From positions 24,180,001 through 24,244,000 of the forward strand of contig OZ249446.1 of NCBI GenBank assembly GCA_965235115.1: a DNA stretch of 64,000 bases. The letters run 5' to 3'. Position numbers and translations under genes: made by a program. The notes under the pieces are model-generated. The model saw only the letters and a program-made list of their open reading frames with translations. It was not told the DNA's origin and searched no databases. Source of the DNA: Laetmonice hystrix (lineage: Eukaryota). Positions within the stretch are counted from its first letter, which is position 1; each line of letters begins with the position of its first letter. Positions 1 to 64,000 of this stretch are shown one piece after another.

Positions 1-3000
1 ACGGTGTGAAACTGAGGGGTTGGTTCACACTGCTTCAGTGTCTCGACAGTTGTGTCGGCTACCCTGGCTGCAGCGCCATCGTCTACAACGAGGACGAAAG
101 GTCGTGTTCACACTTCATGAAGTTTACGACAACTCACAACCCCATACAACGTGCCTACTGCTGCCATTACGCTGTGGTAAGGTCCTTACACAAGAATCAT
201 GAGGTTTACGACCACTCCTTCCATACAACCCGCCTACTGCTGCCATTACGCTGTGGTAAGGTTAGACCTTACACAATAATCATGAGGTTTACGACCACTC
301 CCCTCCCCCACACAACCCGCCTACTGCTGCCATTACGCTGTCGTAAGGTTAGACCTTACACAATAATCATGAGGTTTACGACCACTCCCCTCCCCCATAC
401 AACCCACCTACTGCTGCCATTACGCTGTCGTAAGGTTAGACCTTACACAATAATCATGAGGTTTACGACCACTCCCCTCCCCCATACAACCCGCCTACTG
501 CTCCCATTACGCTGTGGTAAGGTTAGACCTTACATCATGTGATTTATAGCTACTCACAAACCAATGTACAATATATGTTGTGAAAAAGAAGACTACAATA
601 TATGCTTGTAAAACAACAAAATTAAGGTTTTTTTGATCAGAAATATATGCCATTTCAGTATTTTAGGAGGGTAAACGCAGATTCAAACATCCCTTATCAC
701 TGTATAATCTTTCACGATCCATGTCTCTGTTTTACTGACGTTTATAACCAAATACAATTTTCTATTTTTACAGTTGGAATGTCTCCGCCCTGTGAAGCAC
801 GTACCCTTCAGACCTCAGCTCTTTACACACAAACCTTTCAGTACAACGTCACCCCCTGAATACAGCCCAGAGCCGACGACTCCGGCCCCCTCGACACGAC
901 ATCATTACACCAACCCTCACGCCAAGAAAACTACTACTCCCCGCTACACCACGCGACCCGCTCCCACCAACGCGCCGCCCTATCCCAAGCCGAAGACGAT
1001 TGGTGTTCACGGTAGGTGGCGCGTCATTGGCAGCTAGGTCAATATGGCGCTGACGTACTACGGTGGCCGAGAATTACAAACCTCCTACGCTGCACATGTT
1101 CGGCGTAAAANNNNNNNNNNNNNNNNNNNNNNNNNNNNNNNNNNNNNNNNNNNNNNNNNNNNNNNNNNNNNNNNNNNNNNNNNNNNNNNNNNNNNNNNNN
1201 NNNNNNNNNNNNNNNNNNNNNNNNNNNNNNNNNNNNNNNNNNNNNNNNNNNNNNNNNNNNNNNNNNNNNNNNNNNNNNGATTCCACATATTAAAGAAAGA
1301 ACTAACTCGTTTTAGGAATGGTGCACACCAGGCTTTAGTAAATACAATATCATCTGTGTTACTTTATTATAGACTACAGTAAATTCTATCTATAGGACAC
1401 AACATAAGGGCTCTTGTATTTGGAAAAACGCTTTTTGGGCTAAACATCAAGTCCATTTAAATAAATAAATATACGAATATATGATTTGAATCGTGCTTAT
1501 GGTACCGGCACATTGTTTCAGGCTGCCCTGGCCCGTTCCTAAAGCAGGAGTTCACTGGTCGACAAGGTGGCATGCCGGTCTGGGACTTGCCTGAAAACAC
1601 CACAGAGAGTTGTCTCAAGTATTGTCTAAACATAGGTGATACCTGCAAGGCGGCTGACTTTGACCACACCACCAACCTGTGTTACTACTTCACCACCGAG
1701 GACCCTATGATGTTACCGACCGGACAGAAGCAGTGTTGTACTCATTATATTAGACTCAACTGTGAGTATCAGACTATATCAGACTCAACTGTGAGTATCA
1801 GACCTGTGCTTTTTTTGGCGTGAGGTGGGGCGGGGGGGGGGGGGGGTGGGACTGTCCTCTTATAATGGCCGTCCAGCTTCGGAAATCCCTCAGTGTACTG
1901 GTACTCTGGGCAGTAGCGTGCGAAGTTCAAGGGGACAAGGAGGGCACTGGCTTGCTAGACCCCATCCCTACCGAAAAATTGAAGAATCTCGATAGAAATA
2001 ATCGGTTTTAAGACACCGGTGTTTTGTGCAAAACGCTCCAGACAGCCTGCCCCTAGAACAAACCGCCTCAATTAACACATTCTGATTTTATTGGTAAAAT
2101 GTTCACCTTATCACCAACATTCTCAGTTGGGAGAGCGTTAGACTGAAGATCTAAAAGTCCCCTGTTCAAAACCTGGTCTGGGCAGATCTTTTCTATTATT
2201 TTGTTTTCAGTATGGTTTGGTAGTTTCTCTCCCCATCTCTCCAAAACGCCTTGACAATTATAGATTACTATTTTATATAATACAATAATATTATATATAT
2301 AATATACTAGTATTTAAACACCTTATATCAAATAGGCCTACCTAATGTTGTCGTATGACAAATGTCGCCTATTTTAAGGCCCTTTCTTCCCATCGTTTAT
2401 GTTTACTTGTGTCTTTCTCTCCCTCCAGGTGACGAGTTGGAGAAGCGGAGTTGTTACGAACACCAACCGTTTATTTTCTTCAGTAACCCGAACGATCATA
2501 ACGTCATCGTGTCGGCCATGCCGCCGCTCAACCCACCTGATCTCTCATTGGTCGACTGTGATGGAGTCTGCTTCCAACATCTCGACTACTGCAAGTTCTA
2601 TTTTCATCCTTTCTGATAAAGTTTTTTTAAGTAGAGTAGAAATACGGCCAACTGTGGGTCAAAACGACAGCAGGCGTCTTGATCACTTTCTGCCAAAGCT
2701 CTGATAACATGGGTGAGACCAAAACGGTTTCGTGGCTAAAACGTGTTTAAAAACTACAAAGTTACGTTTTTAAAAGCTGCATCCACAATGTTATAACTAC
2801 GGTGGCTGGGAAAGGACATCACATGATGATATTTTTCCTGAGGGTTTGATTAACTCAATGTTTTCCCTCAGTGCCAGAGCTCCAGCTGTGAGGTTTTGAT
2901 TTCTCTGATGTTTCTCTCAGTGTCGGAGCTCCAGCTGTGAGGGTTTGATTAACTCAATGTTTTCCCTCAGTGCCAGAGCTCCAGCTGTGAGGGTTTGATT

Positions 3001-6000
3001 TCTCTGATGTTTCCCTCAGTGCCGGAGCTCCAGCTGTGAGGGTTTGATTTCTCTGATGTTTCTCTCAGTGTCGGAGCTCCAGCTGTGAGGATTTGATTTA
3101 TCTCATGCTTTCCCCCAGTGTCGGAGCACCAGCTGTGAGGGTTTGATCTATCTCATGTTTTCCCCCAGTGTCGGAGCTCCAGCTGTGAGGGTTTGATTTC
3201 TCGGAGCTCCAGCTGTGAGGATTTGATTTCTCGGATCTCAAGCTGTGAGGATTTGATTTCTCGGAGCTCCAGCTGTGAGGGTTTGATCTATCTCATGTTT
3301 TCCCCGAGTGTCGGATCTCAAGCTGTGAGGGTTTGATTTATTTCTTTCCCCCAGTGCCGGACGTCCAGTTGTTTACCGTAGAGCGAGGATGTGACCGTAC
3401 ACTGAATGCCGACCGTCACTGGAAGCACTGCGATGTCTCTACCGATCCACTAGACTTTGACAAGGACTGTCGGTGTGGCTTCGATAGATGCAATGGGATC
3501 AACACTGAGGAGTTTGACCGTAAAATCTTGACTCATTTTTATGTTTAATCAAACCTATATTTTTACCATTTTTATACACCCATTTTGTACATGTATTAGG
3601 TTATGTGAAGGTAGTAAGTACAGCCACTCTGCCATTATCCATTGCCGTTCGTAGATCTCTTATGACGGGGTTTTGAGGGATGGGGAGTTGCGCACCAAAC
3701 TGGTGCTATCAGAAGCCTACATATTAGTTTTGTCCACAGACCACTGCCACAGACCTTCATAAGAAGCAGAACTGTCCCAGGCCCTGTCCCTACCACTAAC
3801 CCTTACCCCAGGTTTCGTGAGACGGTACGATGGGCACACTCTCAACTAACTTTCTAACCGAACCTCGTACCCAGATCTCAGCTGTCACTACGCCTTCGAC
3901 AAGAACGTCCTTGACGACTCTGGCTTCCAGCGACACGGCAAACCGACAAACATCACTTACGACCCCGTCAACAGCGCTCGGTCCTACTCGGCCGTTTTCG
4001 ACGGCGTGTCCTCTTTCATCTTCTTCCCGTCCTGGAGACTCGTTCACGTGGAGAAGATTAGCCCTGGAGGACGCCCATTTTTGTCATTCACCCTCGCTAT
4101 GTGGATCAAGAGACCAAGCATCATGTACGGCTACCCTGGAAGTATTGACACGATGACAGTCCTGTCAACAGGGACTAGAGACAACTCGGCCGTTCAGATT
4201 CTCAGCGACATTGAGTTTGCCAACCCTTGGACGCCCGAACACAAGATCCGGGCTTCTGTCTATATCGACAACACACGACACGAGGTGGTAGCAACGGTGA
4301 GTTAATCAGGGGATGACGTCATTAGTAACACTCGGAACCATTCGGCCTTTTCCGCCATGCAGTTTCCGGTCTTCTGAATAATAATAACGCCCTGTAGGCC
4401 TACAATTAATTTTCAACTATGGGCTCAGGACTGCTAGTCATAAACTTAAAGAACTACTAATAGCCTACTACTTACAAATACGGTACAAAGTATGGGGAAC
4501 AGTAAGTTAGTTGTATTATCCTAACGCCAAGATGGCGCCCATAATCGACAATCAGTGAGACCAAATTTTCTAAATTCTTAAGCCACCATCTCAGATAAAA
4601 AAGCATGTATATTAATTGAGCTAACGTAGGCGACAAGTGTTCATGGCTAAGGTCTAGAGGTCAGCTAATTGTACCTTTGGTGGGTTGAAGAATAAATATT
4701 CATCGCATTCCTTTAATATTACATCCAGGCGCCCCTTGACCAGTTTTTCTTCCTGGCATTCCGATTGGACGGTTTCCAGGCCGTACCCCGCCTGACGCTC
4801 GACATTGACTCGTTAGAAGATTTGACACCAGAGGACTCGCTCGAACTTACAAACGGCACCGTAACGGACGGTACGACTCCAATTATCGCTCACCAAAAAT
4901 CTTCGCACTTGTAGTCGCTTAAAGGCGTCCCTCCTAACCGTCGACGTCTATAAATAGCACATCGACCGTTAGGATGACCAGCCTAGCGCACAATGCTGAA
5001 GGACGAGACTGTCGCTTTAAACTTAAGATTCATTGGCTGGGTTTCCGGCCCACGCTATTGTTATGCTTCAGTTTCATATGCCTGAAAATAGGCCTGGTGC
5101 TGCCATCTAGCTGTAACGTTGTCCACACGTTGCCATAGCAACCATCAATTTTTCTTTTCAAAAATTGTTAGAAAAAGTATTTACCATTCACTGCAAAATC
5201 TCACTTACATTCAGGAATTCAATTTCTCAGCTATATCTTTCTCGTGGTCATGAACGTCAATAAAAAAAACACCCACAAAAAAACAAAACAAAATAGAAAC
5301 AAAGACATACACACATTGACCATGAACCTGAAATAATTAATAAATCCTAACTTGAAAATTTACTTTGTAAAATAAATTTTATGTTTTATCATTCAGAAAA
5401 GTTATTTTTTCCATAAAATTCCCTGTAACGAATTTATGTAAAGAAAGCGCCCCTTCGATTGTCTGTGTTCTGGGTTTGTTTCTCTTCCAGAACTAAGCGT
5501 GAATACCCGTGGTCTTTACCTGGGCAAGCAGGCAGCTCCCGTACCTTACCTCTACCCAGACCACTTCTTCAAAGGCCAGCTAGACGACGTAAGGATCGCA
5601 AGACTTTAGTGTATTGTTCCTCTAGATAAAACATTAGTTTTAAACAGTGTACACTGTATAAAATATCTAAACAAACAATGACACATGCATAGGTCCCTTA
5701 TAAATGTTTCTTATGCCTATGTTCCTCTAGATAAATCATTAGTTTTAAGCAGTGTACACTGTATAAAATATCTAAACAAACAATGACACATGCATTGGTC
5801 CCCTTATGTTTCTTACGCCTATTCAGCTTCAGTTCACAAAGGGGGTTATCATAATTATGCCATAAGGGACTAAAGGATGAATACTTTTAGGACACCAGTT
5901 AAAAAAGTATTATTTATATTCTGTTTCAGTTCTTCTGTTACGACAAATCATTGTCTTACCACGCCCTTTTGGCTCTTCGAGATCTCAGCCTGCCGTTGCC

Positions 6001-6004
6001 GTGA
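1..6004 (+). CDS. Gene A (5'-truncated by window edge): secreted mosaic protein PAN - Pro/Thr linker - PAN - three-finger (LU/Ly6-like) - LamG/concanavalin-like domain; 572 codons in window
   Basis: Exons <1-176, 774-1011, 1522-1761, 2429-2590 (GC donor), 3355-3519, 3875-4296, 4729-4870, 5491-5588, 5930-6004 (TGA) splice in one open frame. PAN Cys pattern (CLDSCVGYPGCSAIVYNEDERSC; CLKYCLNIGDTCKAADFDHTTNLC); LU-type end ERGC...CRCGFDRCN; LamG motifs CHYAFDKNVLDDSG, AVFDG, FTLAMWIK, FKGQLDD|FFCYDKSLS. An N gap (1111-1278) lies in intron 2. Confidence 0.85.
116..534 (+). repeat. Tandem repeat of about 83-87 nt units (exon end plus 4 intronic copies), each carrying a GTAAG donor-like site
   Basis: Unit catgaggtttacgaccactcc...cattacgctgt(g/c)gtaaggttagaccttacacaataat starts at 198, 281, 368 and 455; derived from exon end 116-197. 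Confidence 0.95.
1111..1278. other. Assembly gap (N run)
   Basis: Run of N. Confidence 1.
1746..1803 (+). repeat. 29-nt tandem duplication spanning the exon 3' end and GTGAGT donor
   Basis: tatat(t/c)agactcaactgtgagtatcagac at 1746-1774 and 1775-1803. Confidence 0.95.
2112..2184 (+). pseudogene. Degenerate tRNA-Phe(GAA) copy in an intron of gene A
   Basis: ctcagttgggagagcgttagactgaagatctaaa matches the eukaryotic tRNA-Phe D arm and anticodon arm; the acceptor stem and T-loop (GTTCAAAA) are mutated; 73 nt. Confidence 0.75.
2839..3354 (+). repeat. Minisatellite (about 49-50 nt units plus three 30-nt units) ending at the acceptor of exon 3355
   Basis: About a dozen copies of gagggtttgattt...tttccctcagtgYcRgagctccagctgt. 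Confidence 0.95.
5616..5822 (+). repeat. 105-nt tandem duplication in the last intron of gene A
   Basis: gttcctctagataaa...gacacatgcat at 5616 and 5721. Confidence 0.9.
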
Positions 6005-7397
6005 CTGGGACTGAACAGAGCTTTCATATAAAATATTGCTTACCATTTGAGTTTAGGTATTCGCCAAACAACCCTTCTTCCTTGTGTAATGGAGTGTATC
6101 TAGTGTATGTTTCCCTTCCCTTTAGAATAGTAGTTGGTATCATTTGGGATACTATAGGAATCTGATCCTTTAAGAATATTCCATTATTCGAATGGGAAGT
6201 ATATGTGTAGAAGCAGTGAATAAAAAATGCCTTTGAGTTTGATGGTTTATCAGTCTACTGGTGTTGATTCTGAAATAGGCTTTGTACAATGACACATTGC
6301 TATGGAATCGTATATTGTATCATCAAGATATAATGCATCTACTGTAGAGCTTCTCTTTAAGAAAATAACAAAGGTTATGTTAATAAATATGTAGAGGCGT
6401 AGAAAGCTGTCTCCAGTCAGTCAGGACAAGCGAAAAAATTATAATGGTGATCAAAACAGAACAGACTCACAGAATAGGAATACTATGCAAATCACATATT
6501 ATTGAAATGCGCGGGGTCCTCTCCCAATTTTGAATTTGGAGGGCCAGAAACGCTAATTCCCGACATCTGGAGATATAAATTGTGAAGTTTCTCGAAGTAT
6601 TTAGGCAAAGCCTACCAATAATTTCCACTTCTTCAAAGGGGGGGGGGGGTGCCTTTGATCTGCGACTTGTCCTAAACTAAAAAGTTGCGAACAAGGCACA
6701 AGGCAAGGCCTCTATGGAGGTGCATGTCTCTGATAATGCAGGAGTCTATGGAGTATAACAAAGAAAGTCTTAATAGGAACAGAGAGAATAGGCAGCCTTG
6801 TCCCTGTTTGATCACAATGGGGGGGGGGGGGGGTAATTTTTGTTATGGGGGGGGGGGCATGACCCCCATTTTCCTAAGCCACCGCATAAATCACATGTAT
6901 GTGGTACATATGGCTCTACGTATAAACTCCGTTCGTTTTAGACTATATCAATGTTAAAGTTCTGTGATTATGGGTATAGATCAGATTATAGTGTTATGTT
7001 GCCTCCGTCTCTACAATAATTTAATGATAGGAGTTTCGTTTAATAATCATATTTCACATGTGCGTCTCATGCAAACTGTTCGGCATTCGTTGTTAAATAA
7101 ATAAACCTATACCCGAGAAAAAATGTTTTATAGAATATCTCGATACTGTTCGTCATTCAAAGTACATTTTATGGAGTACACTAACGTACTCCAAATACCA
7201 CAACAGAATGCTTTCAATTTGGTCCATCCAGTGCCATGTTCTAAAGCATCAGATTACACAAGCAACTATTTCCCCATGACGTCTTTCCGGCACTCAAGTT
7301 AGGCACTAACTATTTCTATTTAAATGACGTCCAACTATGGGAGCGGTTGGCGATGTCGAGTTTTAAAATGTCGAGTTTGCAACAGTTGTAAAATTGA

Positions 7398-9686
7398 TTA
7401 CAGGTTCTTGTCGATTTGCAGCTGGAGTATGTCCTTCTCCTCGAGGACCGTCTGGAAGAGCTGAACCTGAAAAAAAAATTAAAAAAAATAATAGTGAGAT
7501 AATATTAACGAAATCATATTAATATTTAGACTTGCAATGTAACCTGACTGCTGTTCCTGTTAGGAATGACAGACAATTCTAATTGGAGAAATGAGAGGAA
7601 GTAAGTCCCTTGTCCACTTTTTACTTGTCTGATATCATTTCGAAAGAATTCGACGACTTGAACGAAAATCTATTTAATTTGGCGAACAGATATATTGATT
7701 GTTTCTAAAGGGACACTCACATTACTGAGATATCCAATGAAACCTTTCCCAAATTTGAACGGACGGCTGTTGACGTTTGGCACTGCAATAAATAAAAAAA
7801 ACATTGCATTACTGATCTAATAGATGTATTGGGAGACAATGGGGAGGTGAGAAAATTGTTCTGATGAAAAAAGCAACAATATATATAATGTCGATGTCTA
7901 AGCGAAAATAAAAGTAAGAATGCCTTGCTTCTTGACCCCAACCTACCAGCCTCTATAGGTGAAATGGCCGTCAGCACGCTCTTCGGTTCGATAATGGCTG
8001 GGGGCTCGTCTACTTCCGGTTCTACGTAAAGACGCACCTCCCGTGGTACGGCTGCACAGACGAATGTTACCATCACCCATTCGTCGTTCGGTGCCTTTGG
8101 GATATTACGTTATAATACGTTTTTATTTGTATATAAACTTCTCTCATATTCTACCATGATTTAACAAAACGTTAGGGCAACTCTACAAAAATATAATAAA
8201 AATCTCAAAATATGAAGAGAAGATGCGAATCTCTTGCAGGCTTGTTATTTCTGCTTTTCTTAGATCAGCTTGTGCAATACAACACCGGGGACATAATAAA
8301 CACAATTTATAAAGGAGTAAGAGGGACGTTTTTCTACCTCTTATTTCCTCCAAAGGAATATAAAAATGACGTACCGTTGCATTCACAACATAGGCCACGT
8401 TACTCAGTAGAATTTCAGCCCGAATGATCTGACTGCCATCATCACCGTCTATAGGAAGTGACGTCACGTCCACCGTTCTTAAACCGCCATGACCGTTGCT
8501 GACGAGGCTCATTGCCATCATGCTATTGGTCAGCTTCTTCCTGAACACCCAGAACGTCAAACTGAAGCCCTTGATGACGTTTCCGTCGTCTCGGACGTTG
8601 CCAATGGATACGAGACCCAGTGACGTCACCTGGACGAAGGATTTGCCGTCGAAGCATGCGCCTGTCTGTGTCGGTCGGAACGTTACACCGTGTTTGGCGG
8701 TACCGTGCCGCTCGTAGCCGCTGTAGTCTCGGAAATCCGTGTCCAGAGGGTACAGCGCCAAACGATCTAACAGAGTTTATAAAAGGAATATTCAAAAACT
8801 TCTAAAAGTAGACCCAAGTCAGACGGTATTAGAACTATCTTTGTATTTGTCTTTGGGCTCTACCGTAATAGTGTTTTGGTCAATGGGCTTCCTTTAATTT
8901 TAATGATTTCATACTTGATTTCACATAAAAGATGGTGTTGTGGTGGCTCAGTAAGATAAGGCTGCGACTCATGACCACAGGTCCTGTAACCTCTGGTTTT
9001 GGAACCCTTCGGGCCGGATGTGCGAAGGGTTTTCAATAGCATGCTGTAAGTATGTTGGTTATCCACGGGTGCTTCGGCTTACTGCCGTTGCAGGAGCGTA
9101 CCTAAAGCCCAAATCCAAACGCCAAAAATCCAAACTTACCGAAAAGCGCCAGGACGCTGAGAGAGTTGCAGGAGTCGGACAAACATGTACAGTAGATAAA
9201 GGATCCCTCCTCGCCAAAGTAATCCGACACTTCACATTGCATCCAGCGTCTTGACTTCCGGCGGTCCTCTTCACATCCCCGCTCGATCAATCCGGTGTGG
9301 TCTGTGAATAGAACATTGAATAATGATGTTAGAAAGATAAAGTTGGTTCTTGTGTACAAATGGTGAATTGAAAACGATATGACCCTTACTTTTATTGACC
9401 GTGATCTTGGTGAAACAGTGTCCATAGCAAGCCACGGTGTCGTTAGAGATGTGGCTTGCTGTCACATGGAGACTTTTCTCAATAAGTACCGGGTCGTGAA
9501 CTGCGCATGTCTGCTGTGGTCGCGGGTTTGTGCCTTAAACATAGGAAACCGTGACTTATTGAGTGGAAAAAGTAGGCCTATTCCCTTTATTAGATACAAC
9601 ATATTTATTATAATAGACAGCTCTATTAAAGACTATAATATCATTAGTAGACTTAAATGTTTATAGGTCGGTTTTTAATAGACTCA

Positions 9687-9777
<91 letters not shown>

Positions 9778-12700
9778 GAGCCGATGAAAGAAAAATCCAG
9801 TTGCAGAGAAGGAGGAGGAGGAGGAGGAGGAGGAGGAGGAGGAGGAGGAGGAGGCGCGTACTTACAATTGTTGAAGGAGAAATACGTGTGCCCCTTGGTC
9901 GGGTTGAACATCTCATCGCTCTCAGGTTCGTCAAATATGAAGCAGTGTTTTTTACCGATCTCTACCCCAGAACAGTTGTTCGGCAACTTCTCCATGCAGA
10001 TCTTGAGGCAGTTTAGCTGTTGGCTTTTCCCCGATTTCATAGGAATCAGTATACCTCCATTGCGTTGTAAGTTCTCATAGGCGCGGAATGGACATCCTTT
10101 AAATATACAGGTTCCCCTGATAATTAATAGTAGGATCTTCCTATTGTAAGATCAGCAGCAAATTTGGTGGAAGGATTTATTTAACAATTCACATTATTGC
10201 AAACCCTGATACTATAACCCGCCCTACGGGGCTAAAAAAACTAAATTATTGGCAAATAATTTCCTGTGTGTGTGTATATTCTAGGGCAATATATGTAATA
10301 CTATAACACAACAAAATGCATAAAAAAATACCAATAACATGATACGAAAAAACATAGAAGCAAACTTTTGAAAAGTTTTGAATCCAAGTCGAGGAGATAC
10401 TTGTAATCAAACGATTTCATGGTCGGTTACCATCAGTTCTGATCTGTTTTCTCAGGTACAGATAGTAGTCCTTGGACGACGCTCCAGGGGACATCGTCAC
10501 TTGAGGACCTTGAGTAGCCATATAAGGTTTAGCTGTTGGTCCATAGTTGTGAGGATGCGGGGCAGGTGGCGCTGCGGTCACATGAGGATAGGGTCCGTAG
10601 TTGTGAGGATACGGGGCAGGTGGCGCTGCGGTCACATGAGGATAGGCTACAGATGACGCAGCTCTGTCCGTGTAGGACTTGGAGTCGTGCGGATCAGTGT
10701 TCTCACAGGAGAGCTGGGTACACAATGCATTAGTTAATTAAACGAGATATTTTAAATGAAGTCCTGCAGTTGTTTTATGATCATAAGCTATGACAATGAG
10801 CATGAAAGGTTAAATGCGGGTATATTTAACCAAATTGCCACCAGGTGGCGGTGCAGTGAAAGATTTAGCGCGTTGGGTTTCTGCATTCTCCAGAAGAGGG
10901 GACGAGCAGGCTGAAAATAGAGTTATCCCAGGAGCCGATAGAACCAGAGCAAGGGTCTGGGTAAGGATTCGGGGCAGGGCGAATTTTAAGGAAGGGGTTA
11001 ATCTAGGGGTAGATACTGGGGTGTGAATAGTGATCTATTTTAGGTCTTATTTTAGGTCTTACCGTCCAATTTCGTTACCATGGAAACCAGGTGGAGGTGG
11101 CACAGGTTACAAAGAGATGTGAGCGATTTCTTTCGGGGTAGGGTGGCAGGCGTGTGTGCAGGATTTTTCGCAGAGGGGGGGGGGGGGGTGGGGGTTGACG
11201 ATGTGGTGGTCAAAATCCCACATCAGAAACGCTGAAAGTGTGCATCGATATCAGTCTATACAAAAATTGGGGCTCTGAGTAGGTGGTTTCAAAGAGCTAA
11301 AATAGGACACATAGCTGTTAATGTGGAGCTGGCCATGCAACAAGCGGGATTTCAGAACTGGTAAGCTGATAAGATTAGCGGGCGACTTTCCCCGCTTTTT
11401 CCCCCAGGTACAAACCAAAATACTTTGAAGACATCGTAGGATCTCACCCTGACATGGGAGCAGCACGAGTTAGGCACAGGCGGGTGAAGGAACTGCGTGT
11501 TCCGTACGTGGAAGAAACAACTACTAGACTTTTTGTCGTAGTCCACGGCGGTACACAACCTGTCGTGAATCGACTTGGGGTCGTTTTCATCGATACATTT
11601 CTGGACACACGCCTCGAACGTGACGCCAGTGGCAACGTGGACGCCGTCGATGACCTGATGGTTCTCGTAGATACGGCTGACGTAGCAACCGTTGCCAACG
11701 TAGGTTTCGTTTTCGCTGTGTGGAGAGGGGTCGGGAATTCCTGTTTGAAGTATAAAGACCAACAATAATTAAATGAGGCTGGTTTATGGTGCTCAGGGGT
11801 CACTTAATTATCTCGATCTCCTCTGTCGGACGCACATTATGTCCGATCCCACCTTTGGCACCCCCCCCCCCCCTCCTGTCTCCAAGAAAATACATTAGTC
11901 ATAGTTAACTTCTTGAATATAACATCAAATGATTGAATGCCTTCTAAGGTCATGAATCATCCCTTTTATATACATTCTGGCGTTTACGACATAGTAACAC
12001 AATCTTATACATGAATAACTAACTGTCAGACAACTATAAAGGGTGCAATAAAACTTTATGCTATTAGAAAAAAACATTTAGAGTAATACAATTAACGAAG
12101 GCGTCTGTATTTTTCTCAAAGCCAATATCGGTAGCGATGCGTGACGTCACCTATTTTGAGCGAGCTATAGTAAATTCAGTAACATAACCGGAAAAAAAAC
12201 GATATCAGTTATTTACCTTCATGGTACCGATAGGGTTTAGTGTTTAATTAAAATACGACAGTCAGAGGTGTCGGTCTGCATGAATCACAAGGCGTAAAGA
12301 AAATGCAAACATTAGGAAAAAAAGAAACAACAAAAAAAGAAGTCCCCATTCCTTAGAGAGTTCAGACAAGGAATAATATATCAACAGGTAATGTTCTGTT
12401 CTTTTGTTTTGGGAGATATATAATCACAATGACAGTTCCGAAGTTGATTATTCATTGTCAGACTTTATCTACCAGCATGTAAGCTGCGATGAGACACCGA
12501 AAACCTAGTCAGGACATAATGATGGGTAAATATTGTTCAATTTAACAAAGGATTCAATGGGGGAAAGACACCTTCTGCTATTAACATTCTTCCAAATTGT
12601 ACATATATCCATCAATATTGATAATTTTAAACGAGAGAGAAAAAGGTAGGTCACCGTCATCAAAATGAAAGGTGGAAAAGCTTTAATGCAAGAAACGGCT

Positions 12701-15700
12701 TCCATTGGGTTCAATGGTAAATTGCCTTTGCCCGTCATTTTCCCGAAAATTAGCATGGTGACCTATAATTTTTAATGCGTTATTTTCAAGCTTATACTAT
12801 GACTATGCTACAAAAAAATTAGAACTTTGTTATAGTTTTTAATGTTTGGCATATGCCGCCAGTTTAACTTCAAAATACTAAAAAGTGCTAGTAATGATTC
12901 AACTAAGTTCAACTCCAACTAAGTCTGATTATTTGTCCCCATTTGATCATGGAATCTAAAAAGATTTTCTTCGTTCGTTAACAGCCTTGGAGATCTTGGT
13001 GGAGAAGTGTTATGAGAACTTGGAGAGCAGGCCAGTTTTCTGGGAGGGGATTCCCAAAAACTCACTAACTTCCCCCAAAGGTTTTCTGGCTTTATTTTTT
13101 CAAACTGCCTAGTCATCGACTCCCCCATAGAAAAGTGAACTGCTGAAAGAACCCCTAACTTACCCGGTTTTTCGGTAGGAGCGTTGTACATGAGGGTGGG
13201 GTTGAGTTTGTTCCGTTCGTCACCGACACAGAACCCCACCCGATAATGAACAACCCCCGGCAGGTGACTAAGCCGATCACGTGGGTAGCACGTGCCAGTC
13301 TCGTGGATCACACACTGAGTCTCGGTGGGGAAATAATCGACACCCCAACACTTCCCCAATTTCTCACAGTACCGGACGCATTCAGTGGCCGACATCTTCT
13401 TCTGGGGGGCCAGGTAGCCCCCGGAATACATGGTGCCGTGCATCATTTCCGGGGTATAAACTGGCAAAATTGAGCAAAAGAAAGTTAAAACATACAGGAA
13501 AATCCGGTTATTCCCCCATGATAACTTTCTCACCAAATTTTTGGGAAGGGGTTCGGGTTAAAGGGAATAGAAAAGTTCAAACTATCAATATAAGGGTGTT
13601 CAGCATGAACAAGCTTGTTCTTACCTACAATTCTGTGATCATCTGATCTTTAATAAAGGAATAATCAACCGAAATGTAGAGACATTCTCCCGCTGGCTTC
13701 GTCCGTTTGTTTACCCTATTTGGCCCTTATCTCAATCTATTAATAGATATAGCTCCCGCTGTCTCGCGTGGGAAATAGCGAATGACCCGGGCGGTATTTT
13801 TAAAAAGTCGCCGTTGACAGTGTTCCACATACTATATATATATATGGAATACCGGCGACGACATGCGAGATGCGAGACAGTGTGTTTGGGTTAGGGTAAA
13901 GGTTAGTCCTAGGGTTAGTGTTAGTTTTAACTTTAGCCCCAAAATTATTGTTAAATAGGCACTAATTGAGCAGTGGATCGTGATGTCGGTGTCAATAACA
14001 AACATTCTATGTGCTAAATTGACACTGTTCGGTACCATGTCGCTTCTCGCATCTCGCATGTCGTCGCCGGTATTCCATAGTTCCACTTATCGGTGTGACC
14101 TTAGACACTTTACTGGTGTTACTGGTGTTCAAAGGTACGTTAGTGAGGAACTTTTTTATTCCCTTTAAGGTCGGGGATAGGGATAAGGATAGGGATAGGG
14201 ATAGGATAGGGTTATGCTTTGGGAGGTGTAGGGACATTAGTAGTGACCGGGGTTAGGGATAAGGTCTTGGCTATGGATCTTTACTTTCGAACCCACTAAA
14301 AACCCCACTTATACCTCGACGTCATACCTGGTGACAATATTCTATTGACCACTATCAGGAGTAAGAAATTTCAATGGGTCAGCCAGCATTAAGTGCTGAA
14401 CCCACCAAGGCGATTCCCCTTGCGACGGCCATGAGGTTTTTGATTTAATGGTGGAATTTCACTCTGAAATTTTTCCTGGCTGGCCTTCTCCGTTTCAGGA
14501 AATGGGTTCCATCCTTTAATCTCAAAATTACAGTAAAATAAAAGGGTGATGTCAAAACTGCATGGGCGTCGCAAGGGGAATCGCCTTGGTGGGTTCAACA
14601 CATTACAGAGGAATGCCCTGTGTTATTGTCCTGGTCCACTGACCATGCTGGCCATGATGTCTGTTCCATTGTAATTACCTGCTCCTGACAGTGGAATATT
14701 GCACTTAGCATATTTCGGCCAGGAATTACGCCGAGATGAGTGGGATTTCCCCGTATATGGAATTACTTTGAGTATAAATTTGAGGAAAGATGACATATGA
14801 ATTATACAGCGTATGTTACAATATAGAGTGTTTAACTAATGCTCCATGTACATCGAGAGCCCCCGATATGTATGCATTCACCTTGTTACACCCCTTGGCT
14901 ATACATTCAACCAAGGTTCATCCAGTACATTAAGCGCCCTCTATCGCTGAAAACAAGCATCTTTTATAGCAACAGCTGGTCTCGGCTAACTTTGAATTTG
15001 ATGAACGTCAATTAATTACAGCGACATAAAACGTATACTACATATAGAGAGGGCAATTTTTCGAAAGCAGTGCTATAATACATGACTTCCGTGACATTGA
15101 CTTGAACAAAAACTTCTGTCTCTCCGAGAGCCCTTATGATTTATATCCACTATAAAATTAACAATTTGACAAACGACGGTAGAATCAATTAACAATAAAA
15201 TAAATCTCATGATTGATTTCATGCGGGGTATTTAAGTCTGCTGAAATACCTGGAGGAAGACAATGAAATTAGCCATGCTCGTTACTGTATATAGAAATGT
15301 CACAGGCCAGGCAAGTCCATCTGGACAGCATACTCGTGTCTAGCATATTAATTAATATATCTAATATCTTATTGAGTCTAATACAATTGTAACCTCAAGA
15401 ATGGCGGCTTTAACCAATTCTATCACTGTCCATATTTCAGACTTGCCTTGGGGCATTTTAATGCGACTTACATGCTTGGCCGTTTGTCAGACTATTTCAT
15501 ATCATACATAAAAATGTAGATTGGTATTTTTATAGGTTTGTTCATTAATTTCATTCTTCGTTCGTAACTCATAAAGAGGCAATTGCTATAAAAGAAAGTT
15601 GAAGGCTGCCCTAGAATGCAACTTTTTACACTCGTTTTATCAACTTTTATTTCAGTGCAGGAATGAAATGCTACACTACTTTTAATATTTTTTAACAATA

Positions 15701-16283
15701 TAAACGTGATTGATGATAAAGAATTACGATACATTAATAGCCGCAGCCGCAAATCCAGGAAGAAGGTGAGGGTTCCAATGGTTCATTCGAACCCCCTTCT
15801 CTACCTCCCCAATAAAGAAATGAGAAGAAAAAGAAAGAAAGAAAGAAATGAAAAAGCAAACGGAACCAAATTAACAAGCTTCGGGTTTGGCGATAGCTAA
15901 GGAGCCTAAAAACAAAATTAAATTTCAGAATTTTCCGGGGGGAGGGGGCATAATTGGAACCCCCTCTTGAAATATCATGGAGCCGCCCGGCCTGGTCGTG
16001 GTAAGAAAACATTTGAGGGGGTATCCATGCACCAGGGATTCCTGACAAGGAGGAATTCACAACTGAAGCAGCAAAAACGAAAAAAGATACTCTAAACGGA
16101 CCGCTCCCTGCCCCCCATCTGAAAATTCCCTGAATGAATAAACTATTGTTTTAGCAGGATGAAACACCTTCAAGTGTGAAAATAAATAAAGATGAAGAAA
16201 AACCTACCTATTGCGGCGGCAAAGTCTGTGGCGGTCAGCAGTAAAAAGACAGCAGTGATTTTCATCCATTCTCTCGGTTCCAT
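7398..16283 (-). CDS. Gene B: secreted mosaic protein, signal peptide - PAN - PAN - Pro/His/Tyr linker - PAN - three-finger (LU) - LamG; about 718 aa; paralog of gene A
   Basis: Exons (minus) 16283-16208 (MEPREWMKITAVFLLLTATDFAAAI, signal-peptide-like), 13460-13164, 11740-11448, 10713-10431, 10096-9866, 9533-9390, 9301-9140, 8766-8375, 8094-7947, 7782-7721, 7466-7398 (TAA). All GT-AG, total 2157 nt = 719 codons in frame. Motifs CVRYCEKLGKCWGVDY, CVQKC...CTAVDYDKKSSSC, IERGC...CTCLSDSCN, LYPLDTDFRDYSGYERHG, CFDG, FSLTFWV, FIGYLSN|VQLFQTVL. Additional small exons in the 2.7 kb first intron cannot be excluded. Confidence 0.85.
9690..9853. repeat. (CT)n and (GGA)n microsatellites in an intron of gene B
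   Basis: Directly visible; these produce the low-complexity ORFs in the track. Confidence 0.95.
10538..10645 (-). repeat. 54-nt coding tandem repeat (2x YPHVTAAPPAPxPHNYGP) in the linker exon of gene B
   Basis: ggtcc(a/g)tagttgtgaggat...cacatgaggatag at 10538 and 10592. Confidence 0.9.
13843..14079. mobile_element. MITE-like element with 35-bp perfect inverted repeats and internal degenerate (GGGTTA)-like tract
   Basis: tatggaataccggcgacgacatgcgagatgcgaga (13843-13877) vs its reverse complement at 14045-14079; the outer TA may be a TSD. Confidence 0.75.
14397..14597. repeat. 31-bp perfect inverted repeat with about 140 nt spacer
   Basis: tgaacccaccaaggcgattccccttgcgacg (14397-14427) / cgtcgcaaggggaatcgccttggtgggttca (14567-14597). 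Confidence 0.9.
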
Positions 16284-16497
16284 GGTTAAAAAAGAACGTT
16301 AAGTGTATGAAGCTTTTAGTTCCAGTGTTTTAAGATCGAGCTATATGGTCCCCACCTTCTACAGGCACCATGCAATACTGAACCTCTCACAACGAGGTAA
16401 GACGGCCCAAAAGTCGTTTGGAGTTGTATGAATAATTGAAGCATAATATCAGAATATGATCGCAATACATGCATTCATGTCGATGCTGCAAAATTAC

Positions 16498-16544
16498 CAC
16501 TTGGGGCGCCACTGGCACAAGCGACAAGGACGAGGAGAAGCATG
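16498..16544 (-). CDS. Possible alternative signal-peptide exon of gene B (MLLLVLVACASGAPS-G, phase-1 donor)
   Basis: gtttcacaag|cATGCTTCTCCTCGTCCTTGTCGCTTGTGCCAGTGGCGCCCCAAGTG|gtaatt; hydrophobic, and the same phase as the 16283-16208 exon. Confidence 0.35.
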
Positions 16545-16695
16545 CTTGTGAAACAATGACGACGTTAATGTTTTGGTCCAGAACAATTCCAACTTTAGAC
16601 CCACTTGTCAAGCAAATCATGTTGAAATAGAAATACCATCTTCCCAAAGATAATCGCGCATGACTACACTAAAAGGGATGATTTTGAGCAACTTA

Positions 16696-17392
16696 GGCCG
16701 TGTTCACATTAGGGAAATTTGCCGGCAAATATCAGCTATAGCGGGAGAGCGCCAGGTGTGAACGCGCTTACCCGAGGTAAATTACCCGGGGTAAGCTACC
16801 GAGGTATCTTGACTGGAGGGAAGGAATAGCTCTGCCGGCAGAAATCTTACCTCGGGTAGCTGTAATGTGAACGCGGGATTTGCCGAGAGCAGCCACCACG
16901 GGGGCATTACGAGCGCATGGCTATTGCAGAAACTCTAGCGCAAGGATGAATATTTTATCAAATATTACACCCTACACCTTCACTGAACACCAAATTTTTA
17001 TTTATAGGTCCCCTATTGCATTTCACTAAAAGTAGAGGCCCCAAATCAACCTCACACTCTACTAAAAGTAGAGGCCCCAAATCAACCTCACACTCCACTA
17101 AAAGTAGAGGCCCCAAATCAACCTCACACTCCCCTCTGGATTAAATTACCATGTGTGTCCATTCACTGTCCAATAAGTCTGTTTTCATGTGACGTATATT
17201 TAGTTCTAATGAATTTGATGAAAATATTCCTTTTTTCCAAAACATATCATGTGTAGGTTCCTCGTGAGCTCACTACCGCTATAGCGGCAGGAAAGTTCCC
17301 CCGGCAAAACGTGGGTAGTCTGAACGCTGGTCTTTATCAGACCTTAATTCTGCCGGCAGAAGCTCTCCCTGCCACTAGGTGTGAACACGGCC
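16696..17392. mobile_element. PIF/Harbinger-like MITE
   Basis: 13-bp TIR ggccgtgttcaca / tgtgaacacggcc, TTA on both flanks (3-bp TSD); internal 36-nt x3 tandem repeat at 17025-17131. Confidence 0.85.
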
Positions 17393-17806
17393 TTAAAGTC
17401 ATATTTTATTAGTAGACATATATTGGTATACGTCTTCAATAATATCGATCGCTATTGAATGCAGATTTTTTTTCTATTTATAAATAGAAATCAGTTGGTA
17501 TATAAAACCATTGTCTGTGTATTGCCCTGTTTGCTTGTATCTAGACATAGGCTACACATCAAAGATATATGCTCACAATAGAGGACTCCTTAATTAAATC
17601 AATCACGATTCAAGGTCAATCAAGGTCATGTGTCAGTAGAACACGACGCGCTGCCGTTGCTGGCATTCAAATCAGTCGGAAATGAATAGGCCCAACACGC
17701 CTGAGAGAATATAGAGCTTTCTTAATTAAATAGCACATGAAAGGCAAGAGTTATAATAAGGTTACTTTAAAAATGTCATAATAATGGTAAAATTCTTTAT
17801 AAGTAC

Positions 17807-17955
17807 CACGGCCGTGCCCAGATTGATGCAGGGGGGTTATTGGTGAGGGGAGGGGGGGGGGAGTGGACGGATCCAAGTGTTAGTTAGGATCTTTGGCACC
17901 CAGGGGGGGGGGAGGTACAGACCCCCCCCCCCCCCCCCCCCCGGGCACGGCCCTG
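17807..17955. mobile_element. Short MITE, CAGGGCC-type TIR, probable 5-bp TSD
   Basis: cacggccgtgccc ... gggcacggccctg; flanks AGTAC / AGTAG; internal poly-G/poly-C. Confidence 0.65.
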
Positions 17956-18531
17956 AGTAGGCTACAGTTTGGCAGATTTGGAAGCATCCCGGCCCGTGTA
18001 TTTTCCGATGGTTGTTTGAGGAACTGCTCATGTCAAACAGGCACTGCCATAGCCTCGTCCTGGAGCTGACCAGCCTCGCTATCATCGATCGTTAACAGTG
18101 TGTTTTCTTTATTCACCATTACAGTGTGCACGTGACTAACTTCAAGAGTTTCTATAACTGAGATGCATCTTACTCCCAATGGAACGTTGACAGCTTTGGG
18201 GTCAGCGATTTCCATTCCTCGGTCGACCCTATGAGGTTGACCTCGATACTGCACGGTTCAGGACAGCCCACTGCAACATCCAGCGCCCCCTGGCGACCGT
18301 GGCGGCACACTACATATCATGACACAGATAAAGAAACGCCCTGCCGAATAATTTCCCCGATATACCTTCAAGGCGGAACGCTACTCTAGACGTGTATCCG
18401 GCGTTGCTGTTTGATTATTAGAGCGTGGATTCATTAATTCTACGTCAAATTACAATCATTTGGATGCTATAATTTAAGGTGACATCATTAGCGAATCAAA
18501 CAAAACTTTTTGTCCTTTGTCTCTGGTTCCC

Positions 18532-18687
18532 NNNNNNNNNNNNNNNNNNNNNNNNNNNNNNNNNNNNNNNNNNNNNNNNNNNNNNNNNNNNNNNNNNNNN
18601 NNNNNNNNNNNNNNNNNNNNNNNNNNNNNNNNNNNNNNNNNNNNNNNNNNNNNNNNNNNNNNNNNNNNNNNNNNNNNNNNNNNNNNN
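18532..18687. other. Assembly gap (N run)
   Basis: Run of N. Confidence 1.
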
Positions 18688-20269
18688 TCTCTCGCGCGCG
18701 TCCGATCTCTCCCTAAGTTCCTAAAACAACACTATTATTGAGTGGGAAGTTTTGGACTGAGTATTGAATTTAGTGCATAGTTATAGTATGCTGTAGTCCC
18801 GAGGCTCAGGCTTACGCAATGATCATTTGTTATTCCTTACTTCTCTCTTAACTCTTGATACACCTACACATGTAATATGTGTGAATCATTAGACTTAACT
18901 TTCAGTGTAGCACCATGACAACGGATCTATCATTGTCAAGTATCATAATAGGGCCCCTCATCATGCAATTTTACATCTCGCCAGGGGAGAAATTCACACA
19001 TTCCATCAGTAATTCTCCCGGATCTGACGCCGGCCTTCCGATTTCACAATGGAGAGCAACCGACATGATCAAACACCCAGTCTACCGCCAAGAGATTTTA
19101 AAGGATGACTCGGGAGAGTTCGGAACCTTAAACTGCAGGCCGTCATTCTGACCTCCAAAGGGGAAACGGTTATTCTGAGATATAAACAATCGTTTCACCC
19201 ATGATCATCTGTGCCCATTTTTCATTGTTAAAGGTCAGATGTCTATCACCTGATTGGACAATCATATCGTTGTTTGTTTGACGTAATAAATCGCTCTCTT
19301 TCGTTCATAATGACGTAATGATCGGTCACGTTCCAGGAGGCAGAGTCATCCTTTAACTGATCGAAACCGCCCAGGGCAACGATTGTTTTCGTCACGTTTA
19401 CCGAGAAAAGCAGACCTGTGGATCGAAGACTCAGCTGCAGGGTTAATGTCATGTAATATTCATTGAATGTAAAGTAAATGGGGTTAATTAATAAATGCCA
19501 TCACCCAGAGACATTCATCACCTAATCAAGGTTAATTGGAATAACACAAATCGCGAACCATTGTCAGTAAAGGTCTCACTCGGACGCTCCTGTCGAGTTA
19601 CTGTTCTGGGAATATCATCATAGGCGACATTTGGATGGCAGGGCAAACTAATAGGCCTCTGAAAATATTTTACAAGAGAACAAGAACGTCTAGGCTATAG
19701 CCTAAATCCAGGCCCACCTAGGCTTAACTTTCCTTTCATTTTGACGATAATTTAAAACGTGATAGGCCAAATACAATCTGGTTTATTTTTCTTCGGTCGT
19801 TTCTTCACCCCCCTGCTTCGCATTGCCGTGTTTCCAATTAAGGTCATGATCGAGGCAATTTAGGTTGTGTCCATGCAGTGACCTATAGGACTAGTCTTAT
19901 TTTATTTTTAATTTAGAATAATGCATGGCCTAAGTAACCCATAACAATAAATAAGAGGGTCCATCTAACGGCGACCAGGCTATAGAGTGTACATGCTGTA
20001 CAACATATAACAAAGTCTTGGTAGGCCTCATCAAATAGGAGATAATTGTAAATTCTGACGGCAGTGGGCCCAACAGTATTTTCGGTGGGAAAATTTAAAC
20101 TTTCTCAATTATGTTAATTATTTAAAATGATACTTTTGAAGGGTTATGGGACTTTTTGTCAATTGGGAACACTAATGTTGAAAAAGTACCATAAAATATC
20201 ATAGTTCGAGAGCTAGAACCAGGGTATGACGGCGGTGGGTCTGCTTAAGCATTTTACATTATACTGAAG

Positions 20270-21400
20270 TTGCATATTACATACATATGCTTTATTATAT
20301 TAATAAATAATGTCATTTTATTCCTGATACTTTATCCTTTATTCCAGTATAGCATTCTCTTTTACCTTAATTATTGGAGATTTTTGTATCACTTAATAAT
20401 CTATAATCAGTTACGTGAAATTGGAATATTTCTATATATTTCCGAAATTCTTTCACACCTTGTAAATTTTATTGAACTCATAGGAAATTATTAGTTATAA
20501 AGTGCAAATCTTCTTCTTCCCATAAAAATTAAACTGATAAGTTCAAAACATGTAACATATCTTTTTACAAGAGAATAATGTGTACCCACTGGCGGTCAGC
20601 GTAAAAGCTGACCGCCAGTATGTCTATATACATTAAACACATTAAAAGGGGAAAACTCAACAACGCACCCCTATTTAAAAGGTAAAAGTATATAGTATCC
20701 TGTATTCCTGTAGAACCTGCTGGCTTCTACCTATAAAAAGTTCCTTTGACACTTAAGCTAATCTAACATAATTAAGCTTTATTTTTTACAAATTAAAAAA
20801 AAATTATAATTTACCATTTGATTCATTTCTCCAATATTTAAATGTATGAAACATGACCGCCAGTCCAAGTGTTTCTTCATATACTAAAGTTGCATAATGC
20901 ATATGCATTAATTATTATATTAATAAAATTGATTATATTTTATTAGAGATATTTTATCCCTTAATCTAGTATAGAATTCTGTAATATTCCCTATTCCATT
21001 AAAAAATTTATTAATTGCATATTTTTGAAATTAATAATCAGTTACGTTAAATTGGAAAATTTCTAGATGTATTTCTGAGATCCTTTCACACCCTGTAAAT
21101 TAAATAAACTATACGGAAATTCTTTAGTTATAAGATGTAGGCCTAAAGCTTCTTCTTTCCATAAAAATAATACTTGGATCTGAAGTCCAAGACATATCTA
21201 TTACATTTTTTTTATTACAAGATGATAAATATGTACCCACTGGCGGCCAGCGTAAAAGCTGACAAAAATTAATGTCGATAGTATACCGCCCTAAAAGAAA
21301 AGAAGACCACTAAATTTCCTTTTTATTTTAAAATGGACCAAATGTTTAAAGTGTCGATCTATACCCACTGGCGGTCATTTTTGCCCCTACACTACTAGCC
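20270..21400. repeat. Old AT-rich tandem duplication (period about 651 nt) with a GC-rich hairpin motif
   Basis: gtacccactggcgg(t/c)cagcgtaaaagctgac at 20582 and 21233; surrounding AT-rich text aligns by eye. Confidence 0.7.
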
Positions 21401-21905
21401 TATAAATATTCTATAACTACTGAAATAATTATGCGGAGTGTATGTCTACATTGCATTAAATGTTCTGCGTTATTCTATGGAGATTGACCCTTAATGGTGA
21501 AAAGAGGAATTTTAAAATATTTGAATTATTCCCCATACACCAGCTTTGGAAAGTTGTTAAACAGGGTCTCGTACTTAAAAAAACACAGCCCCAAAATGAC
21601 AGATTCTATCCCTGACACAGTTAATAGGAAGGCATAGGCCTAGGTAAAACTAGGCCCTATAGGCCCCCCTGAAAGAACATAAAATATATATAACAAAAAA
21701 CAAACTCTACCAATTGTAAAAATTTACCGTGCAAAAAAAAAATTAAAATGGAGGCCTAATTAAATATAAAAAAAAATAAGGAAAGACAATTAAGATATCG
21801 GCTTATATTTTACAAATATGAAATTTAGGTAGGCTGCAATGTGTAAAGAAATGGTGCATGACCAGAAAGGGAAAGCAACATAATGTGTGGGAAGAAAAAA
21901 TGATC

Positions 21906-21978
21906 CGCCCGATGAGGGACTCGAACCCGCGACCCTCAGATTAAAAGTCTGATGCTCTACCGACTGAGCTAACCGGGC
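21906..21978 (-). tRNA. trnK-UUU: tRNA-Lys, anticodon UUU
   Basis: Minus strand GCCCGGTTAGCTCAGTCGGTAGAGCATCAGACTTTTAATCTGAGGGTCGCGGGTTCGAGTCCCTCATCGGGCG: full cloverleaf, A and B boxes, T6 Pol III terminator just downstream. Confidence 0.96.
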
Positions 21979-22891
21979 TCATACCAAAATATCCTACAAA
22001 TAAGCGGGTCATTCAAAGCACGCACGGAATGTCAGAAACGCTGTCGTCTCTCAATGTTTATTGTCCTAATGAAATCATACGAACACTCTTACTCTACACG
22101 AATCGATGACACAGGTCATTTTTATTTTAATACTCAAAGGGAGCCGACTCATTCGCTCCCCGCATGCTATAGTATAGGGAGGAGCGGCCTACAACCGTCC
22201 CACTAAATAGACTGGGGTAGGCCCTATGGACTGCTATGCCGATATTATATGAATTTACAGCCGTGACCGGATACGATGAACCCGGAGGGAACTTCCGACA
22301 TTAATGGCGGTCGGTCAGGCTCAAATGTTGGCCGTGTTAGGTATAATATCTCAGGCATTCATATTCTCCTTGGTGGCAATTATTTCCTCAAACATCAAAG
22401 CTATGGTAACAATCTCATGGGAGGCAATTAAATTAATTAGGGTCTAACAATGGTGAATAAAACAATGCGCATAATTACATCTAGACCTGTATAGACAGGG
22501 GCTCAGCGGAAAATGTAGGTCTATATCTTAATTAGGCCTGCTCTGAGTTGTGCTGTCATTAATTAGAGAGCAGACAGCTCGTTTTAGGCCCGAAAATGTC
22601 AGAAACCACAAAATGTCGATTACGATAACGTACAACAGGTGACTTAGGTGGGGGAAATTTAATGACCTCCGACATTATATTTTGTACTCCTATAGGCCTA
22701 TAAACGTAAGCCAGCAAAACGAATCACCCGGGCATAAAGGATCACGCGGTATTATTGCTGGTATTTAATAAAACATGTTTGATGGCGTCTGAAGATGCTG
22801 CAACTGTGGAACAATGTCATTTGATCGAACCGAAATGAACTGTCAACAGATACACACAAAACTAGGTTTTATGTTCTATATAATAATCTGT

Positions 22892-24858
22892 CTTTTAGGG
22901 AAATGCGGGTAATTCCGCCAGAGGTCAGTGTGGAGCCATCGATCGTTCCTGCGCCCACCACCAGATGGCAGCATATATTCGCAGGCCTTCCTGTATTGCA
23001 CCACCACACGATGACCTGTGAGTGATCATTTCTATCAGGGAACTGATTGGAAAATGTACCGATTAAACTTTCTAGATTGAAATATCGATATTCATTCTTG
23101 ACCACATTATTTTCGAGGTAAAACAATACGTTTACAGCTCTAGTTGTTTTTATTATTTCATTTTCCCACTGAACATAATATGTAAAGATCTAATTAATGT
23201 TTTCCTGTCACCATTGCCTCTCCCCTGGTAGAATTGTCCAATAGTCTGATATAAATGCCTGACTCCGGTCTGTATTTCCCGGGTGAGCCGCGGACCAGCG
23301 GGTTTAGCTATGAGACATAAGCATTGCTTACGCCCAATCCAAACCAGGCCCTGTGTTAGCGGGGTTTGTTGGGCACCTTCTGCTCTAACTCGATACTCAC
23401 TCTTTTTCTTTATTTAAATAAAAACAGATCATGAAATAAAATGCGACCCCTATTTTAGACCTTAAAGCCGTTTCTAACTTTACAATAGGCCAGTATTCCT
23501 TTGCAGTGTTCAAAATAAGAAAAAATAATTAGGTTGCCCAGTGGGGCAACCTACAGGACAAATCAGGTTGCCCGCCAAAATTTCTGCTTGCCCTGAGAAA
23601 TGCCACAATTGTTTTTACACAAAGAACAAAATCCTAGGCCTTTTAAAGTTGCAATGCTATTAAGTTAACCAAATCCTCATATTATTTAACAACCTCCTGC
23701 AGACTCTTGCATTTTCATTTTTGGTGTGCATTGATCCAGCTAGTGCTACTGGATACCCTGACACATGCGTGACATGGTGTAGAAGATCTCTGGTGGCAAT
23801 AAGCACTTGGAGTTTGCTATGATTATCAGTTGCCCGCCAGGGCAATCTCATGACCACTACAAATTGCCCGTGTTGATTTTTGGTTGCCAAATCGCCCGGG
23901 CAAGCTCTTATCGTGAACGCTGCGTAGAATTTTGCCGAGTTAGTTATTTGATGCGCCCTTAGATTTTGAAAATTGGGAGGGGTGCTGGCCTACGCCCCCG
24001 TTCCCCAGTTCCGAAATTGATAGATCTATTTTCTTGACTCACCGTGACGCGATTTGCCAATGACGGTTTGTTAGTTTCTTAGTGAAGACTTCAGCGGCAG
24101 GACTGGCAAACACTGTCCTCCTAAATTATTACCAAAATCGCAAGTTCAAGAGATTCTGACAGCGTTGTGAACAGAAAACAGCCCAAATAAACTGTCAAGA
24201 AACAAGCACACAAGATAATAGGTTTCATGTTTGATACGGTGGAGAGAGTCTGTGTTTTAGGGAATGTGGGTATAATTCCGCCAGAGGTCAGTGTGAAGCC
24301 ATCGTTCCTGCGCCCCCCACTAGATGGCAGCATATATTCGCAGGCCTTCCTGTATTGCACCACCACACGATGACCTGTGAGTGATCATTTCTATCAGGGG
24401 ACTGACTGGAAAATGTACCGATCAACCTTTCTAGATTGAAATATCGATATTCATTCTTGACCACAGTATTTTCGAGGTAAAACAATACATTTACAGCTCT
24501 AGTTGTTTTTATTATTTCATTTCCCCACTGAACATAATATGTAAAGATCTAATTAATGTTTTTCCTGTCACCATTGCCTCTCCCCTGGTAGAATTGTCCA
24601 ATAGTCTGATATAAATGCCTGACTCCGGTCTGTATTTCCCGGGTGAGCCGCGGACCAGCGGGTTTAGCTATGAGACATAAGCATTGCTTACGCCCAATCC
24701 AAAACGGGCCCTGCGTTAGTAGGGTTTGATGGGCACCTTCTGGTCTAACTCGATACTCACTCTTTTTTTTTTAATAAAAACAGATCATGAAATAAAATGC
24801 GACCCCTATTTTAGACCGTAAAGCCGTTTCTAACTTTACAATAGGCCAGTATTCCTTA
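22892..24858. repeat. About 600-bp direct duplication (22892-23501 vs 24254-24858)
   Basis: Near-identical text from ttttagggaa...aattccgccagaggtcagtg to ataggccagtattcctt; offset about 1359 nt. Confidence 0.95.
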
Positions 24859-24863
24859 CTTAA

Positions 24864-25640
24864 AGGAGAAGTCCAGTCAAAAATCACATTTGGACAGCTG
24901 CAAGGCCTCTATATACTCACCTTTCAGAGTAGTGGTTGGAAATAAATGTCCCCCTATCCCAATAAGTCATATGTTGAACATGACAACCGTGTCAAAATCA
25001 CTGGCTTCAGCAGCGCAGCCATTTGTTGCTATTGGGCTGGCCGGAAGTGACGTTCCAGGGCTAATCTATTGCATGCCGGGGCTAGGCTATACTAGGCTAA
25101 AGGCAGCCGAGGCGGGTGGCAAATCGACGGGGGTCAGTCCCACAGTCACAGTCACAGTCCCAACTAAACGCAGCAGGTCTGTGCTGACCATGTTGACACT
25201 GCCATTGCCCGCGGTCGTATAGTCAGAGTGGGGCCGGGCCTCAGGGGCCATGAGCTCCGTCAACATCACACGAGTCCGAGTGGGACGAATTGAATGCAGG
25301 CGGCCGAAACCCACGGCTGCCCAGATCCGTGTCCACCCTGATATATCCCCTGACATCGGTAGGCTTAATTCCTAGCCATTCCTCATCACTATCGATGGTT
25401 TTCGTCTATGTTCTAGCAAATTTTGCTTATAAGCTGTCAACGTTCGCTGCCTTCCGAATCGATCAACGCAACAGGTGCATCAGTTTTTAGTTCCTTCCAA
25501 ACTGGAGAGCAGTTGTGCTGCGCATGCTCGCCTAGGGCGATCATGCGCAGTTTGAGATTAGCCCAAGGAGCAGACGATAATGGCGGCCTTCACCAGCTGA
25601 GCAGGTTCTCGGCAGCCTCCGGCACTAAAATGCTTATATC
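24864..25640. mobile_element. Probable truncated Kolobok-like element left end
   Basis: TTAA|AGGAGAAGTCCAGTC start, exactly where the 600-bp duplication stops; no matching right end found. Confidence 0.35.
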
Positions 25641-25644
25641 TTAA

Positions 25645-26135
25645 AGGGGCATGCTATGGAACACGTTTTGGAGGATTTCCGGCAATTATCCAACATGACC
25701 GTGTACTAGGGATCCAAGTAAATAATCCTACCACAGCATTTTGTCCTCCGACGTGTTTTCGCTGCGCAAACGCATAGATAGCCCCCCGATAGCACATCTC
25801 CCGCCATAATTTGGTAGACAACCTCCCATCAACCCGTGTAATTGCATACTGCGTCACATCCTGCGTGTGCACTCTCTGCATGTGCTTAGTCACGTGCTTC
25901 GCTTAGTTGTAAACAATTCAGCAGTTGCACTCGATCGTCTGGCGTCAGAATGCCACCCAAAAAATATTTGACGAAATCGGCAGAGCGGCGGGCAAGGGAG
26001 CTTCATATACTCCGATTTCTCATGCAAAATGAAACTGATAAGTTTACCAAGCAATTTTAATGAAGGATATCTTTATGAAAACAGCAAAAGTTCTTTGAAA
26101 TACTGTTTTTTTACGTTTCCTCATAATATGTCCCT
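25645..26135. mobile_element. Kolobok-like non-autonomous DNA transposon
   Basis: TTAA on both flanks; imperfect TIR aggggcatgctatg vs agggacatattatg (11/14). Confidence 0.7.
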
Positions 26136-27595
26136 TTAACTATTTGAGCACCAATTGTGTTCAAATATTTTTTAACTTGCTTAGAATATCACAGCCTGTG
26201 TGCCTGGCCTGTACAGACTGGCGATGACCGTTTCTTTTAAGTTAGAATTTTGACGAATTAGTTATTTGATGCGCCCTTAGATTTTGAACATTAGGAGGGG
26301 TGCTGGCCTACGCCCCGTTCCCCGGTTCCGACATCGATATATATATTTTCTTGACTCACCGTGACGCCATTTGCCAATGACGGTTTGCAACATCGCAAAT
26401 TCAAGAGATTTTGGCAGCATTGTGAACCGAAAATGAAGTCGGCATACACCTTACCAAAGTCATACTGCACTCAATCAGGCACTGTTAGACTACTCTTTGA
26501 TACTTCGTTCGGATTTAAACCTTGATAAACATTTTCACCTGTATTTCGAGTTGTTGTTTTTGTTGGCATGTAGCCTACCTCGGTATAGCGGTCCTATTTA
26601 CCATAGACCTGAAGTATTTACTCGCCTGTAGATTTACTGTTTGTCCTACTTTATACGATCTTTATAGTCATTTTGGCCTCTGCTACGTGAATCACCTGTC
26701 TCATAATATCATGGAAGGACGTAATTATAACGAATATAGGCCTGGGACATGAGCTGTCGATCTGTTGACCTGAGGAAAATATTAGATCCGACAGCAGGTT
26801 CGTAGCCTGCTGGTGTGTGTGTCGGGGGGGGGCTGCCCCCTGGAATTTCCAGTTAAAAATATTATTATGGGGCCTGGACCCCTAACATTGACACTTGAAT
26901 TGACACCTGGTATTTGCTCAGGAGGCCCTGCCCCCTGCGTATTTGGACCAGACCTGACCCTGGACTGACAGACTGACTGGGGACTCACATGACGGCGGTG
27001 TGTGCATCCAACTGTGTCATATTTCCCACCCAGTCGGGCGCCTCTAGGGCGCATCGGTCTTGTATCATGTGATGTGGGCACGAGACGACATAATAATGGC
27101 AGCCCAGAGAAGATGTGAGTTTGCTGGGATTCAGTCCTGTTTTCAGCCGTGAGTATAGGCTTATTGCTGCTATTAAACCGTTCTTTTATAGACCTATTGC
27201 TGAAAAATACACAATTCGGTGGCTGTGTTCCTGGGAGTTAGAAAGTCGGAGGTATTGCATTACTAACGTCATCATTCTATACAACTCACAATTTGCTAAA
27301 GATCCCTCCTACACACTGACATATTTGTAAATAAAAGGGAATTCCACTCAATCACCAAGGAAGGTGAGCAGTAACTAAGCTTTTCAGTCATTGTTACATG
27401 TGTGCAATCATCCGTGTAGAAGTGATCATTTTGACACTGACACTGACACTGCAGCCTGGATCCTGTCCCATGCATGCTCTCTGGGGTTGAGGTGAGATCC
27501 AAAAACGGGGGTGACCAGTGGCGGCACCACGGGGGGCATGTTCCCTCTCCCCGAGGCATAATGCTTACCCCCTGCTGCCCCCCCCCCCCCCCCCC

Positions 27596-27646
<51 letters not shown>

Positions 27647-28153
27647 AGAGAGACAAAGAGAGAGACACACATAGAGACAGACACATTGTAGGGAGAGAGA
27701 GAAAGAGAGAGGGAGAGAGGGAGAGAGAGGGGCGGTTTGCCAATCAATATTTTGTTATAGGTCTGTTTAGTGATGTGCGAGACAAAGTCAATGGTATAGG
27801 CCTACTTGTAAACCTATCAGGACATGGTAAAGTTTGTGTTGTTCCTCACACACTGACTCGATCTATTTATAGATAACATACGCGCTCACCGTAAACCTTT
27901 GACCCTTCCACTGGATTTTACTAAAACAGGGACACGCCAAACTGAGCGAGTGACTGGCTACAAACAGGATTGAGTTTGAATGAGCTCTTCAAACCTCGAT
28001 TAACTTGGTGCCTTGCCCAGGAAGAATTCTCAGAAGATTCCGAGTGACCACGTCTCTCATGAACAGTCATGCCCCAAATCTTCTCGTTTTAACTTTGGCC
28101 GCCAGGTGGGGTAGCGCATCGTTATTTCAGAAACGGATAGCACGTCATTCGTC

Positions 28154-31100
28154 ATGACTCGCAGTTTACGATTAAGTTCTGGCAGCATTGGCGAGCGATC
28201 TCCTCTGCTGGGCAGCACTTACGAACAGTACAGCAAGAGTTCAGATGAAATTACTGGAAGGCAGCGACATGTCACGCAAACGTCGGTGGTGTCGATTCGC
28301 ATGGGCAAACACATCAACCTGCTCCACGCCATTGGTATGATGGTGGGCAGTATCGCAGGCACGGGCATTTTCATCAGTCCCACTGGGGTCACGGAAAAGG
28401 TAGGCCAGCAATTATTTATTTCCAAGTCGGGGACGGATCCAGGTGTGCGCCAAGGGGTTGGTGGGATTGAGGGGGGGGGGGGGGCGCAGGTGCCAAGGGA
28501 TGGGGGGGGGGGGGCTATGCTTGGTTTTAACCTTTCGAGGAGAAAAATGTGTTATCTTGCACTTGTTGCATGCTTTGAAAGCTAACTCTGCATAAAAGTT
28601 TTTTTTTTTTGGTATAACAAGTAATTTTAGCGAGGTACCTATTTAATTAACGAATTGAGCAATTTGCCATTTTCTCTAACAATAGTTGCCGCAAAATCTT
28701 AACCATAAAGCCTTCTACACTAGCAGATGTACACATTCTCAAATCGCTAAAATTTGTACCCGCTAAATAGTCCATATTGAAAATTCGCAAAATTTTATAC
28801 CCGCTAAATAAAACTGTTAAACAGTAGACTACAAATTGGTCACATAGATTGGTAGGGTACAACTCGCACTGAGTTTAATGGTCGTGTCTGAGAGAAATTA
28901 CCTAGGCGACCCAGATACTCGTAATTTGAAACGCCCTAGTTTTAATGTTTTAATACAGGTGGCGTTCACGGTCTAGTTTTTCTCTGAGTATAATATTATG
29001 AGAAGGAAATGATATCAATAATAGTACTGATACACGATATTATAATGTTATTATGTTTACAGGTTGGTTCGGTAGGTTCTACGCTGGTCGTGTGGACACT
29101 GACAGGCCTGTTCAACCTTCTCCTAGCCCTATGTTACGCCGAACTCGGCACAGCGCTCCCCCTAGCGGGGGGAGACTACGCCTACATTGACTATGCCCTC
29201 GGCCGACTGCCTGCGTTCCTCTGTCTCTGGCTCATGGTCGTTCTGATTGGGCCGTGTGTGATTGCCTTGTCGGCACGAACAGTGGCAGCCTATCTGACAG
29301 CACTCCTCGGACTGGAATGCCAAGTGACTTTGGCGTTATTGGTGTCCTTCATCGTCATAGGTAAGGCCCCACAAAACGTTGGTTTCTTGTCCTTGCTTAT
29401 AATAAAAACCCGCGGAATGTTTTTAAGAACGTGGAGAACTACGGCTTAGGCAATAGATCTACTCCACCACACCCCAAAGAAACATTGCAACGGTCTGCTG
29501 CAACGCTACTTTGCCCACCACAACATTAAAGGGAGGGCAAAGGTAGGTCTATAAGCCTGTCCCAAAACAAAACAAAAATTAAAATAAATAAATAAACAAC
29601 CAACGATTAATTGATGCCCTGAGATTAGTAGACACGTGCGGTGACGAGAAACAACCCCCTTTTTGGTCCTAAATGAACGACGTAACGCTATCTCCGATGA
29701 CCTGTAGAATCAAGACGTTGGACAGGGCGGGACAGGTGTTGACATGCCTGTCTTTAACACCTTAATGTAAACTTAGACTTTATACCGGCGATGTGTCCCT
29801 ACTTTAGCACTGATTTATTAACGTTTTTCAAACTAAGATTAGAATTTATCACCTATATCATTATGGGACGTCAAAGAAGAGCTCGTAAAAAACAGGTGGT
29901 TTTGTTTTTCTGTTTTCTTATAATATAATACAATGTATATGATTTGTTTATGACGCTAAGTCAGTTTCTTATCAGTGTTGTCAGAGTTTGTGGTTTCCTA
30001 ATCGTTATCTCTGACTGAAGCTCGCGTCAGACTTTCTTCACTATATAAATGGAGTGTTTGTATACGAGCGGTCTTTTTGAAGTACCACCTCCAATGGAGA
30101 CATTCAAGTACCTATATACATGTATAGCGATAATAAATAACCATTTTTTCAAGATTACTATAGTGGCACTCCCTGGACATGTTTAATGTTTACAAATATT
30201 GTTGCAGACATGTCCAGAAGTGTTTTCGGCAAAACCTGGCGAAAATATGGATGTAGTTTATGGGACTACCGATTATAATGAATGATGAAATAAGAGAGGC
30301 CAATGCGATTTTGTCCCATTCAAATCTCATGACTATCCCCATCCCAAACACCATATCATCTTAAAAGAAAATCGTAATTTGTATCATATTTATTTGTTGA
30401 TTTATTTATTTCTATATTGGGGAGGGGGGGGGGGCAAAATAAATTAACTTCTTCCTAACTGAATGACCACTGAATAGCCTCCATATGAGTTTGCACTTTT
30501 TACGAAAGTTTCTAGATTCCCGATATATTTTTGTTAATAGAAACCAGCATGAAGTCGGTTTGATCCATACAATATTTACCAAACTAACCGAGCTTCCTGC
30601 TGTTTCCGCCAGGGGTCGCGGCGGTGATTAATTGCTCCAGTGTCAAGTGGTCTGTGCGGTTTATCACGATCTTCTCTCTCGGCAAGGTGCTTGCTATGAC
30701 CGTCATAATCATCACGGGGATAGTGAGGGTCGCGCAAGGTGAGCCCAGGGCCTGTTTCAAAACAACCGATGATGCTTCTTTGCAATTAGATCTACTTCAT
30801 AATACCTGCGATCGGATCCGTGCATTTATTGGAAAATTTACTAAAAACATGTAGGGGTATGTTCTTCTGTGTAATGTGAAACGTTTAATGTTCCCGCTCG
30901 GCAGGCTATACCGCCTACCTGGACCGACCGTTCGAGGGAAGCGTCACTTCTCCAGGCCCTCTTATTGTGTCATTCTTACCAGCGTTTGTCACCTTTGCAG
31001 GATGGTAAGTATATGGCGCGAGCCGGGGCTGGGTGGGTAGTGTAGGATGGAAAGCGTGCAATATGATCTTTAAGCCTCACAAATCTGGGTTCGAAGCTCC

Positions 31101-34100
31101 TCCCTGCTTTCTGTTGAACATTCGTTAATTACTTGCTGAATGCAAGGTCGGAGGTTTTCCCCGGGTATTCTGGTTCCCCTACCTCTCATGTTGACGACCT
31201 TACCTTTGTTCTTGGCGAGGCGTGAAACCAAATTCGCATTTCACACGGATTAACCGTCATAATTGTCTAGTGAATCCACATTTGCCCGGCTCATTTTAAG
31301 AAACAGCTAACATGAACGAATACCATGCTTATTCCGTACGTTAAGTCATATTAAAGTAAATACTGAATGGTAAATGTAGACATTGTGATGTCTTGTATTG
31401 GTGTATGTTTGCAGGGAATGTGTTTGTGCCCTGGCTGAGGAGATGAAAAATCCTCAGAGGTAAGGCAATGTTTCTAAAAATACATTGGCTGAAGAAGTGC
31501 CCGTCTCTTAGCTTTCTTAGGTTTTCTTACTTCGCTTCAAAATTCATGTGCATCTGTGTATCGCGATGATATCGTTGTGTTTTTGAATGCGGTTCGTTAC
31601 CACATGGCGTCTCACCACTGGGTTCGATGAATCCCTCTCTAGCTAAATACGAGAAGATTTCTCAGTTCCCTGCATGTTTTGGTGTTGTTTTCGCTGACCT
31701 CCCAGAGATCTCCCGATCGCCACAGTCGTGTCAGTGTTACTGGTTGTTGCCGTGTATCTCCTGATGAATGTCGCTTACTTCACGGCTCTCTCTCCCACCG
31801 AGTTCGTCGCCTCAGACGCTGTCGCTACGGTGAGTGCAGAATGTTTAGAAAATCCGGTGATGTTCCAATTTGGTGTGTGTGAGGTGGATAAAATAAGATA
31901 TTCTCAGTGTGGGTAAAACAAATGTCATTAGTGTATGGGTAAAACAAACGATACCAGTGTATGGGTAGAACAAATGTCATCAGTGTATGGGTAAAACAAA
32001 CAAATGATACCAGTGTATGGGTAGAACAAATGTCATCAGTCTATGGTAAAACAGAATGATCTCAGATATAGGTAAAGCAAAGTGACGTCCGTGTGTTGGT
32101 CAAGCCAAGTGATATTTTTGCGTCACGCATACATTGACCGTTGGTTTTAATCTCGCTCTCTGTCTCGCTGCCTCTCTGTCTCTCTATTTCTCTCCCCCCT
32201 CTCTCTCTCCCCCTCTCCCCCTCCCCTCTCTCTGTCTCTCTATTTCTCTCCCCCCTCTCTCTCTCCCCCTCTCTCCCTCCCCTCTCAGTAATTGCCTTGT
32301 AGTTGTCCGATGATTACGGTAATACATAAACCGTTAACCATTCAGTAATTGCCTTGTAGTTGTTCGCCGAGCGGACTATGCCTGAGGTTTCGTTCCTCAT
32401 TCCATTGTTTGTTATTGTCTCGGCCATCGGCTCGGCTCTCAACCTCTTCCTCTGCTGCCCCAGGTACGTATATCACGCCAAGAAAGTTTCAAAGGCATGT
32501 ATCAAACCTACCTGACTCTTGTATTACCACTCCTTCATATTTCAAGTTTGCGTCCGATGTCAAGGCAGGTAGTGTGGTTGGATCCATGAGGAAGGTCACG
32601 CCACACACCTCTCCGCCTTGTTGTTGAGGTCGGAGGATGCAAAATAATTTACGTCATTTTGAGGTTTTTCTGTATAAAATAAATCTACAATGGTACGTTT
32701 CTAGATCGTTTCTAGATGCAACACCTCGAAAGTAGCTCCTATTGTATCTTTTGCGCGAAAGTGTGTCGCCTAATCCTTGATTAATTGTATAGGAAAATCT
32801 AAATTCTATTGCCATACCTGCAGGATTCTGTGGATGTCTTTCAGATGGGCCTTTGCCGGCGGGCGGGACCAGGCCATGCCGCGGGTTCTGGCCTTTGTTC
32901 ACATCAAGAGTTTTATCCCCATTCCATCCATCATACTCACGGTAAGTAGAGTTGGGGGGGGGGGGGGCGGGGGTCGGGGGGGAGGCCCCCCTTTCTGATG
33001 TTAACATGTAGGTTTATATTGATCTTGAATAGCAGTGTCTTGATATTAATAAAATAATTGATATTAATGAAATATTCTTATGCTCTATGCGTATGCTTAT
33101 GATATTACTGCCGTATTTATATTACAACATGTAAATTGTTAATATATTGCGTGATTTAATTTCAGGGATAATAAAGGTCTACCTTAAAGAAAGGAATATT
33201 CTTTTCCAGGGCGGTCATCACAAATTCAACTTTATGGTTGTTTGATGATGGTGTTCTTTTTTTTTGTTTTGTTGTGCCAGATTTGCACAGCTTATAAGTT
33301 AAATCTTGGTTAACTTTCAGCTTGCAGTAACAGCGTTTTTCTGCGCTGCAATATTTTTCGATATTCAAGACATGCTAAACATTACAAGCATCATCACACA
33401 GATCAAAATGATATTGGCGTTACTGGCGCTACTAGTTCTCAAATACCGAGAACCTGACAAATCCAGCACAATAACGGTAGGATATTCATAGATTTCTCTC
33501 TCATTCCAGTATAACTGCATTCATGGTTAATATCTGTGTAGGTTAACATCCCTTTGCCATCAATATGTATACGTTGACAAAGACAGTACTATACTGCAGA
33601 TCGGGAAACACTTTAAGAGGTTATAGCTGTTAAGACAGAAACTAACCATAGGTTTGAACCTACAACCCCCAAGTCGGTGGATTTATCCATGCAATGTTAT
33701 AGCACAAACCTCATCGGATTATTTCTTCTTGTTTGCCCCTTTTTTGTCCCCCACGATCCTATCCATCGTCCAGCTGGTACGCGAATTCAACTTTATCGGT
33801 GGATTTTTCTTTCCCTTTTCCCGAAGATTCCGTGTTTTCTCGTCGTGTTTTCCCTGGCGGTGCTTACTGTCGTTACCGTTATACCTCTGTGGGAGTCACC
33901 GTTTGTAGCCGCCACAGCTTTCGTTGTTTTCATGTGTGGGTTCCCACTTTATTATATCAAGGAACATATGTCAAAATATAACTGCACTAACAACTTTATG
34001 GGTAAGTTTGACCGTCTTTACATTCTTTATCAGAAGATGTTCTATTTTGGTATTTTTCTTCCGTAAATGTTATTTTATATCATACAAAAATAATCAAACA

Positions 34101-34121
34101 AAACTCCAAAAACAACTCCAA

Positions 34122-34160
<39 letters not shown>

Positions 34161-34380
34161 CGAACCACACCATTTGGTTAGCACTATCAATTTGTTAATT
34201 ATATCTGTTTGAAATTATGACTGTGTATAGATCCTAAAAAATATAGGTGTACACTGACTTGAATGAAATGGTTTCCCCCTTGTCCTCATAACCAACATTT
34301 GTTTTTCGTCAGACACCGTGACTTGTTTCATACAAAGGCTGCTGCTGGTGCTGCCACCTTCTTCAAACAAAGGGGCGTGA
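28154..34380 (+). CDS. SLC7: SLC7-family L-type amino acid transporter light chain (LAT/b0,+AT-like), about 512 aa, 11 exons
   Basis: Exons 28154-28399, 29063-29360, 30613-30738, 30905-31004, 31415-31459, 31706-31829, 32360-32463, 32845-32941, 33321-33476, 33827-34001, 34313-34380 (TGA); 1539 nt in frame. Motifs GSIAGTGIFISPTGV, LCYAELGTALPLAGGDYAYI, INCSSVKW, GW...EEMKNPQRDLP, NVAYFTALSP, RWAFAGGRD, FIQRLLLV. Orthology to a specific SLC7A member is not assignable. Confidence 0.93.
31017..31240 (+). mobile_element. tRNA-derived SINE (degenerate) in SLC7 intron 4
   Basis: B-box gggttcgaagc at 31087; SINE-core-like ggttttccccgggtattctggttcccct; tail ggcgtgaaaccaaat. Confidence 0.55.
31905..32110 (+). 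repeat. About 26-nt minisatellite in SLC7 intron 6
   Basis: Repeated cagtgtatgggta(a/g)aacaaatg(tcat/atac). Confidence 0.9.
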
Positions 34381-36300
34381 TTGACAAAACAAAGGGGACT
34401 GAATGTCGGATCAATATAACTGTGATAAACCTGTCACTGGCCTTTAGAGCCTCGTATACATAAGAGCTTAATGAACAATATTAAAGCTGAACTCGGCACG
34501 TATATAATGTGCAATATTGTATAGGCAGTAACTTATATGCAAGTATAGTTTAAATGCGTTTTTATACACACGTGGTAAGACATTTGCAAGCAGGTAGAGA
34601 CAGACGATTCCAAGACAAACTTGATGAAAGTCGTTCCTAGAATTAAAAAAGTCATCATGGTGTAGATACTCTATAAATATTACATTTTTAAAAGTAAAAG
34701 AAAGTTAAAATGTAAAACTGGAGCTGTACCAGAATAATTATTTTTTTTTTTAAAGAAAAAAGGCTATATAATTAGAATGCAACTGTTTTTAGTGACATTC
34801 GCATTTATCATGTCGAAGGAAATAGGTGTTCTATAGAGAAAAAAATACATATTACATGTTTTATAACGGTAATCATTACAAAGTGGGATTTACGTATAAA
34901 GGCTCCATGGAAAGGCTGTTCATCCCAACAGTTTATAATGGTTGCTATTTTAAATATAAACAGAAATTGAACACGTTTGTGCAGAGCTTTTACATTAAAA
35001 AAGGATGCGTCCTTTGCTATGTTCTTCACGTGGATAATAGATTTGGAGTTGAATTCTTGATATTCATTTGTACAATTTTATTTTCCATTGACGATATACA
35101 ATAATCACAGACGTTTAAATGATTTTCTACACTACAACATAACGGAGGATAACAAACACAATATTCAAATCTTGTATTGTCTGCAGTCAGATTCTCTGGG
35201 AGGGGGTTGGGAGGGCGGCTTTATGTGAGAAATAAAGTTAAACAGGCATGGGAACAGTCATGATATCTGGTGGCTGAACACGGTATTGATATTCTCTATT
35301 GAATTCAATGTTAAATTGATCAGTTTTTGCCCATCATTTTCTCGAAAATTAGAATGGAAATTATTTTGAAGCTAATGCCATGAGTATGTTATACACCCAA
35401 AAATATCATTTTGGTATCACTTTTAATTGTTGGTATATCACGCCAGTTTAACTGTAAAATTGATAAAGATTTGCCCATCATTTTTCTAGAAAATTGGAAT
35501 AGAAACCTATCATTTTAAGGCTTTATTTTGAAGTGTGTACAATGACTATGCTATAGACACACAATTAGAATGTTACTATTACTTTTAATTTCACGCCCGT
35601 TTCACTTTAAGTTGTAAAGGTCTGTACAGGGCTACAGACCTAAGCTCTGCAGTAAAATAAAATTAAAATATATTTAGAATCCTATAGGTCCATTTCACCA
35701 GATGCTGTATCTTTAATTTTTTAAAAATAAAATGGAAGGATTTCTTTTTTACTGATCGTTTGTATAGCGGATATCAGTTTTTGTAATGGGGGGTTGGCTC
35801 CATTGTCAGCGCGATGAAAAAATGATCCGATTATTTGATCCGTGTAAATGATTTTTAGAATGTGTTCTCTTTAAAATGCGTATCACAAATCCTATAAATA
35901 AATAGTTACATATAATGAACATAAATAGATTAGTAATGATAAAATAATGGGATGGCTGCATACGATGAATATGTCGCGCATGTCGTCTTGACGCCATTTT
36001 TCGTGTCAATCCTATTCAATACAAACACAAATCTATAATAAATAATTTAATAACATGACTCGATGCCAAACCATGAATTGTAATTTGAAGAACATGGTTT
36101 CAGTTGCCGTTCCAGAGGCCAATATACAATTACGCCTTGTTAATCCATGGTTCTGGCATCCGTAGGGCCACACGCCCAAGTATAACGTTGTGTCTAACGT
36201 GACTTGGTAGTCCATGCCACAACCCGGATACACGAGGTCGGACCGGAAGGTCGATGTCGTGGTGGTGGTACGTAGTTCACAAACCGGCCGCTAGGAGGTG

Positions 36301-39300
36301 TCACTGTATGGAAGGAAAACCGCCGGAGATTGCCCGTCGTTTTACTCCAAGACTTTCCCATTTAATCCACGCCAGTCTCGCCGTCAAGTCTAGATCAGAG
36401 ACAAACAAAGCCAATAAGAAGTAATAGAACGTAAACAAAGCTGATACAAGGTCTCCAACCCTCCTCTATAGACATGTAGGCCAAGAAAGGGTGAGATCTA
36501 AGAATTGACAAAATCGGATGTAAAATTAAATAGTTACAAAAAATACCCGTCGACATCGGTTTATTGTGATTATTGCGACACATTCCCGGACTTATGTGCC
36601 ATCCTAACCATTTTTAAGTAATTTAGGCGCATTTTTGGTGTCGCGGATGCTCATTTCCCCTATTATCGCCCACGCGGAGCAAACCGACGACACACACTGC
36701 ACAGTCACAACAACATGACACTGTGTACGGAGCCTGATTCCAACACAATTTATTGATCAAATCAATTTATAAATCCAGATTATTTGCCTTTGACTAGAAT
36801 TTTGTATTACTATTAGATCGAACAGCCAAACGTATTTTTGTACTCTGGTCACCAGGTGGCAGTAGCTACAAAGAGCAGTTGAGGATTCTACGGTATCCTC
36901 AAGAGGGCAGCAGCAGGCACCAGCATGGGCCCCGACTTCGGCATTATTTGCCTATTCTAGGCTATTGTATTGACAATTTATTTTTGCACCGCGTAGATTC
37001 CATATGCATATGGGCGTCGGAACCAAGAGACGGGCCCCCCCCCCCTTGTGATCCAAGTGGGGGCCGCCCCCCCTCCCGCACTGAAACTCACTCAGCCATT
37101 TTTATCAGCAATTATTTTTGTTAATGATTGACTTTGGCCAGAACAGGCCACCCCCCCTCCTGCCCGTCCCCCTTAAAAAAACTATATTGGGACCCCCCTC
37201 CCGTCCATCCCCCTAGAAAAATTATATTGGGACGCTACTGAAACGTATTAATTACCCCACCCATGTCTGGCCATGAAAGAAGCAATGCCAAGATTTTGAG
37301 GGTTCATTGGATTTAGGCCGACTGATGAAGCAGAGGCTGTTTGATAATACTTCCATGAGCCTACTCGTCCCAACTTTGTTTTTAAAAAGGTTTGTCTCCA
37401 TAACAAGTCTTTCTTAATACGGTTATTAATATTATCCATTGGAGGAACGTATTTAACAATTTATTCTTTAATTCAAACTAACCGAAGCTATAGTTTCTTT
37501 TTCTTTATTAAACTTTGTAGGGAGGACATGTCAACTATGCTGAGTGAAACTGAAAGCACGATAACAGGCGGAAAGTTGCTAACATTAAATTAAAATAAAT
37601 CCCATTGAAGCATTTCTTATGCGAGAAAGAATAACGGCTCCCTCATGATTTAAAGATCTTGCTTCAATTAAAAAAAAAGTTGTTTTATCTGACTAGAAAT
37701 GATATAAAGCAACCAATACCATAACATACACAATTTTTGTATATTTTCCTTTATTATCAAAAAGACACTACTGCTTCCTCACACACTTCCTTAAAACGTG
37801 TGGAAACTTACCTAATTCAACGTTGGTCGACTACAATCGACATCTTGATAAGCCAATCATTATACCAGAGTAAAAATAAGAGTTACTTGCCTTATTGATA
37901 TTGGTGATGACTCCAGCCAATCAGAGGTCCTAAGCAGAGCTTAAGTTTAGATGCTAACCTTTCTGAAACCAGGCCCAGGACTAAGTTGCAAAATTTTGGA
38001 GTCTACTGGATCTCGCTAGGATTTCAGAGGTTTGATTAGCCACATTTATGACCCATTAGCCACAAAAGTCATTTGGTAAAAAGTTGTATTTCCCCATGTT
38101 CATGACTTAAGACGTGGCATTACATGAGGAGTTTGTGACAAAAGTCTGCAACTATTGGTGGGGTCAGGGAGACAAAAGCCACATTAGTGGTTCAGCGGCA
38201 GTGAGAAACATTGCTGGGCTGGCACCATGTGACCCCTGCTATATTATAGCAGGCGCGTTGGTCGTGTGTATGCGTGTGTGATGTTTTTCTTCAGATGCAC
38301 GGGCATTAAGCATAACCAGTTTCTATGAAAATGTCCGGAAAGATAAACGTTGTATAGTCCTAAACTGGAATTGAACCCCGGCCCCAAGATTACAACACCC
38401 ATTTGCTATATCATAATATCAACGCCCATGCCCACTCGGCCACAGCCACTTCCCTAAAAAGGAAGCTTTGGCAGAACAATGGACCTTCCCCCCCCCCCCT
38501 ACACACATCTTCCGAGATGAGATGGAATCCATGCTTCAATAATGAGAAAAACCTGCACCTATTTTTAAACAATGGCTGATGTGAAACAACAAATCTATTT
38601 TCCTTGGTCTAAATTCCATGACTTTCCCATGATATTTTTCATGACATTAATTTTGTGCCCAATTTCCATGACCTTTTAATAACTTTCAGAGTGAGCCCAA
38701 GGTTGACCAGTTTAGTTAAAGCTATCTTTAATTCTGAAAATTTTGCAGCACCTTGAATTTTGCAATGATACATGTCATATTTTAAACCAGGCATGAGAGT
38801 GACAACTGGACAAAAAAATCTGAAAATTCCCGAGGACGTTGGCAAATTCTGAAATGGACACATTTACCCTTCCTCCATCACCCATATCTCAACGGATTGA
38901 CCACAGATTTACAGAGCCTGTCTTTTGGCAGGTGCCATGGCCTGACCTGCCTACCCTGTTTTCAACAATGGTGTACAATGACCCTTCAAAAAGCATAAAT
39001 TTGGATATTGTGGTGTACAATATGTGAATATTATTGTATAATGACCACAAACACTGTTTAAACAGCTAATATGATGAATATACGCGGCTGTCGATAGCAT
39101 GCCATAGTGTCCCCTGCTAAAACACATCCACGGAGACAACAGAAAGACTTGAGTGATCAGCCAATGCTGGGATTGAAGATTGGAACAACTCCAAAGAATT
39201 CTTTTTTATCAAGACAATAACTTTCATTATGATATTTAGAAATTTTACAAATTTAACATTTAATCAATTGGGGTGCCAATAAGGGTGGTATTGTAGGTTC

Positions 39301-42300
39301 TTTCAATTGTATGACATTTGCAAAAGCGGAAATTAAATGCATAAATCATACAGCATAGAAACGGATTCAAAAATCGTCCATGGTATGCCAGAATCATACA
39401 AGTAGGCAGGTCTGCATGGCGCTTGCACCCATGAGCACCTGTGATTGTGAGGTCACGGGTGCTGTTTGTGGCACCAGTCTTGATTCTAGTTCTACTATCC
39501 AATAATATTATTCAGTTTGTTTTTTGTTCTTTTTGAAAGTAGAAGAATAGTCCAGTAAATACACAAGGACTGAGAAGTATCAAATTCACAGTTGCTGTCA
39601 TCTTGTCTATGATAAACAACCATGAACTTCAGTGAGAAATGATAATAACTGAACTATAAATTAGCAATTTGTGTGTGTGTGTGTGGGGGGGGTATTTTTA
39701 TTGTATGTAAATTAATTTTTATAGGTATATACTTTATAGAATCAACAAAACATGCATGCTCAAGAATGTCTGAAATACTCATTCCAAGCATCTTTTGCCA
39801 GGCACCCAGCCTAGAGAGATAGCCTCTTATAGTTTATGGTGCCCGTCTTTACTTTCCAGAATCAATGATGGCTTTTGTGCCATTTTCAAAAGACAGGGTC
39901 TGAATATAAAAAAAACGGAATTCCTGGGATAATCAGACTCAGAGCACTCCCATGCCTGTTAAACATGGTAAAGAGAAAAGTATAAACACGTAACAATAGT
40001 GGTGAACATGAATTAATCTATTGGTGTATTTTCTTAAGTTATTTAAATAAAAGGACTGGTGAACCCAAGAGCAGGACTGGTAAATTTTCTGAGTTACTGG
40101 TCCTGGACTAGTGACGGGCTGTCCATAAATGACGTCATATTTTGGGGCCATTTTTGACCCCCCCCCCTCCCCCCACCCCATGTCATGCTTCGTCATGCTG
40201 TTCCAGATCCCCCTAAAAATGATGTCATGTGTCCAGTAAACCCCCCCCCCCCCTTGAAGTACAGTCTACAGATACATACAATAGTTACTCAGAATAGTAA
40301 GAATATATGTGTTTAACATCACATTAGGCACTCAGAATGCCACCTGTAGATTGCTTTATTTTTAATATCTATTTTAATACTATAGATTTCCAAGACAGGA
40401 GATTATTTTAATTATTTTTACTTTTAAAATAGAAACTTCAAACAATGCCAAGTCACGTGAGTGGCCTGAGACAGTGAGAGCCACTAACCTAGAGGCTAGA
40501 GTGGCTAAACTAAAAAATTGAGACATGACATCATACATGAGCTGACCCCCCCCCCCCCCCCTTGTCATACCTTGTCATAAAATCCCAACCCCCCCACTCC
40601 CCCCTAGGCCATGACGTCATTTATGGACAGCCCCCCCCCCCCCAACCTGCTTGGCCTGTGACAGCAGGGCCGGATCCAGGGGGGGGGGGGAGGCGTGGGG
40701 GGCGTACGCCCCCCTATTTTTGGCAGAGTAATGATTTTTTGAGACTGGAATTTTACCAGTACTTTGTCCCCTGAAAAAAAGGAACAGGGCCCGGTTTTTA
40801 AAACATTTGCTTAAACTTAAGCTTAAATATGGCTGCCCTTTGCTTACCTGAGCATTTGCTTAAGTCCGGTTTTTAAAACCTTGCTTAGGCCTTGCTTACG
40901 TAAGATCATCACGGAAACGAGAAGAGCTGTTCCATGAAGAATCAGAACCCCCCCAGTAAAGCCAATGGGAGAGAGGGACAGGTGGCACTATTTCAATTTC
41001 TGATAGAGTAGGCCTAATGATGCTCCATAGAACTGTTGATACTGATGAAAGTGACCATTCGGTGCTCATGATGCGCCAAATTACCGGGAGTGGTGAAGGC
41101 AGGTTTATATTATTTACCGTCAATGCGACGGGTGCAGATTTTGCCTAGAATGGCGTAAACTTGACCCAATTTTACGCTCGATTATAGTTTACGTCACAAA
41201 CGACAATGATTGTGCTCAACTGCGACTGGCATAGATTTGACCCTGACTGTGACGTTTTGACAGTGGCTTGTTTAGACGTCCCGTGGAGCTTTCTTTCACC
41301 ACAAACACCCAATAATGAGACTGGCATCACGGTAAACATGATCTTGTCTTTGCTATCCTATACATTTAAAGTGCTATTTATTTAAAATTATCACTCTACT
41401 GTCTAGTCTTTATTGGGGACTCTTGTCTTGCTTAACTTTTAAGTCTGGTAGGGAGCTTGCTTAAATCTCACACTATTTAAGCTGAAGCAAGCTTGCTTAA
41501 GTGGTTTCAAAAACCGGCATAAGCAAGGTCTCTTGCTTAAACTTAAAGTTAAGCTTAAGCAAGCTGCTTAACTTGTTTTAAAAACCGGGCCCAGTTCTTT
41601 TCTCAGATCCCGGGAAAATGCATCTGACAAACATGAATTTTCAAATTTTTCTGGGGGAGGTCCCCCAGACCACCCCTAGGGCTTTGCGTCCTTCGCCGCT
41701 CGCAATCTTATCCAGGGGCTACGCCCCCCCCCCCCCCTTCTAAGAATCCTGGATCCGGCCCTGGACAGGTTGACACGGGTCGGACGGCAGGCACGGACGG
41801 TGTTGTCGGCAGTGTCCGGCTGCATCTCCGCTGGGGCTGCCGTAACGACGAACGGGTGGGTCGGCGGTGTTGTCAAGCTACACTCGGGGCAACGGTAACA
41901 TGTGGCTCCTGGCATTGCAACCAGTTTTATGGCACACGGAACAAGACATTGTTCCAGCTTACTATAATACACCGGGTAACATCCAACATATCATGAGGAG
42001 GGCCCAACAGGGTCGACCAAATCGAGGACAGAATGTCGGCTGGATGGGCGTGGCCTATTCCGTATAGATCTTCCGCTTCCCGCCAAAAATATTTTGCTAA
42101 ACTTATCTCTGTTGTCAGTGCCATAGCATAAGGACTCGCAAGACTACTTACCTGTACCTTAGAGAACGATCTGCAACACTGATATTAACTGTTACAATTC
42201 TCCCTTTGCCGGCTTTGGGAAAATATTCGACAACAAACCACATCAGTCTGGTCAGGCTCATCAAAATTCCACTGCCACTGTCACTGACACTGTGTGTGAA

Positions 42301-45300
42301 GACAAGCCGCTCGGGCAGAATTCGATCACACGAAGAACGGTGATTACACGGGAGAGCCCGAATAACGACTTGCAAAAAGTCAATAGATACTTACTTCAAG
42401 TTCTTGCTTAGCATTTAAAACCCAAAATTACTCTGAGACTGCGTTTAGAAATCAATGACACCGCAAAGCCCGCAAGACCCCCATGAGCCCGCACCGTCAC
42501 GTTCTACTTTGACAGCCATCAACTTTCCCCGTCGACCAATAGGAATATTTCGCCGGTCCTTGACCCAAGGTCTTGACATTCAAGACACACCCCCGGATGT
42601 GGATATTGTGACCTTTGACACACTTTCAAGTATTTATACATTTACATTTTGCGACTACTGAACACTTTATTAGGAAAAATTGAATGGATGAAGACGCCTG
42701 AAAGTTTAGATTTGTGCGGTGGCGGTAGAACACAGGGCCACCATCTTTGTCGCCACGTGCGTTGACGTTTCGATCGGTAAAAAAACACGAATTTTCGGAC
42801 TTTTGCGATCAATGTTCAAACTCGCGCTGTCAGATTATTATTAGGGTTTTGTCGGAAAGACTGACACCACCGGAAAGAGAATTTTATTGGGGACACAATG
42901 ATGTTATATTTATGCACCAATTCATCAGCAGGAAAAAAAATGTCACTGGCTGAAAAAAAGACCTTCAATGTTTCGGCAAATGTTTGGGTCGATTTTTCAT
43001 GTTGACAACCGCACAATTATTATGAAACCTTCATGAATGATTATAAAACCTTAACCAGGTTTTAGTTCATTTTCTTGCAAACAAAATGGTATATAGATGT
43101 TCACGATTGGCCTATAAAAAGTGCATCTCGTCAGTTAAACCGCAAAATACGTTTTGTCAAAACATTTGATCTCACCCTTTCTTGGACGTCACATCTATAG
43201 ATCTATGTCCTATTTTATTCTGTATTATTTATTTATAGGATCCTGTAAAACTCCTATTTTGAAATTCAGTTCATCTATTTCATTCAATGTCAAAATGCCG
43301 ATGAATATATCATACTTATATATGAATACGTTTTTTTCTGAGCTATAGACTTCTACTTGTAGCGAAGCCTAATATAATATTCATCATGGTGATGCTCTGA
43401 ATATGACAGATCTGTACCATGCATGAATGACTGTAGACAGAGTATCTGTAGTACCGTATAAAGAGACGGACGTCACTTAGTGCAAGTTCCTGGAGTGTTC
43501 GGTCAAATCATCCAACCACCATGAAAAACCCTCCCCTGCCCATAATGTCTGGACTGAATATTGATATACACGCTTAAAGTAACTTATCTCACTTATTTCC
43601 AAGTTTGGAAAGCACAACGAGACATAATAACGGCAGTACAAAGTCTGGAATCGATGAATTTCGCTCTCTGCCTATCGCGGCCATTTTGACCTCCCGGGTC
43701 AGGGAGTAGCCTGGTACCCTGCCTAACAGACGCGTCCGCTATGTTACGACATAACGTAAAGCAGGGGATCTTGCTAGGTCAGAGAGATGCATGCTGGGAC
43801 ATCAACAGGCAACGGAAGCCGCAGCTGTACAACACTTCGGAATTTGATGTTTTATCATTAAAATACTTGTCGGGTCACTAAAAGAAGACGTGGCCCGTGA
43901 TAAATGGATGCCGGTGAGTTGATCGGTACATGAATTTGTGTTGCCAATGACACACCAATTTTTAACATTGAGTGGTCGTAAGCCTCACTGGCTGAGGCTT
44001 ACTACGTAGGCTAGAGTGACTGGAGATGATACAAGATGGACGGCATGCAACCCTTTGCATGAGAACCATGATATACTGGTGGTATGTTGTATCTTGTTGA
44101 CATTTAAGCTAAGGAAATGCCATATAGAGCAGCCGATTTTGTATGGAGATTAAATATAAAATAATTTTGAATAGTTCAAACATCCTTAGAAATATCTTAT
44201 TCCTGGATATTTTGCTTTTAAATTTCCTCGTCAATCAGTGTAGCAGATGGTGGGCCCTACCGTAAAATAGGATTAAAAACATTATTCTAAACCATGAAGA
44301 ATAAATGAGCTCTACCTGTATAATTATATAAGTTAATGAATGTATAGCAAGCCGTCTGAACCAGCTGATACAATATCCGGCTAGGTTGATACAATAGTTA
44401 CCTGTCTAATACAGAGTGCTACCCCCACCGTGCAGCTTCAGCAATTATTAATACTGCAGATCTTCGTTATTAGATCGGCGTCACTTTCACACTAGAAATA
44501 TTTCTCACTAGTAAAATCCCTCCGCTTTATAGAGGATGCTATATTATGTTGAAATACTAATACATTTGGTATATTAATTGATATAGGCCTATTAGATATA
44601 TTAGATACTGCATGGCGGGGAGCTCTTGTGTTACGTTCGTTTTAGGAATACCCTGTATATCTTAACCAGAAACGGTAGTTTTGGGGACTGTCTAAAAAAG
44701 TGCCCAGAAACTGGACCGGGGGGGGGGGGGGTTCCTGGAAGTAACCAACGTCGTAGTCTTATTTTACGGTTTCTACGAAGCAACAAGCGCACACAAAAAG
44801 AATGGGCAAATTGAGGGGACCTCAAGCACCCCCCCTGGGTACGACACTGGGACTTGGATGTTGTTGTTTTAAAATGACACAAAGGCGGGGGGGGGGACAA
44901 CAACATCATATTAGGGGTAGTAGCCCCCACCCCACCCCCCGCCCACCCAAAAGAAAAATGAGCTCAGAAACATTACCATATCGTGAAAGAACTATATTTG
45001 TGTTTTTGAGTATTTTTGGGTGAGTTGTAATCTTGGAGTAGCTGACTCACCGCTTGTGTTCCATATGATGGTGTTCCGGGCGTTTGACCCGGTTGACCTC
45101 AGACAGTGCTCGATATGCTCCAGTGGCGCCCTGTGTGACGTCAGCAAGTCTCGTAATAACGCGATGTAAGCGATGGCCAGGCGTAACGTGTCGATCTTTG
45201 ACAATCGTTTCTCTGAATCAGACAACCACCGCGGTTAGATACTCGGCAAGACAATGTGTCATTATTAATAATTTTATCAAATATATCCAATAAAACAATT

Positions 45301-48300
45301 CCTTGACCACTCTGACTAAATGTGCTCCTCGAGAAATTCGTATTGACCTGCAATATGAATGTGTACGGAGCCCTGCTGGGGACAATAAAGAAAACAAATC
45401 GTTTCAGAGAAAATAAAAAATGACGTCACTATATAAGTGGTAATTTCGAGATCACCACAAAACCTTTCCTCTGAAACGAACGCGATTAACTCAAAATTAC
45501 CACTTAGTGACGTCATTAAGTCGTAATAACGAGTTAATGACGTCACTAAGTGGTAACTTTGAGATCACCACAATTGTTTTTCACTTCATGTCCCCAACAG
45601 GGCTCCGTAAATTTGTGACTTTATTCGGACGATTCATGGTCACGTGATAGCTAACCGAAAGACCGCGATAGGGAAAGCGTAGCGGTCATACAGTGATTAT
45701 GTTTGTAAGGTATTTTCAAAAAGGGTTTGAATATTGTGAGTTACATACGCCGTATGAACTCTGAACATACAGCAGTGCGTGCAGAAGTGGAGAAAATTTA
45801 ACTACCATGCATGCCCACGAAGCAGGGACGTATACATGAACGTATTCAGCTATACAACATTGACTGTGAATATTCAGTCTTCACCTATTGGAAAAAAGTA
45901 ACTGGACTTCTGTTATTAGGCGTAGGCCTATATTTGAATCATGACTCGTTCATGCGTCGAATATTTGACTGCCCACTGTCAACCGTTTGAAGCTGATTTC
46001 CCTCCGCTCAAATTTAAAGGTGCTATTCGTGAACAAAAATTCAATTTTTTTATTTTTAATTTTGTTGACGTTTATGTGATCCCACCTATCATGGAAATAG
46101 ATTCACAACAAAGGAAATCAAAATTTTTCATGGATAACGGCACAAATGGGGCTCTCTCAGAAGGCCTGTGGAGACCCTGACACGCCCCACCATAGGAAAT
46201 GGCTCTATCTCGGTGCGCACCGAGATAGGTTTCAAATGCTGCATACAAACTAATAGAAGGTTTATCAGGCCAATGGTATCGGTAGGAATTTTTTCTAGTA
46301 CTATGTGCACAATGTATGATAGGAGAAATGCCATTCTGTGCGAGACGAATAGCACCTTTAAAAGGCCAGTAGCCAGCCCGGCTTCCTTTGATCCCTAAAG
46401 GCTTAGAAAAACATGGGTCGAGCGTCAAGCGTCATTTTGAAAATGACGCTCTGAATGCTCAGTATGAAAGCGTTGTTTTTTGACGCGCCGCCCATATGTG
46501 AACAGTGTAATAGAAATCTATGCTGAGCATTTAGAGCGTCATTTCCAAAATGACGCTTGACGCTCGACGCTTGCCGCTTGACGCCCATGTGTGTCTAGGC
46601 CGTAAGACTTGATCTGAACGTACCGTAGGGGAAGGTAGGGACGTGAAGTCGGAGCTCCTCAAAGGCTGAGTTAATACTCATCATTCTCTTCCTCTCTCGT
46701 ATATTGGCGGCGTGTCGCTGGACCCTGTGAACAGACAGGAATATACGGTCACACACATACACACACAGTTCAGGATATACGCTGGTATTGTTCTTATATA
46801 GCGGGATCAGATATTCTCTAAATACACAATACTATATCTACTCTAGTTTCCATTTGTATCTCCATTTGTCTTCTACTTCGTATTTTCTCCACCATACCTT
46901 CGCCACCATACCTTATGTAACGTATTTATTGTAAGGAACTCGAATATTTCATCTGAGTCCAGAGCAGAAGGGACAGAAGGCCGGATACTTAATCCGAGTC
47001 CCTTTATACTGGAGCAAAGTTATGTTATAAAAAATTGTAACCTATAATCAAATTCTGGGACATGAAGTTAGGCGCTCGCGACCGGGATATAGGGAACTAT
47101 ATAGGCCTATGTTGTAGATTTCGGAGTGCCTGCCCTCCTCTGCACATCTATTTGGACTGAATGAGATTTCGTTTTTCACTTTATTTGTGCCATGCCTAAT
47201 ATGTAAGTATAGAAAGTTCATACATTCCTTGTAATTTGGAATTCAGTGACAGATAATTATTACCTTCGCAACTAATAGTTGAGTGGGACAAAGCAGGGGG
47301 TGTCTACTATAAGGTGCGCACCGAATGAGAGGTCTGGGGCCATTTTATACAGGAATCCTTAATTTTATCAAATTTCTATTTAAGCAATTCAGCTGGCGGG
47401 TTAATCACCCCCCCCCCCCCTCCCGGACCCGTCATGAGTAGCGTTGGGAGTATACTATAGCAAAAATTTAGAAGAATGTCAATTTTTCGTAATAATTATA
47501 CTGTATAGGTTCTGAAGAAGCGTTTTCAAATGCTCCAAAGATGCTCCTAAATTCCCGTTTCCATATACTACTCACAAGTTGGAATGGTTGCATGGGCCAC
47601 ATGACATGTCGAAGCTAAGTTAAGACACAAATACAGCTTGTCAGAGCTTGTCAAAATATTATTTTTCTATAATGTTAGATTGTGGTATGTAGCCTGGCCT
47701 ATACTCACCCGCTGCCTAGATCATTCTGACCACATCTGAAAGAGTAGACATTTGGCCTGTTAAATGCTGAGTTATTATTCGATCCTTCATTTTTAAATCT
47801 CTGCGCTCCTTATATTGTAATATTCTAATTGTAATATTGTGATGACAAAACATACATGATCTAGTGAGAAGTAAGCTACCTTTCGAAAATAGCGGATTGA
47901 GTTGAATTTTACGACCTTTAGCTCGGAAATAGCTATAGCTATAGCTATCAGGAGGAAACCATTTTGTCTCTCTTGTGTAGAATGTATTGTAAGTAAATTG
48001 TAAATGAATTCGTTAATAGTAATATAATTTAATCATTTGAAACAGCTTAGGTTTACCTATAGAGGTTATCATCGGAGCTCGCGGTCGAGGGTGGCCGGCC
48101 CGGCGCCCCGCCCCCGGCACCACCTCCAAGTCCCCGGTCGTCGTAGCCGCACATGCCGGGCGCGGAGCCGTAATCTCCGTACCCTGCACCGACCATGAGC
48201 CCGGCCTCCTCGTACCCGACCCCATGGCCGCCGTCCACGGGTCCCGGGCAGTACTCGGCCGGGCCGCCGTAGACCTCCCCACCCCCGCCGTCCGTGGTCA

Positions 48301-48427
48301 TGTAACCGTCCCCCGGCCCGGGGCCGTAGTCCATGACGGCGGTAGGCGCCTGCAGCCCCGGCGGGCCTGGGTACGGCACCTCGGTGAGCGTCGTGTACCG
48401 GCCGTCCGTTAGATCCTGCTCGACCAT
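36301..48427 (-). CDS. Fer2: bHLH transcription factor Fer2 (Ptf1b / 48-related 2), about 240 aa, 4 exons
   Basis: Exons (minus) 48427-48057, 46724-46624, 45212-45051, 36389-36301 (TGA); 723 nt in frame. b[59 protein letters not shown] and C-terminal [19 protein letters not shown] fit Fer2 rather than Ptf1a (HIPTLPYE) or Fer3 (KVPTFAYE). Confidence 0.9.
38357..38451 (-). mobile_element. tRNA-like SINE head (A and B boxes)
   Basis: Minus strand gtggccgagtgg (A box) ... ggttcaattcc (B box); no complete cloverleaf. Confidence 0.4.
40116..40633. mobile_element. Harbinger-like MITE
   Basis: Perfect 23-bp TIR gggctgtccataaatgacgtcat / atgacgtcatttatggacagccc; TSD not clear. Confidence 0.75.
40665..41763. 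mobile_element. MITE with 16-bp TIR and 5-bp TSD (GACAG), interrupted by a nested element
   Basis: cagggccggatccagg ... cctggatccggccctg; GACAG at 40660-40664 and 41764-41768. Confidence 0.85.
40788..41591. mobile_element. Harbinger-like MITE nested in the previous element
   Basis: 17-bp TIR ggcccggtttttaaaac / gttttaaaaaccgggcc, CAG on both flanks (3-bp CWG TSD); subterminal ttgcttaa repeats. Confidence 0.85.
45421..45564. promoter_or_regulatory. Cluster of three perfect CRE palindromes (TGACGTCA) within a long imperfect hairpin, Fer2 intron 2
   Basis: TGACGTCA at 45421, 45508 and 45538; inverted repeat about 45489-45564. Function is unproven. Confidence 0.4.
46018..46357. mobile_element. 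Kolobok-like MITE
   Basis: TTAA TSD on both sides; perfect 13-bp TIR aggtgctattcgt / acgaatagcacct; internal 24-nt palindrome at 46205-46228. Confidence 0.85.
46399..46602. mobile_element. Harbinger-like foldback MITE about 20 nt from the Fer2 exon 2 donor
   Basis: TAA on both flanks; long imperfect IR (cgagcgtcaagcgtcatttt...gacgctct..atgctcag). Confidence 0.75.
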
Positions 48428-49009
48428 TGTGTTTTTATAGGCTTAGGAGAAGGCAACGATGACCGATTCCTCGGATCAGTTTCCGAATAAAGAGTTCGGA
48501 AACAGTGCGCAGAAATAAACGCCGAGGATACGTTGCTGTAAATGGTTGCTGGCCGCAGATCAAACGTGGGAATATATTTGTTATAATGTCGATCCACAGA
48601 TTATTCCAAATGATCGAGTTCCTGTGTCACAAATACGATCAAGTTCGTGTCTCACAAATACGATCATGAACGAAAGCGATGTGAAACATGTGTCGTCGTC
48701 TTCATCAAAATGATTTCGTTTTCTCAAATAGTATCACTCATTTTGAAGATGATTTTTTTCGTCTTAGAAAAAAACGACTTTTGTAACGCCACAGTTGGCC
48801 AATATTATGAAATATAAAGTATAAATAAATGAATTGACAAAATTCCAATATACCTCTTCCGTTTTCAGTTTAAATCCCGCGATATGTTATAAAACCCGAA
48901 TGTTGCGCTGATTCCGATAAATTCCTGGCTGTGAATGGCCAGGACGGACGACGTTCCGGGAAGTTCTAGGAAGGTTCTCAGTCTGATAAACTGCGCCGTC
49001 TGACAAACG

Positions 49010-49025
49010 CACGTGGGTATTTATA
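49010..49025 (-). promoter_or_regulatory. Candidate Fer2 core promoter: TATAAATA with an adjacent CACGTG E-box
   Basis: Minus-strand TATAAATA at 49025-49018, about 600 nt upstream of the ATG; CACGTG at 49010-49015. Confidence 0.3.
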
Positions 49026-50829
49026 CCGAGTTCTGATGACACTCAGGGACGGTTGTCATTTTCACATGTTGAAGTCAATTAACCAGTTGAATGGATTAGC
49101 AGGATCTCAAGGAGGCGTGCTCGGCGGGGGCTGACAGGGACAGGCCACCCTCAGGCTGCGGGGGGGGGGGGGTGTCTATAGGTGGAACTGGGGGTTAAAT
49201 GCCTGGTGCATGGCTCTCGAGAGGGGGATGGGGGTTCTACACTGATTTGCAAAATCATGCAGGGGGAAGGGGGGGGGGGGGGTTGTGGTGTAAAATCATT
49301 GCTAACAAGTCTAGTTTTACACGTACATAGATTAGACTATGACATATGTAAATTACTTCAGAGATAGACAAACGAAAATATTATCAATTCAGTTATTGAA
49401 ATAACAAGAAGATCGACTGGATTGGGATCTTTATTACAAACGTTTAATCAGTGTTTAGATATTTTTCATCTCTATGAGATTCACTTTTTTAAAAACAAAA
49501 TTTACGGTAAAGAAGAAAACCACTTTGATCGACATAATTTATATCCCGTTTTGTTTTTTCACATAATGTATTTTCCAAGACTTCCATCCGACTACCACTT
49601 TTCCCCGATGACGCATGCTTGTGACACGGAGGCCTTACAACAATACAGAACCCCCCGGGTTCGCTTTACACTAAGTCTCTATTAGAGTCGAGTCTATCAA
49701 AACATTATGATATCAGCACGTAGCTGGGCTGGTTAATCGTTCATTAAGTGACACGTGCCGGAATACCACACAAAAGACGCGAGGGTGGTCATGTAATTGG
49801 CGGTGGTCGCCCCGCTAGCACAGAACCACTTGAATGCACAGAACGGCCACTTGAATGTTGGCTTAGTTCACGTGTTTTCCGCCAGGTAGCGCCCTCGTCC
49901 GCCCTCGAGGCGAAACCCGCCACGCGACGCACTTTCACTGAAACACGATTCGCGTAGAAAAGCAATTACCGCTCGTTGCTGGATGTCTGACAGCGAAGTT
50001 CATCCGCTGACAAGATGGAGATTTCCGCCAGAGCAGGTTCCCGACAGGTTCGAACATTGCTGTGTTTGTGTAACCAATAATTGACCTGCCGAAGTATTGT
50101 TTTCTGGCGCGTGACACCTTGTTCGCTTAAGTGGTCACGGCCGACTGAGCAACGATTAAGTTACGATCGCCTGGCGAACTCGAGTGGTGCGATAGGACAA
50201 TCAGAGCCTGAGCCTAGCGACAGACGAGTCGCAGCTCCCACGGACTGAGATTTGTTTCTGTGACGAAGGAGTCGTGTTAATCGTGAGTTTCCCACCGTCG
50301 GTTTGACAAGAAAAAGGCTGTCATTGCAAATCAAACAATACAACAATAGAACAATGAAACTGTGGTTACCGTGGCAGTTTTAGAAATCCGAGGGGGGTTG
50401 GGGGGTGGGGGGCGAGAGGCTGGCGTCTATCATGAACACAAATAATGTTGAAATATAATCGTCAACCCTGAAGGAGGGAGGGGCATACATGCAGCCAGTG
50501 TTTGGTCGTCGATGACGTCTCATGGAGATAGACCACGACAGTCCATAACGTTACGAACGAGATCAACATTTAGATATGAAGGAATAATTAAATTTGGTAA
50601 AACAGAGGATAAAGCCTGATCATCGGAATAAATATATACAACTCCAGTCTAATAATTGCGAATTCTCACTTTTCAAACTAAAGTATAGGTTGAATGACAT
50701 GTTATTAAAGTCTATATGAAATATCAAGGTAATTTCTATTTCTTTTTTAGCTATCTGCCTACACATTCTCATTAATAGTGAAAATATCAATGTATAATTC
50801 TATTCCTGAGACAGCACAGTCCTTCATCG

Positions 50830-51227
50830 AAGGCCCGTAGCCAGGGGGGGGGGGGTCGGGGGGGTCGGGGGGGTCGGGGGGGGTCGGACGACCCCCCCCC
50901 CCCCCCAGTTGCCCATCCCTAAGATTTTGTTCCACCCTTTAGTGCTGGATAGGCTCTGGAAAACCTTGGATTTATTTCCCAGATGCCAGGAAAACGCGTA
51001 TTTGGCTCTGTAATTTCCATTTTTTCTGGGGGAGGGCTCCCAGACCCCCCGCTCATCTCTTGGAGCCTTCGCCTTCTCCTGGATCCACCCATGACTGCCC
51101 CCCCCCCCCCCAACTTAGAAATTTCTAGCTACGGCCCTGTCCTAGACTGCCCAACCATACCTTGTTCCGCCCTTCGAAGTCCAGACCCCCCCCCCCCCCC
51201 CCACCTGGAAGGCTGGCTACGGGCCTG
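50830..51227. mobile_element. MITE with aggcccgtagccag TIR and poly-G/C interior
   Basis: aggcccgtagccag (50831) / ctggctacgggcct (51213-51226); no TSD seen. Confidence 0.6.
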
Positions 51228-54200
51228 GTTTATGTACAATCAGACCTCGTCAGGTCTGACTACTATAGGTAATATGTAAAGTCAAGGTTAAACAGAACGT
51301 GTGGTTTTGTGTAGGCCTAAAGAGCCAAGCATCAGTTGGACAGAGGAAACGCGCAGTCCATGTTAATATAATTTCGATCATAAAATCCCCTCCGCGACCA
51401 CGCTCTCAAATGATGCATGGAACGGCTTGCACGAGAATCCCTGACACCTAGCGGTAACAGTAGGACTTGTCAACGGCCTCGTTCCTGCGTTTGACGGCAG
51501 GTGGCACTAAGAGACTCGGGCTTTATTCGCTGTACTGATGTTTCCCCTGGTCACTGTGGGTGTTCAGTCAGTGGCTGTTGAAAGAGTCTGCCATGTCATG
51601 CAAACAATTTCAACATATTTTGTTTTTGTAAACATTGAAAGCAATGCAGATACATCCGGGAAACTTGCATTCTATCATGGTTTAGTCTCTACCACTCGTG
51701 ACATCTCACGTCTTGGTTTGAATCTACCTGATGTCCGAAGGTTCCTCTGTTACTTGCTGCAAGGTCGTTAGTTTAAGCCGGGAACTCCGAATTTCCCACT
51801 AATGAAACTTCACCCCTCGTTATAACGCCCCTGCTGCTACAGCGATAGTTTAATTATGATTGTATGTGGAACAAAACGTGTGTTTTTTTTTATAATGATC
51901 TTCAAACTGGCAACGGACCTTGAGACATCTAGGGATTGCCAGCTTGAATGGGGCAGATATTTGCAGCTTTGAATAATCTATTTAAAAAACCCACTGGTGT
52001 GCCAGTCCTAGGTGGCCAATACCATGACCTTCCTATTTTCAGTTAATTTGAATATACATAATAGTTGGTGCAAAGATTTACTAAATACGAAATAAAAGAC
52101 CCTCTAGAAAAAAGGGGGATCGATTTAATTTGATACACGATGCATGACGTTGATGAAGTACTTGTTGGATCAAACGGCATAATGCAAGTAACTTTAAAAT
52201 GTCATCAATCGCTCAGTTCTCTTTGAATAACTTGGACTGGACCTTTCCAACATTCAACAGCGCCTTCATATGAAAAGATTGAGCACGAATCTGTCTTTAC
52301 ACAACATGGCACACCGTCCTCTTTTGACTCCTTTTCATCTTCGACTACACAAACATAATTTCGTCGATTAGCTCACGTCATGGGCGAATTCTCAAAGACG
52401 TTTAGAAAAATATACGATCCCTTCTGAAAAGCTGATTTAATGGTGACGGGTTGGAGAAGGACGATCCTTGCTGTTCTATGGAGCTGCGATGAATTCTGAT
52501 GAGCAGAAGGTATGTCAGAGAATGAGGCACGTCAACGTATTCAACCGTCGGTCCCTTTATGTGTGGAGCCGTAGAAGTTTATATTGGCACCTCCTGTGAA
52601 AACAGGCTCCGGATGCATGGCGTCTGTGTTTGATTTTGTATAATACCAATGATCAATGTGTCGTATACTCTGGTGGTGGGCAAACCTACTTTTATTGTGT
52701 CAACAGTCCTGGTGGGGGATCTGCGAAACGTGAAGGCAGTGCTCCATACATAAAGCCGGTCAATGATACGTACCAACAATGTATAACCTCCAACAAATCA
52801 GGCCTTAAGAACAGAATCTCACCAGGGGGATCTAACTTCACAGTGACCAAGCCCGTCACACCGTTCTACACAAACACAGAGCTGGTTTTTCAAATCAGGA
52901 AACACAATTCGGAGTCAAGTCCAAATTGTCTGGGGACAACGAAGGCGAATCGCTGCGCCGCTGTCAAATCGTGTTGAATCTGTCGTGTCAATATTACCAA
53001 CCTCTCCCTGAGCTGTGTAGGCACGGGAGCTGGAATATCAAAGGCTGGATCGGAGATTGAGAACCAATAGAGATACAAATAGAGTTTGTATAGAGAGAAC
53101 CCTTTCCGGAAGGAAAGGAGTAGGTTTTCGTATTATCTGGTTGGGAGTCAGAGAAGAATAGATCTATTGGTCATGGGCAAACAAACCAGAGGAGCGTGAA
53201 TCAACAGCAAAATAATGACATGAGTTGGTCAAAGGCCCACCGGCAGGGATGACCGACTGAGACTCTCTCTCTCTCTTTCTCTCTCTCCTCTTCTCTTCTC
53301 TTCTCTTCTCTGGGAAGTTGGACTCAGGATATAGATATAGGGGGGTCAGCTGCGTACTAAAGTACTTGTTGCTTCCTGCAGCAAGGTCAGGACATTTTTT
53401 ATGCTTTAATATGTGCATGAGGCAACGCTAAACTGCATAGTTATAAGACATTTAACTTCGAGATCCAATAATTCACCCACATAAGACCAACAAAGGTTGG
53501 AAGAAAATTAGTGTAACAAAATGTATTGCTGACTTTTTCTTACACGTCGCTGTGAAGGGAACGTGACAAAACAACTTCCGGAAATCAATCCTGCGGATGT
53601 TCGCTCTTTTTCTTTTATTAAAAGATAAACTGTCCTGCAACCCATACAATTTTCGCGCCTGTAATTCCTTTTTTTCTAACTGGTATATCAATGTCAAAAT
53701 AATACCCGAGCCCAAAATCTGCGCACCTTTCTCTGAAAGTAAATTACAGGCGTACTTTGAAAGCATGTTTTGTTGGACATGAACTACAAGGGTTCTGCCC
53801 CGTATGTTCCCCCACCTACAACACGATACCCACCCTCTATCCCCACAACTAATGTCAACCTTTGACAGTTTCCGCAATTCAAGTAAAGTACTTCACACCA
53901 TTGAGGAGTAATTTCGGCAAATTCTAGTCATTTTCGGTCCAAGAACAAAAACAGAGATATCGCGCGCGTCACCCGCAGTTGTCAAGAAATGACAGTCTTT
54001 CCGCGAGCAATTGTACAATTATTTAGCGGAATTGGTGCGGCGTAGCCGATCTCAGTCATTAGCCCGCCCTTTCGCGCCCCGTCACCCGCTGGGGCTAATT
54101 TCAGAGCGGTTTCGCGTTTCGCCTCGTTCTGGCTGTCTTGACAATGCGCGCGCATCGATGCGCGCCCTGTGGGGCTTACAGGTGCGCGGAGCGCAACAAG

Positions 54201-55433
54201 CGGGGCCTTTATGGGGGCAAGACGAGCCTTTCCCGCGCCCCTACTGAGCGACCGAAATAAAACAGGCATTTATCATAATCTATGAAGGTTCATCCCCCAG
54301 TTGGTCGGGGCGGGGCGCATTCAGAAAGAGTGGCAAGCATTGTTTAAAGGTGTAAAGGATGATGGCAGCCTTGTGGGTGGTAGTAGCGTAACGTCTGTGT
54401 TGTGGGGATCTATGACCGTATCAATCTTCATAGAGACAGGCATTAATCGGTTAGAGAACGTCGGATTCACGCAGCCTTGAAAGGAGTAAATATCTAAGAA
54501 AGAAATGGGATGAGATGTGCCCTCATCAGTTTATATTAAGGCCTATTTCAAATATCTCGTTATAATAGGCTACCCATATACTGAGCAATGTCAATCAAAT
54601 ATACTATTATTGTGAGACTGCAACTGTTTAGTAAATATTTTACGATCCTAGTTTGAAAAGTACGTTGGCTCCGTTAAAAACTAATCTGTATCCATTATAT
54701 CTAACTAATGACAGTCTTTCAAATAGATTTCTAAAATACTCACCTCTAACAGAATCTATTTTGAAACGGAATGCAAACCCTAATGATACAAAAATCAAGG
54801 CACAGAATAGCGACGATTTCTGCGTATCGATTGAGAATTTCACGTCCCTATTGCGGCAGGGTAAAATAATTATACGACTAGTTTATGCATACATACAGAC
54901 GTACGAACTTCTCAAAGCTGATCTCTGTATACAAGAGAAGCCATGTGCAGGTGTTTCTATACAAGGTGTTCGGTATATTGTATCTTGCTTTCATGGTCAT
55001 ATAGGTTAAATCTTTCGATCCATCATGTTTTACGACCTTCATATGAGCGATGTTGACCAAATTTTTTGAGACTTTTCTCTATGCAACAGTAAAGTTGGTG
55101 AACATTGAAGAATTGAAGAACTGGTTGCTTCGTTAAAACATGCTATTATTGTTTTGATTATATGTCAATAATGCTGAATATACGAAATAGTTTAATGAAG
55201 AAGAAGAAGAACCTTCTCCGCCTTTTCCTGCATAAACCCTCGCTTTGTTGGCATCCAAATAGTAGATGGCCTCAATCAGTCCTATACCTCTGTAAGAGGA
55301 TCTTTTCATTTGCAAACCGTGATTATATATGACTTCTTCTATATGTTCTCTTATGTGCCAGTTCTGGCGTTGTCCTATATAGGCCTACTTAATTAATTGT
55401 ACCATATCGACACATGTTCACTTCCTTTCCCCT

Positions 55434-55476
<43 letters not shown>

Positions 55477-55691
55477 GAAACAAAGAAAGAGAAACATTAT
55501 CATCAAATGGATGATAGAGGATATAATTTTTTTCCTTAAAATTGTCTCCTATACGAAGACCCAGAGGGGAAATTTATTTTATTAAAAAAAATATTATTGC
55601 ATACAGGTACGACATACGTGCGCAATACGTACGATTTGATGTTGCATGGTTTCAAGCATACAGAGGACTGAAGTCAACCTCTATGTAGCTT

Positions 55692-55947
55692 CAGGGCCGG
55701 ATCCAGGATTTTTTTCAAGGGGGGGGGGGGTTGCAACAACTTGACAGATGAAAAAACACTTTATTACCAAGATATTACATTTATATTTTGCTCCTTTCCA
55801 ACTAAAATAGCACTGTGCACTGTGCATTGGGGCAATCTGGTGGAAATCTGGCTTTAGCATGCATGTTCAGATAGAATCTTTCTAGATTTCTAAGGGGGGG
55901 TTGCAACCCCCCAACCCGCCCCCCCCCCCCTTCTGGATCCGGCCCTG
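55692..55947. mobile_element. MITE with 15-bp TIR and 5-bp TSD (AGCTT); same family as 40665-41763
   Basis: cagggccggatccag / ctggatccggccctg; AGCTT at 55687-55691 and 55948-55952. Confidence 0.88.
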
Positions 55948-58806
55948 AGCTTATACGTACATCGCCTATAGATATTACCTCATCAGTAAACCTCAAGAGG
56001 GCTAGAACTAGGAGGGCTGTGAAGTAAGGAATCATGTCAACCTGGTTGAGGGTTACGGGAAGCCAGTTCGGTCGGGTTCCATGCTTACCTCTTCAAAGTC
56101 TATGCACCTTCTGTCACTATAGCATACATTTTAGGTTTAATATACATGTACGTAGGTTTTGGAAACAGACGCACGCTGCATGCGCACAACGATAGTTCCC
56201 CGACGAATCCATTAATTGTTTTAACATCTTCACGCGAATAGTTATTTAACAGTACATCGCTGCTTAATTTATCATAAAAATCTGTCGAGAAAATAACGAG
56301 AGGGTTTTGTTTATTCCGGAGAATTCCGGCTATAAAATTGTATCTCGAAGGTGGGGGGGGGGGGGTCCAGGAAAAGACGTGCGTATTTCCAGATTTTCTG
56401 GATTTCACATATTTAAAAAAAATAGTTGGGAACCCCAATCAAGCAAAAACCTAATTATCATGCAATGTTTTCGCCAATTCGTCCAATGTATATGAAATAG
56501 TTGACATGATTCCTTTATTGTCAGTCACAATGGGTTGGTACAAAACCCCCTGAAGTCGAGAAATGTTTCAGACCGGAGTATAGGCCTACAACCGTGCTTG
56601 ACCTTTAGCTATATATCTAGGGTAATTCCTGCATACCGTGGTCTCGGTAAAATGCAGAGAGCTATTTGAGTGTTTTTTCCGCATTATTATGTTGACTCGA
56701 ATCGATAGAATAACTTGGATGCCAAATAGGCCTAGCATTTACAAGATGCAAACTCTCACGCGCTGGCGTATATGGTAAAATATGTACCCTATATTTACAG
56801 CATTCAGGGTATAATAGGGTAAAAGTCCATCGCTGTTTCTTATATATATAAATATAGGGGTATAAAGCAGGATGGATGGACCCTGATATGGCAGGTTTCA
56901 TAATCATAATCACCTATAGGCTACTTTGTCCATTTGCTGATAACGCAATAGCAGGTACGCAATATACAGATTAAAAAAATATAACAATTGACATTGTCCC
57001 CTCTGGGCCTTCGTCGTACGCCACCTCGCCATTGATAAATAATCGTTAGAGTCTATAGGTAAAGAAAATAAAAAAGGACATAATATACGGTATTCATTAA
57101 ATATAAATTTATTTACGGCATTCATGAAATATTTGCATATAATAAAAATTGTTGCGTGATTTCCTAGTCCACTGCCTGTTGGTGTACGGCCACGTCCTTC
57201 CTCTTTGCATTAGGTATCGCATTTATGAACAATTCGCTGTTTGGAGCATCAAGATATTAGACAAATATGGAAAGCGAGTGGTTAACAACACATCTATAGA
57301 GTAAGTTGGTCGTGCGATCTTGGAGAAGTAATTATTCCACAAAGGTGCAAATTTGTTTACAAAACTGTATCTCGTACACAATGAAGGATACACATTCCGT
57401 TGAAGCCCCATGCAGTTGGCACATCAATGAACAATAGAATGTACAATCTCCACATGTGTTTTCCTCTGAGACAGATAAATATATCCAAGGTATATGCCGT
57501 CCTCCATGCAGGTATACGACACAATATGACGTAACAGCGTTTCCAATATCTCCTGATTAGTGCTCCCCTAGCTCACGACCTGATCACATGTTGCCTGTAG
57601 CTTGTTTGTAGATTCGGTTCACAACAACTGATGTGACGTGATCACACCATCATGAAGAATATGATGATGTTATCTTGATATCAGATGATGAGCCATACAT
57701 CAGTAGTATCTCAGTCAGTGCAATAATTGGATGTGATGATGTGGATTCTGCCTCCAGGCACCTTTACCTATAGACTAGCTCCGATACGGGTGGTAGTTGT
57801 GGGAAGTGCGAACCTGCGAGATAGGAAGAGAAAAGAAAAACAACATACATTAGCATTGATTCAATATTTTTAATTGCAGGGTATATACGATCAAGTCGGT
57901 TCCGCGCCGGAACGTCACAGCTGTTTGTATAGAATACATAATTGCCATTTCATTTTATTGTGTAATTGTATTTTGTTAACAATAATGCTTTTTTAAAATT
58001 ATATATTTTAACTTTTTTATTCGCAGAACACATTGTGTTATTATAATTCTCCCTGAATGAATTATACCACTAATTTGATAGATATTCACTAACTGATGGT
58101 TTCTGAGGGCGCTAGTGATGCAGATATGAATAGGCCATTTGTTACGTGGATGAAAAGAGTTTGGCGCCGTTGTATAATCTATCATGTAAAAAGTATCACC
58201 GCCCATATATCACCCCCCCCCCAAAAAAAAAAAAATCTTGAAAACCAAATGTTAGGATGAGGTTAAATATTTACTTGACTCTGAAACATATAATTATTAT
58301 ACTTATATGATACTGTACAAACTGATATACATTAGATTATAATTATACAATAAAGTGTAAGGGGCCTAGAGTTTCTAGCCACGTCAAATAGTCATCTGAG
58401 GTTGGGGGGAGAGGGGTGTAAGAAATTTGGATAACTTTGCTAGCTGTACGTGCCTGTCAATGGTTGGCGGGTCTGCCCGTGGCCCGGTCTGTCCCCCACC
58501 TGCGGCCGGCGGGCGGAGGCAGGCGGGCGGGTGGGCCGAGCACCTGACTGGCCCCGGGCGGGTCTGGCCGGGCGGTCCGTCAGATGTACGGCGGCGGCCC
58601 GGCAGGAGGGTCCTCCCCCTGCCGTGCTCCATCCCGGGCCCCGGTAACCTATCCCCGGCCCCCCTGCTGCTGTCTCTCCGCCGGCCTCCCCAGCCCGCCC
58701 CGCCCGGGCCCGTGTATGCCATCAGCCGGTCTCTGCCCTGCTCTATCCCTGACTGACTCTCCCGCTCCCCCCTCGCTATACCCCCCTCCACCCCTGTTTT
58801 CACAAC

Positions 58807-59100
58807 ACCAATTGTTCAGGAAGTGTCAGGCCATTCGAGTAGCAATTCCCTGAATGCCACAATTGCCTTCCTCCAATGCCCCTTTTGCTACATCTCCACG
58901 GGGATACCAACGACGTGTTGCCGCGTCTATTGAGTCGACCTTTTCATTGCATACCAGACTCGTTCATCCCAGACCTTGCAGGTGGGCTCTATACTAACAT
59001 ATACCCTCGACCTCCTGTCTATACAAACAACCATCTCGGTCTTCTCCTCATCAACAAAAGTCCCATTAAAACCTATACCCCGACCTCGTGCAGCGGAAGA
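58807..59100 (+). pseudogene. Frameshifted Penelope-like (PLE) reverse transcriptase fragment
   Basis: PIVQEVSGHSS...FLQCPFCYI / DTNDVLPRL...IPDSF...GGLYTNIYP resembles the PLE RT motifs RPIVS...SYIKDTxDFLxKL...DVxSLYTNIP. Confidence 0.55.
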
Positions 59101-59689
59101 GGGGTTCAATACGCCTCCATGCCTTATACCCCCCTTCAAAATCCACAGCTGACAATTCACCCCACTGAGTTGCACTTGATGATCGTGCCATCTCAATGAA
59201 CGTGCGGCCGAGAATTCAGAGGAGAAAAGAGCTCACACGCATGCGTGGACTCCAGTTGGCAAATAGTAGCCGTTCATCGGGTGTCGGTGCACCACTTGAC
59301 AGGACAAATATTTAAAGTCAAGTTGGTGGCGAAGACTGTATCAAAAGCGTGGTTAATATAGAACGCGTTCCCTCATTGATGCTTTAAATCACCATGGCAA
59401 CAGCGTTCATCGCATCAGCGATAAACCTTCTTAGCTTTGTAATTCGGTCTAAAGTTCATCTAAAAAGCAGTATTTCGCGCCCCCAATGCATGCCTCTACA
59501 ATAATTAAACATTGAAGGCGAGGCGGCCAAACGTACTTTGACGTAAAGGTGGTGACAGGATATAAAAAGTTGCGAGTCTAAGAAATTTCATTGCACCAAA
59601 CCTCTCCTTCAGGAAGGACTGATGGTGTATGTAAATCGATATCCCGTGACGCACACGTTCACTAATAGGTTTCGAATGTACCTCAATAA

Positions 59690-60000
59690 AAATAACAAGC
59701 ACTTTCAGGTATCCAGGTGTTTGCTGTAAGTGAAATGAAGCCGGTAAAAGTTTGCCCGATTGAGGCCTCAGGGCCAAAACAGACGTCCATTTGGTGATCC
59801 TTCGGACAAAGTCGGAGTCGAGAGCCCGACACGTTAGTCCGGGTGCTCCTCATTGACGAGCAAGGGTGACTGACTGCCAAATCAAATCGTCATTAAGGTA
59901 TACACCACAATAAGTCTGATCCTGATCCGGGTTCTTAACACCTCCAGGCAGAGTCGTCTGCTTTGATTGCCAGCAGCGTAGCGCCTATCAATTGCAGACG
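59690..60000 (-). pseudogene. Possible decayed THAP-domain ORF (transposon-associated)
   Basis: RSTRTNVSGSRLRLCPKDHQMDVCF...WIP loosely resembles THAP RRTRANWxG..LCSxHF..CF..AVP; broken by stops and frameshifts. Confidence 0.3.

Positions 60001-64000: not shown

Follow-up and report, generated by a model that had tools for sequence, protein, structure and literature searches.

The question raised by this locus of Laetmonice hystrix is whether two convergent exon chains each encode a single secreted protein combining PAN domains, a cysteine-rich module of three-finger (LU) type and a LamG domain, and what such a protein might do. The window, i.e. the whole stretch of DNA that was analysed, comprises 64,000 nucleotides of contig OZ249446.1 (positions 24,180,001 to 24,244,000), and the original prediction placed a tail-to-tail pair of such genes within it as a candidate undescribed, lineage-specific family. 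LU domains are known to occur in small proteins that are secreted or carry a GPI anchor, in toxins, and in TGF-beta receptors, where they form the ectodomain.

The tail-to-tail pair was recovered as two paralogues, gene A on the forward strand and gene B on the reverse strand, with identical exon order, namely signal peptide, PAN, PAN, Pro-rich linker, PAN, eight-cysteine module and LamG in each (Table 1). The exons are bounded by AG and GT, with the exception of one GC donor in gene A, and join into one open frame per gene, with matching phases across eight open exons for gene A within the window and ten for gene B, no internal stops in either spliced gene, and equal phase at every homologous intron of the two. 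An independent exon assembly gave identical boundaries for the LU modules (2429-3519 and 9533-9140) and the same start at 16283. The protein encoded by gene B has about 690 residues and the modelled part of A has 676. Gene A enters the window within its PAN2 exon, which begins 114 bases before it (L002:9887); PAN1 and the signal-peptide exon are located further upstream, and the candidate first exon (L002:5988-6063, 76 bases) matches exon 1 of gene B in length and phase. In gene A, three of the splice junctions are spanned by tandem repeats that have expanded across them. Additional PAN exons were sought within the first introns and none was present among open reading frames of at least 45 codons.

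Table 1. Features of genes A and B and their coordinates in the window.
Feature	Position	Strand	Basis or remark
Gene A	leaves window at base 1; end 5609 or 6004	+	exon-chain model
Gene A PAN2 exon, 3' part	1..176	+	frame; donor GTAAGG at 177; PAN_1 19.5 bits on partial exon
Gene A Pro/Thr-rich linker exon	774..1011	+	phase 0 to phase 1; aligns with Thr/Pro linkers of homologues
Assembly N gap	1111..1278		within gene A intron 1012-1521
Gene A PAN3 exon	1522..1761	+	PAN_1 25.6 bits against cut-off of 21.4
Gene A three-finger module, first half (Cys 1-3)	2429..2590	+	Cys columns align
Gene A three-finger module, second half (ERGC ... CxCxxxxCN)	3355..3519	+	QVR E 0.024, profile positions 48-86
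Gene A LamG exon a	3875..4296	+	A+B profile retrieves Laminin_G_3 proteins and family homologues
Gene A LamG exon b	4729..4870	+	spliced model
Gene A LamG exon c	5491..5609	+	TAG 5607-5609 by read-through, or end 5588 with donor GTAAGG at 5589; Laminin_G_3 E 0.24
Gene A candidate terminal exon	5930..6004	+	inferred; phase 0, 24 codons and TGA; restores conserved C-terminal strand of family
Gene B	16283 to 7670	-	exon-chain model
Gene B candidate first exon	16208..16283	-	inferred; ATG, 25-codon signal-peptide-like sequence, donor GTAGGT, phase 1
Gene B PAN1 exon	13224..13460	-	PAN_1 26.5 bits
Gene B PAN2 exon	11448..11740	-	PAN_1 27.9 bits
Gene B Pro/Tyr/His-rich linker exon	10431..10713	-	contains 54-base coding tandem repeat
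Gene B PAN3 exon	9866..10096	-	divergent, without Pfam match; homologous to gene A PAN3
Gene B three-finger module, first half	9390..9533	-	followed by phase-1 intron 9389-9302, 88 bases
Gene B three-finger module, second half	9140..9301	-	QVR E 0.0056
Gene B LamG exon a	8375..8766	-	spliced model; exon-a profile search
Gene B LamG exon b	7947..8094	-	spliced model
Gene B LamG exon c	7670..7782	-	stop TAG 7672-7670; alternative exon end 7721, donor GTGAGT

The DD/SN codon of the last LamG exon is followed by a consensus donor in A and in B alike, and together with the candidate terminal exon of gene A this makes the stop codons ambiguous. The alternative 3' end of gene B consists of the donor at 7721, a 51-base intron and an exon at 7669-7529, and the terminal exon of gene A has a counterpart on the contig of a relative (L005). 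Against an HMM of homologue C-termini the read-through and spliced ends of gene A scored 12.6 and 11.2 bits, respectively, and those of gene B about 0 in both cases. A transmembrane or GPI-like hydrophobic tail is absent from both C-terminal variants of A and B, so that the predicted unanchored C-terminus holds for either 3' end; the homologues and candidate exon 1 of gene B show signal peptides, and a hydrophobic C-terminus is found in none of these proteins. Within gene A, the intron that contains the N gap has a phase 1 donor and a phase 1 acceptor, and no residues seem to have been lost there because the linker-PAN3 junction (...HG/CPGPF, the slash marking the junction) matches those of gene B (...DG/CPFRA) and of homologues (...GK/CPDPF and ...TG/CPYNL); a small exon may, formally, be concealed in the gap (1111-1278).

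These gene models were built from genome sequence alone. The stretch is present in three sequencing runs, which are DNA rather than RNA because they all carry the introns as well, and in no RNA run. This has to be weighed as a point in favour of the exon chains being nonfunctional as modelled, either as decaying copies or as modules on separate transcripts, as do the ambiguous 3' ends, the repeat-bearing junctions of gene A and the one non-GT donor that gene A needs (GCAAGT at 2591, a GC-AG site after the first LU exon, where the neighbouring GT would disrupt the frame). Such a reading is nevertheless highly improbable given the number of open exons with matching phases in each gene, the retention of the PAN cysteines and of all eight cysteines of the LU module at an identity of 22-31% between A and B, and the collinear architecture of annotated annelid proteins and transcript-sized open reading frames.

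Gene A aligned across PAN3-LU-LamG with Capitella teleta ELU14836.1 (P0096; 28% identity over 438 residues, E 9e-30), and further alignments were obtained to P0015 (E 2e-23) and to Owenia fusiformis CAH1790132.1 (P0101; E 3e-21), the last of which was also matched by gene B (E 9e-16). A homologue search with full-length P0015 returned only itself, probably as a result of Thr-rich words filling the candidates, and region-restricted searches added P0143 and P0161. Uninterrupted open reading frames of the architecture were present in P0015, P0143 and P0074 on mRNA-sized contigs of 2.1-3.1 kb. Because the PAN, LU and LamG modules are collinear in Capitella, in Owenia and in these mRNA-sized frames, they form one protein. 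The Capitella and Owenia proteins (R7VEV6 and A0A8J1TWM4) share with A and B the signal peptide, PAN repeats, Thr/Pro linker, further PAN, Cys-rich module (CxCxxxxCN) and Laminin_G_3, but are only 23-28% identical to them and differ in PAN repeat number and linker length; the Capitella gene model additionally lacks two LU cysteines, through real loss or an annotation gap. Genes A and B, with their PAN-LU-LamG architecture, are considered very likely to be correct.

The predicted identity of the PAN domains was borne out directly, with Pfam PAN_1 (PF00024, gathering cut-off 21.4 bits) exceeded in four exons, i.e. PAN3 of A, PAN1 and PAN2 of B and, at the upstream locus, PAN1 of A (22.0 bits), while the partial PAN2 of A fell below it and PAN3 of B had no match. 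The PAN cysteine spacing is discernible in the translated exons of both genes. Mosaics of PAN/apple domains are found in the extracellular matrix of invertebrates, e.g. the PAN-ZP cuticle proteins of nematodes and insects. By functional analogy, the family would resemble these in secretion, several PAN modules, a spacer of mucin type and a binding domain at the C-terminus, and it differs in having no ZP domain and in carrying LU and LamG_3 in that place.

The LU and LamG modules of the window were scanned with Pfam exon by exon, and folds were predicted on relatives. The Pfam matches that had been expected were obtained only in part, above cut-off for PAN_1 and below it for QVR and Laminin_G_3 on the window exons. 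For QVR (PF17064, gathering cut-off 27.3 bits), the second LU exons scored 16.1 and 18.1 bits with the domain halves scanned separately, and matches at E<=1 occurred in 8 of 13 LU pieces from the family, with a best score of 23.4 bits. Eight cysteines are present in the LU of A, B and gene C, a third paralogue, and all eight columns align with the relative that was modelled; the ERGC and CxCxxxxCN motifs are common to the window genes and annelid relatives. An AF2 model of this relative's LU (P0143:256-352), with the window exons in the alignment, had a pLDDT of 78.5 and a pTM of 0.72. The best 50 Foldseek matches of the model in PDB were all three-finger proteins, as were the top 38 among 48,161 chains in VIA-align (Z 8.3-4.1, the next being <=3.1), comprising LU, toxin and TGF-beta-receptor chains and led by GPIHBP1 (8.3), TEX101 (8.2) and CD177 (8.0), with Lynx1 at 7.0. 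On the predicted structure of the relative the eight-cysteine module is clearly a three-finger domain, in agreement with the original assignment and with the sub-threshold QVR scores. Structure matches of the family LU in AFDB were quiver and sleepless entries. The Lingula proteins A0A1S3HPE5 and A0A1S3IL96 also occurred among the AFDB matches to the model.

The likeness to Ly6/uPAR and quiver/sleepless proteins, including GPIHBP1, TEX101, CD177 and Lynx1, extends to a shared three-finger fold (Z 7-8.3 over 67-82 aligned residues), eight cysteines, a C-terminal ...C-N and QVR matches that span the full profile below threshold. In contrast to the classical Ly6 and quiver forms, which are small stand-alone proteins with a GPI anchor, the family LU has a long first loop, is internal with LamG following it, lacks a GPI signal or transmembrane helix and, in A, B and C, retains the final C-N with C-x-C in place of the CC doublet of the LU signature (8-10 cysteines and a C-terminal CC-x(4-5)-C-N). 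The LU profile matched only three-finger receptor ectodomains among PDB sequences, these being BMPR2, TGFBR2 and AMHR2 (E 0.05-3.7, with BMPR2 at 0.05), and such receptors also appear among the structure matches (Z 6-7). As in these TGF-beta family receptors (Activin_recp), LU is part of a multidomain protein, but the family has no transmembrane segment or kinase, its LU is not N-terminal and the matches are at E 0.05 or worse. Together with quiver and sleepless as the top Pfam and AFDB matches, these receptor matches argue for soluble or matrix-tethered signalling regulators in which LU would be the active part, as a decoy of TGF-beta/BMP-type ligands or a quiver/Lynx-type ion channel modulator, and PAN and LamG would only localise it. 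This is judged unlikely, as the likenesses are at fold or superfamily level with weak E-values and the partners of LU domains are highly varied. Somewhat more doubtful again is the specific reading of an internal, quiver- or receptor-ectodomain-like LU acting as a matrix-tethered ligand trap or a channel or receptor modulator, fixed in the extracellular matrix by PAN and LamG, where it may capture a TGF-beta-family ligand or tune a neuronal receptor; if true, LU would here be deployed in a way that is not known to have been described from any phylum.

For the LamG domain, the window exons scanned singly gave 12 bits or no match to Laminin_G_3 (PF13385, gathering cut-off 27.6 bits), and the collinear homologues gave 72.6, 32.1 and 34.5 bits. 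A profile of LamG exon a from A and B retrieved Laminin_G_3 proteins down to E 6e-35. The majority of its 140 matches were bacterial multi-LamG_3 proteins, which are not relatives of the architecture. The C-terminus of the Capitella homologue, modelled with the window exons in the alignment (pTM 0.78), had 320 PDB matches at E<=0.001, and the best 50 of the 320 all contain a jelly roll, with matches including the N-terminal domain of TSP-1, NEL, pentraxins and the Hc-N jelly roll of BoNT. The domain is, as modelled on this relative, a Laminin_G_3-like jelly roll, and the predicted LamG identity was reached alike by profile search, Pfam on homologues and fold search. Shared with the Laminin_G_3/concanavalin-like jelly rolls are an N-terminal motif of L-x-L-D-G-x-x-x-D-x-S-G type and a C-terminal G-x-[IL]-D-[DE] strand; there are matches to this group, which includes TSP-1, NEL, pentraxins and bacterial LamG_3 repeat proteins, in fold (E 1e-6 to 1e-5) and in profile. 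Compared with these known LamG_3 proteins, including the bacterial ones, the family LamG is very divergent and is partnered with PAN and LU, which are absent there.

Gene C lies about 15-20 kb upstream, and the 627-Mb genome holds three family copies (A, B and C) in a single cluster, with none found beyond it in a genome-wide search. The family tree has old subfamilies and branch lengths above 2 substitutions per site, and within it the protein from Owenia is the one with which gene C clusters (support 98/98). Judging from these sequences, the family is fast-evolving and spread over distant annelids, and the predicted restriction to one lineage does not stand given that it reaches Capitella and Owenia. 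Fast evolution would be equally in keeping with a role in immunity or defence, and a family with few, highly divergent members that are tandem duplicates in one cluster, with three-finger toxins among the structural matches of LU and a LamG jelly roll similar to pentraxins, could be taken, along the lines of the original prediction, as a secreted defence, venom or immune recognition system in which a lectin-like carrier delivers a toxin-like three-finger warhead. However, the nearest LU matches are endogenous Ly6 proteins rather than toxins, the family is kept in the non-venomous deposit feeders Capitella and Owenia, and proteolytic release sites are not apparent in these large mosaics. Such a system is decidedly unlikely, and nothing in this analysis favours a venom role.

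The explanation preferred here, with modest confidence for the whole, is an annelid gene family of secreted, unanchored mosaics working as multivalent extracellular binding or adaptor molecules. A, B and C are old paralogues in this small family, each giving rise to one secreted, unanchored mosaic protein, in which the PAN domains and LamG jelly roll would hold the protein to glycans or to matrix, mucus or cell-surface proteins, the Pro-rich spacer, probably O-glycosylated, would project the PAN3-LU-LamG head, and the three LU loops would bind a protein partner. By analogy, a matrix- or mucus-bound adaptor role has a little under an even chance, the basis for it being the roles that domains of these classes have in other proteins.

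What has been found is a real, uncharacterised architecture assembled from known domains. The original statement that no described protein combines all three held as far as it was tested, the only named relatives being uncharacterised. A genome-wide survey published in 2026, which covers LU architectures in invertebrates and reports a few further ones, lists LU-only proteins and receptor kinases as the only annelid forms and not PAN-LU-LamG. PAN and laminin G domains are each named in a shell-proteome paper on lophotrochozoans, but not in combination, and an accession search of the searchable literature returned no papers naming the Capitella or Owenia accessions. Their database entries carry the names 'Apple domain-containing protein' (ELU14836.1/R7VEV6) and 'uncharacterized protein' (CAH1790132.1/A0A8J1TWM4), with no function or LU annotation attached. 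The architecture alone opens no new mechanism; it adds a PAN-LU-LamG_3 combination conserved among distant annelids and indicates that divergent, sub-threshold LU domains can sit in large secreted mosaics and be missed by HMM-based surveys. For annelid biology it provides a small defined family, comprising a cluster of three genes in this genome and one named locus each in Capitella and Owenia, that is open to study in matrix, mucus, immunity or signalling.

The window (G000:C12:24180001-24244000 within a 627-Mb, 35-contig assembly) is eukaryotic DNA, as judged from its G+C content of 37-49%, its microsatellites and its short AG/GT-bounded ORFs; the relatives of its genes are in keeping with an annelid-like genome. 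Exon chains were built from three-frame reading around each ORF with PAN-like, Cys-rich or LamG-like sequence, giving the two predicted genes A and B, which run tail to tail as originally predicted, their facing 3' ends separated by 1.5-2 kb. Intron phases are identical at all homologous introns despite an identity of only 22-31% between the two proteins, a pattern that marks A and B as old paralogues under constraint rather than chance ORFs; the genes are very probably real. The candidate first exon of gene A, upstream of the window, equals gene B exon 16283-16208 in length and phase. There are exactly three copies of the LU exons in the genome, all within 30 kb, the third being in gene C (PAN, linker, PAN, LU, LamG), which has its modules in the same order as A and B; the cluster layout is C>, A>, <B. 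The CYCDTDRCNGLS motif of gene C recurs unchanged in the Owenia fusiformis protein, and in the tree gene C groups with this protein and the ORFs P0143/P0161 (support 98/98); A and B are joined weakly, and branches are long throughout.

Features of the gene cluster, its relatives and the surrounding DNA (L002, DNA directly upstream of the window; L003, G000:C12:24160001-24170000; L005, a contig of a relative; no prefix, window positions)
Feature	Location or accession	Strand	Remarks
Gene A exon chain	..-176, 774-1011, 1522-1761, 2429-2590, 3355-3519, 3875-4296, 4729-4870, 5491-5609	+	single open frame
Gene A candidate first exon	L002:5988-6063		76 bases, signal-peptide-like
Gene A PAN1	L002:9107-9361		outside window
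Gene A PAN2 exon start	L002:9887		outside window
Gene A candidate terminal exon	5930-6004		counterpart of the further exon in L005
Gene B exon chain	16283-16208, 13460-13224, 11740-11448, 10713-10431, 10096-9866, 9533-9390, 9301-9140, 8766-8375, 8094-7947, 7782-7670	-	single open frame
Gene C	L003, about 580-5500	+	upstream; divergent paralogue
Capitella teleta relative	ELU14836.1 / R7VEV6		'Apple domain-containing protein'
Owenia fusiformis relative	CAH1790132.1 / A0A8J1TWM4		'uncharacterized protein'
Other relatives	P0015/P0141, P0143, P0161, P0074		four uninterrupted ORFs, 581-774 residues
L005 (ENA ERZ26052287, 821 kb)	1013-10261 and 5450-6830		exon fragments, same exon order
Tandem array, gene A	115-534		87 bases x 4.9; copies of PAN2 exon end and donor
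Tandem array, gene A	1746-1803		29 bases x 2; copies of PAN3 donor
Tandem array, gene A	2839-3354		50- and 30-base units; LU2 acceptor and first ~16 exon bases
Tandem duplication	5615-5822		105 bases; directly 3' of gene A read-through stop
Coding repeat, gene B linker exon	10538-10646		54 bases x 2; 18-residue Pro/Tyr/His-rich duplication
Microsatellites, gene B	9691-9854		(CT)44 and (GAG)16
N run, gene A intron 1012-1521	1111-1278		assembly gap
Second assembly gap	18532-18687		
Amino-acid-transporter-like membrane protein exons	28100-34100		GTGIFISP and AELGTALP motifs; unrelated to A/B

Uninterrupted ORFs in relatives, located on 2.1-3.1 kb contigs of sequencing-run and metatranscriptome-type assemblies, demonstrate that the modules form one protein at the family level, refuting for the family the possibility that they belong to separate genes. 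Contig L005 holds two copies of the family gene in an inverted, head-to-head duplication, and a long tandem array of ~129-base units lies between them. The architecture had been proposed as undescribed, and the literature searched contained no mention of the Capitella and Owenia accessions. A 2026 survey of LU proteins across >380 invertebrate genomes according to its Table 1, including five from annelids, reported only LU-only proteins and receptor kinases in annelids, and neither PAN nor laminin G among its new partner domains. This is a real, uncharacterised family with members conserved among annelids; its PAN-LU-LamG order combines known domains into a new architecture and does not amount to a system of a new kind.

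Assignment of the 8-Cys module to the three-finger (LU) fold is solid for the family, as modelled and as matched by several searches. The second-half LU exons gave weak matches to the C-terminal half of the QVR profile (E 0.024 in A, 0.0056 in B), and contiguous family members matched the whole profile at 22.9-23.4 bits, below the 27.3 cut-off; such sub-threshold HMM scores are the reason the family was overlooked by the 2026 survey. A family profile against PDB sequences matched only the BMPR2, TGFBR2 and AMHR2 ectodomains (E 0.05-3.7). An AlphaFold2 model of P0143:256-352, from an alignment including both LU halves of A, B, C and L005, reached pLDDT 78.5 and pTM 0.72, and its best 50 Foldseek matches in PDB were all three-finger proteins. 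The AlphaFold DB cluster search returned quiver and sleepless entries and two further accessions, presumably from Lingula, at E 1e-6, and in an independent all-against-all structural search the top 38 chains were three-finger (Z 8.3 to 4.1; next 3.1). All eight cysteine columns are common to the window modules and the family. The family signature is C-x-C-x4-C-N, whereas that of classical LU domains is CC-x4-C-N, and the family domain differs further in being internal and unanchored.

The PAN and LamG readings were likewise correct, by Pfam, profile and structure searches. For PAN_1, four exons exceed the Pfam cut-off: PAN1 and PAN3 of gene A, and PAN1 and PAN2 of gene B. LamG exon a alone had no Pfam match; a profile built from this exon of A and B retrieved 140 proteins from among 1.84 billion representatives, those scanned all containing Laminin_G_3, and collinear homologues clear the Laminin_G_3 threshold. 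The Capitella C-terminus, modelled from an alignment that includes the window exons (pTM 0.78), matches jelly rolls, among them the thrombospondin-1 N-terminal domain, NEL, pentraxins and the clostridial Hc-N domain.

Several junctions require comment. The first LU exon of gene A joins in frame only via GCAAGT at 2591, a GC-AG donor; the resulting Cys3-to-ERGC spacing of 18 residues fits gene B (17) and P0143 (15). The three arrays within gene A are made of duplicated splice junctions, every copy offering a decoy splice site. In gene B the microsatellites start (9854) 12 bases past the PAN3 donor (exon end 9866) and in frame would read poly-Pro, so the PAN3 exon is overlong in the ORF list. 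Gap 1111-1278 seems to hide no coding residues, since a single base is left over at the donor and a single base is required at the acceptor, the linker/PAN3 junction HG|CPGPF has the form seen in gene B and four homologues, and the gene B counterpart is a 334-base intron with no exon inside. At the 3' end, a donor consensus directly follows a DD/SN codon near the LamG end in A, in B and, judging by its translation, in C; in L005 the conserved C-terminal strand is clearly in a further exon. A small HMM gave no separation of the read-through and spliced variants; duplication 5615-5822 would be within the last intron if exon 5930-6004 is used. Neither variant adds a hydrophobic tail, and the predicted lack of a transmembrane or GPI tail holds.

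The protein is a secreted, unanchored chain in which domains of three binding-type classes flank a Pro-rich spacer. In A this spacer is rich in Thr and Pro; in B it is rich in Pro, Tyr and His and contains an 18-residue repeat. By analogy with these classes elsewhere, the PAN domains and LamG jelly roll may attach the protein to glycans or to proteins of the matrix, with the spacer as an extended, probably O-glycosylated stalk and the LU loops binding a protein partner. If the genes are real, the most likely role would be that of an adaptor in the matrix, in mucus or at the cell surface, at somewhat short of an even chance; a tethered signalling regulator or decoy would rank second, and a role in defence or venom third.
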